Shown here: one piece after another, positions 1-64,000 of the stretch
How positions within the stretch are numbered: position 1 is the stretch's first letter
Layout: the number at the start of each line of letters is the position of its first letter
NCBI GenBank assembly: GCA_047495785.1
Contig: JBLDXI010000025.1
Span: 1,984,001-2,048,000 of the forward strand
DNA: 64,000 bases
Reading direction: 5' to 3'
Origin: Lepidodermella squamata
Taxonomy: Eukaryota; Animalia; Gastrotricha
The notes under the pieces: model-generated
Seen by the model: the letters and a program-made list of their open reading frames with translations, nothing else
Told to the model about the DNA's origin: nothing
Database searches by the model: none
Position numbers and translations under genes: made by a program

Positions 1-323
1 TAAAATTTGCAAATCGGTTCGCATTTCCTGAAAATATAACCGTGAGTGACCAATCATAAAACATTTCGAACTGAATGCATACCCCCGCAGCCTGAATAAA
101 CGAATTTTTCGCAAATGTCCCGATCTGCTAGGTAAAAATATCTATCCATGCCTCGGTTCGGCTCCAGGCAGTTGCCAAAGTCCATATCAAGACCGCAAAT
201 AGGATCCTTCAGGCCATTAGGCCCTTCTTCCGCTAGTAAAATTGGTGGCGCTATCAAGTTTGCATATGTTTTCGCCAAAAATTGATAAATTATGATGATA
301 CCAACGGAAAAATTCATTTTCAT
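1..323 (-). CDS. Secreted Kunitz/BPTI-domain protein (5' part; continues past the window start)
   Basis: Hydrophobic N-terminus MKMNFSVGIIII. Kunitz pattern CGLDMDFGNC...YFY...CEKFVYSGCG. A GT-AG intron at 82-28 restores GCGGNANRF. Confidence 0.85.
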
Positions 324-538
324 TTCAGGGCTGCGTGGTTTTACCTTGAAGTTGCACTAAAATGAGGTGTTAACATGAGTTCCTGGCCACCATGTTTACG
401 CAAGCCTGGACTAACTCAGTGGTGTCAACTCAAAGTCAACAAGGAGTAAAGTAGGTGCGAGCTGTTTTCTAATGCTCAGACCTTTATTTATTTTTCTCTC
501 AAAAGAAAAAAACACCGGGAATTCAGCGACTGTCTAAC

Positions 539-1894
539 TTATTTCTCGGATATAGGAATGTTGTCTGAATCGTCAGCAGGTTTGTTCGAATCGTCCGGTT
601 TCGGCGCATCAGGCTTAGCCGCATCATCGCCATCTGTATTATCTGGTGGTGTTTCGGTTGTAGGTTCGGCAGTAGTAGTAGTTTTGGTAGTTGCTGCTGC
701 CGTAATTTTGTCGGGAGTTGTCCTTGCAGCAGTGACAACGTTTGAAATCACGCTTACGCGTCCAATATTAATCGGAGCTATGGAAACAGTTAATTTGTAA
801 ATTTCCAAATATCTTATGTGTAATAATACAGATAGTATAGTAGTACTCACGCCTTGTAGTAGCAGTTGTCGCCGCCCTTGTAATCTCAGTTTCTTCGGCA
901 GAATCTACTGGCTCATCAGTAGGCTCGGTTACAACAGGCGATTTCGCGTTTTGCGTTGCTCGAATCGTGGTGGTAATAGTTGTGCCAGGACGAGTAGTTG
1001 CTTCAGCCCGATTGGTTTCTAAATAGAATGTTATATGAAGAACAGCATTACTAATCAAGTCTCACTCTGCGTTGCGGGTGCTGCAGTACTGGATGCCCTT
1101 ACCCCAGTTATGGCGCTTGAGATTGTAGCTTTCAACCACGCAGCTCCAGCACATGCCCTAGCTATAACTACAACTCCTGTAGCTGGGTTAACACTCGAAA
1201 CGATGCCAAGCAACTTTTGCTTTCCATCAATCTCACACATCACCGGGCCACTCGAGTTGCCTAGAACAGCCTTCTGCTTCTGATCAGCCACGGTAGCACA
1301 AGCTGAGGCTGATGTCTTGCCGCATTCGCTTCTCGCGATCACGTTTAGCTTGACTTTATTGAGCGTTGTCGCGCTTGACCATCCCAGCGCGGTAGCTTCG
1401 GCACAACTGTCAACTGAAGGATCGGCCTCATCAGGATCTTTGTCGCAATCAGTTTCCTCTATCAAACAAATAGGCGCGGCAGATGCTTGGTTGAATTCGA
1501 CCCTACGGTCTAGCCTTATCAAAGCCAGGTCGTACTCCTTATCGCCCTCTGTGAATTTGCGGTTAGGCTGGATTGTTGAGGCATTGACAGCTATTGTTCC
1601 GAAGTAGACAGTAATCCGCCGCACAGCATCGTTTGATGAGATGCAGTGAGCTGCTGTGATCAACCATGGCTGACCACTTGCAGTCGCTCCAACAATTGTA
1701 GCGGCACAGGATGCTGACCAATCTTTGTAACCTATTTCAACTCGAACAGCCCATGGATTCTCCCCCGGGTAGGAAACATCGGCAGAAACACCTCTGGATG
1801 GTTTTCTTGCCGTTGAGGTTCCGCATTGAATTGCTTGGGCTGAAATTTCAGCTATTAACAGACATCCAATCGCTGCAGCCAGAATTTGCATCAT
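539..1894 (-). CDS. Secreted trypsin-fold serine protease homolog with a Thr-rich and acidic C-terminal tail (3 exons)
   Basis: Signal peptide; motifs TAAHC, DLALI, APICL and GNSSGP (degenerate GDSGGP). Introns at about 1064-1019 and 850-778 join the Thr-rich exons. Stop at 539; AATAAA at about 484-489. Confidence 0.8.
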
Positions 1895-1951
1895 TTTAAG
1901 GACCTACAAATGTTCAAAAGAACATTCCATTCAAATGATTTTTGAGGTAGT

Positions 1952-3301
1952 TTACAACCAAATTCTGACCCAATTAGAAAACATGGGTACTTTTGGCCCT
2001 GTTTGAGAACATGAATCAAGTAATCTGCAGAGCTTCATATTAGCCTCATTAGGTAATGTTGGCCATAAAGTTGTAGGTTTCTGATTTCCATAGTGCTCTT
2101 TGCCATAGCTAAAAGCGAGGCACCTTGATCGTCGATTATCAGCTGACATTATCGAATCCTCACATTCGTCAGCACATTCTTCGATGGAATTGAATCGAAA
2201 TATACCAATCACTTTGCCTCGACAGCTTGCATTAGCCAATCGTTCGTATTGCAGCAAGGGGCTATCATTCGGGAATTCTTCGTAATCGAACTGATCAGGA
2301 TTTTCCGTTGTTACCTCTGGCGTAGTTGTCCAGTTTGACACTTATCTCACGGGAATAATTTATAGATGAGATTTTGAGACATATCTAGGCTTACAATCCA
2401 TGTTACGGAGAATTTCTCGAACCAAGTCCATGACATCTACGTTCATCGGAGCTCTTGTCGTAGTTCCTTTAGACCTCTCAATCTTTTCTAGGATGAAATA
2501 GTTTCTCTGTAAAATCTGTAAAATTGGGCAGAAATGTACCTTGAATAATCGAAACCATGGTGTTCAGGTCTGTGATATTGGTGTTAGCGATGAAGCACCC
2601 GACTTCACATGCAGCTTGGCTGTCAAATCGATTCGCATTTCCCCCGGACCCGCAATACTCCAGAGTTTTGCACGATTCCAATTTCGAAACGTAGTAGTAC
2701 TTTGTTTCTCTCTTACTTCCGCTATTACAATCTCCACTATGAGCCGGCAAGTTACAAACTTGTTGCGGGGTAAGCTCAGAAGTTGTTGGTGGCGTAGTGG
2801 TTGTGGTAGTGGTGGTGACGGCTCGGGTTGTAGTTGTGGGCATTGAAGGTCCTGTTCTTAAATACGGCTTCGCCCTCGTGCCACGACAAGACCTTTCACA
2901 TTCTAGCACATCCTGAAACCGGTTTTTATTGCCACCACATCCGGAATACGTCATCGGACGACATAATCCGTCATTTGATTCGTAATAGAATAATATGAAC
3001 CTTTCATTACAGTTTCCGGGTTCTGGAGGAAGGCCACAATCGACGTCTTTGTTGAAGTATGGAGATGTGGATGCCGCAGAGGTAGTGGTTGATGATATGG
3101 CGACCTTGGTCGTAGTTATATTACTCGACCAATCTAAGGTCGAATTACTTTGCGGCGAAACCTAAAACAAAATTATGGCCATTTAGCCATAGCCGAGCGG
3201 TTTAAAAAGCTCACTTCAAAGAAACAGGATGTTATTAAAATTGATGATAACAAAGAAAGGTTTAAAATCCACTGCTTCGTGACAACTGGGCGATAAAACA
3301 T
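1952..3301 (-). CDS. Secreted protein: Kunitz, Thr-rich linker, Kunitz, PAN/apple-like domain
   Basis: ATG at 3301 (MFYRPVVTKQWILNLSLLSSILIT). Kunitz 1: CGLPPEPGNC..YSGCGGNKNRF..C. Kunitz 2: CNLPAHSGDC..GGNANRF. C-terminal EECADEC..RCLAFSY..CRLL is PAN-like. Confidence 0.8.
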
Positions 3302-3487
3302 GTTCGCTGGCTTACATATATGAACAGATTTTAATGCAATATATCAAGAGAATTCGTGTTCAGCTCAGACCTCAACTCGTTACTAATAAGATGCCCTGGT
3401 AATAACGTGACTCAGTAATAACTTTTATTATCCCTTTGAGTGGATAGTAATACAATCGGCGTATACGAATTTATGAACGGATGCTTC

Positions 3488-4055
3488 TGTTGGGGCCGGA
3501 GCCCGATTTCGGTCCGCACGTATTCAGGCAGGCCCGTATATGCAGTCGGGTAACGGCGCTCTGCCACTCCGCCCTCAGACCGTTCTAAAAAAAGCCCGTA
3601 TGCGACATTTTCTGCAAATATTATGAATTTGGACGAATCTTCCTTCACTGCCCACGAGGTGTTAACCTAAGCACGGCAGAGAACAATGGGGATTAGTGCT
3701 ATTGTTGAGCGCTCGTGCGCGCCGCAATTAGGCCGCCGGGCATGGGCTGTCCTGGTTTGGACCTCGATAACCGCGTCTGTTATCATCGCTCGCCCAAGCA
3801 CCAAGCCCGGTGGTGGCAAGCGCGCACAACAACACACTGGCCTATTGTTCTCTGCACCGCTCTCGGTTTTACACCTGCGCTTGCCCGAGTCCGCTCATGC
3901 GGTATTTTTTGTTTGAATTCATTCGATTTATCATAAACATTGCGTACGGGCAGTATTTGAAGCGATCCGAGGGCGGACAGGCAAACCACTGCTTCTCGGT
4001 CAGGTTCGGGAATGACAGAGTACGAACGGACACATTTCGGTCTCCGGCCCCAACA
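3488..4055. mobile_element. 568-bp non-autonomous element with terminal inverted repeats, TGT...ACA ends and a 4-bp TSD (Ginger-like)
   Basis: Starts TGTTGGGGCCGGAG and ends CTCCGGCCCCAACA (14-bp perfect inverted repeat, imperfect for about 140 bp). Flanked on both sides by CTTC. GC-richer than its flanks; no transposase ORF. Confidence 0.85.
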
Positions 4056-6284
4056 CTTCCATTTTATTTTTCACCAAAGCTGTCAATATCGCAGTGGTTC
4101 ACGCAATCGATAAGAGTGCTCCAATTGTTTTCTGTAAAAACGGAAGTTGGAAATTAGAAATGAATTCAGCAAGGTTTAGGAACTCACTATTTCCTCCACA
4201 GCCTCTATACATGAATTGTTGGCATTTTGATGCCGTTGAGTTGAAGAAATATTTGACATAGAGATCCGTGAATTGGTCACCCTCGCAGAATTTCCCATGA
4301 TCCAATTTTTGAACGCACGGGTCAACGGTAGCTGTAGCCGTGGGAGCGATCAGAGTCGGAATTAAAAGGCCCTCATTTTTGTAATAGCATGGTTGAATAG
4401 GAGGGTCCCATTCGTTCCCAGCCTTACAGGTGCTTCGCTTTACAGGACTCTCACAACCTTCCTCGCAGTAGATGCTGACCTTAGCTCCTTCATAAACTTC
4501 ATCCTCAATGAAAAGATACTCGTTGTATTCATCGGCTATAAGGATGAATCCTCTCTCCAATTTCGGAACCGTACACCAGTCCGGCAGTCCGGGGGACAAA
4601 ACTGACTTCGAATCGCTGGAAGTCTCATTGAATCTTACAGTAATTTCAGAGGTCTTCAGGCAACGACCAGGCAGGGTCCATTGGCCATTGGGTAGGCAAG
4701 TAACAAAGCCTACTCCGCTTGTTAGAGTGTAATTCTCATTACAGCCTATCCACAATATCGTTCCAATCGCCATCTCTGTTTCTTTTTCGGTATTCTCGTA
4801 GAATCCATTATCGAGAGGCGGTAGATAGCCACATGCACTTGCAGCTGGCCCCGGTGATGGAGTAGTTACCGTCAGATTTTCGATAAGTTGAGTAGTTTGA
4901 ATCTCAACCTCGTCAATTATTTTCAGACATTTTCCTAAGCTGGGGAACCAGCCTCCTCTTCCGGTACAAACGCTTTCGAGCAGGTGAGACTCAGATGTGT
5001 AGAAATAACCGACATTGCAGTTTACAGAGACAATGGCTCCGGGTGATAGCAGTTTTGAGCTTGTGTGTTGATTTTTGTCGTACTTCACGAATATATCTCC
5101 ATAATCGATATCTGGCAGGATGCATCGAATTGGGGTACCCTCGAATGGCCCGGCCATTTTTAGGTTGACAGTACTTTTGGTTGATGCCATGGTATTAGTT
5201 TCTTTAACCGCTGTCGTGGGTTTAGAAGTGGTCGTCGTCGTCGTTGTAGTTGAAGTGGAGGTAGTTGGAGGGAGAATTCCAGCAACTTGTTGAATCCAGG
5301 GCAAAACATGGCAGACTTTGCTGTAGATCGACGGCAAATCTCCACGGCAGTCAGCGATCCCTTGGGACGTAACTCCAATCAAGTGGAACCTATCGTGCTT
5401 CTTACACATCAAAGGACCGCCTGAATCACCGAGGCAAGTGTCGCCATTCTGCTGAGCTTGCGCGCATAGCTGATCCTCACCAATAGTTTTGTTGTTTGTT
5501 AGGATAGAATTGCATAGGCTATTTGGTTTGACGGTCACTGAGATTTTTTTGAGCACTTCAGATTTCATCTCTGGTAATAGAAGGAAGATGGAAATTTCAG
5601 GGAAGAAATAAATTTGAATCACATACCAGCGCCAGTTACTCCCCACCCTGAAGCTCCGGAATAATCGCAGTCTTCTTGAGCAGCCGGGTCGTCATCTTCG
5701 TAAACGCATGATTCATCGGGTAGGCAAATCGGAATGACAAAGTTATTGATTATCACAGGACGCAAGAGTTTGAGCAGAGCGAAATCATAGGTGTAGTCAG
5801 ATCCTTGTAGCGAAAATTTCGGATGCACAAAGACTTCCACTCGTCGAACTTGCTCACTCGCCTCACTTGCTAAACTGATATTATGCTTGCCCAGGTGAGC
5901 ATTAATTCTGTAAAACCACAAGAATTGATAAAGAAATCATCTGAAGGTAAAGCTTACAATAAGGCATCATTTCCTTGCATCCTAGCGCAATGAGCAGCTG
6001 TGAGAAGCCATCTATCAGACAACAAAGCCGCTCCACAGTGTCGAGTCATGGTTTCGTTCGGAAATTCTATGTCAAGATAAGCCTTTTGAGTAGCAAAATT
6101 GTATTTACAGCATTTGAATGGCAGTTCTTATAGTTACCATCCAAGGAAATTCGTGCTGATTAGCTGGGCCTCCTCCAGTTATTCTGGGCATTATTGAAGG
6201 TCTCGGTTTCACAACGCCACATGTTAGCGCATGACTTGATCCTATTGCCCAAGAAATAGGAAAGAAAAAGAACCAAAAATCCAT
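4000..6284 (-). CDS. Secreted modular trypsin-like protease: protease domain, Thr-rich linker, 3 Sushi/CCP, Kunitz
   Basis: Signal peptide MDFWFFFFPISWAIG; activation site R|ITGG; LTAAHC, DFALL and DTCLGDSGGP (intact triad, Asp in the S1 pocket). Three C..C..C..W..C Sushi repeats. Kunitz YFFN..CQQFMYRGCGGN|KNNW..C. The current stop (4000-4002) lies inside the inserted element. Confidence 0.88.
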
Positions 6285-6468
6285 CTTCCGATCTGAAGGC
6301 GAAAACGAGGAATGACGGGTTATACCTTCACGTTGCACGAAGTCATATTTTATTTACATGCTCACTGGGACAATAAACAGGGTCACGGGGTATGCATTTT
6401 TCACTAGTTGAAATTTCATTACACAAAAAACAGCTATGTTTTCTAGGCTGCACAAATTCGGTGTTTTT

Positions 6469-7801
6469 TCACCCGAAAAACGTGGTTGAATCCCACCGCT
6501 GCCAGTACTGCGTAAACATCGAAAAGTCAGGTTCCGCAGTAACCGTTGTTGTTGCCGTCGTGGTACTGGTCGTACTCGATGTTTCGGTATAACTATAAGA
6601 GCCATCAGTTACCACGTCTCCGTCTACCACAGGTATAGGCTCTGGTGTAGTAGTGGTCGTAGTAGTAGTCGTTGTTGTTTTAGTGGTAGATGTAGTAGTC
6701 CTATTTACTCCGGGTCTAACATCGCAGTTGGTTAGGAGTTGACACTTGAGGGTAACATTGTTGTACGCGATGGCATTGCACTGTGGCCTGAAACGATCAC
6801 AAGTCACCGCGCACTCGCCAACCCAGGTGAAGATGTAGGTCTTGATTGTGGTCGCATCTCTGCAGTCAGTTTCGTTAATTTGACGGTAAATGTTCAAAGG
6901 AAACGGTGTAGTAGATAAAGTTGTTTCGAACGGCTTCTTTGTCTCTGCAACTCAGAATCAAGCTAAATTAACTGTAACTGATTAAAAACTCACTCGGCGA
7001 TTGAGTAATGTAAGCTTCAGTTGTAGTCGTTGTTGAAGCCAGCTGAAATTTAGGAAGCATGATTTCGACAATACAAAATCAAAATCAGCAGTTACCGTTG
7101 TGCCCCCAGTTATACAGATCCTAATACACTCGGATTCACTAATAAATTTATTTTCGTTCCCACCAGCTGGGCAGAATACGAAACCTCTACACTTCCCTGT
7201 ATACTTGCTGTAGTAAAATTGAATCGATGCGTTGTTAGTTGTAAGACAATCTCCTCTGTCAAGCGGAATATTGCATCGAGGGTCTAAGCCTGGATAAATG
7301 ACAGTTGTCGTCGGAGTTGTGCGAACTGTGGTTGTAGACATAGGAGACGTAGACGAGGCGGGCGAGGTCGTACTCGTCCGGGTAGTAGTAGATGCTCGTG
7401 TTGTGGAAGCTGTGGAAAACATCGTAGAATCCGGCGTCATCGATGTCGTAGTAGTTGTAGTTCTCGGAGTTGTTTCATACGGGGTCGCCAGACTTCCGTT
7501 ACAAGCCTTCTGGCATTCGTCCATATTCAAGAAAAAGTTAGTGTTCCCACCACATCCTCCGAATCTAATTAATAAATTTATGCGGCTTAAAAGCTGAGAT
7601 TTTACGTTCTTACTGAAAGTATTTGCATCTAGCCTCGTGCGATTCGTAGTAGACCATTTGAACAAATGTTTTACACGGGCCCGGTACTGGCGGGTACCCG
7701 CAGTCAATATCCCTATTAAAGGGGCGACGGGTCGCGACACCATTAGCAGTTTGAGTGAGTGCAGAAATTAAGAAAATGAGCCTTAAGTACATGATTGCCA
7801 T
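6469..7801 (-). CDS. Secreted mucin-like protein: Kunitz, Thr-rich, Kunitz, PAN/apple-like, Thr-rich
   Basis: Signal peptide MAIMYLRLIFLISAL. Kunitz 1: CGYPPVPGPCKTF..|FGGCGGNTNFF. Kunitz 2: CNIPLDRGDC..GGNENKF. PAN-like ECAVTC..CNAIAY..CQLL. The 3' end is uncertain. Confidence 0.8.
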
Positions 7802-8020
7802 GATTACAAACGTGGGTGCACCGAAACGCTCTTGTACGTAACACTCAGTGCACTAAATTTTTAGCTTTGCAGGGGCAAAAACAACAGCAAGTCGTCTCGG
7901 CTAAACAATGAGTTCCAATTGGGCGTGGGAGTTTTAAAAATAATTCAAAATATATTCTCATCCATTTTTTTATTTATGAAAAAATCGAAAATTACATGAA
8001 CAGTTAATTAGGCAAAACAG

Positions 8021-8852
8021 TTATTTATTTGGGACGAATCCGCCGGACAAATAAGTTTCCCATCCATCAAGGTTAGCAGTTTTCGTGCACGACTGAAGAA
8101 GTTCACAGATGTTGTAAGCCGATGGATCGGTTAGTGACAGGTAAATGCTTCGGAAACGGAATGCAGCGCACTTCCCGCTCTGGGCCGCACAAACTTGTGC
8201 GCAAGCATTTCGCGTCAACTGAGATCCAGCACTCTGCAAAAGCGAGTCACCACTGCAAGCTCCATCATCCAAACGAACGAAAAGTGCCAGGGAATTCTGC
8301 TTTCTAGGCTGCAGAGAGAACTGAGGGAGAGGCGCGGCTGGAGTTACTCTGGAATTGAAACCATCATCTATAGTCACAACTCCATAATTCATGCTATCAG
8401 GCTGTCCTCCGACCAAGCCTTGAATCACTCGAGCACCAGGGGTGACTCTGGAAAGAGGCGTCACTGTTCTGGTCGCTGGAGTGCTCTTCTGAGTTACTCC
8501 AAGTAAACGAGATGCTAATGTAACTCTTTTCGTTGTTGTGGCAGGTTTTTTCGTTGTTCCAGCCGATCTTCCAACGATAGGCGTTCGTGTAACACCAGCC
8601 TTCGTTGTCGTTGACCCGGCTAATGCGTCCAAAACTCGCACAATCGGTCGAGGAGTTTGCGTTTGAGTCACTGGTTGTTGGCTCTTCTGCATCAGATTCT
8701 GAAGAGTGTACATCTTTGGTGTTGTTCTTGGCTGAAAGATGAAAGATTATTACAATTCATAAAATCGACCCTACAAATACCGTTTCCTGCCCTTTCACAT
8801 CCTGTATTGCCAAAACGACTGATAAAATCGCTAAAACAACGTAGCTATTCAT
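8021..8852 (-). CDS. Secreted protein with a Thr/Arg-rich region and a C-terminal PAN/apple-like domain
   Basis: First exon MNSYVVLAILSVVLAIQDVKG (ATG 8852) splices to ORF 8021-8713. ACAQVC..CAAFRF..CELLQSC. Confidence 0.72.
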
Positions 8853-9066
8853 TTTATAGCTTCGAACTTTTATTTTAATGATTTTTGTTAAGCGCCACTA
8901 TTTAGCGGGTCCCTAGAGTTTTTTAAGGGTCTATTATCCTGGAAACAATAGGGATTTACAGGTGCAAGGATTTGTTTCCCAGCCAAACAACTCGAACAGA
9001 ATAGAATGGTTATTATAGAATTAGTCAAATTTGGCATACAATAGCAGTCAATTGAATAATGTTTTT

Positions 9067-9795
9067 TCACAGTCTGCGCCATGTTTCAGCAACCTGGTCA
9101 GCCTCGGGCGCTATTGTATTGCAGCTGTCCAAGAGCTCGCAAAAAGTGTTGTTGCGGCCAAGGCTTGGCACGAAGAGGGAATAAAGACGAAATGCTAGGC
9201 AAGGTTTCGATCGGATCCCGGTGCAAACTTCAGCACAGTCTGCAGCTTTCATCGTTCGAGCAGAGTAGCGATAGACTATTTGACCGTCGCCGCAGGTCCC
9301 GAGTACTTTCAGGAACGTTCCTGTGATATTCTGAGTAACGCAACGTTTCTTGCATGCCTCCAGTGTCGTAAAGTAGTTCTTAGCTCCGTTGCTATCTCCG
9401 GAGCATGGCCAGTATTTCTGGCACTGATAGGTTTTAGCATCGTAATAGTACGCAGAAACGCCTTTTTCGAATAGACATATGTTGTCAAACTGAACTCGCT
9501 CGTTGCAGACCTCGGCTGATGGGGTAGTAGAACGAGCAGAAATTAAACCTGAAAAATTCGTTGATGCAAAACAACATCATTTTCTAAAACGGGATCAATA
9601 CGTCGATTTGACGGCGTTGAAGCCCTTGTGGACAGATTCGTTGTTGTCCGCAACAACCTTGTTATTCTTGTAGTAGTCCGCTACATAAATTATTCTTAGA
9701 TTCAAGAACACGATGATGATAAATATTACAATTTGAGTGACGGCCAAGTTGAAAACCGCAACAAGGCAAATTACCATTAGAGTATGCCGCAGCAT
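9067..9795 (-). CDS. Secreted protein with a divergent Kunitz-like domain and a PAN/apple-like domain
   Basis: Signal peptide MLRHTLMVICLVAVF. The exon 9548-9067 reads CNERVQFDNIC..YYYDAKTYQC..NYFTTLEACKKRC then DCAEVC..CLAFR..CELLDSC. The phase of the second intron was not fully resolved. Confidence 0.72.
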
Positions 9796-9918
9796 TCCTG
9801 TTTAACCTTTAAAGCTTTTCAAAGCGAAAGTTTCACAAAAGGCGATTTACTTTCAGTTTCCTAGTCTTCTTGTATAACAATGGCGCCAGGAAAAAAATTG
9901 AAAGAAAACAGTTAGCTC

Positions 9919-10813
9919 CTACGGCAAACGCCTGTATGTTTCTACGGAAGCATCGGGCTCAGGGCCGATAGAGTTGCACCTGTCCAAGAGTTCGCAGAAT
10001 GACAACTTTTTGCCCAAACTGGGATTCAGAGCTGAAAAGTATCGGAACGCGACACATGTTGCTTTTTTGGATCCTGTGCACATTGAAGCACAATCGGCTG
10101 ATTTTACGCCTGTTGATGCATGGCGATTTATCACTGTAGCATCCATACACTTCCCAACTACTTTGACGAAGGTCCCCGTGACGTTCATAGTCGGACAGCG
10201 GAGTCTGCACTCGGTAAGAGTCGGAAAATAGTTCAGCGAGCCATTGCTGTTTCCAGTGCAAGGTGTGAATGACTGGCAATTTGCAGTGTTAGCATCGTAG
10301 AAGTAACCCCTGACGCTGTTCTCCAGCATGCAGATGTTCGTGTACTGAACCTTTTCTGTGCATGGATTTCCGAGGATTCTGGCGGCTAAGATCGTTCAAA
10401 AATTATCTAGCGGTCCGAGAATAAAACGAGAATGACTTACCTATGCCAGGATTGGTCAATCCTCGTTGTTGCGCGGTATTATTTGCAACTTGAAGAATTC
10501 TTCTACCAGCAGGAAGAGCAGTCGTTAGCGAATTACGTTTTTTTGTTATTCCTGCCATTCTTCTCAGAGCCGTTGTTGGCCTGCGGGCAGTTGTTCTAAG
10601 AACAGGTCGGGTGGTGATTCCCCCTAATTTTCGTTCAGCCGTCGTTTGCCTCTGGGGAGACAGCCTGACCAATGGCCTTGCAATAGGGCGACTTTGGCAT
10701 TGCGAAAGCTATCAAGTGAATTAAATGCAATCACCTAAATTTTTTAACAAAATGTTTACCTGCAAGTTCACCAGCGCCAATATAAAGATGAGTAAAATCT
10801 GTTCAAGTTTCAT
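9919..10813 (-). CDS. Secreted divergent Kunitz-like plus PAN/apple-like protein with a basic Arg/Thr-rich N-region; paralog of 9067-9795
   Basis: Signal peptide MKLEQILLIFILALV. YFYDANTANC..NYFPTLTECRLRC, then DCASMC..CVAFR..CELLDRC. C-terminus ETYRRL matches ETWRRL of the neighbouring gene. Confidence 0.75.
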
Positions 10814-11019
10814 CCTTTGAGAAATGGTTGGCTTCTTTTAGTGGTCATCAGTGATATGCTAATCCTCATCAGTTCATCAGATAATTAGTGCTTTCCTCGC
10901 TGTAAACAAGCGTCAATTTCAACGTGCAAACACATTAGAAGAATTAAATTAAAAACGATGATCTCAGATTTTATTTAAGCAAAAATTGGCATTCACCGGG
11001 TAATTGTATGGAATATTGT

Positions 11020-11635
11020 TTAAGCCTTCAGCGCCCAATACCTGACGATTGGATCTTTAACCATCGGATTTGGACAATCCGACCCTTTGAGTAAGCAGTA
11101 AGGTTGAGTTGCACTGTCCACATAGGAGAATCCAACACAGTCTCGGGTCTTCAAGCACTCGCCAGCGCATTTTTCCCTGGTCGCCGCATCCGTCACGCTG
11201 CTGAGAACATTGCCACCCGGGCAGTTTCCGTTGAGAACCGTAAAGCTATTGAGAGCAGCCTGCTGATTTTTCGGTGCTGTGGTTGTCTGCAGACTGTTGT
11301 TAAGCTCTAATACCCGCCCTGCCATTTCAGGTAGACCCTCAACTCCGCCACATACAGCGTAGCAGTCTTGTTCGGTTACAAAATTGTTATCGTTGCCTTT
11401 GCAGCCTAGAAATAATAAAACGGAGGTGAAAAAATCGGTCAATGTGAAGCTCAAAGTTCCAACCTCCATAAATGAAGTTCAGGCAAGTCTTATTTGCTGC
11501 ATTGTAATAAAATCGTGGGATGAAAGCCCTGCAAACGTCTGTGTTCGGTTTCTGGAAACAATGTTCCTTATCGATTTCAGCCGCCGAGATCAAAACGAAA
11601 CAAAGCGATGCCGTGAAAATGATTGAGAAACTCAT
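11020..11635 (-). CDS. Secreted protein with a canonical Kunitz domain (P1 Arg) and a PAN/apple domain
   Basis: Signal peptide; CFQKPNTDVCRAFIPRFYY..CLNFIYGG|CKGNDNNF..C; PAN-type KCAGEC..CVGFSY..CLLK. Confidence 0.88.
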
Positions 11636-11701
11636 ATTTTTGAGGTGTGTGATGAGGTGAATGGAAAATGTGTCGTGGAACTGTCTTCAGGCACCGCTGT
11701 A

Positions 11702-11709
11702 CTTATATA
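11702..11709 (-). promoter_or_regulatory. Candidate TATA box at the head of the secreted-protein cluster
   Basis: TATATAAG on the minus strand about 70 nt upstream of the ATG at 11635. Confidence 0.5.
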
Positions 11710-12176
11710 CCGCTGTTATACGATAGACTGACGTCACTTATGATTATTTACACGTTGTTGAATGTAGGTAAGTGTTTCGCCGTATCACTGCACGTAAAGT
11801 AAATATAGCTGCATTCATTGAAGTAGTGAGCATATCAGCCTACGCCACGAATCCTTGAATCATTAAATTTGCATGCTCCGTAAACACGTTTTTGGAACTG
11901 ATTCGGATCAAAAAATGAGTTAAGAAGACACTTCGGAATTACCACGTCATTTTTATTGTTTCAATAGTTTACAAGCCGCATAAATTGCGTAAAAGGCACA
12001 GTTTTCAGTCAGCAGTCATTTAAATCAATTCGAATTGAATGATGATGATAACAATAATGTGATTCTTCCGCGCTAAAAATTATGTAATGGCACGCATTAA
12101 GAGCGACAAGATTCTTCGGCAGCACTGTGTTGTAATGTTGTATTAAAATTGTAGAAAATTTTGTACACAAAAAGTA

Positions 12177-15100
12177 TTAAAACGGGTATTCAGAAATCGC
12201 GATGTTGATGATGAACGTTACTATCGAGGTAACGGGCGGTTGGCGTTGCTCGGCGATTTTCACGTTCTGAACCTGGCTCGGCGAGCTGTTTGGTGTCAGA
12301 TCTGTTGATTTAGCTGTTACTCTAACGACGTACTGCCCTGGCTGGTCGAGGGCTACTGTCGAGTAGACAACAGCCTCGCCGCTCTCCGTTCGAACAGCGA
12401 ACGGCGTACCAGCTGCTGCTAGTGAGAAGGTTGTATGACTAGTTTGATTAGCGTGGTAAGACGCCAGTCTAATCAGGTCTTGATTAGCCGGCAAACCACG
12501 AGGTAGCGCTACAGTCCTGGTCTGAATTACATCAGGGCTATCCGGGGTGAGGGCTGCGTCGGGGCAGTTGTCAACGCGGCGAGGGTCGCAGTTTCGGACG
12601 CACGACCTGACTACGGCGTCGCTTGACCCAGTCAAACGACGGTCGTAGCCTCGAGGGCATGCGTCTGAAATGCAAACGTAATCTCCCCGGCGATTGAAGC
12701 ACATCTGCTCCGGCCCGCAATCTACCCGCAATTCGTCGCATTCATCGACGTCTTCGCAGGTGCGCCGGTTACCGGACAATCGGTAACCAGGCGGGCAAGA
12801 GCAGTAAAATGACCCGGGTGTGTTGTAGCAGTGGTGCTGGCACTGGCCGGGGTTCAGGCACTCGTCGATATCTACGCAGTTGCCCCTAACTGGTCTGTAG
12901 CCCTCCTCACAGAAGGCCTCAGTCCACGGGTAGACATCAGCCCTGCCCGAGTCGTAGTAGTCCATAACCTGGTCGCATGGCTGTTGCGGGGTGCCGAAAC
13001 ATGGTTTCGACGACAAACTCAACAACTGAGCCAATGTTTTACTCAAGCCCATCGAAGTTCGTCTCCGGACCATAGGGATCAAATCCTCCGTCCTAGGTTC
13101 CAACCCCCCTGCCCCTCTGAGTAATTTTGTCTCCTTCGCCGCGCCTGAGCATGACTGCCCGGGCAGCGTCCTAGCCCCACTAGCGCAGTAACACGCGTGG
13201 CTACCCACTGTATTCAAGCAGATCTGAGTTGGGTGGCAAGAGTGAGTACCAGCGAGGCACTCATCCGTGTCCACGCACTTCTCAGGGTCATCCTGGGCTG
13301 GTTCAAACCCGGTCTGGCAACGTAGCAAGCATTTGAATGAGCCATGGGTGTTAATGCATCGCTGCTGCGGTGTGCATTGGTAATTCGGGCTGTCACACTC
13401 GTCGAGGTCAACGCAAGAGCCAGACTCGCCTAGCTTGTAACCAGGCGGGCATTGGCACGAGTACGAACCCGGCGTGTTCAGGCAATCGTGAGAGCAGGTT
13501 GATAGACCCAGCGTGCATTCGTCGATGTCTTCGCATTGAGTACGGTTGACGAGACGGAAGCCGGTCTTGCACGAACAACGGAACGACCCGACCATGTTGT
13601 GGCAGTTATGGGTGCATAGCGTACCCTGGCGAAGGCCGTTTGTAACCTCGGCGCACTCGTCGACATCCTGGCAATCGACACCGTTCGACGCAAGTTGGAA
13701 ACCAAGCGGACATTGAGCGACGCAGCGGTACGAGCCAACGGTATTCACGCACTGCTGCCGGTAGTGGCATTGAGCTACCCCAGTCGCACATTCATCCACA
13801 TCTGAAAAATCAATGATAAACTTTTAAGCTGGATAAAATTTCTAGAATTTACCCTTGCAATATGGTCCGTTGTCTTCGAGAATGAAACCAGGCGGGCAGT
13901 GGCCAACGCCTTCGTGGCCCCGGTTAACCGACGCAACAGCCGCGAACCGGACATCGGACGAAGCCGGGTCGGAACTAGTTGTCCAGTTGACCAGGTTCAG
14001 AGATTCCATAAGGAAAGGCATCGAACCACTCGACGGGTCGTAGTTGATGGTTTGAGTTTTCGAATACGGCACAACATGCTCGCCGATCTGCAGAACGTGG
14101 CTGTATGTTGAATACAGCTCACCAGGTCCGGTTTGAACCAGTTTCTCGCGCAGTGGGTGTAGGCGAATGCTTGGCGCTGTGATGGCGGCTTGCGGGATAT
14201 TTCCATCGACCAAAATATTGATCTAAAAATATGAAAAATTACCAGGATTTTTGTGAAATTATTTGAAGGAATTTTTTTTTAAATTGAACACACTTTGAAA
14301 ATTTACCGGAGAAAACCCGGTAAAACCCGAACGGTAACTGGTTCGGTAATTTTCGGTATTTTACCCGGGTTTTACCATATTTCTCCGGATTTTTGACCCC
14401 ATTGAAAAGTGACATGGCAATTTTGGTTTGTTAAAGATTTTTCCTGCCTCCAATTTTGGAGCTTCTCATCCCTCTTCCGGGTAGATAAGAACTTACCACT
14501 AGTTGTCCATTTTCGTCGACTCCATCCGCTGAGATGTTGGCGCGGAAAATCTCCCCGCTCGCGAATTCTGCCGTAGCTGAGTGATTGAAGTGGCCCCTTG
14601 TTAAATGGAACCCATTCGCAGCCCGATTTCGCTGACCTGCCGCAACCCAATACAGCGGGGTCAATAGGTTAACAACGACCTGAAACGCGGATGAGAGCTT
14701 CTTCGAAACGCCGTGGACAGCACCTTCAACCAGGCTCGAGCCCTCCTCGCCATTCGGCGCCTGTTCGGTGAAATTGGCGGTTAAACGGAGGGCAAGCTCG
14801 TCGAGCTTAGCGTCGTTTATCCGCCCCGAAATAGCACCGACAGCCGCCTGCGGGAGAGGAGAGTTACACCGGTGGATGTTGCAGACAGTCGCTTGCTCAG
14901 CATCGCCAACACAGACCCCGGAGCCGCCGAACAGAGGTTGCGTGCAGTTCCGTTTTCGAGTCCTAGTCCCGCCGCCACATGGTAGAGAGCAGGCAGACCA
15001 GGCTGACCAAGGCCCCCAGGCGCCGTCAACTGGGCACGGCTGCGCGGCGCACGAATCCATCTGTTCCGGCGGTCCGGTACAATCCCGACCACCATGGGCT

Positions 15101-18100
15101 GGTTTCGGCTGGTCGCAGGTTCGGAATCGCTTTCGCAACCCAGCGCCACCGCAAGATGCCGAACACTCGCCCCAGGGTGACCATTGCGACCAGTGGCCGT
15201 GGATTGGGCAGGGCTGGCTGTTGCAGTAGTCGAGCTGGGTATCCTTACCCGGGCACAATCTACCGCCATTACCCGGCTCCGGAGCTGTGCAGGTCCTCTT
15301 CCGCTCCCTGGTACCGCCACCACACGAAACCGAGCAGATACTCCAGGGTGACCACTCAGACCAATGGCCGTGGACCGGGCATGGGGCCGGGGCGCAGATT
15401 CGTTCTTCAGACGCAGGTCCAACGCAATCTTTCCCGCCGAACTGAGGCGGTGGGGTGTCGCAGATTCTCATCCGGAGCTGAGTGCCATTACCGCAGCTTG
15501 TCGAGCACGGTTGCCATGGTAACCAGTTCGACCAGCCCCCGTCGACCGGGCAGTTCTCGAAACGGCATTTAGCGACTTCAACATCGTCACCGATACATTT
15601 CCGCCCGCCGTCTGACGGAGCTGGGTTGTCGCAGGTTCGGAATCGCTGCCGGATGCCCTCGCCACACGACACGCTGCAGTCGGTCCAGTTCGACCAATCC
15701 GACCACCGGCCATCGACTGGGCACGGGCGTTCGTTGCAAATTTCGGCATTGCTGTCTGGGCCGAAGCACTCGCGGCCGCCATTTGACGGCACTGGGTTGT
15801 TGCAGAAGCGGCGCCGGAAACGTGTGCCATTGCCGCAAGACGCGCTGCATTCGCTCCACTGCTGCCAAACAGACCAGCCGCCGTTGAGGCGGACCATAAG
15901 CCGGGAATGCGTTGAAATTGTGCCAACTCCGTTCTTGGCGTAGCAGGTATAAACACCAGAATCAATGGATTCAGCATTGGCGATTCTGAAAGAAATTAAA
16001 ATTTTAAATTTTAAAAATAAAAAAGCGCCAAATTTCTAAATTTTAAAATTTTAAAAAGTCCGCCTCAATTATTCAATTTTTCAAAAAAATCTAGAATTTT
16101 CAAATTTCTCTCTTTTCATTTCATTTTTCTTAAATTAATCTAAAAATTTGAGTTTCTAATTTTGAATTAAATTTTCAACTATTTCAAAATTTCAAAAATT
16201 TCAAAAGTAGCTCACTCAAGCGTGTTGTTGTCCAAGATTGAAATTCGCTTTCCATCGCTTTCAATCGGGTAGTTATCCTTCTCCCAGTACACGATCGGGG
16301 CAGGGTTGCCATCAGCTGTGCAGTTTAGCAGGATTGTTTCGCCGCTATCGACTCCAATATCACCCGGTGATACGATCTGGAACGTCGGAATGCTCTTCAC
16401 CGTCAGCTTAGCCGCCGCCTCCGAAATTCCAACATCATTCGACGCAACACATCGATACTCGCCAGAATCGGCCAACTTAAAATAAAAATAAACTTAGATC
16501 AAAATGTTTGAAGTTTCGAGGAATTTTACATCAGATTCGTGAATAATCAGCGATCCCTCTTGCGTGAATTCAATCCGACCATCGGTATTAGGACCCAAAG
16601 GAATGCCGTCTTTAGTCCAAATAACGGTAGGTGACGGCTCGCCCTTCGCATCGCAGTGCAAAATGATGCTTTCTTTGACAGAAACAGCCATTGGCATTGG
16701 AGGAAGTAAGACGCGGGGCGGAATTTTCACGATAACATTAGCCAGGGCAGTCGCTCGACCGGCCGGGTTTTCAGCTATACACTCATAAGTACCAGCATCG
16801 TACTTGGTCACGTGATCGATAACCAATCGACTGTAGCCATCAGAGTTGAAATTTGCTGAAAAAAAAAAAATTAATAAATTCCATTTTCGAGATTTTTCAA
16901 GATTTCTTACAAGGGATAGCAGCTCCGTTGAATTTCCACACGATGAGAGGAGTCGGTAGACCATGAGCCGTACAGTCGAGTTCAACCCGCTCACCTGCTA
17001 CAACTTCACGGTCGAATGGTTTCGTCAACAAAGTTGGTTTCACTGAAAAAATTTAAAATTTATTAAAATTTAAATTTAAAAAATTTAAAAATTACCATGA
17101 ACCCTTAGGACGATGTCAGTTTGATCTTGACCAGCAGTATTAGCTGCCGTGCAAGTGTAGACGCCCGTATCATTCGCCTCGGCATTTTTAATCGTCAACG
17201 TGTTCATATCGTTATCGACTACAATCCTCGGCCCAAGCTTCAGCGGTGTTTCTCCAGGTTTCAGCGGCTTAGTCAAATGTTGGAAGCTGGAAATTCGGAT
17301 AGCCATGCCGTCTTTACTCCACGAAACAGTTGGCCGCGGCACACCAGTCGCTGTGCATTCGAGTTGAACACTTGATCCCTCGGTTACAGCGATTACGCTT
17401 TCTTGCGGCCGGATTTTCGCTGGGACCAAAACGTTGAGGGAGATGTTGAGCGAAACTCGGCCGGCTTCATTTTCCACGATGCAACCGTAGCTGCCAGAAT
17501 CTTCAGTTCGGGTGACAGGAATCGCGAGCCAACCAGAAGGCCTAAATAAATAAATTTAGTTGAATTTCCCAATTAAATTTTAAATTTTGTTGTAAATTTT
17601 TTTATCGATTTTTATATTTTTCATTAATCTAATTTTCAACTTACAGCACTCGATATCGGAAATCGGATTGCAAAATTGATTGGCCGTCCTTGTTCCAGGA
17701 AATTGTTGGTTGGGGAACACCAGCACCCTGGCAGGGTAACAGCACCTCTTCGTCCTGAATAACGGTGAAATCACGACGATCGGCCTTAACGGTGGGCGGA
17801 ACTAGAAAAATAATTAAATTATAATTAAATAGTTAAAGTATAAAATTCTAATTACTTTGAATGCTCAGCTTGACTTGAGCTAGAGCAGTTCCAGCTTCGT
17901 TTTGAGCAATACAAATGTAGACACCGTTATCGTGAAGCATCGACTGATTGATGAAAAGCGATCCATTCGACAAAATCGAATACTCCGGGCCACTAGTCAA
18001 CAGGTCCGTACCACGCTGCCAGGTAATACGCGGCGGTGGGACACCCGAGGCATTACACGGCAGTAGGGCAGGTTGGCTGTTGATGACCTTGACAACGGTT

Positions 18101-21100
18101 TCTTTACTCTTGTTATGAATGAAGGCCGGCACGAAAACGCGGAATTCGACGGGTTTCGACACGTTTCCGGCTGAATTTGACACGTAGCACGTATAGTTGC
18201 CAGAGTCTTTGACCTGGGGCGATAGGAACTCCATCGAGCCGGAGATGAGTTGGTTGACATCGATGCCGTTTGGCAGCACGACCTTGCCTTCTTTCGTCCA
18301 AGTTACGTTGGGCTGGGGTAGGCCGATCACGTCGCACGGCAAGATAGCTTTCGAGCCAGTCACGGTCGTTATCATGCTAGGACCTTCCTTAATGCTCGGA
18401 GGGACTGAAAAAAAAGAAAATAAGTTAGTTAGTTAGAATTAAGACTAATAAAGTCTCGATTTAATTTTCAAAATTTTCAGTTGAACCTGTAAATTTTTCA
18501 ATATTTTCAAAATTCGAAATTTTCAAAAATTGCCAATGATTTTCTGTCATTTTTCGAAATTTTCTTGATTTTCGAGTTCAAATTTTATAAATGTCGAATT
18601 AATCCAGGACCTCAGTTAGAATAAAGTCTATTTTTTTAATTTAACTGTTTTAATTGTTTAAAAAACTAATTAGTTTTCAATTTTCCCCTTAAAATTCCAA
18701 ATTTGCATTTTTTTAAACTTACTCCACACAGCCAAGTGAAATTCAGCCGTATTATTGCCCGCCGCATTTCTCGCCGAACAGCTATACCGACCCGAATTCA
18801 CCAACTGCGCACTGTCCAGTTTCAGCACCTGGCCATCATTCTCGAATCGCACATTCGGCGACGCCCCACCCAGCGTTACATGCATAGCCGGTCCAATGGG
18901 CTGGGCGTTGTGAAACCAGGCGATAGTCGGTGATGGTATGCCAACCGCCGCGCACGTAATTTTAGCCGGCCGGTTGATGATAACGTGCAATTTGCTGGGC
19001 GACAGGTTCGGTGCGAAGAACGGCGGGACTAGGACGGTTAGGTGGTACTCCTTCTCAGCAGACCCGGCTTCGTTCTTCGCAACACAGCGGTAACTACCAC
19101 CGTCGGGTACTTGCGCCGATGTTAACAGGATTTTACGCCCGTTTTCAGCCATTTTAACAACGTTGTTTTTCGTGGTGAGTGGGATACCGTCTTTGTACCA
19201 AACGATGTTGGGTTCGGGCTTGCCGGTAACTGGGCAGTGGATGGTAGCAGATCGGTTCACATTGACTCGAAGTTCCATTTCTCCAACGTGAATTACAGGT
19301 GGAACTGAAAAAATCAAACATTAATAAATAGTGACAGTTTTGACAAATCAAGCAGGTCAGATTGAAGCAGAAAGAAATTTCAAAAAAATTTAATTAAAAT
19401 TTCCAAAAATAGAAATTCAATTTTCAAATTTTTAAATATTCAGAAACAAGACAAATTAAATTTTTATTATTTTCAATAAATTTTCAAATCATTTTTGGAA
19501 AAAATCGTTGATTTTCGAACTTGAAAATGAGTTCAAACGTACCCAAAACTTCGACCTCGAAATTGTACTCCTCCTGACCCGCCACGTTAGTCGCCTGGCA
19601 AGTGAAAGTGCCACCGTCCTTCACCCTGACGCGTTTTATCGTCAGCCTCGTTCCATTCTGAGCAATTTCGTAATTCTCGTCAACAATTTCATCCAACGGC
19701 TGTCGATCGTGGAACCACAGCAAAAGCGGCGGCGGCGTGCCAGATGCGCGGCAATTCAGCGTCAGCGATCGATTTTCAATCACCTTATACCCGTCATCAG
19801 GCTCCATTAGCTCGAGGGTCGGCGGTAGTAAGACTTCCAAGTCGTAATTTCTCGTTATCTGACCAGCTTCGTTAGTCGCAAGGCAGGTAAAACGAGCCGA
19901 ATCTGACTCGCGAACTCGTTGAATCTCCAACTGCTGACCGTCCGGCGTCAGTTTCATGTGATCATCCACCTTAAGAGGGAACGCGTTCCTCAGCCATTTA
20001 ATCTCAGGCGGCGGCACACCGTCAGCCGGGCATTCAAGGATAACTGTCCTATTCACGACAATCCTAGGCCGGTCGACTAAATTATCGACCTGCATGTTAG
20101 GCGGGACTAGAATTCGCAGGGTGATCGAAATTTTATCGACACCAGCTTCGTTCTGCGCGATACAGGTGTAGACGCCAGCGTCTGATTCAACAGCAGTCGA
20201 CATTTCCAACTGCCGGCCACCTGACAAGATTTGATGCCGTCCCTCCGGTTTTATCGGTTCGTCGTTTTTGAACCAGCTTATAACGGGGGTCGGAATACCG
20301 ACTGCCGGGCAGTTGAGCAGGGCAACTCGGCCTTTGACGACCTTAGGCTCCAGGTCAACATTCTGAAGACTGATATTTGGTGGGACTAGGACGTCGAGGT
20401 CGAAAAGTCGTTCAGCTGTACCGGCGTCATTTGTCGCAACACAACCGTACCTCGCCGCGTCTGAAACGGAGGCTGAGGAGACTTCGAGAATTTGCCCGTC
20501 AGCTTTTTGCAGCCACCGCATGGCGAGTTTTCCGGTTTTCGGGTCAACAAATTGCGCGGCGGCCTTAGCGGCTTCGGCTGCTACAGCGGCGCCGACCTTC
20601 TCCGAGGTTGCGATTGTGAGGGCTTTCGTCAGGTCGAATGGCAGGCCGTTGCGGAACCACGCGATAGTTGGTCGCGGAATGCCGGATGCGAAACATTCGA
20701 GAGCTGTTGATCGGTTAACAACAACCTGGACCACCGTTTTATTCGCAGATCGCTCGATTCTCGGCGGTACTAAAATTAGAAAAATAATCGTAAAAAAGAG
20801 AAAACAAATGTAGTGCGCAATTATTGAAAAATCCACCTTAATAAATTTTAGCTTTTTCAATTTGTTCAATTAGCTCAATTTACTTACCTGATTTCAGCAA
20901 TTTTTTCCTGATTTGATTGAAAATATTTTTTGAAACGAAAATAATTAAAAAATTTCAAGTCGAGCTCTCGAAGTCCATAAAAAAATTAAAAAAATTTTTT
21001 TTTTCGAAAAATTTCATTAATTTTTACCTAAGACTTGAAGCTGGTAGTTGACCTCGGCGCTTCCAGCTTGATTTTCCGCTCGGCACGTGTAGAGACCCGC

Positions 21101-24100
21101 ATCGTCGACCGTAACCGCGGCAAGTTCGAGTTGCCGCCCGCTGTCAGCCATCAAACTGCGAGCACGATGCATGTTCGAAACCGTCACCGAGGGCAGCAGA
21201 ACGGCGCCATCTTTCAACCACGTGATTTTCGGCGGCGGAATACCGGTAGCCGGACAGCTGATCGAAAGCGATTTATTCACCACAACTCGCGGCTTTTTAT
21301 CAATTTCAGACGTGTCAATTGCGGCGGGAACTTGAAAATAAATTGAAAAATTATTTAAAAAAAAAACAAAAAATTTCACAAATTTTACCAAAAATGTCAA
21401 GTTCCATAGCAAGTCTATCCTGACCAGCTTTGTTAGCCACAACACATTGATAAGTTGCCGTGTCAGAAATTCGAGTATTTTTAATCTCCAGTTTTTGCCC
21501 ATCCTGCGTAAATTTGATATTCGGATCCGTCGCCTGGTCCAGCACTTCATCGTCCTTGTACCAGACAATTTCAGGCGGCGGGTGGCCAGAAGCCGGGCAT
21601 CGCAGCACAGCCGAATTATTGACAATAACCGTAACATTTTTCACAACTGCGATCGAGTCGATAACAGGCGGGACTAAGACGTCGAGTTTGAACAGCTTAA
21701 CCAGCCGACCAGCGGCGTTAGCAGCGTGACAGGCGTAAGTCGCCGAATCAGGCCGGGCGACCCGGCTGATCTTCAACCGCCGGCCGTCGCTTTCAATTCG
21801 GACTTTGGTCGTGTCAGTCGGCGGCGGTGGGACGGGCGCGACTAGGCTGGGCGCCGGGGTGACGTCGTTGTTCCAAGCCAGGGCCTGGTCGTTCTTGAAC
21901 CAGCTGATTTTCGGCGATGGGAAGCCCTCGGCGTCGCAATTGAATTCCATTGTGTTGTTCACGATGATTTCAAACATTGAAATTTCATCCGCGTTTTTGA
22001 TCGAGGGTGGTACGTAGACCTCGAGGGCGAATTCTCGCGACACAGCGCCGGCGATGTTTGTCACCTCGCAGCGGTAGGTTCCGGCTGATTGCAGTTGCGC
22101 TCGCCGGATTTGAAGCTGCTCGCTGTCCGGCGATAGGTTGAACATGATGTCGCCGGGGAAGAGCAGCGAGTTGTCTTTGTACCAGAGGATTTGCGGCTTC
22201 GGAATGCCCTCAGCTGGACAATTGATTGTGATGTCGCTTTCGATGATAACGGACATGTTCGACGGCGAAGCACGACGCTCCTTGATTGTCGGAGGAACTG
22301 AAAAATAAGGAAAATGACAAATTAGTTGAATAAACAGGAAAATCAGGGAGAATTTGATAAAATTCGGGACATTTTGGGACATTTTGGGGACATTTGCCAA
22401 CTTGAAAGAAGCTTGAAAGAAGAAAGAAATGAAACGGACAAATTTGAAATGAAATATTGCTAGCTATCATTGTTATTTCGGTAAATTTCAAGACAATTTA
22501 AGGTTTTTGAATGATAAAATCGAAATAGTAATAAATGTAAAAAATGTAAAATAAAACTCGGGTGAACAACAATTTAAAATGCGGAAAATTTTCCACCAAT
22601 TGAGTGGTCAGTTGTTTTGGCATGCGTTCAGTTTTTTTCAACTGCAGAGCCGATATCGATCAAAGTATCGGTTTTTCAAATCAGCAATTGTTTCCGAGAT
22701 CAGAAGTCTTAAAACCCAAAAGTTTGCAATTTTGGTAATTTTTCAAGAATCTGGCCTAATTTTTTCAAATTGAGCCCACTGGGGAAAACATCCACCTTTA
22801 ATCCACGATTTTATCAAAGAAATTAACAATTTACCGGGGGAAACCTCGACGGTAACTGGTTCGGTAATTTTCGGTTTTTACCTGGTTGGATCAAATTTAC
22901 TCGGATTTTTTAATTCCATTTACAAGAGACATACTTGATTACTATTCTTTTGGATTTTCAGTAAGCATTTTAGTAAGGATGTTATTATTAAATAATTTTT
23001 GAATCATGGCTAAATGATTTCAGAAATAATTTTACACACGGATTTTGCCAAGTGAAATTTTGGGAAAAATTGAAAACGATGCTTCCGAAATGTCTTGAAC
23101 CCGTTATCTAATTTGACATGTGTATATTTTACCGAAAATGTTGAGTTTGAAGGTGCGTTGCGCTTGACCGGCAATATTCGTCGCCGAACAGCTGTACTCG
23201 CCCTGATCTTCGGGTATGACCTGGCCAATAATCAACCTCTGCGTGTCCCACGAGATGTTGTACCGCGAGAAGTGCTGCAACGAGTCGAGCCGGGTGCCGA
23301 TCGGAATCTGGCTGCGATACCACGTTATCTTCGCCCGAGGCACGGCATAGACCGGGCAGTCAAATGAAACCGTTTCATTCTTAATCGCCGTTATCTCTTC
23401 AATGCCCTGGTCGGAGATGGTCATTTTCAGGAAACGAGGCGGCACGTAGACCTTCAACTCAATCTTATGCAACGCCTCACCGGCTACGTTGGTAGCCCGG
23501 CACTTGTAAACACCCGCGTCATCCGCGACCGGCTGCAAAAATTCAAGCGAACCGTCCGGCATGACTTTAATTCTCGGATCGCCCTCGAAAATTTCGTAAT
23601 CCCGCTTGAACCAACGGATTGTTGGCTTCGGCGAGCCAGTGACCGGGCAGGGTAGGGTAATCCGGCGGTTTTCAATCGCTGTCGCGTTGATCGGGGCGGA
23701 TTGAAGAATTTTCGGCGGATCGTGGACAACGAGTTGGATGTCTTTCGTATCAGCTCCGGCCGCGTTGTCTACAACACAGGTGTAGAGCCCGGCGTCGCTT
23801 AGCGAGAGTGATTTGATGACGAGAGTTCCGTTTGAAGAGACCTCCATAGCTTCGTGTTGGATGTTTATGAGCTCTTTGCCGTTTTTACGCCATGAAACAC
23901 GTGGGATTGGGATACCAGCTGCGGTACAATCGAGAGAAATTGTATTCCCCATAATCGCCACCAATTCAGAATCATTTCGAATTTGGATGAGGGGAGGAAC
24001 TGAATAAAAAATTAAAAAATAAAATAAAATAAAATAAAGAATTCAATTAATTAAAAAATTTAAATAAATTAAAAATTGGATTTCTATTTACCAAAAACAG

Positions 24101-27100
24101 CCAATGCGATGAATTTTGTCGCGTTTCCGGCTACGTTCGAAGCCGTGCATTCGTAAGACCCAGTAACGGCCGTTGAAACGTCAAAAAGAACGAGATGACC
24201 ATTCGGAAGTTGAGCGAAAGGCAAATTTGAGCCGAGAACTGGCCGTCCGTTGAATGCCCAGTTGTAGATTGGGGGCGGAATGCCAGTTGCGTCGCAGTGA
24301 AGCGTCACATTATGGCCAACAATGACCGTGTAAGCCTCCTCGCGCAAGGTCATAGAAGGCGGAACTGAAAAAAGAGAAAAAAATTGATATCAGGACTGAT
24401 CGTTTCAAGCCAAGATGGAAAAAATGTTCAATAATTTTTTTTTATTTTAGCTCAATTTTGGAATTTGAAAAAAATTTGAAAATTGAAATTAATTTTAAGT
24501 TTTCGAGACGAATCTCTCTTTGTTATTTCAAGTTAAAGAAAAATGCTTTGAATTTACCTCGAACTAACAGCCGAAGTCGTTTGCTGGCTTCACCGGCCAA
24601 ATTTTTCGCCTTGCATTCGTACCAAGCGTCATCCGACGGCGAAGCGCCGAAAATTTCCAACCCAGTCGGGCTGATGTAGTAGTGCGGGTTGCTGATGGCT
24701 AACGGCGAGCCATTCTGCATCCAAATAACGGACGGCCTAGGATGGCCAGAGACGTTGCAAGGCAGGAAGATTGAATCGCCGTGAACTACGGCGAAATCGA
24801 CGAGGTCAGAGTCGAGAATTCGCGGTGGCACTTGGACTTCGAGTACGATTGACGTGCGCGACATGCCGCCAATGTTGCGAGCCTCACAGACGTACTCGCC
24901 CAGATCGCTGAATTTCACGGATTTGAAGCGCAACAGGTGCAGATTGTCGACGCTTTCGAACTTGATGTTGTCAGTAACAAGCAAACGCTCGCCGTCTTTG
25001 TACCAAGAAATCTTTAAGAAAAATCGTTAAATTATAATTAAAAAATTAAAAATTGAACTAATTTTTCGAATTAAACCCATCGAGAGAATGTTCCATCTTT
25101 CATCCACGATTCAACCGGAGAAATCAAAAATTTACCCAGAGAACCCGGAAACCCCGATGGTAACTGGATCGATAATTTTCGGTATTTTCCCCGGTTGGAC
25201 CACATTTCTCCGAATTATTTTTAATCCCATTGGCAATTAAGATACTTGAATACTGTTCTCGTGATACTTTCAATTTTTCTAAAAAATTTCAGGCCATAAG
25301 ACGCGACTCTCATTTTAGAGATTCTGAAATTGCCAAAATTCGAAATTGAAATTAATTTAATACAATTTAATCCATTTCCCGTGGTGGAATCGGTCTTAAA
25401 CATTCTTTAATAATCGAATTTCGAAATTCTGAATTTTTTTCGAACAGTTTACGATTGCGAATAGATTAGAAACGCTAAGATTTTCAATTTTTCATAAGAA
25501 TTTTCGCTAAAGAGAAATTTAGGCAGAAATTAAAATTTATTTAATAATTAAGTTTTCCGTAATTTTACCTCAGGTTTTGGATTTCCGTAGACAAGAACGC
25601 AAGATAGCTGCGACGAACTGCCTTCAACAGCCACAATATAAGGATATCTGTTCGAAATCCTCGGTGGCATGAGACCAGTCACAGTCACCTTAAGATCGTG
25701 CTCATCGCGCCCGAATCGATTCTCAGCAACACATCGATACAAGCCTTCATCAGTCAAATTAACGTCACTGAGGGTCAAAACCGGCTCGGTTGAAACTGTG
25801 ACATTGCTCGATTGATACAACTTCGCCTCGCGACTTGTCGAAGCGCCAACGAGGCGGACCCACTGAATCTGCGGGTCAGGGCTGCCGAGGGCTGAACAAG
25901 CGATTGAAGTGTTTTGCCCAATTTCCACGCTGATTGCGCCGCTCTGGAGCAGAATTTTCGGCCGTAGACCCACCTCGAGCATGATTTTACTCTGGGCGAG
26001 GCCAACACTGTTCTTCGCCTCGCACATGTAAGGCCCGGCGTCGGGTTGGACCGAGTCTAACAAAACCAGAGTGCCGTCAGTTCGGATATTCCGCCTGCCA
26101 TCAGCTAGAACCGGCTTATCGCCTTTGAACCACGAAGTTTCGGGTGTTGGAAGGCCTTTGACCGGGCATTTCAAAATCGCTCGATCCCCAGCTGCCACGC
26201 TGATGTGGTCAGGGTGGGGTAGGATGATAGGCGCCTCCCAGTACATGAAAGACGTTGACTTCTGCGATTTGCCTGCCGAATTTTCGCCGATACATGTGTA
26301 CTCGCCAGCATCCGCTTTCGCCATTTCGTGAATTCGAAGCCACGGCCCGGATAGGGAGAATTTTTCGGAATCGGCTATCTTCTTACCGCCGCGGTACCAG
26401 TGAACTTTCGGCAACGGATAGCCGGTTGCTTCGCATTTTAACGTGGCATGGTCACCCTGGACAAATGTCTCCTTGTCAGTCGTGATTTGAACCTCAGGAG
26501 CGCCTTAAAGCCCAGAATAAAAGTTAAAAATTAATTTAAAAAATTCAATTCGACTTACGATGAACTGCGACATGGACGGCTTTTTGCCGGGTTCCGCCCT
26601 CATTTTCCGCTTTACAAATGAAATCGCCTTCGTCGCTCAGGTAAACGTCCCTGGAAAAAAAAGAAAAATGTTTAGTAAATTCTTCACTGAGAAACGAAAA
26701 ATCTAGTATCATCCCTAAATTAATTCGGATCGCTTTCGTGCTTTTTAAGAATTTTTTAATTTTTTTGAAGAAATCAGCTCAGATTGGCAAAATTTCTTCT
26801 CTGATCTTATTAAAATTAAGATGGATCTGTCTCACGAAAAATCGCGTAACTGACTTGATGATAAGAGTTCCATTGCCGAGTACTGTGAATCGGCCCTCGG
26901 TTTTCACCGGGGTGCCGTATTTATCGAGCCAGCTGACGTTGACGAATGACGAAACACTTTCGACCAAGCAGTTAATTTGAAGAGTCTGGCCTGGCGTTGC
27001 AGTCGCGTTAGATTCAACGATAATTTCAGGCGGAGGATCTGAAAATAAAATTAGGAAAATTGTTATGAAAAATTTCAAAGGACATACCAACGATTTCGAG

Positions 27101-28926
27101 GTAAGTTGAAGAGGCTGAATAGCCGGCCGAATTACTCGCATTGCACGTGTAAACACCCTCGTGAAGGCTATTCGGACTCTCGATTCGATAAGTCACATTG
27201 GTCGAGTGCCTAAAATTCAATCAATATCTCAGTTTTGAAAAATTGAACAAGAGAAATTCATACTGGAATTGCTGAGCTGGCCCTAGGGCATGGGTGTCTT
27301 TGATCCAGCGAACACTGAACGGAACCAGCGAGTAAATTTGACAATTGATGACGATTATTTCATTCTCAACAGTCGCTCGAATCGATGGAATCATGAAAGT
27401 AATAGGTTTTACTGCCCGTTCAGCACTGATCGCAGTCTGAGTCGTTCGCCTGAATTCAAAGCCATGCGGATCAGTTCCAACAACCTGAAAAAATGAGATA
27501 AAAAATCATGAAATTCATCAAAAAATAATAAAACAAAAATCCGCCTTAATTAAAAAGGCTCCGAAAATTCTCATTAATATTAACAATGCGTTTTTCTAAA
27601 ATTTACCCGCAGATAGAAAAAATCGATATCAGGAACAGTCAAAGATGCGTTGTAAAGAGTCCGGCTGTTTCCGATCGGATGAAGCGGTGTTTCAAGTTGA
27701 ACCTGTCCGACCAAATCCACGAATTCCAGTGTCCTCGCCAGTCCCGGCGCAATCGATTCCGTCAAATTAATCAACGCGTGCATGGGTACGCCGGCAACCG
27801 GGCGGCGGACAGCCACCGAAAATTCAGCGGTCGGCATTTTTGAGAAACCGTACACGAAATTAAGCGATGACAGGCCGGTAATACGAACGGTATGCGGCTT
27901 ATCCGAAACGACCTGGATCTTCCAAATACCAGGCTCTGGTCGGTAGTAATTCGCGACGAACACGTTATCGAGACTCAGCAAGACATTCAACCCATTTTTC
28001 ACACCGATTGTTTTACCCTGAGGGTTTTTTATTCCTAATTTCGCTCCTCCACCACTCAGAGATACGGTAATTTCTTGCAGTTTTGAATCAATCGGTAATG
28101 AGTACACATTTTTATGTCGTTTCGGGTCTGTGTCAACTGAAACTAGGTTAACTTTTCGTGTTTGAATCGCGACGCGGACGAAATTTAGCACTTGGTTGAC
28201 CTCAGATTTTCTCAGGAGAAAAACTTGACCAGACGAGGTGGCTGCGATTTTTTCAAAGGCCTTGAAACCCGGGTGATTTGTGTCATTACAATCTCCGGTC
28301 ATTACGAACACGACCTGGGACTGTTTTTGTTGAATCAGCGATAAAACCGAGTCGGTGAGGTAGTAATCTTTCGCCCTGGCATCTGTGAAGACGTAGATGA
28401 AGGAGAAGGGCAGCGAGACTTCCAGGGCTAGTTTTATCGCAGTGATAGCCATTTCCGGGCAATCGCCGCCGCCCTGAACGTACAAATCACGCAGATGCTT
28501 GTGAAATTTGTTCGGGTCGGTCGTTTGAAGTACGGGGCCGACGTCTGGGTCATGAAACGGCACGAGCACGTAATTAGCGAGCGGCTTCTCGCGTCGCGCC
28601 AGGGTCGTCGCGAGAATTTTAGCCGCACCTTCAATAACCTGAACTAGGTCATCGTACATCGAACCGGTTACGTCGAACACGAACGACAACGACGCTGCGC
28701 CTGATTCGCTGGCGGCTAGGGTCGATGCGGAGTCGACGTCGCTGACAATGGGCGGTGAAGAATGCACGGCGGCACCTTGGCCAGCGATTTGAATAACGGC
28801 CTGTTGAGAGATGGCCTTTTCGATTGGATCATCGCCTGGGTCGTTTGCCGATGTCTCCGCACAGGCGACAAACGACACGGCAAAAGCGAGATAAAATAAA
28901 CGAAATATTAAGGCGAACATGTTCAT
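12177..28926 (-). CDS. HMCN1: Hemicentin (fibulin-6 type), multi-exon
   Basis: Signal peptide; VWA domain FVFDVTGSMYDDL..GGGDCPEM; about 28 I-set Ig domains (DxGxYxC motifs); 6 TSP1 repeats (WSxWSxCSxSCG); G2F/nidogen region; 7 D[VILT]DEC cbEGF; fibulin-type C-terminus ending ISEYPF. Confidence 0.96.
14300..14405 (+). repeat. Dispersed intronic repeat, copy 1
   Basis: AATTTACCGG..GGTAACTGGTTCGGTAATTTTCGGTATTTT core shared with copies near 22830, 25130 and (inverted) 32570-32640. Confidence 0.75.
22800..22922 (+). repeat. Dispersed intronic repeat, copy 2
   Basis: ATCCACGATT..AATTTACC..GGTAACTGGTTCGGTAATTTTCGG. Confidence 0.75.
25100..25320 (+). repeat. Dispersed intronic repeat, copy 3
   Basis: CATCCACGATT..AATTTACC..GATGGTAACTGGATCGATAATTTTCGGTATTTT..CTCTCATTTTA. 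Confidence 0.75.
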
Positions 28927-31422
28927 GACATGCTTCTAACGCCTTAAACTAAACACAATAAAAGTAACATTTGATCAGTTTTAGAGAAACAGAAATTCTA
29001 AAATTGTACGCGCAAAATGTTTACCTAAAAAGTCCTCCTTAAAATAATTAGCAATTTTTGCGCGTTCATAAATTTAAATTGCGTGCTCACACGTAATATT
29101 CTAATATTTCGAATATTCATGGCTTGAGAGGAATGAAAAAATACATAAAATTCACGTCGAAATACCGCTCAAGTATGAAAGCGTTAATAGTATAAACGAA
29201 TAATCCGAATTTTGAAACGAAGACGTTAGTTTACGTGACATTGAGGAGTAAAAGGCTCGGAAAATCAGTCAGTCAGCTAGGCGCCTAATGTGTTTAGTCT
29301 GGATTGATGATGGTGTGGAACGAGTGAGATGGGATTACGGGCTTGTCCGTTCGCTCTCCGCCGCACTGTCTTTTGCGTAACAACCGGGCGCCGAGGGAAG
29401 GGAGAGGGCGCCGGAAGGAGAGGTTCCGCACGGTCGGACTCGCTGCTCAGTGCCCATCAAGATAACCGCGGGTCGGCCCTTGCTACGTATAACAGCTGCG
29501 TGCGATGATGATGACTTTGACTTGTTCGCTAACTAGCGAGTTGTGCGCCCACTCTCCGGCTAAAAATAATAAATAGCAATAATCTGTTTTACAGCCGTGC
29601 CTATTACCCTTTTGGCCTTGAGTGTGTGCGCGCAATAATAATTTTGAAGCGCGTGCGCGCAAAGGCCGGGGCGCACTAATTACCTCCTGATGCGCGCGGG
29701 ATACTCGATACAATACGCGCCCGGGAAATAAACCGGTGTTACATAACACCGGCAGTGTCCGTTAAAAACGGAGCTAAAAACGCTTTGAAAATCGATCCCC
29801 CTACAAACCTCACGTTATAATAATGATAACACAATAACAAATGTGATGATGAACGAGCGCGTATAAAATCATCGGCAATTTGGCTCGGTGATATTGATTG
29901 ATAGGCGATTCTCGGAGTAGTGGGCCGTCAAATAACAACAGCGATTGCTAATGATAACAAACAACCGCGGAGGCGCTGCGCTATCATCACTGAGCCCACG
30001 CGTAACGGTCGTTTTTACTGTTGTTTCGTTGATGGAGAGCCGAAAGAATTGGTAAACAAACAAGGGAAAAGGTTTTAGCACACCCTGAAACCGAGCTGCT
30101 GAAATACAGGTAACAGGAGATAGCGAGTTAATGAATTGGAAAATACGATTAAATTTTGTAAAATAGGTACCTATCATAATTCTGACTTCTTTTCAATCAC
30201 ACAACAATGATTTGTCATTTTTCAATTTTTCAATTAAAAAATACACAAATTTCAGATTAAAAATGAAAGAAAATTGAATAAAACTTTGAATTTTTTATAT
30301 TTTCTAACACACGTGAAACACTTTCGGATTTTCTTATCTGGATTAGTTATTTTTCCTTTTTTCTTTATTTTTTACAAAATAATCATTGAAAATTGCTGTT
30401 TTTATTGTTGTAATCCGAGTAAAATGAATCTGAAGCTGAACGTGATTCGCGATTAGAGATTTGTAAACAGTGATATTTACCCAAGGGCCAAATCATGTTT
30501 TTTCTTCACATCACAACATCCAAAATGGTAAAATGTGTTGATCGGTATAGCAGCAGAGGTGTGTTATCAGCACATGGGAGATCGATCGTTGAGCGCGATG
30601 ATAACAATTCGAAAATCACACCTCTCACGCGGGTGCGTGCGCGTCTTTTATTGCGCGCGCGCGCGCGTGACCTACAAACATAAAAATTGGCGCCAAAGAC
30701 GCGGCGCGCTGTTGCAGCAGTGTATAAGACGAAAAACGATGAATTGAAACGAACGAAAACGATATGAAGGCTGTTTTATGGCCATGTCTGCAGCACCACC
30801 TGTGATTATCAACCGGCGACACACCTGATGCGGCGCCTATGATGGCAAAATGTAGCCGAATTATACAAGACACTGATATACCTAAACCTAATTTGCCGAT
30901 TTTCTAGAACACTCCAGTCACTATAAGTTAGATTGTTCCTATTTGAGGCCAGTTTTTCATTACAAGTGCATAATATTTCACCCATAACGGCCTATTTTTT
31001 CTCCTCAGCAGGAAATAATAGAAAGAATTTGGACTAATATTTTGAGATTTTCTTCGAGAAAATTACGACTCCAAAGCTTTTCTTCAGATTTTTCAGATTT
31101 TCTGTCATTTTCATGCATCACTGAATGTCTCATCCAAGAAACGAGTCTAAAAGACTGTTTACTTGAACCTAAAAGTCATTCATGTAACACCCATTGTATT
31201 ATTTTCATTACAGAGTAAACAATGACTTATTAGCCAGAAAATAGCCGCATTATTAGGAAACTCTTTTACATGGCAACCGTCGCCCAAGTCACTTTTATTA
31301 AATAAAGACGCGTGTCAAGGAGGCGTAACCACAGTCACGTGCTGCCACGCCTTAAGCACTAGTCTGGTAATTTTTAAATTTTCAAAAATTTATAGGCAAA
31401 TTTTATTACTAAAATAAGAAAA

Positions 31423-33318
31423 ATGGCGTCGAATTACTGCGAATTGGTGTTGTTTTACCTGGTAATCGCGCCGACATTGTTGATTTTAACCGCGCAACAT
31501 TTCAGCCTAATTTTCGTCGACTGTTCCTCGATCAACCATCAACAGCCCTACCCGTCGCTGTTCAGCCTCGACGCCGGCGAAGAGCGCGACCACGTAACAG
31601 CGACACTAACCCACAATAAGCAAGCGGAAATCGACGACCAAGCGCGGCGGAAGGATGAGAATACCGTTGAAAATTTGTTCACAGCCTACTTAACCCAGGC
31701 TATCGGGCGTAATTTAAGCCACGAAATTCGGCAATTTTTACACGAAAATCCCCTACCGCCTATTGATGATCTCGATGAGCGGGGTAATGTCATAGCTGGG
31801 TCGCCACGGTTGGATGAGCACGACGAAGACGGCGATGATTTCGACTACGACAACGACCGGAGCGGGGAGGAGACCCCGTTATTACTAACTCGCGGGTCGC
31901 TTCACCACCGTCAACGGCGTTATATCATCCGCGAGCCGCAGGAGTTGAATTCGATTTTACAGGAAATCAGCGCTGCTCGTAATTTGACGGCTCTTTCGAA
32001 GCAGATGAGTCGCCTGGTGAATCACTTTTGGTACGGCGAGTGGTGCGGTATGGGCTGGTCGAAAATTAACGATACCGTTTCGGACTCGCAGTGTTGCAAA
32101 TGCCGCGGCGGCGTCAAGTCGCCGAATGTTGACACTACGTTGATTCGAAACACCGCCAACGACTGCATGTAAGTTGAAAAAATGAGAGAATTTTTCGGGA
32201 AACGATTCAGCTATTTTGAGAAGTTTAAAGCATTTTTTCGGGATTTTCTTGATTCACAAATAATTCCGAGAAAATTGATTTTGTGCAGCGTGTCCCATAA
32301 TTTTACGCAAGCAAAGAAAATACAGGGTGGCCGAAAAATTCCGCAGAGCGGGAATTCGCTGCGCATCAATTTAATGAGGAGTTTTAAGAAGTTGAAGAAG
32401 TTGTTCAAGCTCTGCGGAATTTTTTGGCCACCCTGTACACGGAAAAGGGTTTAGAAGCTTTAAAATGAGAGACGCAGTGACATCTCATGGCCAGAAAAAT
32501 CACGAGAAAAATAATCATGTATGTTACTTGTTAATGAGATTGAAAAAGTCCTGAGAAATTTGGTCAAACCGGGTAAAATACCGAAAATCCCAAGCCAGTT
32601 ACCATCGGGGTTTTCAGGGTTTTCTCCGGTAAATTTGTAATTTCTTCGGTAAAATCGTGGATGAAGGAAGAGAGATGGGCTTAATTTAAAAAATGTGTGT
32701 TAATTGCTAAAAAAAATAAAAAATTCCAAATGATTGCGCAACTTAACTAAAAAATTAAATTAAGTTATTTAATTTGATTTTGTCTTTAAAAATAGAAAAT
32801 GTGGTGCGCATCCTATCGATCCAGTTGACACGAGCTGCATGCTTCACGACATTTGCTACACCTGTACCCAGTCACCGTAAGTTGACCTAATTTTTTACCT
32901 GAATGCTTACATTCAATTTTGGACTTTTTCGCTAAATTGAGATTTTGTTTATTAAAATTAGAATTAAGAATTAAGAATAGAAAATTTTGAATTTCAATTT
33001 AATTTGAAACCATTTCATCTGGTTAAAATGATTTTTTCCTTATTTTCTAGATTTGATTCTTGGGTAGCGAACTGTGAATGCGAGCGAATAATTTCCTACG
33101 CCGCTAAAGCTGCCGATTGTACACGGTCCGTATCCAAATTGTACCCGGAGATGAACGAGACGATGCGGTACCGGTGGTGCACCTTCTACAAGGGCGCCAT
33201 TCCGCTCTTGTTCGAAAACAAGCCATGCTATTGCCCGCGAAATGGCCAGGCCTTTGTTGCCTTCAGCTTGAAAATGTGCGACCGCGGTCATCTCCTAATA
33301 CCGGTTAAGGCGAAGTGA
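31423..33318 (+). CDS. Secreted phospholipase A2-like protein with an acidic prodomain (3 exons: 31423-32168, about 32795-32876, about 33051-33318)
   Basis: Signal peptide; furin-type site RQRR; Ca-loop-like YGEWCGMG; exon 2 gives PIDPVDTSCMLHDICY (sPLA2 DxCCxxHDxCY-like); exon 3 has CECE. Splice phases are consistent. Confidence 0.82.
32323..32435. mobile_element. 113-bp Tc1/mariner-type MITE in PLA2 intron 1
   Basis: TA|CAGGGTGGCCGAAAAATTCCGCAGAGC ... GCTCTGCGGAATTTTTTGGCCACCCTG|TA: 27-bp TIR with one mismatch, TA duplication. Confidence 0.85.
32460..32668 (-). repeat. Dispersed intronic repeat, copy 4 (inverted)
   Basis: Reverse complement of the 25100-25320 repeat (AAAATACCGAAAAT..CCAGTTACCATCGGGG..GGTAAATT..AATCGTGGATG). 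Confidence 0.72.
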
Positions 33319-33993
33319 ACAAAACAAAATTATTCGGAAAAATCAACATTTTTTACAAGTGAAATTTTTTTCTTCTTGTTGACGAATAATTTTATCATTG
33401 TACTCGCGCCTATAATTTTTTGTTCATTTTTTTCTCTTTCTCGAACGATTGCCGCATTTTTGAGCGAATCAAAAACTAACCTCGGTTACTTCTCAAAAAA
33501 CGTAATAATCATGAAAAACAAACACGCGGTGCGGAAACTTGTGAATAATCATTTTTTTCAATTTTTTTGTAACGACATTATTATATAATTTATTGCTTTA
33601 TAACACACTACTTACACTGACAACGACAATAATGATAATATATTCGATGAGTTTTAGCCATCAGGTTGTAAAATTTTGTATATTCTATTATTGTTAGATT
33701 TTTTTGAAATCGAAAGTGACAGTAAAAATTGTAAATTAGCCGCCTTTCACGTCGAAGATGAAAAAAATAAAGTCGAGATACATAAGTTGTTGCTCAATTT
33801 CACATTACGGTGTCTAAATAATACTACGTGATAAAAGGTGAAAGATCAATCATCAATATAGCTGGCAAAAAATCAGCTCAGGAAGCGGGTGTGTGATGTT
33901 CCAAGAAATAAATACCCGCCTCCTGCTCTTGCTGCTAAAAATATAACCAGAATAAGATGACTGTTTCAATCATAAGTGATTAGCATTTTCGAA

Positions 33994-36179
33994 TTAGCCG
34001 AAATCATCCAGGTCTTGAGGCGCAACTTCCGTCACGACCCGCTCGTCTAGCTTAATTGCGTTCACCTGGGCTCCGGTGCCGGCTTTCAGGGTCATTTTAC
34101 CGTTCTGTGTCTTCTGCGAACTCTGAGCTGTTCGGCGAACTCGATCAATCAAAGAAATCTATAGAATATAAATAGAATAAAAATAAGCTAAAAAATGATA
34201 AATTGCTTACCCATCGGCCGATCAGCATTAAATCGATCACAGGTTGTAAGATATCGAGGGAGTCGAGTGAGTTAGCGAAGAAAATATGCACAACACCAGG
34301 TCGGCCTTCAAAAGCGGCTAAAGAAGAAAAAAATAATGTGGAAAATGTTAATAAATGATTTTCTATAAAAAATTTGAATTATTATTGAATAAAATTAAAA
34401 ATTAAATTTTAAAATAGTTTTCAATTTTTTGAAATTTCAAAATTTTAAATTTTAAATCTGAAAATTGATTTTTCCAATTTTTCCTCAATGTCAGAGATTT
34501 TAATTCCTTTGATATGAAATTTGAAAGACAGAGTTTAGTTATTAATTTAGAGTTTCAGGGGTGCGATTATAACTTGCTTTTACCTCTAATATGCCGCACT
34601 ATAGTGTCTTTAATTGCACTAGGGTCCAGGCCACCCTCGTGATCGGGAAACGACCTCTCCAGAGGTATTCCGATAAGTTTTTTCAACAAAACATCAAATT
34701 TGTTGACAACAATTAGCAGCGGCTTCATAGAAAATTGACGCAGTCGAACAAGCGAATTTTGCATGTTATCGATATTTCGCATTAGTACAGACTTGGTGAC
34801 ACCTTCTCGCGTGCTCATCGCACCGTGCTGTGATACGTCATATACGTATAGTATGCAATCGAACGCCTCAGGCTGATTAAGCAGATAGCGCTTCCCTGTA
34901 AGATCACCAGTGATTTCCATCATCCTGTAAAAAAATCCAAACTTAAGCGTCCCTGGTTACCGTGGTTGCTAAGGACTTACACTAGCGAGTGCTTCGATGG
35001 TAGGCTGATTTCAACGGCTTGCAGGCTCTTCTCGTGACCCTGCTGGCTGTTGGCCATCGCGAGAAGTTGCTTCTGAGCAACACTTCCCAACGAATTCTTC
35101 GAATCAGTCCCGCCCATATAGTCAATATGCATGAGATCAGCCATTGACGGCATGTAATCGTCGGCTAAAATTCGCTTGATGTGCGAAATGGCACTGGAAA
35201 CAAATTAATGATTGAAAAATCATGAATTAAATTGGCTTACTAATCAAAGGTCGATGAGTAGATTTTCCGTTGTAAATTGTTGGTTTCAATGAAGTTTTGA
35301 ACCTCGTAATCGTAGATGAAGTTGCCAATTGCGCCGATGAGTTCGTCATTCGGGACAATCGTTCCATTCAACATCGAACAGTTGGCAAGAGCCCGTTGTA
35401 GCAGCTCCATCATCTCGGTGTTTTGGATCCGGCAATTCAGGCGATGAATTTCTCGCCAAAGTAGCTTCACTGAGTCGAAGACGCATAGACGCATCAGAGC
35501 TCGAGCTGTGTGAAGTTCTTCAGGTGAAAAACGGTACCCGCAACATATTCGAGCTTGTTTGATCAGCGTAGTCTTGCCAGATCCGCGGGGGCCAACGACC
35601 AGGACACATACGACTTTTTTATGCTTCTGGGCGCCCTGGGCGTTGGTTCCAGCTTGGCTCCCAGGCACTCGTCGACCGCCACCACCTGGTCCGTCATCTC
35701 CGAACCGTTTCGACGCACCGCCTCGTCCTGTTCCTCCGATGACGACAGGCCCGCTACTGCCTCCCCCTGGGTTGGGGCTCACCGACCGGGAGATTCCAGG
35801 TGACCCGGGCGTGAGGCCCCTCTTATCGCCCAGGTTCTGCATGGCCGTAGCGGGCGCGCTGGCAGTAGACGCCGGCATAGGTGAAACCGCGGACGCAGAT
35901 GGCATTACTGCCGCGGAGTATTTTCTTCTGGACGTTTGTGACTGCAAAACGAAAGCGGAGCTGTTTGAAGAATGTTAGCTGCGCTTGTTCGATGCTGCTG
36001 CTAAAGTACAATGATGATGTATCAACGCTCGGTTTTCAGTGCGCGCTCATTCGCAGAGACACAGGAAAAGCAAAAACACGCGTCTGCTATGTGTTATCTC
36101 ACTCAAATTGCTTCCGCAGCACCTCAACCTGGGCGCTATACGGCATGATCAGTACACGCGCATGGGTGTCGAATTTCAT
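33994..36179 (-). CDS. Highly divergent heterotrimeric G-protein alpha-like protein (probable pseudo-GTPase)
   Basis: VLVVGPRGSGKTTLIKQARI..GYRFSPEE resembles the G-alpha P-loop and alpha1; a helical domain follows; RILADDYMPSMAD, CILYVYDVS and LLIVVNKFD (G4). A small first exon (ATG 36179 or 36146) splices in frame at about 35941. Stop at 33994. Confidence 0.8.
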
Positions 36180-36477
36180 CAATTTTTCAAACACGATCCT
36201 TTCATCATCAGCTCTCTGCCTCGTTGAGGAAAAAGTTTGTTAATTTGAACGCCGTTAGGCTGATTAGCCATTCACGTGTAATGAATTCCTTCACACGCGT
36301 CATCAATCGATTCACCGATAAATTGAACGGTTTGCATACAAAACGGTGCTGTGTTATTGACGACATGATGAACAAAAGAAAACATCGATCCAAGGTGCAA
36401 AAGGTGTTTGCAAAATAACAACGAAGGAGCTTATCCCTCATACGATAATTTTTTTTTGGCGAGAAAGTCTAAAAAAA

Positions 36478-39130
36478 ATGGCGGCTAAACGCATGCGAAC
36501 AGCCATCCACAAGTTCATGTCAGATCAGATCGCTGATCTGCGGGACAAAATGCGGGAGCTGTTCAACGAACAGGAGTACGATCCTAATCAACTTGGTGAG
36601 ATTCCCATTCTCTGAAAAAGACCCAAACTCACACTGAACCTTTTAGATTTTGATGGCAACACGTATTTGCACCATGTTTTGAGGTTGGAAGCTCACGTTG
36701 AGGACGATAGCATAACTGTACCTTTGGTTTATGTCCTTGGTAATGCTGGCATCGATCCAACGATTACAAATGACCAAGGAGAGGCTCCCCTTCATATGGC
36801 TGTTCAAATGAAGTGTACACCCATAATGATAAACGCCCTACTCAAAATCGGGGCTGACCCGCTTCAACCTAACAACAAAGGTATCACTCCCCTGAAAATG
36901 GCTCTGAGGGGAGACGATGAGAGTTACTTACTGCTGTTCATCAACCGACCTGGCCTATTCCAAGCAGCAAAGCAAGGCGATGTTAGAAAAGTCGAGTATC
37001 TCATGGATTGTTTCTACCGACCCGACCCTGTGTGTTTCGGGGTGAAGTTATCCGACGTCATTCAAGACGACCCTGATACCCAGTTCGCAATTTCGAACAA
37101 AGATACGAAATCCCTGTTTTTCCACGCCTGTATGGCTGGAGATGCTGTCAACGCCCGCGAGTATTTTTACCGCTTGAAAGATGTGAGACTCGAGGATATT
37201 CAGGATCCGATGTTTTTCGACAATGACGGCCAGTTGCCAATGTCGATGATGGGCTACGCACTCCTGCTTAACCTACCAGAGATCGCAACTATGCTGCTCG
37301 AACTCGGCGGAGATATCAATAAGAAAATAGAGATAAATGAAACAACGAAGGTTCCCCTTTACTGGTACTGTATGACCAATACCAAAAAGATTGAGTATGG
37401 CAGTGCATATTCAGTCGTTTTGCAAAAGGCTGATCTCGCCTCTCTGAGAAAGGACGCTGCCGGGGTCCTTTACATGGCCTGGCAAAGAAAATGGCCACTG
37501 GATGTTGTTCAAACCTTCGCAAAGGCTAAAGGCTTCATCTCACGGCGAAATCTGTTCGGTCATACTGCTCGCGATTTGATCCTAATCAAATCGATCACAG
37601 CTCGCATGGTGACATGGCGCGAAGAGCTATATTTCATCGATCGACATGTTCGAGAAATGTTGGAGGAATACGACTATCCGAAGATAGAAGAGCTGATTCT
37701 GAGCGGTTACGAGCAAGTCCCTCGAGTTCCTATCCAGCTACCCGAGCCTCTCGGTGCAAAGCCAACTGTTGGTGAGCGAAATCGTATGGAGAACGCGAAG
37801 CGTTTGAAGGAACTCATGGAATCCTATGCCGAAATCAAAAAGGCCTCTCGAATTATGTTCTCAAGCATTGAGACTGGTAACATGCCAGATTTCAGGGAGG
37901 CCCTAACCTCGCGGGCTGTTCAGGTTACGGACAAAGCTGCTCGAAACATGTTGCATCTGGCAGTCATTTTTGATCGCCGGGTCCTGGCTAAATTCTTGAT
38001 TGATAAATACCCTGACCTTGCAACAAAGAAGGATATTGTAAGCCATTTAACAAATGCTTTTTCTGTAATCAGTTTGGGTTGATTTCAGTTTGGGAGGACA
38101 CCGCTGCATTACGCCGCTGCATTGGATGAGTCTTCAGAACTTGAAGAGCAGTTGAAAAACAAGGGAGCTAGTTATAATGAAGTCGATGTGGTAAGATTCC
38201 TAAACCAAAATTCGAACTGCTAAACTAAGCAATTTCCTTGCTCATTCTTAGTTTGAAAAAAAGCCTATGGAATATGACAATGAAGCTGGTTTGGCAATGG
38301 TCGAAGACGAACGCGGGAAACTTTACGGTGCAGACGCTTATTGCTTGGAGATGTACGTTAGATTCGAAGAAGCCATCAAAAAGGGCCAGTTCGATTTGGT
38401 TCAAAAGCTGCACGCTGAGTTGAACGGAATCCCTATTGAAGTCATCACTCGAGACATGTACAGCCCGCCGCAGTATACGCCCCCTCGTGAAATTGTGTTT
38501 ATCGCTGTCGATGAAGATAAAGAACCTATTGCGATTTGGCTGGTTAAAAACGGAGCCGCCTGGGATGTTGTTAGCTTTGTGAGTATCTTTAAATTGTTTT
38601 ACCACAAATTTTACAGCTTTTTATTTCAGTTGGTAACCAGAAAGACCCCTAAACCGATCAATCTCTACACCGCAGCTTCATTGAAAGGAATGGAACAGTT
38701 GAAGAAGCTTATCATGCAAAAAGAGCAGGATTTCAAGCATAAGAAGGCCGAAGAAATGGCTAAAGCCGAAGAAGAACGTTTGAAAGATGTCGAGCGGCAA
38801 ATGAAGTACGAGGAGAAGATGATCAGAGAGGGAATGCTTGACGATGAAATCGTCGACGGTAACTTTTATCTTCCACGCATTTTTATCAATCCTAATCTCC
38901 CTGTATTAGATTTGAATGACGAAGCTCCTGATGGTTGGGATGAGGATGGGAAAGGTGAACCCGCCAAACATGCTGATGAATTAGCGATGGAAGAGGGCCG
39001 AGCCCAGCAACAGCAGCAGCAACAGCAACTTCTTATGCAACAGCAGTATCAACAATATCTGAATCAAGGGCACGTTAAGCCTCAAACTGGAACAAACCAA
39101 GGAAACACCAAAGGCTGCTCCCTGATGTGA
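36478..39130 (+). CDS. Ankyrin-repeat protein with a charged helical region, poly-Q tract and C-terminal CaaX (CSLM)
   Basis: Ankyrin motifs GNTYLHH, GEAPLHMA, GITPLKMA, RNMLHLA and GRTPLHYAA. Short GT-AG introns. Ends TKGCSLM-stop. Confidence 0.85.
39005..39056 (+). repeat. CAG/CAA coding repeat (poly-Gln)
   Basis: cagcaacagcagcagcaacagcaa... encodes QQQQQQQQLLMQQQYQQ. Confidence 0.75.
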
Positions 39131-40010
39131 AAGGACTATTTTAATATTGCACGCTTGACGATTTGTTTGAACATCAGATTTTGTTTCTTTTGCAAATGAC
39201 TTTACAATTTTCATCTCAACTCGGTAATTTCCGTTCAGAAGGAAATAAATTCTATGTTAACTGAGGTTTCCATATTGGTAAATCAACACAGGTGGTATGA
39301 TACTCGCAAATTAGAGAGTTAGGTACAATTATTTCTTATGCACTGGAGTGCTGTTCATTGCACACTGCATTAAATTTAGACTGATGTAGGAATTATCATG
39401 GTTATAGTTACTGTCTGGACACTTCATAAGACTGACGCAAAATGCTTACAGAATGGCGGGATAACCAAATTTGATACGAAAGAAGGTTGATTTTGTTGTC
39501 CCGGCTCATTTAATTAGTAAGTTGCAGTTGACTGACAGTACGGGGATTGAATGGAGAAATCAACTTTGACCTAATATGCTGACATTTTGAAATAGCCCTA
39601 ATGCTGTTAAATGCCTGTGCTGCTCTTTAGCGCAAGGAGGAAAATCGATCTATCTTGAATAACTTGAATAAGCTCCGGATGCAAAAGTCTGTCTCAGAAT
39701 ATAATAAACTGAAAGCTGATTATTCCATTATTTTATTATTCAACAGGCCTTGTCAACAGGGTCAGCTTTATTCGCAAATTTATCGGGAAGAAAAAATACC
39801 AAAACATGATTTGTCGTTAATAAAAGGTTCATAGAAGTCGGCCAGAATCGGGGCAAGGGCGAATTTTTTTGGCAACTCTCGGAATAATTGCCGCGGTTGA
39901 CTAGGCCTGGATTCAAAGCTTCTGAGTACTTATGTGAACTGAATAGGTTATCTTCGAGGTAATCAAACTTCCATCTTATATCGGCACAGGCGAAGTAAAA
40001 AAATTGCGCG

Positions 40011-40467
40011 TCAATAAATGGTCTTGTCAGACATAATATCTTTGGCCATCATCTGCGCCCATATATAGAAAGATACATTATTCTCGCAAATATTTCGCGA
40101 TCCAAGGATTTCGATGCATCTCGCCATTCGCTTGCGTTGTCGGTCGACTACCCTCATGTCACGCGCAAGTTTACGCAGGCCTTTCAAATTTCGCTGGCGG
40201 ACAAGCTCCAAAATCAATGATTCTGAAATGGGAAACATCTTATACAAGCTATATCATATAATGTTGCATAGAAAACTTACTTATCCTAATCTCGTTTGAC
40301 GATCCATTTCTCGCAATAACTGTGGACAGTAGCTCCCGAGCAATCCCCATTTGTTCGTCGATCGCAGGGTGAGATGTAGCTTCAACGATGCTGTTATCAC
40401 TTTGCTTATCACCCGCGCATTGATGAGAGGAAATGGCGATTAAGAAAAGTATATTGGCTAGGTGCAT
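40011..40467 (-). CDS. Small secreted orphan protein, putative peptide precursor (2 exons)
   Basis: Signal peptide MHLANILFLIAISS; one short intron; RKR followed by MARCIEILGSRNICENNVSFYIWAQMMAKDIM. Paralogous to 42684-43138. Confidence 0.72.
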
Positions 40468-41508
40468 TTCAACCGCTTCAGATGGGAATGAGCGATGAAT
40501 AACAAAAGATGCTTAATATAAGGCCGTACTTGATTAGTCAAGGACCGCTCTTCAACTTTGTTTATAAATCTATCAAAGATCTTCCCAGGAGTGACAGTCC
40601 CTTGTTGACACGTAAGCATGCTCCTCAAATTGATAGGCGGTTCGCAGAAACTAGTCTTCGGCGCTTCATGACAACAATGTGTTCATATTAGAAATGTGGA
40701 CAAGTGCAAGTTGATCTCACTTCGAGTTCACCGGTGAGAAGAATTTTGAGTATTAAGATAATAAATTGAGATCACCAGCAAGGAGAGAATGCAGCCGAAG
40801 TAAATGAGATTAGGTTGCGAAATGTCGATACAACTAAAGGTGCATTCTCAATTCCACGCTGGAACAAGCAATAAATTCCGGCTTTTGATAACATTCCGCG
40901 AACCTAACCACCAAGGCTGAGTTGGAAGTGGGCATATTGCTTGAGGGTGAACTATTTTTGCAATGGGTTCACGATGTATGTTCCCAATCTCTCCTTGACG
41001 AAGATCATGGGTCTGTAACATGAAAATTACACAATTTCCAATTTCACATTCAAATGTGGGTTTACGCACCGCAGCCCGCCTTGCCCATCTCTGGGATATC
41101 GTATCTGGTAATCGGAATATTATTTTTTCCATATTTTTGTTGGAGAACCTAATTCCCAACTCATTCCAACCTAAACCATCTCGAACTCTGCATCAATGCC
41201 GGTTAATTTGACTATTTTAAATTCAAATATATTGTTTGACCGAAAAACTTGAACTGCTTGCTCTATTTACGGGGGATATTTATACGGGCATATAAATAAC
41301 TGACGCTCATCTTTTACTGCTGTCTCAATTACACTGAATACGGACAGGTTCGGTGTCTCATCACCAGCGTACATAAGCAGACACGGGTTAATGAGGACGA
41401 GTCTATACAGCTTGTCAATACATAGGACAAAACATCATTAATTGCAAGCCATAAACATTCCGTGACCTTGATATACCTGCCTATCCGTATACCTGCAGGA
41501 ACCTGCTA

Positions 41509-41685
41509 CAAGGTGGCCAGAAAAAGCCGCAGGGCCGAAGTCCACTGCTTGGAGTCCGTCTCAATGTAAGGAGTTGAAGAATTTCACGTATTCTTTTGCC
41601 GATGAAGCTCCTATTTTTCAATTTCTTAATTGACACGCACTCCAATCAATGAACTTAGCCCCTACGGCTATTTGTGGCCACCCTC
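41509..41685. mobile_element. Degenerate Tc1/mariner-type MITE related to 32323-32435
   Basis: TA|CAAGGTGGCCAGAAAAAGCCGCAGGG ... CCCTACGGCTATTTGTGGCCACCCTC|TA. Confidence 0.65.
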
Positions 41686-42683
41686 TATATAACAAATGAA
41701 ACTTGAATTAATTGTAAAAGAAACGCTTATCAGAGCGAGAAGTCTTCGAGGATCAAGTTTCCGCTTGAACTTCAGCAAAGAGTTAAAAACAGATGAAAGT
41801 TCATTTAAAGAGACCACATTTGAAACATATTCCGAATATGTGTTTAGTATTTAGTAGGGTAAGGTTAGCAAATATGCATAAACAATATATATTTTTTCAA
41901 AGAACTGCCACTCGTCATCCGTGAGGTCTCTTGGGCTTATATTTTGACAACAGACGGTCAGGTTAAGCTCGCAAAATCCCATGAGCAAATTCCTCACCGT
42001 TGGCGAGCCATCGCCACTCAAAGTTAAAAAAAAGGAAAAATTGATAATCTCTCGACAGTGCCCCAAATTTGCATAAAAATTCATTTCTGAACCTAAACTG
42101 CATACCTTCGAGAGATACATTTATTGCACTGTCGAAAGAATTTTCCCCTTTTTTAATTTTGAGCCCGGTAACGATGAGGAATTAGCATGTGAAATGTTGT
42201 GAGCTCACTCTGATGGAATCTGACCGTTTGTGGTAAACATATAGGTCATGGTCATGGTCATGGTTAAGGAACAGCAAGCATTCGAGAAAATTCGAAAATT
42301 TTTTTATGCATATTTAGGTAACCTTTAGGTAACCTATGTATCATGAAAACTTTCAGAACTATTTTGGGTTTGAGAGTGATATCCGGTTATAATTCGGACC
42401 GGATATGAAGGTGGCTTTAGTAGTTTAGCAGTAGTTTAGTAGATTAGTGCCTCCTAATTTAAACATATTGATTTCACTCCCTCGATTTAAAAATCCGAAA
42501 AATACTTTATCTGTAACAAAATGGTAGAAAAAGAGTGTAAATACAGGCCACAATGCAATAGTTTCAAATGGTAAAATGCAATAGTCAAATCATGGAGCAG
42601 TCAGTCACATATGAAAAGTCATGGCAAACAACCGATCGAATTGTGGTGATTGTTTTGATGAGCATGATCAGCAATATTCTTTC

Positions 42684-43138
42684 TCATTGCTTCTTCCCGG
42701 TCATGATATCTCGTGCTATCATTTGCGCCCATAAGAAGAAAGCTGCCGAGTTTTCACAGATCTGACGGGCGCGAAACTTTTCCATGCAGTTTTTGTACCG
42801 CCGTTTACGTTCCTCGTGAGCTTGGATGCTTTTAACGAATTTAGTCAAGCCATCCACGTCTTTGTTGTCCACATAGGATTTAATCTGATTTTCTTTAAAA
42901 AAATTGGTTAAAAAATTATCCTCCAAATAGCAGAGAGTGAAAACTCACTTAGTTTGGAGCTTGAAAATTGCTGGCCGATAGAATGCAGAAGCTGTCTTGT
43001 TAGGGCTTTATCTAGTTTTCCTGATTTGTCTATTGCAGTCTCTTTGCTCATCTTAATTGGAACCCCTTCGACAATCGCCGTAGCGCAATACAGCACTACA
43101 AAGGCAGCCGAAGCCGCAGATCTGGATGAAAGAAACAT
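42684..43138 (-). CDS. Small secreted orphan protein, putative amidated peptide precursor (2 exons)
   Basis: Signal peptide ending in IVEG|VP; RKRR then YKNCMEKFRARQICENSAAFFLWAQMIARDIMTGKK. TATATATA lies about 45-50 nt upstream of the ATG. Confidence 0.75.
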
Positions 43139-43761
43139 TATGGATGGCTATTCGTCTGAAATGCGATTAAAAGCCGCCAGTATATATAGAGCAGCTTGGG
43201 CAAAAATGTTATGACAAACCTGACAGGTGAGTATAATAAGGACCCTGTTTGACAGGCGTGAGGCTGTCGCGTGCGGGCTACCGCAGTCCTGTTTGGTGAA
43301 CTTGAAACTGAAAATTGAATGGTCATTCCCATCTTGGTGGTCCGATTCGATCTGTAATATCTGTAATAACGTGTCCACGGTGATATGCATACTCCTAATA
43401 TGGTGTCCTCAAAGACAGGGTTTGGTTAGATTCTCAGGCCATGGGTTAATGGAATATATAGACTTAAGCGCTAGCTAAAATATAAACAATTGTCGAGTAA
43501 AAACATTTAATCTGTCAAAATTCGATTTAGTACGTGCTATGGACACATGTTTCCGAGAGCGCTATTTTTGAATATAAAACATCAATCAAAATAATTTTAC
43601 AAAACGAATTAACCGCCTTGTATGTGAGATCAAAAAAGAGACGTTTTTATAACATGAAACTGCATATAACTGGAACAGAATTCAGTGAAAATTCGCAAAA
43701 AACAACTCGCATGAACATGCAGTCTAGCGTAAAGTTCGCAGAGTATTCTTTCGAGTAAGAT

Positions 43762-48591
<4,830 letters not shown>

Positions 48592-48898
48592 ATTTCATTT
48601 TAATGTGAATACGAGCCCTCACTGTAAATTATCGATTACTTTTGAGACTCATTGATTGAATTTGAACGCGTGATTGCGTAATGCGTAATAATCATGCGCT
48701 GTGCGCACCTGCCTCGATAAACCTATAAATAAACCTCGATATAATACTTTAGTATATTATCATCTCATTACGGCACCCAATTTTATTCATCTATTTATTC
48801 CACGCTAGTTCTATAGCTACAGATATCTTGTCAAGATTTTACATCACTGCGTTCAATTAAATGGGACAACTGAAAATATAACGAAGAAGTTGCTGACG

Positions 48899-50347
48899 CT
48901 ACGTTGCCGCCTCAGCTATCGGCAAAAATCTGTCAGGTGTGGGATAGTCAGCTTCAGGTTTCACCGCGCGCATGCGGTCTGTCGTGCTGTACAACCATGT
49001 CTGCATCTGTCCGGTTGTTCGCGGCGCTAATTGCAGCGTCTGCTCAAAGTAATATCGATTGCGCGCGGCTGTCACCGCATCGTCAGAATTTGTCTTGGAT
49101 TGATACATGTTAAGCGCAAGCCATAGTCTCCTCCTTATCCGAGCTAACTTCGCATTGGACAGGGTCGATTCTGCGAGGGTTGAAAACATAAGATAAATAG
49201 GTCGTGCTAAGCAAATAAAATGTACCATTGAAGAAAAGTAGGCCGAATAGAAGCGTAACTTCGATGAAAGAAGGTCCCCATTGGGCAAGCACGTCTGCAA
49301 GATGATCGTGCGCATCCATGACACCCTAAAATGTTCAAAAACATGATTAAATGTTATTTGAGGTGCGAATATGATAACCTTAATGTCAGGAAATTGGTTC
49401 AACAAGGGGCGCCGCATATTAGCATGCAGACCAAAAAATCCTTGGGGACACGAACCAGGCAGGGCGTGATAAATGGTTGAAGCGTGTTGGATAAAATTCA
49501 GCATTATTGCAGCGTATTCGTACTTTTCCAATCCCTCTGCATCTGATAATTTTATAACAACAATAATTAAATGAATTAGGAGAGAAATCAGCGCAAACCG
49601 CCAAGAAATCGGCAATAGGATCCGGAAACTATGACGCCATGATAGAAATTCTGCATTCCCAGTTGAATCAACGTATCAAGACCCATTTGGCTGTTGTATT
49701 CGCTAACCAATTTCATAGGCCCCTGGAAAGCTAAATGAAACACTAATTCATCTCATCACTGATTCTTACAAATTCAAGGCCGTGGAGTTTCGTGAAAGAT
49801 GCTGCCGCGCTTCTCATCGTGCTTTCGATAGAAGTGAAATCGTACATGATTGGATCTCGAATCAACTGGGTGTCACTTTCCGGCGATTCTTCGGCCCTAG
49901 CTTCAGATGATTCCTTTAGAAACAAAGAACTTATGTTAAGCCGAATTGCTTGTTAAATCTCACTTCTTTCGGTTCCTTCGGGCCCTTTACAGTCAGCCCG
50001 CCAGAAATGCATCTTTCGAGCCTGCATCTAGCACAGCTACGGCGATTGGTTTGTGTAATGATGCATTTCCCGTCATTGCTACAATCCAGTTGCTCACGGC
50101 GGTGTACATAGCGTCGGAAAAATTTCTGAAAATGCAACACGAAATCGATGCAAAGTCCGAGGGTTTCAGCAAAATCTGTATTACCTGGCAAGCTTCGCAA
50201 ATCTTCGGCTGATAGTCTTTTCGCCTCGGAACTTCGGCTTGACAAACCTTGGACAAAGCAGCAACGTATCGCGTTAATTACTAGCCTTTATGCGTGATGT
50301 AAAGAATTTACCTTACAATACATGACGATCCTGCGTTTCGCCTGCAT
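48899..50347 (-). CDS. Divergent nuclear hormone receptor (C4 zinc-finger DBD plus divergent LBD-like region), paralog A
   Basis: The spliced DBD reads MQAKRRIVMYCK|VCQAEVPRRKDYQPKICEACQ|KFFRRYVHRREQLDC..CIITQTNRRSCARCRLERC..GL. C-terminal exons are partly uncertain. Confidence 0.82.
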
Positions 50348-50911
50348 TTTCTTCTCTTTTAATTCCGCTTGAAATTTTGTATCTGTGATGTAGGTAAATC
50401 GATCGGAGAATGTACCCATCTCATGCGATTAGTGTCGCGCTCCTAATTTCAAAACTGACATGAAGTGTGAAATTCGATCACACGTCTGCAAACTAAGTCG
50501 ATCACTAAGAGTAAAAACGCTTAACTGTCACACTAAACCGTGCTTCGGAATATTCAGCAATCTGGCAACTTATGAACAATCCTGACTTGTATTCGATATG
50601 CTTGCGAAGATATGCGTAGAATAGATAACTCATTTTCAGAAACCGGCGTCTGTTTACGTCCTGTCCGCACCTTTCTTGATGTTGGCGCTTTCCGACGCCT
50701 TCGTGAAATATTTTGGGCGCGTAAGATGTAAAACGATATGAAACGTTGTCCCTACATGAGGCGATATTTATTCGTCGAGGAAAGCCGAAAACACTAATCA
50801 GTGATTCATCTGATGCATAAGACTGACGGCTGAGCAACAACAAAATTTTATTTTGGAAAAAGCGCATGTAATTATGACGCTTGAAGTAAAATTGAACAGC
50901 GATTATTGAAT

Positions 50912-51753
50912 TCATCCTCGTTTGGCTGGATGAACATTCTGCGGAAACTGACCCTCGTAATTACCAGGTGGGTAGTATCGAGCAACAACGTACAGGCCCG
51001 AGCGACCGCGCGCTATGCCGAAACCGACTAAGCGAGTGTTTTTCCAAACAACTTGGGTAAAATGACCTGAAAATATATCAAAGTGATAACGGGGGAATGA
51101 AAAACGCATTACACTGTATACCTGTTGCCATTGCGAAACCCGGCCGCCTGAAATTGTATTTCGAAACCTCACCGTACCAACTATTGACTGGCTCCGGATT
51201 ACGATAGCCGCTGCCAAACCAAGACAAATTTTCGCCATGACCAGTGTTCGAAGCATGTTGCATTTTGTTGATTGCCGCAAGGTGATTAGCCCAATTTTGA
51301 GCGGCGCTATTCAGCTTATTGTCCAAACTGAGAGGAGGGGCGCCATGGCGGGCTCTGAATTCGTTATGCTGACGTAGCCATTTCTGAAATTCGCCTCGAG
51401 ATCGATCATCGTTTTCCTCCTCGCCGTCCTCCTCCTTAGGATCTTCAACTTCTCCGTCATCAATATCTGCAATTCGTTGATCGAGGTCGGCGTGGGTAGG
51501 TATGTTATCCGCTTCCTCTTCGCTGATTTGCTCGTTCGGCAGGGTTCTTGTTTCAGCCCCGTTATCAGCCTCATCCTTGCTCAGAGTTTCGTCAAAGCTC
51601 ACCGCAGCGTCATTACCATCATCACCAAATCTAACAGAATCTGTGGCGCATCAATTTATGTCGAGTGCAATGTTCTCAGCATTTAAAAAAATTACCCGCG
51701 TTTTTATCAGATGAAACCAAGTAAACTATCAACAAATATATGTACACCCGCAT
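50912..51753 (-). CDS. Secreted CAP/SCP (GAPR-1-like) protein with an acidic N-region, tandem copy 1
   Basis: HNEFRARHGAPPL, GENL, GHFTQVVW and VARYYPPGNY; signal-peptide exon MRVYIYLLIVYLVSS. Confidence 0.9.
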
Positions 51754-52662
51754 AAAGCTCATATTACTTGCTTGATTCATGAACAAAAGTGCACGACAAT
51801 ACTGAACACTTTTGAGGCGAGGTAAAGGCTGAGCTTGGCTTGGCCCATGCTTGGCCCATTTGGCCACATAACATATGATACATTCTAATTATCAGACCAA
51901 GTTTACGGCTCACATCTGATGCAGCAAGCAAACAGTTGAATCTTGACCTCAAAAATGCAATAAGCAGAGCTGTTATTAAAACGAAGTCCTCCAACATCAG
52001 TTGCTTAGAGGTAAAGCAAAAAAAATTATTGGATTCTTTTTTTGCTATTTCCGATAAGGTTTCGATTTTACTCTTTGTTTTATTTTTCCACTTCAACAGT
52101 CCTCTATCCTCTATCTGGCATTTCTTCAGTTACCGCGTTCGATTTGGCGCCGCCATAAAATGCTGGTAATCAAGTTTTTTTCAAAGATGGGACTTCGGAC
52201 GAATAAACTAACCGCATTTCACAGCATCAATATACCAAAGTCCACAAATATTGTGAGCAATTGTGGAGAGTCTCATTCTCCAAAAGGAAGCTTTTGAGCA
52301 AAGCAAGATTAAAAAAGGTTTTTGCGAACATGCAGTGATTTCACGGCCGCGAATCTGTGTCAACAAACTCAGTTTTAATATAGCTGCGGTCGACTGGTTC
52401 ATGGTACTAACGATAAAATCGCGAATAGCGAATAGCCATTGTTTATCAGCAAAAAGCAGTAGCTGAACTAACAAAGCTTTCCAGCTTGCCTGCACAACTT
52501 TATCATGAATTCACGAACTACATCGGAGGCGAAAAATGTCGGAGATAACAACAATTTCTTCCTTTATTTGTTTGGCGATGTCAAAAGAGCGTTATTGTTT
52601 AGCAAGGAACAATAAGTTTCAAGTGTCACACTTTCAAACGGAATCACCGGCTTCAACCACGT

Positions 52663-53490
52663 CTAGCTCGTTGGACATTTTGCGAGAATTGGCCCTGGTA
52701 GTTTCCTGGTGGGTAGTAGCGAGCCACAACATAAACGCCAGAGCGACCTTGCGCTTTTCCAAAGCCAACCAAACGCGTTTTCTTCCAAACAACTTGCGTG
52801 AAATGCCCTATGAAATATCGATCGTGATAACATAGTTAAGCGCCTGATATGTGTATTTACCGGTCGCCATGGAGAAACCGGGTCGGTTGAAATTATACTT
52901 TGAGACCTCCCCGTACCAACCAATGACAGGCTCGGGATTGCGATAACCACGGCTGAACCACGATAAATTCTCGCCATGACCCGTGTTCGACGAATGTTGC
53001 ATTCTATTGATTGCCGCAAGGTGATTAGCCCAATTTTGAGCGGCGTTGTTCAGCCCGCTGTTCATTGCCAGAGGAGGTGCACCATGGCGGGCTCTGAATT
53101 GGTTATGTTGACGAAGCCACTTCTGAAATTCAGCCGTAGTCCTTAGATCGTCGTCGTCTTCTCTTTCATTTTCTTCTTCAACTCCTTCATTATCGTTGCT
53201 TTGTTCCAGGTCGCCGTTTTCCGCATTTTCCACATCTTCCTCGGTAATCATCCTATTAGGCAAGGTCTTCCATTCGCTCCGGACTCCGAGTTCGTCACCA
53301 CCAACTCTTTCTTCACGGCTCAGTGCGGCATCATGGAATGCATCATTACCATCAGTCTCAGATTTGACCAGGCCTGGGGTTCACGGAAAATCGAAAATCG
53401 TTAAAATGTTGATTCAGGATTCTTACTGGGTTTGCTCAGAGCTGATAGCAAAAGAAAAAAGAATAATTGCTTCTTGAATGGCTGGTTCAT
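52663..53490 (-). CDS. Secreted CAP/SCP (GAPR-1-like) protein, tandem copy 2
   Basis: HNQFRARHGAPPL, GENL, G|HFTQVVW and PPGNYQG; first exon MNQPFKKQLFFFLLLSAL. Confidence 0.88.
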
Positions 53491-53745
53491 TTGTTGTTGG
53501 AAGTCGTTATCGTTATAGAGTTGGTTTGCTATTTTAAATTTAAAAGCAAGTCTAAGGATCGCGTGACTTGCTGGGGTAGCAATGACAGAACGAATTTGTT
53601 GTGATGATTATGCAGCCGATTATGCCTGCTGTCAAAACTCAAACTCGATTTTTAAAGTCTTCATAAATGGATCTTTCAAATTTATTTAAAAAGCTTGAAA
53701 ATCGAATATTCAAATAATTGAAATGCATAATCACTAGTTATTCCA

Positions 53746-54441
53746 TCATCCGCGTCTCGGAGGCAAAACGTTTTGTGGGAACTGGCCTTGGTAATTTCCA
53801 GGCGGGTCATATCGAGCGACAATATACATGCCATTACGACCTTGAGCTTTGCCGAATCCAACATATTTTGTGTTCTTCCATACCACTTGCGTGAAATGGC
53901 CTTGAAAAAACAAACCAACAAATTGTGTGAAAACTTTCAGCTTAAATCTCATACCCGTTGCCATGGTGAAGCCTGGTCGGTTGTAATTGTATTGATTGAC
54001 CTCGTTGTACCAACTACCGACAGGATCCGGGTTTCGATAGCCCGTGCCAAACCAGGCCAAATTCTCACCCTGACCAGTATTCGAGGCATGCTGCATGCGT
54101 CCGATGTTGGAGAGATTGTTTGCCCACTGCTGAGCGGCGCGGTTCAGTTTGTTGCTGAGTTTGAGAGGCGGAGCGCCATGACGAGCGCGGTATTCGTTAT
54201 GTTGCCGTAGCCATGTTTGATGCTCGAATGATGCAGAACGCTCGTAATCACCATCATCACCTTCATCTACATCGTCGTCATCTCCGTCGACAGGATAATC
54301 TTCGCCGCCTTCATCTGGATCCTGCTGGTATACCCACCCTAAAAGAAAGCGTTTTCCAAAATGTTTGATGGCTTCGAGGCACAACTAACCAGCATTTGCG
54401 AGCCCGATGACCAGAAAAATAAGAAGAAAAAGTCGTGCCAT
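53746..54441 (-). CDS. Secreted CAP/SCP (GAPR-1-like) protein, tandem copy 3
   Basis: MARLFLLIFLVIGLANAG; acidic stretch; HNEYRARHGAPPL, GENLAW, GHFTQVVW and PPGNYQG. Confidence 0.9.
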
Positions 54442-54685
54442 TGTGAAGGTTGAATTTGAAATATGTTGAACCCAAAACGAATTATTCCACATCTTAAAGG
54501 ATTGCACCTGTATCCTCGTGGCAACAAAAAGAAGGCATGTGTAATTATGCCGGTTCCAAAATAGTCTCAAGTACCGCGCGGATGTAGTTGCTATCCAAAA
54601 GCTATTGTTTACCAACAAAAGTAGGACACGAACCTTTATGGCCAAAACTAGGAATCTTCAATAATGGCAACGCACTCTCGAAAAA

Positions 54686-54720
54686 CTCTCTCGCTCTCTC
54701 CTCCTCTCTCTTTCTCTCCC
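54686..54720 (+). repeat. Imperfect (CT)n tract
   Basis: ctctctcgctctctcctcctctctctttctctccc. Confidence 0.5.
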
Positions 54721-55172
54721 TTCGTTTCATGAAATGATTTAGAAGATCAGGAGAATCGAACATGACTCTAGCTCATCCATCAAGTCGAAAGAAGACTTTC
54801 ATCCAGGCAGTTGAGTGCGCTATAATGTACCGTATACTGCTTGGAATAACAGCAAACGCATACGTCGAACAAGAAAACATAAGTTATCTGTACTTAGGCC
54901 GAAAGGGCAGAGAAATAAGTCGGTATCGAGGTCGATCGACAGTTAGTGGCCGGTGATCAATCTGAATGAAATGAGGTCCAAAAACGTTTTCATAATTTGC
55001 GGCTGAGAGGAATAAGCTTCGAAGTTGCACAGGCGATGTAAAGTGAACGTTAAGAAATTAACGAGGGGCAGAAAATTACGGATTTTCTGTTTTATCCTGT
55101 GTTTTATTCAAGTTTTCACGATGAAGCAATAAAATCAAAGCCTTTCAATGTCTCGGGTTATCATCAAGCAAG

Positions 55173-56500
55173 CTAATATTTCTCGAAACATTTCTCATGT
55201 TGCCACGGATTGTAATTTGTCGGCTTTTCATTTTCAGCTCTCCTGGGCGGTGCAGGACTGTTCAAGGTCTTCACCTCAGCCTTTCTCACCAGCTGTTCCC
55301 TGCCAGCAATTTTTGGCGGAACACTTACAGGGCGCGTGTAACCAGTTCGGTAACCAGCGTTGTCAAGCAACTTCATCATAGTGCTGAACTCAAGCACGCC
55401 TCGCCTCTGAATAACAGCTGGATTGTTTTGTGAAGCTGTTTCTAACGACAGCTCCCGGCTAGTTTCTTCTGACATTCGAATTAGGTTATCCATTCCCTGT
55501 GGAATAAGCCGAACTTGGGTATCGCATGCCAAGACAACGTTGACGATCAAATAGAAAGCTTCTTCAATCGTTTCACCGCAGACAACAACCCCATGATTCT
55601 GGAGAAGCATAACTTTGTTCAACGGTCCCAGATTCTTGGCAATCAAACGCCTCTCGTTCTCATCAACCAAAATCCCATAGTAAGGATGGTAGGAAATCGG
55701 TCCCAGATTGATTGCTTCCTGTGAAAAAATAGGATAGATCGCTGGGGTAAACGGCTGTCCCATAAAAATTACCCTGCAAAGAGGCAGTAAGCCACATTTT
55801 AAGATAGACACAGCAACAATTGAAGGGGTGTGCAGGTGAATGATACAGCGAGCATCTGGTCGAACTGCATGAATAGCCGAATGGAGGACAAAGCCAGCAC
55901 GATTAGCTCCAAAACTAGTTGAGCCAGGGTCGAGAAGATCACCTCTTATGTTCACCTTGATCAAGCTCGAAGCCGTAATCTCGCTGTACAAAAGTCCGAA
56001 CGGGTTGATGAAGAATAGCTCCTGATCTGGCGAAACACGTGCAGTGATGTGGTTGTAGATATTTTGCGTCCAGCCGAATAAATCGATAACCCGGTACAAC
56101 GACGCCAATTTGCATCTAACATTTCTCTCTGTCTCAGAAATCTAATAGGATTGGTTTAAGGCCTGTAAGCTGTAAGCGCATGTGGAGCTATATACAATTT
56201 ACCCCGGCAAAATATGGGCTGACTAAGTCATCGATAGGGCTAACCGGCGTGATAGCTCCAAGGCAACCAGAAAGCCCGGCTGATTTATGATTTCCAACGC
56301 ATCCAGTTGGAGCTAGTAAGCTTGGCAGTTGCTGTTGTAGAGAGCTTGTTGCCTGCCCATCTTTCACTGCCTCATTGATGATTCGATTCAATTCAAACCG
56401 AGCGCCCTTCAAAACATCTTGATATAATATGAAATATATGACCGGTTAAGGAAACAACCTGCATTGAAATCAGCTTCAATTTGCTGGACTTGAGTGAAAG
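55173..56500 (-). CDS. Adducin-like protein (class II aldolase/adducin head domain), short; 5' end uncertain
   Basis: RCKLASLYRVIDLFGW, IYNHITARV, INPFGLLYSEITASSL, GFVLHSAIH..RPDARCIIHLHT, LQNHG and MKLLDNAGYRTGY are adducin head/neck motifs. Confidence 0.88.
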
Positions 56501-57132
56501 AGCTAGTGGTATTTAGTGCTATTGTGGCTCTGACCAGTTTGTAGTATATGACAGCTATAGCTCTCTCATTCCACAATGCTGTATAACGTATTATTCAGGC
56601 TTTTTAGCGGCATCAAACAAATGAGCTTTTATCACTTGAAATGAGCAAACAAACACATGGTTGAATTCCCTCATTCAGAATTTCTCTTTATACGCATTAT
56701 AATACCAAGCCAAATAAACACTGCTGAAAATTCGCGCATGTGGAGCAGTTTATTAAATTTGATGAAAACAATGAACCTTGCGTGAGACGAGTGGGACATT
56801 CGCTCCACTCGTTTCTATGTTGATTAAATTTTGATAATTTTGATAAATTCAATTAAGCATGTTCTGGTTTGAGCTATGCCCCGATATAATTATCAAATTA
56901 ATTCCGCACCATTCGAGCGGGTTCCACTCAGAGTGACGTAGGTCCTGTTGGCAGTATATCAAGTATAGCTGATAATTCACCGCATCGAAATCCCACACAG
57001 ATAGGCATGCTGCCGCCCAGATTCTAATGGCCTCACTGTGAATTATTAACTTATACCATCAAACCATCTATTATACGCCTTTGGGAATATTTCAGCTCTG
57101 CGTGGGTCCATTCCATTCAACATACTTTTGAC

Positions 57133-57553
57133 ATGGCAAAATCTGTCATTTTAACCTGCTTGCTTACAACAGGTGTAATCTGCAGCATTCTTGGTTGCTC
57201 AGAGGCCTGGTCCGACCAAGAATACAGCGACAGCAAACTCGAAAAACTGCTTGCTGAAAAATGCCGCCGTATAGCTTCAAAAGACACTTGGAAAAGTAAA
57301 GTTTCACGAAATAAGCAATACTTGGATTAACTCTTTAATTTCTTTAGAAACCGTCTGGGATTTTTTTCATCACAAAAAAGGATTGTATAAATCCGGGAAC
57401 GTGCAAGGCGAACGAGCTGAAGGAAATGATGCCTTTAAATACGTCCGAACAGATGCAGTCGAGCATGTTCAAAAGCCTACAATTTCTCCCGTCATTACAA
57501 GCCACGGCCACAAATCGCCTTACTCATTCAGAGGAAGCAACTGGCGTGATTAG
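57133..57553 (+). CDS. Small secreted orphan protein ending SNWRD (2 exons)
   Basis: Signal peptide; intron at about 57296-57347; spliced frame is open to ..RGSNWRD-stop; AATAAA follows. Confidence 0.72.
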
Positions 57554-57825
57554 ACTAATTGTTCTCTTTTTTTCGCTAAATAAAACGGCGAACTCTTAAC
57601 TTTGGATTGCTAAGCGCGTGGGTATAATTACTGCTAAATTCTTAATGTAAAGCACCGGCGGTTTTTGACCTTGAATATAAGTAATCCATTACGCTATACC
57701 TGAAATCACTCACGCAGCACTCAAGCCTCTTAGAGCCGACGCAGATTACGATTGCTTATGTATAGTTCTAAAAAGCTTTCGGTACAAATTCATGGCAATT
57801 TCCTCATTTTAAACTTTTTTTCGCT

Positions 57826-58157
57826 ATGAAAACTCACATTATTGCCCTTTCCTTGGCTATGATTCTGGATAGTCTTTGTCTTACAACGGCCACTAATTAT
57901 CCAGACTCGAAGTTGCGAGGCAGACGGTCTAAAGATACGTGGACAAGTGTGTTAATGCAGTGTCGATAATCATTCATGTCCTCATTTTGATTTTTCAATT
58001 TACAGGAGCAATATTGGACGTTCTAAGAGGTGGCAGTGTAGCTGCTGTTAGGAAGCCTGCGGCAGATAATAAGCATCGCGTCGTGTCCTATGTCAACTCA
58101 CGGAAACCCGGCGCGGTCGAGTATTCCTCGGTAATCTCGTCTAATTGGAGAGACTAA
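57826..58157 (+). CDS. Small secreted orphan protein ending SNWRD; paralog of 57133-57553 (2 exons)
   Basis: MKTHIIALSLAMIL..NYPDSKLRGRRSKDTW, intron in the same position and phase, ends ISSNWRD-stop; AATAAA at about 58185. Confidence 0.72.
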
Positions 58158-58329
58158 TTTTGATGCGCTTGGATTAAATGATTCAATAAAAGGTTTCTCA
58201 TTAAATTAACGAAATGCGGGGTTTGTCACTCTAATTGACATCGAGGTTAACGGAATTTAACCAGACGCTCTATAATTGATCGTCACATTGACACCCTAAG
58301 CGCACAGAGCGGTTACTTTCGTTATCACT

Positions 58330-58837
58330 ATGGAATTAAACATGCTTGCAATGATCTCTCTGATTTTGCTTTCATTGGGTATTGCGGCTACCTCTGAAAG
58401 CACCAAGTTTGATCCAGCTGACGCTCTCAGAGCCTACAATCCTATTCATAAAATTCGAAGCCCTGTGCAGAGATCAACACCTCGACCAGTTAAGATGTCA
58501 GATGATACCGCTGAGAATGCTCGAAGGCTAAATGAAATAGCTGAAGTCTTATTCTTCAATCCTGCTTTGATGGACTCTGAAGAGGTCAAGACTAAAGGTT
58601 TGAAATTTGCAATTTTTCTTTTATGTTTTTATGAGGTTTCTTTTAGCAGTGAGCACAGCATCGCGGCTTGCAGGCCAGACAATCAATCCGCTTCACAGAA
58701 TCCTAGGCAACGCTTTGAAGTATCGGATCAGCTACTGGGAGGAGAAAGCGAAGAATGTCAGTTCAACGAGAAATCCGTTACATAAATTGCATAATAAGCC
58801 CACAAGGAAACTGTTCAAGTTTTGGAAAGTAGCATAA
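58330..58837 (+). CDS. Small secreted basic orphan protein with repeated NP[IL]H[KR][IL] motifs (2 exons)
   Basis: Signal peptide; intron at about 58598-58647 joins the two ORFs; NPIHKI, NPLHRI and NPLHKL; AATAAA downstream. Confidence 0.68.
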
Positions 58838-59061
58838 AGCTTTTCCTTTGAACACCCAATGAGCCCGAATAAAGTTGAATGCAGGTTAAAATCGTTCAAC
58901 CTTTATATAATCAGTCCAACTTGGGAAAATGTCCAAGTTTGAAACCGCTTATGGCAGTTTTACTTCAGTGACGCTGACCATATGCTGCTCAATATTTAGA
59001 TCGCCTTCACCTCGTTTCTTGCTTGCCAGTTCGAATCTTAGCCTTTCTGCAGACACTATTA

Positions 59062-59261
59062 CCGTATTACTGCGCTTTGAGTGTCATGCCACTATAGCTC
59101 GTTTTACAGTGGCATGTCACTATGCCCCGTTAATAGTGACATGCCAGATTAAATTTCAATGCAAAACATTAGGTGCCACTATTATAATCGGCGTAATTGG
59201 AAAGGGGTAAAAACCATGTTTCACTTTATAGTGGCATGACACTTAAAGCGCGGTAATACGC
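59062..59261. mobile_element. 200-bp MITE with a CCGTA terminus and TA TSD (Tc2/pogo-like end)
   Basis: TA|CCGTATTACTGCGCTTTGAGTGTCATGCCACTATA ... TATAGTGGCATGACACTTAAAGCGCGGTAATACGC|TA: about 35-bp TIR. Confidence 0.82.
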
Positions 59262-59858
59262 TATGCTTTTTGTATAATCATAATGAAGAAAGAAAGTTTG
59301 GACATGAAATTTCCATTCAATTGGTTTTCAATAATGTTATAGATGCCCTATAAGGAGAAAGCATAATGAATAATCCTTACTCGGCAACCAAAGTTGCAAA
59401 GTTGATGCAAATGTTTTGCGTACTTTTATTCAGCTCGTTGCGGCGCATCTAGAACTGATGACAATCGACATCAAAATCCTAACTTAGCATAGCTCATGAC
59501 GAATTCAAGGTTAACCTGATCTCTACGCTAAGGTCTATCAAAAGCGCGTGATAAAAGATAAAAGTGCACCGATCGGCAAATATATTCTGACAAAATATGA
59601 CCGCAAAGTAAGGTATGTATGGGCGGCTTGACATTTCGTGCTCGTGTTCGTGAAACATGATACTTACTTGATCCAATTGGACATCGGAGCACCCCAATCA
59701 TGGACATGAGAGTGAAGGGGCAAGAAATGCGGCGTCTTGTGGTGAATTTATATGCTTATATTCAACCCACTGTCACATATTTTCTAACGCTGAACGTTGA
59801 GTTTGTTCCTTCGAATCTAGACACTTCATACTAGAGGAAAGGTTTCCATTTTCAAGGA

Positions 59859-61211
59859 ATGCAAAGTGCCGGTGAGATTAGACTCTGTAAGGTTTGCTCT
59901 GGCGTGGTTACCAAGCGAAGAGACTACCATCCCAAAGTATGCGAAGCCTGCCAGGTCAGTTTAAACATAATGTCATACATTCCCTATCAAGAAATCGGTT
60001 TTTTAGAAATTTTTCAGGCGATACTGTAGGCGAAATGACAACTTACCGTGCTCTGGCGGGGTTAGATCGTGCATCGTGAAGGTTCCTACTCGCCACAGCT
60101 GCCTAAGGTGTAGAATGGATAAATGTATTAAAGCTGGTCTGAAAAGTAAGCCCAGCCTAATATTTCTAAATTGATCATGCTATTGTGAATTATAGGTCGA
60201 TCTTTGATAGCCTCAGATAACATAGTGAAGTCCTCTCAGCGAATCACAGTCTCAAGAGATTCGACCGGTTCTGGATCTAGTTCAGTCTCTCGCCAAGAGC
60301 GAACAATGGAGAATGTATCGTTGATCATGCGTGACCCGGTCTCATACGATGGAATTGCGATCGAAGAGTCTGTTCAGGCAGTGATCTCTGCTTACATCAC
60401 ACTTCAAGCTTTCAATAATGTGAGACTTGAGGAGACTTGTTAATGTCAAAATATCTATGTTGTCCTGTTCAGAGTCCACCTACAACTAACGGTCTTGAGG
60501 TTGATCTGAGTCAAGAAGCATGTATCGCCAAGATGTCTGAGCACTTTTATATAAGCTATGCTATATCAGCTTCATACGGAAAAGAAGTTGCAAGTAAGTC
60601 TTAATCCGATATTAATTCCCATAATTCAATCATATTGTATAGACCACGTAGAGATGACAGAGGAACAGTTATCGATGCTTGTTTGTTCTTTTGCTGGGGT
60701 GTTTTGGCCTATTTATTCGGCGATGTCTGGGGGAAACAATCAGCTTTTTGGTACAAATCTTGCTCATAGCAGGATGCTAGTGACTCACTTCCCAGAGATT
60801 CGGGTAAGGAGTGACAACTAATTAAGTGCTATTTTTAGCTCTTCTCCTCTTGTAATTGGACCTCTAGGAAGGAATGGAGATGCAGGAAAAGTTATGCGAA
60901 CAGATTCTCATATGGCAACCTACACATCTCGAATTAGCTCTCCTTTTCGGATTGCTTTTCTTCGACGGTAAGTGCGTTTCTCAAGTCTCACAGCAATATA
61001 TTGATGCCGAATTCCAGAGAAAACGCTGACGATACCTAAACTTGCTCGGATGCGTAGGCGCTTGTGGTTAGCACTCAACATTTTCCTATCGAGTACATCT
61101 TATGCGAGCGAATTCCGTAGACAATATTTCGAGCAATGTCTGCGGATGGCAGGCATCATTAACGAAAGCCTCGGCGGCTGCCTGAGTAAATTCCTTAGCC
61201 GGAAGCAGTAA
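59859..61211 (+). CDS. Divergent nuclear hormone receptor, paralog B
   Basis: CKVCSGVVTKRRDYHPKVCEACQ|KFFRRYCRRNDNLPC..CIVKVPTRHSCLRCRMDKCIKAGL. Shares RDPxxYD and KLARxRRRLWLALN with 48899-50347. Confidence 0.82.
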
Positions 61212-61878
61212 AAGTTTAAACCTGTCGCCTGACATTTTATCACCATAGCGATAGTGATGCCCAAAGGATTTAACATTTAATATCCAATTACCATATTTAC
61301 AGCCTATTTTTAACTTTTACGAACCATATAACTATCAAGCACCATTAATCCAGTAATCTCAGTAATCCGATTTTTCTCAGCTTTATTTTTAATTTTAAAT
61401 TGGAAAAAATGAGACTTTGATTCTTTCGCAGAACTCTTCGTGATTGTGATTTTAGTATTGCGTGCTATTATTTTCCAGAGACATCATAGACATAAGGTTG
61501 AACTTTCAATAAATTTGAAATGGAATTTTTTTGTACGGCGAACCACAGTGACAAAGGTGATTTGAAATGCCGCACATTTGATTATCTCGAAATGATGAAA
61601 GCCATGTTGTTATTTGTTATTAATAAAATTTGTTAATTGTTTAATGTTGTCTATCACAATATGTAATCAGGATTTCGGACACAGTGGGGTTTTGCAAGGT
61701 TTGACTGTGAAATTCCGCAGAATTGTTGAATATCTTCGACTTCTAAGTTAACTTGTAAGGCCAGAGTTGATAATCTAGGCTTCTATTTACTTTATGATAT
61801 TAACAGAACTCTTAACCTTCACCATATAGCAGAATAACCATGTATTAGCAGAATAAAGATTATTTTCTCGTTCCGGTA

Positions 61879-62843
61879 TTATTTCCTCCAACAATTTTCC
61901 TCATCCTTGCCGTTACTGCAGTCATTGTAGCCAGTGCACGGAGCGAAAGACGAGACACATTCGCCGTTTCCACAGTCGAACTCTAAAGACGGATTACACG
62001 GGCGGTTGGGGCACATCTTCGGGTCCTCATCAGCATTATCAGCCGGGCAGTCGATCTGGCCATCGCACAGGGCATAGTAAGAAACGCACTTCTTATCAGC
62101 CTTGCAGTGCCACAGGTAGTTATCACTGCATTGCTGTTCACTGCAGTTCTTCTCATCAGAGCCGTTGGCGCAATCGGCGTTTCCGTCGCACCTTTGCCAA
62201 TCATAAGCGCACTTTCCATCGCCGCAGTTGAACTGACCCTCGGGGCATTTGCGAGTGGCACAGCCCTTCTCGTCGCAACCAGTGCTGCAGTCCTTGACGC
62301 CGTCGCAACGCTGCTCAGGCATCAAGCAGATCTTATCGGCCTTGCAGAGGAAGTTTGCCAGGCTATCGGCGCAGGTAGTGCAGTTCTTCTCATCGGATCC
62401 GTCCTTGCAGAACGCGTAACCATCGCAGCGAACTTGCTTAGGAACACACTGGCCGCTGGCGCATTGCCATTGGTCTTGGCTGCAAACGCAGTTCTTCTCG
62501 TCTTCACCATCAACGCAGTCAGCATTGCCGTCGCAACGCTTTTCATCTCCGATGCATTTGCGAGACTTCTTGCAGTGGAAGCACGGACGGCGCAGGTTGG
62601 GGCTGCAAGTGCAGGAATCGCAGTTGTCTTCGTCGGTGACTTTATTGACGGTGTAGTTGAAGCAATCAATTACACCGTTGCACTTCAACGAATCGGAGTA
62701 GGTTTTCTTGTTGTCGGCGCAGTACCAATCAGCAACAACCACTCCGACTAGGAAAAAATATTTCTGATATCAAATAAGATGAAAGATGACCCGGAAATCT
62801 TACCGACAGCAACAAGGAACACGATAACAGCAGGGCTCTGCAT
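61879..62843 (-). CDS. Secreted protein made only of about 7 LDL-receptor class A repeats
   Basis: Signal-peptide exon MQSPAVIVFLVAV; repeated CDGxxDCxDGxDExxC; no transmembrane segment; TATAAA about 75 nt upstream. Confidence 0.9.
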
Positions 62844-63328
62844 TTCGTTAGTTTAGGAGAGTTAAGCAACAACTGAAAATTCGCAGTGAATCTCAGTCGA
62901 CTTGTAGCTGTCATTTATACTTAAACATCGTGTCATCTGTTCAAACAAGTTCCTAAGAAAGTGCGACACATAGCCCAAGAAAAATCATCCCTCCGCAGTT
63001 TTTCAGCTGAGGGTGGTCGCGAAATTATACTGGATGTGATCGTTCTGAAAGCAATGGCAGGTGAAAAAACATTGCTGGGCGGGTGTGATGAATTTCATAG
63101 GATAAGAGCTATTAAAATTATGAGTAATCTTTCATGGCGTGGCAATGTGTCACATCAGTGCACTGATAGGCAAACATTTGCTGCTAGTAAGAAATGCCTC
63201 GACGGTAGATCTGGCTGGCAAATATTTTTAAATACAGTTTTAACTTGTTTCAGCTCGTTTATTCTCAAGTCATTAAACAGAACAATCACAATGTGAACCG
63301 GCAAAAATTAACTTCATAAGGCATGAGA

Positions 63329-63700
63329 CTACATTGCATCATCGCCGTAGTACGATTTCGAGTAATTCAGAGGCGCAGATGGCAATGGCGGTGGTGATTG
63401 CTGAACCTTTATCACAAAAGCCGCAATCGGATACAGAATCGCTAGCAGCATGCTGGCGACAAAGCCGACAAAATTCAAGATGACAACAGCGATAACCGTC
63501 TTTGATAGTGGTGGCATTTCGTCTGGCTCGTCCTTTGCTTCGACTTTCTCGCCCAGGGTAAGCTCCGATTGCGTTGGGGATTTCGGTGGTACAACAGCAA
63601 CAGGCGTCAATCTGTTCCTCTTCGCCCGATATTTCTTCAAAAAATGCCATCTGTTGTAGTAGGAAATGATGGAATTTGAGTAAATGTCATGCTTCGAACG
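63329..63700 (-). CDS. 3' exon of an unknown membrane protein (probably starts further right or beyond the window)
   Basis: Hydrophobic segment VIAVVILNFVGFVASMLLAILYPIAAFVI followed by a Pro-rich tail; no recognisable family. Confidence 0.45.
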   Translation of the reverse strand, partial: RSKHDIYSNSIISYYNRWHFLKKYRAKRNRLTPVAVVPPKSPTQSELTLGEKVEAKDEPDEMPPLSKTVIAVVILNFVGFVASMLLAILYPIAAFVIKVQQSPPPLPSAPLNYSKSYYGDDAM

Positions 63701-64000
63701 AACCTTAGCCTAATTATACCCCACCATTCCAAACCCTCATCGGGATCGAAAGCTTGCAGCGTGACTACGAACACAAAAATTGTTGCAACTGAACCTCCGA
63801 TAAGAATGTTCAAATATGTTAGAATTAGCGACTGCTGTGAAGACTTGGGTAATTGATCGACAATATAGCCTGCAAAATAGAACGTAGTTAGACCATTTCA
63901 TCAGTTTACTGGTGTTTTACTTTCGACGAATAGATTCGTGAGGAGGATGAAGATTTCCAGCGACGTTCTTTCGACTTGTTTTATTGGAATCAGGTAAACG

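Follow-up and report, generated by a model that had tools for sequence, protein, structure and literature searches.

In HAI-1 (SPINT1), an extracellular regulator of trypsin-like proteases at a surface, Kunitz domains occur together with a PAN/apple-class module (MANEC/MANSC). HAI-1 is a membrane protein that also carries PKD-like and LDLRA domains and has its PAN-like module at the N terminus. Factor XI, plasma prekallikrein, C1r, C1s, and MASP join PAN/apple or Sushi/CCP modules to a trypsin-like domain, and in these vertebrate enzymes the binding modules precede the catalytic domain. Ticks and parasitic worms possess Kunitz arrays of many small secreted genes with conserved Cys frameworks and fast-changing loops. 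In Caenorhabditis elegans, the secreted protein LET-653 (PAN-PAN-mucin-ZP) contains PAN domains and a linker rich in Pro/Thr/Ser; through the PAN domains this mucin-bearing protein is captured in a luminal matrix (PMC4970718). The secreted Kunitz proteins BLI-5 and MLT-11 serve nematode cuticle formation and moulting, their protease partners being unknown (PMC11304992), and in barnacle adhesive serine proteases are found alongside Kunitz and other inhibitors (PMC8371367).

[quoted passage not shown] The parts are familiar; their lineage-specific arrangement is new. The analysis supports a locus that groups an apparently active trypsin-like zymogen with an atypical or inactive protease homologue and with numerous Kunitz domains.

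Layout and domain content of the array

Gene models from our own dynamic-programming splice-aware script, run without RNA input, place nine consecutive minus-strand genes (A to I) in positions 1 to 11635 of the window (Table 1), as a first-pass annotation had claimed. That annotation let the cluster end at nine genes, but the array passes the left edge of the window by about 7.2 kb, to about -7200 (genes I to N), and as a whole is a tandem series of at least 14 genes over about 19 kb. Exon 2 of gene I (27 to -430) encodes an acidic linker and a PAN-like domain, giving 232 aa in all; beyond the left edge this gene was modelled on sequence L003. A hemicentin-like gene lies immediately upstream of the array, and the genome is compact.

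Table 1. Coordinates of the array genes and of their features in the window
Feature	Position	Strand	Description	Pfam E-value
Gene A	11020-11635	-	2 exons (11635-11464, 11405-11020), 185 aa; signal peptide, Kunitz, short linker, PAN	Kunitz 1.4e-8 and 2.1e-5; PAN_4 1.7e-6; PAN_1 8.9e-5
A Kunitz	11350-11560	-	P1 Arg; domain split at GG↓C by a 58-nt phase-1 intron	
A PAN, Cys core	11074-11223	-		
Gene B	9919-10813	-	3 exons, 262 aa; signal peptide, Thr/Arg-rich spacer, variant Kunitz, PAN-like	Kunitz 1.6e-4
B variant Kunitz	10195-10362	-	Cys spacing 9/16/5/15/3; P1 Met	
B PAN-like	9925-10191	-		
Gene C	9067-9795	-	3 exons, 208 aa; architecture as B	
C variant Kunitz	9340-9507	-	P1 Leu	
C PAN-like	9070-9336	-		
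Gene D	8021-8852	-	2 exons, 260 aa; signal peptide, Thr/Pro-rich spacer, PAN-like; no Kunitz	no match
D PAN-like, Cys core	8087-8257	-		
Gene E	6469-7801	-	4 exons, 393 aa	Kunitz 1.8e-14
E Kunitz 1	7501-7702	-	P1 Lys; after signal peptide, before Thr-rich spacer	
E Kunitz 2	7114-7275	-	P1 Leu; followed by second Thr-rich spacer	
E PAN-like	6724-6864	-	followed by Thr-rich tail with terminal conserved YW.RW.S..F motif	
Gene F	4064-6284	-	5 exons, 667 aa; signal peptide, short one-Cys propeptide	Trypsin 5.6e-17 and 2.9e-9; Sushi 8.3e-13; Kunitz 5.1e-8
F activation site	6171-6185	-	R↓ITGG	
F His57	5987-6001	-		
F Asp102	5766-5786	-		
F Ser195	5413-5430	-	in GDSGGP	
F Sushi/CCP units	5124-4927, 4833-4660, 4575-4387	-	preceded by Thr-rich spacer (from 5271)	
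F C-terminal Kunitz	4091-4317	-	P1 Glu; intron-split	
Gene G	1952-3301	-	4 exons, 396 aa	Kunitz 1.3e-18 (two stretches); PAN_1 1.2e-5
G Kunitz 1	2886-3038	-	P1 Asn; after signal peptide and Thr/Ser-rich spacer	
G Kunitz 2	2595-2756	-	P1 Asn; after Thr-rich spacer	
G PAN, Cys core	2009-2224	-	C-terminal, after linker	
Gene H	539-1894	-	3 exons, 411 aa; signal peptide, trypsin-fold domain, Thr-rich then acidic tail	Trypsin 1.5e-19
H TAAHC	1643-1657	-		
H DLALIRL	1511-1531	-		
H GNSSGP	1244-1261	-		
Gene I	1-323 (in window)	-	signal peptide, first part of Kunitz (P1 Leu)	Kunitz 3e-7

The introns of the nine window genes are GT-AG and 47 to 73 nt long; with related loci included, all 36 modelled introns are GT-AG (44 to 73 nt; median, 53). 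The signal peptides assigned earlier to all nine genes are matched by signal-like hydrophobic N-terminal stretches in 9/9 proteins (best 10-residue Kyte-Doolittle mean, 1.9 to 3.8), and windows rich in Thr/Ser/Pro (30 to 40% Thr) occur in C, E, F, G, and H. In most members a signal peptide is followed by one or two Kunitz heads, then by a Thr/Ser/Pro-rich spacer, and at the C terminus by a PAN/apple-like module. The exceptions are the trypsin-like zymogen F and the protease homologue H with its mucin-like tail. The view of the array genes as real-looking, secreted-type, and modular is supported.

A Pfam scan of minus-strand ORFs placed Kunitz_BPTI on A, B, E (two), F, G (two), and I. PAN_1 matched both A and G, with PAN_4 and PAN_2 matching A as well; the Trypsin matches fell on H (71 bits) and on three exon pieces of F, which also had the Sushi match. 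The window holds nine Kunitz or Kunitz-like domains (two each in E and G, one each in A, B, C, F, and I) and six PAN-like domains (A, B, C, D, E, and G), the counts given previously. The proposed set of Kunitz, PAN, trypsin, and Thr-rich modules was present but incomplete: Sushi/CCP is a fifth, with three units in F, one of which exceeds the Pfam cut-off, the other two being recognized by their Cys/Trp pattern and internal similarity.

The PAN-like domains of B, C, D, and E score below Pfam thresholds, PAN_1 being the top weak match of E in both species compared here, and their status is based on a Cys alignment, profile comparisons, and a structural model. Six Cys are invariant across an 11-sequence alignment of the family; B, C, and D are recognized by leave-one-out HMM (E, 1e-11 to 1e-15; for D, 1.6e-11 with six aligned Cys), and the E-type domain matches the family profile in hhalign (85% probability; E, 5.7e-6). 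Foldseek placed plasminogen PAN, the HGF N domain, HAI-1 MANEC, and factor XI apple at the top for an AlphaFold model of B exon 3, all with weak E-values.

Protease, protease homologue, and reactive loops

Judged from its sequence, F is a trypsin-like zymogen with a full activation and catalytic set and is apparently active, in agreement with the earlier claim of one intact protease. Its alignment with plasma kallikrein (E, 1e-14) has Asp189, Cys191, Ser195, and Cys220 in place. H aligns with factor XI and plasma kallikrein in the PDB (E, 2e-9). It had been called a degenerate protease, which holds for the loss of Asp194, Cys191, and Asp189 but not for the triad, since His57, Asp102, and Ser195 are all kept. 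The changes are Asp194Asn, Gly196Ser, Asp189Lys, and Cys191Val, with loss of the Cys191-Cys220 disulfide, and the N terminus is GVSA rather than IVGG, so that an Ile16-type start is missing. H is best described as a putative atypical or inactive protease homologue.

The Kunitz domains vary widely at P1 (R, K, L, M, N, E, T, H, and P), and orthologues differ in this residue. A basic P1 is expected of inhibitors of an Asp189 enzyme; within the window it occurs only on A (Arg) and on the first Kunitz domain of E (Lys), and across the array Arg/Lys recurs on A, E.K1, J.K1, L.K1, and G'.K1. The Kunitz domains with Asn, Glu, Leu, or Met at P1 may not inhibit F, or anything.

Conservation, lineage restriction, and genomic context

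The array has a counterpart in a second species, deeply diverged from the first: on the environmental scaffold L005 the genes recur with order and orientation unchanged. Exon-level blastp gives the collinear order hemicentin, A, B(/C), D, E, F, G (two copies), H, the array beginning just downstream of the hemicentin-like gene. Between the species, synonymous sites have reached saturation, hemicentin included (65% nucleotide identity). Protein identity is 30 to 55% in the array versus 70 to 86% in hemicentin, and dN is 0.44 to 0.86 versus 0.11 to 0.24; the Cys frameworks are all retained. A and its counterpart A' are 49% identical, and D' has the architecture and position of D at 33% identity. 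Within the array, conservation is highest in E, with 55% identity for the gene as a whole and 70% in its PAN exon. G has two tandem counterparts, G'1 and G'2 (38 to 40% identity), which are young duplicates (dN/dS, 0.27), and F' joins trypsin, Sushi, and PAN. H' shares the position and Thr-rich tail of H, with Lys at His57 and no Ser195; as it has been retained without these residues, the trait conserved in the lineage is not catalysis.

The array is old. Its order, kept in a deeply diverged species, fits a block that is not just a recent accident, although conserved order may reflect inertia.

The single-exon Kunitz-like plus PAN unit of B had one two-domain relative in a HMMER search of 1.84 billion representatives, and this near-absence of relatives bears out the proposed lineage specificity. 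The only relatives of gene B are its tandem paralogue C (52% identity) and P0017 on L005 (29%; E, 6.8e-13); B and C have no further paralogue anywhere in the genome, and a DNA-level comparison with the rest of the assembly found no second copy of the locus. The first-pass annotation had held that the same architectures forming an already described family scattered across genomes would speak against its reading. This was found in part, in that Kunitz/PAN arrays are spread over contigs C13, C15, C17, C25, C26, C29, and C33, with at least 149 Kunitz and at least 67 PAN matches of the same type in the genome. Because several arrays have the same module mix, the locus belongs to an expansion that spans the genome and is not a unique system.

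Possible function and comparison with known systems

We see roughly even chances that the locus encodes mucin-stalked Kunitz proteins anchored in the matrix of a secreted coat, where a tethered protease and a pseudoprotease act with them. The products would be exported into a glycoprotein coat, such as an apical matrix or cuticle, mucus, an egg envelope, or an adhesive; the "secretion system" and the tissues named previously are guesses. By analogy, the PAN module would tether each protein to matrix glycans or proteins, and the spacer, to judge from its composition, would be O-glycosylated and form an extended stalk. The Kunitz heads may bind serine proteases, either the array's own Arg/Lys-specific F or foreign enzymes, and this binding would confine proteolysis within the coat, with H as a non-catalytic binding partner. 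The inhibitor part of this reading draws on the diverse P1 residues and on reactive loops that diverge faster than the scaffold (test below); the anchor part draws on LET-653, the nematode Kunitz proteins, and barnacle adhesive, and on the terminal module of F, which is Kunitz in one species and PAN in the other. Against the reading stand the few basic P1 residues in the window, the absence of a shared cis element from the regions compared, and searches able to show transcripts, proteins, or tissue data for the nine genes, which returned none, though the sources searched may lack records of this genome. The array would have grown by tandem duplication and exon/module shuffling, its reactive loops and spacers changing fastest.

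It is unlikely that the products instead build a tanned or cross-linked eggshell, cuticle scales, or adhesive-tube glue, with Kunitz and PAN domains as disulfide knots or interaction pads, F as a processing enzyme, and no inhibition. Such material would suit the Pro/Tyr-rich PYYPPPAPQ-type repeats (about 200 residues) between Kunitz and PAN in A' and the PCGWQPP/poly-Pro repeats that precede the PAN of the left-flank gene N. Most P1 residues are unlike those of strong trypsin inhibitors, the terminal Kunitz of F (P1 Glu) is exchanged for PAN in F', as if either docks, and BLI-5 raised protease activity in vitro instead of inhibiting it (PMC11304992). However, loop positions differ between orthologues at 28/36 sites versus 142/248 for the scaffold (one-sided Fisher p = 0.013, a modest test with self-chosen loop positions and two species), which is unexpected for a purely structural knot; moreover, P1 Arg is kept in A and A', canonical P1 Arg/Lys domains recur, and no peroxidase, tyrosinase, or lysyl oxidase for cross-linking was seen in the array.

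Similarly improbable, in our estimation, is an ordinary tandem array without joint function, one of many Kunitz/PAN expansions of fast-evolving secreted genes, whose members act independently (e.g., in gut, epidermis, or defence) and whose order reflects a lack of rearrangement. The abundance of Kunitz and PAN matches in this genome is in keeping with it, as is the failure of the proposed co-regulation to find support: upstream regions share no k-mer but the poly(A) signal AATAAA, and no conserved non-coding block was found in orthologous spacers of the window species and L005. About half of the spacers carry their own AATAAA, and A has a TATA-like box 74 nt 5' of its ATG and AATAAA 45 nt past its stop. 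Against this, eight positional counterparts hold order and orientation despite synonymous-site saturation, the conserved set includes F and H, which are not simple copies of their neighbours, and the shortest same-strand spacers, measured from stop to ATG (57 nt for G-H, 87 for K-L, 123 for B-C, and 124 for J-K), leave little room for independent promoters.

Operon-like polycistronic units of some or all neighbours, resolved by spliced-leader trans-splicing, which are compatible with any functional reading and would supply the co-regulation proposed earlier, are distinctly doubtful: these short spacers (111 to 112 nt in L005), the lack of AATAAA in G-H and B-C, and acceptor-like sites 9 nt before the ATG of H (score, 6.6; cis median, 6.0) and 8 nt before that of F favour them, but across all genes such sites do not outscore those of shuffled sequence (Mann-Whitney p = 0.25), A has its TATA box, separate compact units would likewise fit the many ~200-nt spacers that have a poly(A) signal of their own, no transcript was seen, and we found no paper on spliced leaders in gastrotrichs.

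HAI-1 is among the closest known likenesses of the array proteins, and MANEC (2msx) and the full HAI-1 ectodomain (5h7v) were among the top structural matches of the B exon 3 model. In contrast to HAI-1, the array proteins are small and predicted to be soluble, with mucin-like spacers and a C-terminal PAN, and no sequence relationship was detectable beyond the domain families. Nematode matrix proteins have PAN and Kunitz in separate, unlinked proteins, with a ZP domain in LET-653, whereas the array unites both in one small protein without ZP, and its genes are clustered with a protease and a pseudoprotease. Among solved structures, H is matched best by the catalytic domains of factor XI and kallikrein, which also rank with the best for F; unlike in the vertebrate enzymes, the catalytic domain of F and F' comes first, after a short propeptide, and the modules follow, with no CUB, EGF, or four-apple disc, and a cascade role is not supported. 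The loop-versus-scaffold divergence resembles that of the tick and worm arrays, but those families are mostly Kunitz-only and linked to blood feeding or parasitism, whereas here a free-living microscopic animal has its Kunitz domains joined to mucin-like spacers and PAN.

Extent and surroundings of the array

The nine minus-strand genes modelled at window positions 1 to 11635 (genes A to I; see table) form the rightmost two-thirds of a larger array, at least 14 genes long, since Kunitz matches go on leftwards on the same strand and five more similar genes (J to N) were found in the 40-kb left flank, down to about -7200. The nine-gene cluster of the first-pass annotation thus stands as a set of genes and falls short as a description of the array. 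The assembly searched (G000) comprises 121.2 Mb in 151 contigs, the window being G000:C25:1984001-2048000. Genes were modelled with a dynamic-programming script that uses codon log-odds and simple donor, acceptor, and length terms, one gene having first been read by eye. Database and fold queries were single exons, and joined (spliced) models were compared only inside scripts. Introns are GT-AG and 44 to 73 nt long, with a median of 53 nt (n = 36, related loci included). Such short introns, together with metazoan extracellular domains, mark the sequence as eukaryotic. The left-flank models are imperfect: that of K omits the second half of the first Kunitz domain, and that of J has an uncertain start.

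Features of the array and its surroundings (window positions, negative values lying left of the window; SP, signal peptide), with identity to counterparts (primed) on L005, an environmental scaffold from a second species
Feature	Position	Strand	Layout	Counterpart, identity
Gene A	11635-11020	minus	SP, Kunitz, PAN	A', 49%
Gene B	10813-9919	minus	SP, Thr/Arg-rich spacer, variant Kunitz, PAN-like	B', 30%
Gene C	9795-9067	minus	SP, Thr/Arg-rich spacer, variant Kunitz, PAN-like (same layout as B)	B', 30%
Gene D	8852-8021	minus	SP, Thr-rich spacer, PAN-like	D', 33%
Gene E	7801-6469	minus	SP, Kunitz, Thr-rich, Kunitz, Thr-rich, PAN-like, Thr-rich	E', 55% (PAN exon, 70%)
Gene F	6284-4064	minus	SP, propeptide, catalytic domain, Thr-rich spacer, three Sushi, Kunitz	F', 44%
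Gene G	3301-1952	minus	SP, spacer, Kunitz, Thr-rich, Kunitz, PAN	G'1 and G'2, 38-40%
Gene H	1894-539	minus	trypsin fold, then Thr-rich and acidic tail	H', 32%
Gene I	323 to -430	minus	SP, Kunitz, acidic linker, PAN-like	
Hemicentin-like gene	12177 to at least 26504	minus	EGF_CA and cEGF (Pfam); TSP1 and Ig/I-set exons (similarity)	
Foldback repeat	3480-4061		MITE-like	
ABCG-like half-transporter pair	-14235 to -9543 (C25:1969766-1974458)	minus	tandem; Walker A GPSGAGKST	
Three Kunitz/PAN ORFs	-19900 to -17874			

On the right, 541 nt separate the array from the final exon of the hemicentin-like gene, which is very large and lies upstream of gene A. The final exons of this large gene have a G+C content of 54 to 56%, versus about 44% in the array. 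To the left, gene N is followed by a plus-strand gene, by the two ABCG-like genes, which sit between the main array and the outlying Kunitz/PAN ORFs, and then by those ORFs. Two other ways of delimiting the genes were rejected. The array genes are not alternative 3' exons of hemicentin, as each begins with a separate signal peptide and many are followed by a separate poly(A) signal; the PAN exon at 6469-6951 is not a separate gene, as it has neither a start codon nor a signal peptide, splices in frame to E, and is collinear with E'.

The F-G spacer is long (763 nt) because a dispersed foldback repeat sits inside it, with arms of 49 nt (3488-3536 and 4007-4055) that are 76% complementary. At least 40 copies of this repeat, at 67 to 80% identity, are scattered over numerous contigs, frequently in inverted pairs. 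A DNA search of the assembly matched solely the repeat and found no second copy of the gene DNA, and therefore no allelic or duplicate copy is available for a selection test. Another Kunitz/PAN array is present twice, either because haplotypes were left uncollapsed or because the segment was recently duplicated: the Kunitz matches at C25:2303297-2366779 and C26:589293-651909 are pairwise identical in score and spacing, as are the PAN matches.

Domains of the array proteins

Pfam scans of minus-strand ORFs recovered Kunitz_BPTI, PAN, Trypsin, and Sushi domains within the cluster of the first-pass annotation. Its totals, nine domains of Kunitz or Kunitz-like type and six of PAN-like type, equal those of our models, the PAN-like domains of B, C, D, and E being below Pfam thresholds, and its secretory N-termini are consistent with the hydrophobic stretch that begins each of the nine modelled products.

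The product of gene F appears to be a zymogen that is active and Arg/Lys-specific. Its short propeptide contains a single Cys and leads to an R|ITGG activation site, and the catalytic set is complete (TAAHC, DFALLKL, GDSGGP, Asp189, Cys191, and Cys220). The layout is unusual because the catalytic domain comes first. One Sushi/CCP unit (PF00084) scores 49 bits; the other two are putative, assigned from their C..C..C..W..C pattern and from the alignment of each half of the region with the Sushi pair of F', which itself scores 29.5 bits over two stretches. Gene H has a clear trypsin fold (Pfam Trypsin, 71 bits) and keeps His57, Asp102, and Ser195, but residues 194, 196, 189, and 191 are Asn, Ser, Lys, and Val, respectively, and its N-terminus is GVSA rather than of the Ile16 type. 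Judged by these residues, H would not qualify as an active S1 protease. The earlier description of H as degenerate thus suits its activation machinery and does not hold for the triad. The counterpart H' has Lys in place of His57 and lacks Ser195, with position and Thr-rich tail kept.

Two PAN families were tested (PF00024 and PF14295), and scores above the cutoff were obtained for A (PAN_4, 28.4 versus 27; PAN_1, 22.7 versus 21.4) and G (PAN_1, 25.5). The six-Cys core is invariant across the 11 PAN and PAN-like domains aligned, and a leave-one-out HMM gives a further basis for the PAN-like calls; the E-type domain matches the family profile at 85% in hhalign. Against the PDB, the PAN profile matches HGF N-domain chains only (E = 0.006). 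When B exon 3 was modelled with AlphaFold, its PAN half reached a pLDDT of 72 to 90, and the best Foldseek matches are plasminogen PAN, HGF N, HAI-1 MANEC, and FXI apple domains, all weak (E > 0.03). The domains share the six-Cys core and are predicted to adopt the PAN fold.

For Kunitz/BPTI (PF00014; gathering cutoff, 21 bits), scores were 35.2 and 25.1 bits for the two exon halves of A, 22.2 for B, 54.1 for E, 33.4 for F, 67.4 for G, and 31 for I, while the domain of C was assigned through its 52% identity to B across the whole unit. Cysteine spacing is canonical (C-x8-C-x15-C-x7-C-x12-C-x3-C) or nearly so in A, I, and both domains (K1 and K2) of E and of G; F has a lengthened loop, and the six Cys of the B and C variants are spaced 9/16/5/15/3. 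In the B model, the Kunitz half was predicted with low confidence (pLDDT, 40 to 67). Only two of the nine in-window domains have a basic P1, the reactive-site residue after the second Cys (Arg in A and Lys in E.K1). The remaining seven have Met, Leu, Leu, Glu (the C-terminal Kunitz of F), Asn, Asn, and Leu, so that most appear to lack a reactive site suited to a trypsin-like enzyme.

A collinear locus in a second species

An HMMER search of 1.84 billion representatives with the single-exon variant-Kunitz and PAN unit of B returned 12 matches at E < 1e-3, of which only one, P0017 (E = 6.8e-13), spans both domains. It lies on L005, a 31.5-kb scaffold, and is identical on a second, 3-kb contig (L006). 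Exon-level blastp and gene models gave the order hemicentin-like gene, A', B', D', E', F', G'1, G'2, and H' on L005, fully collinear with the window locus, all on one strand and with spacers of 111 to 357 nt. A run of N (L005:10830-10930) covers the start of F' and hides its signal peptide region. No third species was found in two scans of JGI metagenome contigs with conserved E-gene alignments. Protein searches by word index, run under a length filter and possibly without this genome's own records, were blank or gave weak generic trypsin matches for H exon 1, B exon 3, and the large F ORF, and an exact-product look-up of the H ORF gave no record. When single-exon units (Kunitz-Kunitz-PAN and Kunitz-PAN) were compared with the ESM Atlas by features, the nearest clusters, tentative matches with scores of ≤0.80, were PAN only, and none combined Kunitz with PAN.

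Hemicentin exons of the two loci are 70 to 86% identical in protein and only 65 to 74% in nucleotides; taken exon by exon, the hemicentin-like gene of the window is 67 to 96% identical to the one at the corresponding position on L005. No estimate of dS or dN/dS between the species was possible, hemicentin included, because dS is saturated. The two species are thus deeply diverged. Compared with hemicentin, the array genes have two to seven times the dN. Each lineage has its own tandem duplicates, B/C in the window and G'1/G'2 on L005, the latter with a dN/dS of 0.27.

The orthologues also differ in their modules. The short linker of A corresponds in A' to about 200 residues of Pro/Tyr-rich repeats of the PYYPPPAPQ type between Kunitz and PAN (L005:6537-7889), and F ends in a third Sushi and a Kunitz domain, versus a Pro-rich stretch and a PAN domain in F'. 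Between orthologues, domains have been shuffled: Kunitz and PAN are exchanged on the protease, mucin-like or Pro/Tyr-rich spacers are gained and lost, and catalytic residues have disappeared from a gene that persists. E and E' share the C-terminal motif YW.RW.S..F (window 6469-6520; L005:10750-10792) despite a diverged preceding tail. P1 is Arg in both A and A' and differs between window and L005 in E.K1 (Lys/Glu), E.K2 (Leu/Arg), and G.K1 (Asn/Arg). Pooled over six ortholog pairs, reactive-loop positions differ at 28 of 36 sites versus 142 of 248 in the scaffold (P = 0.013).

Expression, function, and likeness to known systems

Co-regulation, part of the interpretation first offered for the cluster, is its weak point. 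Across 19 spacers, AATAAA was the only shared promoter k-mer above shuffles; footprinting detected no conserved noncoding block between orthologous spacers; and acceptor-like sites before ATGs are not enriched overall (P = 0.25). Operon-type co-transcription, which is compatible with any of the functional readings, would nevertheless suit some features of the array. Its spacers are 57 to 219 nt on the same strand, except the one that holds the repeat, and those between G and H (1895-1951, 57 nt) and between B and C (9796-9918, 123 nt) have no AATAAA poly(A) signal. An acceptor-like site of intron quality lies 9 nt before the ATG of H, and a strong one also lies before that of F. The two spacers and the H site would fit a dicistronic, trans-spliced unit. 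Co-transcription is less probable than the function proposed next; if true, it would be a functional example of operon-type organization, undescribed in the phylum.

The plan shared by the products is a signal peptide, one or more Kunitz heads, a Thr/Ser/Pro-rich spacer, and PAN, and its simplest reading would be a secreted, glycosylated, matrix-tethered protease-binding protein. We put the chance that the array products form a tethered protease/anti-protease coat at about even. Less probable is a purely structural material. The low-complexity inserts of A' and of gene N, the latter with PCGWQPP/poly-Pro repeats ahead of its PAN domain (L003:2804-3778, minus strand), recall structural or adhesive proteins of the cross-linked kind. 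An array without joint function is likewise less probable than a coat.

A more specific version of the coat seems unlikely as a whole, namely that the block is a selected cassette for matrix-bound extracellular proteolysis, whose fixed order next to hemicentin would predate the saturation of synonymous sites in gastrotrichs and whose genes would be co-transcribed, in part or in full, as trans-spliced polycistrons. It would comprise one Arg/Lys-specific zymogen, one pseudoprotease, and graded, PAN-anchored, mucin-stalked Kunitz inhibitors. Were it true, PAN-tethered soluble Kunitz proteins would be a new, independently built class of matrix-anchored inhibitors working in an HAI-1-like manner. 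If neither the inhibitor nor the co-transcription reading holds, the locus is one more lineage-specific secreted disulfide-rich expansion, ordinary in kind.

In the array, well-known extracellular modules are combined in a lineage-specific way; to this the locus adds a Sushi-bearing protease that is apparently active, a pseudoprotease, and a gene order conserved in a second species. With the corrections made here, what the first-pass annotation observed is confirmed, and its interpretation is partly supported. To our knowledge, almost nothing is known of gastrotrich secretions at the molecular level, and we found no papers on the molecular makeup of cuticle or scales, egg envelope, or adhesive-tube glue. 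The array is a concrete, conserved candidate gene set for a gastrotrich secreted coat.

Elsewhere, PAN domains of LET-653 capture this mucin-bearing protein in luminal matrix (PMC4970718), nematode cuticle formation involves secreted Kunitz proteins (PMC11304992), and barnacle cement holds serine proteases and Kunitz inhibitors together in secreted material (PMC8371367). F and H fall outside the Factor XI/prekallikrein family: in Factor XI and prekallikrein, four apple domains are N-terminal to the catalytic domain, whereas in F and H the catalytic domain comes first, F has no PAN domain, and F' has a single, C-terminal one. The nearest known working principle is that of HAI-1, which joins a PAN-class MANEC to Kunitz domains and is among the structural matches of the B model. 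HAI-1/SPINT1 comprises MANSC, PKD-like, Kunitz, LDLRA, and Kunitz domains and a transmembrane anchor; the array models have no Pfam match to LDLRA, PKD-like, or MANEC domains and no C-terminal hydrophobic anchor. The array proteins are outside the HAI-1/SPINT1 family, and the likeness is one of working principle only. If they are indeed inhibitors, the array would represent an independent invention of the HAI-1 rule, anchor module plus Kunitz head.

Follow-up and report, generated by a model that had tools for sequence, protein, structure and literature searches.

A Gastrotrich G-alpha Homologue Under Purifying Selection Is Predicted to Be a Non-switching PseudoGTPase

The window, that is, the whole 64,000-nucleotide stretch of Lepidodermella squamata DNA analysed here, carries on its minus strand (33994-35905) a gene whose product is a true G-alpha homologue and not a chance match, and this gene is under strong purifying selection. 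By descent the product is a divergent member of the G-alpha family, yet its motifs indicate that it would not be a functional heterotrimeric G-alpha by the usual definition. It has the family profile, the helical domain, G1 and G4, and it lacks the canonical G2 and G3 motifs, a lipidation site and a free C-terminus. We consider it probable that this selected, lineage-restricted and highly divergent paralogue is a non-switching pseudoGTPase.

To our knowledge, few signalling proteins in animals are as constrained as the G-alpha subunits, whose catalytic Arg and Gln are near-invariant. A selected paralogue that lacks both residues and carries Arg at the Gly42 position suggests that the fold can be reused in animals beyond receptor-driven GTP switching, which has so far been documented mainly for the plant XLGs. 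It may also allow a natural test of which G-alpha surfaces remain functional when there is no nucleotide cycle. If the proposed reading is correct, the protein would be the first counterpart in animals of the “decoy” G-alphas that plants have in their XLGs, and it would have a new insert of approximately 30 residues lying over the nucleotide site and, at its C-terminus, a conserved acidic tail for docking. The reach of this finding is limited to two small invertebrate species, and the function is a predicted one.

Gene Structure and Transcript

The gene model was built from the open reading frame listing and direct reading of the DNA. It comprises five coding exons and four GT-AG introns, with a coding frame of 1491 nt corresponding to 496 aa. 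An earlier sequence-only reading had counted about six exons, a number that the gene model and the cDNA described below reduce to five.

All parts lie on the minus strand. Coding exon 1 (35241-35905; aa 1-222), which is supported by the gene model, the Pfam G-alpha profile and a fold model of this piece, encodes the Gly/Pro/Ser-rich N-terminal region (aa 1-95), a basic QKHKK patch, beta1, the P-loop and most of the helical domain. Intron 1 (35194-35240; 47 nt, GT..AG) is skipped exactly in an X1 cDNA contig and is also present in the orthologue. Coding exon 2 (34981-35193; aa 222-293), 83% identical in the orthologue, encodes the end of the helical domain, a degenerate switch I, the insert of approximately 30 aa (about 35016-35108) and beta2, and it is followed by intron 2 (34925-34980; 56 nt, GT..AG), which is skipped in cDNA and shared with the orthologue. 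Coding exon 3 (34584-34924; aa 293-407), with a Pfam match and 89% identity to the orthologue, encodes beta3 with a degenerate G3, an altered switch II, NKFD and the G-alpha-typical FPDxxGG stretch. Intron 3 (34318-34583; 266 nt, GT..AG) is AT-rich with simple repeats and has only short low-complexity matches to the rest of the window; it is skipped in cDNA and missing in the orthologue. Coding exon 4 (34211-34317; aa 407-442) encodes beta6, the G5-like FANSLD and the start of alpha5. Intron 4 (34159-34210; 52 nt, GT..AG), skipped in cDNA and also present in the orthologue, precedes coding exon 5 with the stop codon (33994-34158; aa 443-496), which encodes the end of alpha5 and a tail of approximately 46 aa ending in VAPQDLDDF.

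Two public sequencing runs carry this stretch. The contigs of run X2 include the introns, and X2 therefore represents genomic DNA. The contigs of run X1 splice out all four introns at the predicted borders, which read CT..AC on the plus strand and lie exactly where they were modelled. One X1 contig stops at 36012 and continues with 22 unmatched letters, which resemble the complement of what we take to be a template-switch cDNA adaptor. The absence of introns and this adaptor-like end indicate that X1 is cDNA and that the gene is transcribed and spliced as modelled. Lack of expression is thus ruled out, and the intact frame that had been held against a pseudogene is borne out both by the spliced cDNA and by the purifying selection described below.

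The mRNA 5′ end lies at 36012, giving a 5′ UTR of 107 nt (35906-36012). At the other end, the cDNA contig runs from exon 5 past 33600, so the transcript reaches at least about 400 nt beyond the stop codon. An AATAAA is located near 33590-33595, and we infer that cleavage occurs close to it, which gives an approximate end to the 3′ UTR (33570-33993). Of the span first assigned to the gene (33994-36179), the 3′ coding end at 33994 stands, but the 5′ end does not, as the coding sequence starts at 35905 and the mRNA at 36012; positions 36013-36179 are outside the transcript as seen in cDNA.

Relationship to G-alpha Proteins

Pfam was scanned exon by exon. Exon 1 alone matched PF00503 with 49.9 bits against a gathering score of 48.8. 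This match aligned aa 92-209 with profile positions 15-132, which span the P-loop, alpha1 and a large part of the helical domain. Exon 3 gave a second match of 21.2 bits (E value, 1.8e-4), and the proposed membership in PF00503 is thereby upheld. No Pfam match was obtained for exon 2, and in the profile search its sole PDB match, to a designed coiled-coil peptide, was not significant, the switch I region being too divergent. Searches of PDB sequences with phmmer and with a profile returned almost only G-alpha chains, all of them weak (15-27 bits). In these searches Gi, Gq, Gs, G12/13 and fungal Gpa1 scored equally weakly, so that no G-alpha class could be assigned. The full-length gene model aligned locally from the P-loop to alpha4, at 23-25% identity, with the G-alpha-type proteins recovered by the search of 1.84 billion proteins described below.

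AlphaFold models were made for two pieces, aa 90-221 and the fused exon 3+4 of the orthologue. The first model (pLDDT 76.6) is helical, and its best 50 PDB matches were all G-alpha chains, with weak scores (TM 0.4-0.57; E value, 0.2-1.7) that did not reach the Foldseek threshold of E ≤ 0.001. The second model (pLDDT 69.9) likewise had only G-alpha chains among its best 50 PDB matches, with TM 0.6-0.72 and E values of about 1e-4. A spacing of 136 aa between the P-loop and switch I leaves room for the inserted helical domain, as is expected of a family member. Taken together, the Pfam, PDB sequence and fold-piece matches identify a genuine G-alpha-family protein with the hallmark helical-domain insertion, and they show that the G-alpha architecture, a Ras-like domain with a helical domain between the P-loop and switch I, has been kept.

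Replacement of Catalytic and Switch Residues

The sequence-only reading had described a G-alpha protein that retains G1 and G4 and has lost the canonical switch regions, and the spliced product agrees with that description. The P-loop GPRGSGKT (aa 105-112; window 35570-35593) reads GPRSSGKT in the orthologue, and both proteins have the G1 pattern GxxxxGK[ST]. In the HMMER alignment, GTGESGKST of Gq is placed on GPRGSGKTT, so that G42 is replaced by Arg and E43 by Gly or Ser. The canonical switch I sequence used here, DVLRTRVKTTG, and the G-alpha-i1 numbering throughout are those that we take to be standard. NKFD (aa 367-370; window 34693-34704) aligns with NKKD of transducin and NKxD of yeast Gpa1, and the G-alpha-typical stretch NKxD....K......FPD..GG is intact.

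The switch I equivalent is DLMHIDYMGG (aa 241-250; window 35109-35138). The family pattern Y..RI...Y.P...D upstream of it is kept, and MAFFT placed DLMHIDYMGG without gaps on DVLRTRVKTTG, by which R178 becomes Asp and T181 becomes Gly. The RxxT pattern of switch I, with its catalytic Arg and Mg-binding Thr, is therefore lacking; a conserved Thr (T251) sits two residues after the lost one. As had been reported, an insert follows, and in the MAFFT alignment with other G-alpha proteins it adds approximately 30 residues between switch I and beta2.

The G3 equivalent reads EITGDL (aa 296-301; window 34900-34917) in place of DVGGQR, as confirmed in the spliced product by the HMMER alignment of transducin MFDVGGQR with MMEI(S/T)GDL. 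Here D200 is replaced by Glu, G202 by Thr or Ser, Q204 by Asp and R205 by Leu, while G203 is kept; the G3 pattern DxxGQ with the catalytic Gln is absent. Switch II is rewritten and contains a Pro. Beyond the reported absence of the switch I Arg and G3 Gln, the switch I Thr and the equivalent of P-loop Gly42 are lost as well. The G5 equivalent was also read correctly as FANSLD (aa 420-425; window 34262-34279). It stands after beta6 as FFANSLD with an Ala, in a register against Cys-Ala-Thr that is uncertain by one residue. Within 30000-40000 of the window, no exon able to encode D.GGQ or R.R..T.G was found, and hence no alternative exon restores DVGGQ there. The protein has a GTPase fold in which the catalytic residues are replaced, as in pseudoGTPases.

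Both ends of the protein depart from the canonical form as well. The segment upstream of the P-loop is 104 aa long, presumably about 65 aa longer than in G-alpha-i1, and 65% of its first 95 aa are Gly, Pro, Ser, Thr or Ala. The protein starts with MPSAS, without Gly2 and without Cys before residue 100, and no lipidation site or evident alphaN helix was recognized when the N-terminal region was read. The previously noted Gly/Pro/Ser-rich extension without an MG motif is therefore present, with 104 aa before the P-loop instead of about 110. At the other end, about 50 extra residues after alpha5 had been proposed; approximately 46 were found, and they end in the conserved VAPQDLDDF. Canonical receptor coupling appears unlikely because of this C-terminal extension and an N-terminus with neither a lipidation site nor an evident alphaN.

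Conservation in a Second Species

A word-index search with exon 1 returned one protein (P0001; ENA) with 63% identity. The orthologue was rebuilt from four environmental assemblies (L001-L004) that represent one species, with 99.2-99.5% mutual identity. It is 498 aa long, and introns 1, 2 and 4 are at the same positions, whereas intron 3 is absent, with exons 3 and 4 fused. The N-terminal extensions of the two proteins share 37% identity. The figure rises to 83% for the P-loop and helical domain, 81% from switch I through the insert to beta2 and 91% between beta3 and alpha5, and the tails share 70%. The unusual motifs are identical in both despite saturated synonymous sites, although, with two species only, their conservation is indistinguishable from the overall 83-91% identity of the domain.

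Synonymous divergence is saturated (pS 0.84), compared with a dN of 0.13 for aa 96-496 and 0.07 for aa 293-442, and dN/dS is therefore far below 1. The dN of the N-terminal extension is 0.60, which indicates fast evolution of this part. Polymorphism gave a similar picture. A second haplotype or copy is present in both runs of the window organism; its 19 coding differences are all synonymous, while the introns show substitutions and indels. The four contigs of the relative differ by 13 coding polymorphisms, and these too are all synonymous. The pooled 32 of 32 coding polymorphisms are far beyond chance, since only about 23% of sites are synonymous. Neutral evolution, which the sequence-only reading had named as an outcome to be checked through dN/dS, is ruled out.

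Comparison With Known Proteins

The canonical metazoan G-alpha proteins (Gi/o, Gq, Gs, G12/13 and Gv) share with the window protein the Ras-like domain with an inserted helical domain, GxxxxGK[ST], NKxD followed by FPD..GG, the usual order of beta6 and alpha5, and an intron just 5′ of the G3 strand. The window protein differs from them in that the switch I Arg/Thr, the Asp..Gly-Gln of G3 and the Gly-Glu of the P-loop are replaced, approximately 30 aa are inserted after switch I, the Gly2/Cys3 lipidation site and an evident alphaN are lacking, and approximately 46 aa extend past alpha5.

Among small GTPases, Rnd1-3 and RhoH are pseudoGTPases that bind GTP without hydrolysing it; they carry substitutions equivalent to Ras G12 and Q61 and keep their nucleotide-binding motifs. 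The window protein resembles them in both respects. Unlike it, these proteins belong to another GTPase family, lack a helical domain and are lipid-anchored.

The N-terminal extension of the plant XLGs is a Cys-rich domain with an NLS. In the window protein the extension is Gly/Pro/Ser-rich instead, aa 1-99 contain no Cys and the P-loop Lys is kept, which sets the protein apart from the XLGs. XLG1-3 are nevertheless its nearest analogue, being atypical G-alpha homologues with an N-terminal extension that are largely nucleotide-independent (10.1101/795088). Both have an acidic residue in place of the catalytic Arg (Rcat) and have lost the catalytic Gln (Qcat) and the glycine at position 42 (10.1101/795088). 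In XLG2 the P-loop Lys, DVGG and the G5 Ala are gone too; the window protein keeps the P-loop Lys/Thr, one Gly of G3, NKxD and a G5-like Ala. Given the different extensions and the different subsets of motifs lost, the resemblance looks convergent, the result of independent decay at the same sites, and common descent is unsupported by these sequences.

A further comparison is with G-alpha G42R mutants, engineered or fungal, which carry Arg at the same P-loop position (PDB 3QI2; PMC3285607). In G-alpha-i1 this Arg keeps the switch regions from the active conformation in any nucleotide state (PMC3285607). These mutants keep R178 and Q204 and hydrolyse GTP, whereas the Arg of the window protein is natural, conserved and joined with the loss of both residues.

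Proposed Mechanism and Alternatives

In canonical G-alpha proteins, hydrolysis is abolished once Rcat and Qcat are lost. Replacement of the catalytic Gln by an acidic residue does not always have this effect, as seen in Ras Q61E. In the window protein, the parts expected to hold the guanine nucleotide (P-loop Lys/Thr, NKxD and the G5-like Ala) are kept, while all elements that would drive GTP hydrolysis and the GTP-dependent switch appear to be replaced. In G-alpha-i1 numbering, the putative set is G42R, E43 to Gly or Ser, R178D, T181G, D200E, G202 to Thr or Ser and Q204D, to which the Pro-containing switch II and the insert of approximately 30 residues after switch I may be added. The combination of G42R with the Rcat and Qcat losses, alongside the retained P-loop Lys/Thr, NKxD and G5-like Ala, points to a non-switching protein in which the nucleotide is probably a structural ligand.

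With these elements replaced, the protein would sit in one conformation, and the guanine nucleotide, probably retained, would be a structural cofactor. Its action would consist in partner binding, by way of conserved surfaces and of the acidic tail conserved at the C-terminus, without a lipid anchor, a canonical alphaN/G-beta-gamma interface or receptor coupling by a free alpha5 end. GPCRs and canonical G-beta-gamma are unlikely partners because alphaN and the lipid site are lacking, switch II is rewritten and alpha5 is capped. The hydrolysis-dead, receptor-independent scaffold role proposed in the sequence-only reading is a prediction from sequence.

Precedents exist for the separate parts of this proposal. 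The G42R form of G-alpha-i1 is able to bind and hydrolyse GTP, yet it cannot attain the active conformation and prefers inactive-state partners (PMC3285607). In the plant XLGs, the loss of Rcat and Qcat accompanies nucleotide-independent function (10.1101/795088). A more specific form of the proposal is that a natural G-alpha of the G42R/R178D/Q204D type has been fixed and long preserved as a soluble protein, independent of receptor and G-beta-gamma and locked in one state. We regard this form as somewhat short of an even chance.

The protein might instead be a nucleotide-free (class I-type) pseudoGTPase that has lost useful affinity for GTP and GDP and uses the fold as an interaction module, as reported for Arabidopsis XLG2; we judge this rather unlikely. 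The reversal of Rcat to Asp, the lost Mg-binding Thr, D200E and the bulky Arg at G42 would disfavour binding of phosphate and Mg, and an equivalent charge reversal of Rcat in G-alpha-i1 gives a stable nucleotide-free protein (XLG2 preprint, 10.1101/795088). The window protein differs from XLG2, however, in keeping the Lys and Ser/Thr of the P-loop as well as NKxD and a G5-like Ala, and G-alpha-i1 G42R retains both GTP binding and hydrolysis (PMC3285607).

It is improbable, in our estimate, that the protein is an active GTPase or switch with a rewired centre. In such a centre the P-loop Arg107 would serve as an arginine finger in cis, the water would be oriented or activated by Asp300, and T251 would take over from the switch I Thr. 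An unconventional active site of this kind could arise from the P-loop Arg, the Asp in place of the Gln and the conserved T251. The canonical pair of P-loop Glu and switch I Arg seems charge-swapped as Arg107/Asp246, both residues are kept in the orthologue, and a bolder version of this idea would treat the swapped pair as a new cis-acting catalytic arrangement. Ras Q61E hydrolyses GTP faster than the wild type, and GBP-type GTPases use a P-loop Arg, which would also fit. However, Arg107 occupies the position of G42 and not that of E43, switch II is rewritten and includes a Pro, and we know of no G-alpha with a mechanism of this kind. In G-alpha-i1, moreover, an Arg at G42 blocks the active conformation and gives no catalytic help (PMC3285607).

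The non-switching pseudoGTPase is therefore the reading we prefer. That the gene is a decaying or neutral copy or a mis-assembled model, as its extreme divergence from known G-alpha proteins and databases nearly without relatives might suggest, is scarcely credible and was rejected given the frame intact in two species across saturated synonymous divergence, the 32 synonymous against 0 non-synonymous polymorphisms, the exact cDNA splicing and the conserved downstream synteny.

Distribution and Gene Neighbourhood

The family is known from two species only, as judged with queries that were pieces of the protein and with protein libraries that exclude unannotated eukaryotic genomes. With the 149 best-conserved residues of the orthologue as query, HMMER was run exhaustively against 1.84 billion representative proteins and gave five matches. 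Three of these were distant G-alpha-type proteins, one was the orthologue’s own fragment and one, P0003, was a repeat protein matched spuriously. Among these 1.84 billion representatives, no annotated animal orthologue or further family member was found, and no XLG was among the relatives recovered. Word-index searches with exon 1 and with exon 3+4 of the orthologue, in which full-length proteins fell outside the length filter, returned solely the environmental orthologue. Scans of JGI metagenome contigs with exon 3 and exon 1 profiles returned nothing, and Rfam had no match in the whole window. The literature searched, which was incomplete and included PMC5896119, describes no animal G-alpha of such a kind.

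A conserved module with the head-to-head ankyrin gene was considered and rejected, as the 2.9 kb upstream of the orthologue is unlike any part of the window. Downstream of the gene, synteny with the orthologue is conserved and includes the hemicentin-like neighbour gene.

Sequence variants and intron content of the G-alpha gene

Comparison of a public cDNA run (X1) and a public genomic DNA run (X2) demonstrated that the divergent G-alpha gene is present in two sequence versions over window positions 34160-35550. The two versions were approximately 5% apart at synonymous sites, and their introns showed a higher divergence than these sites, together with indels. Each version was found in both runs, and its presence in the cDNA indicates that both are expressed. 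They may represent either alleles or copies that arose very recently. One low-depth cDNA contig of run X1 joined opposite strands at 35089/35249. This join, at the junction of exons 1 and 2 of the gene, was probably an artefact introduced when the minor haplotype was assembled.

Intron 3 (34318-34583) is AT-rich and 266 nt in length. The orthologue, which was rebuilt from environmental contigs of one related species, lacks this intron, indicating that it was gained or lost after the split of the two species. In the DNA run, the middle of intron 3 had a depth 2-3 times that of its flanks and many loose ends. These results indicated that the intron contains a simple repeat that is common in the genome.

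Genomic neighborhood of the G-alpha gene

An ankyrin-repeat gene (36478-39130, plus strand) lies head-to-head with the G-alpha gene, starting approximately 470 nt from the 5' end of the G-alpha mRNA. On contig L001, different ORFs occupied the 2.9 kb that lie upstream of the orthologue, and this region resembled no part of the window sequence; therefore, the head-to-head pairing is not conserved. Downstream of the G-alpha gene, large ORF-exons on the minus strand (12177-28926) encoded VWA_4 and a hemicentin galactose-binding domain, many Ig I-set domains, TSP1 repeats, G2F, and calcium-binding EGF domains. Taken together, they look like a single giant hemicentin-like gene, whose VWA exon shared 95% protein identity with contigs of the related species.

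G-alpha-type ORFs in a metagenome contig

Tandem intronless G-alpha-type ORFs were identified at positions 425-4630 of a 4630-nt JGI metagenome contig (L005). One of these ORFs encodes a protein of 721 aa that contains two G-alpha domains, whose G3 motifs (DVGAE and EDLGA) are degenerate, as is that of the window protein (EITGDL). These ORFs may represent a further unstudied group of degenerate G-alpha proteins of eukaryotic origin. The second P-loop of the 721-aa protein, GPRNGGKTT, closely resembles the P-loop of the window protein (GPRGSGKT).
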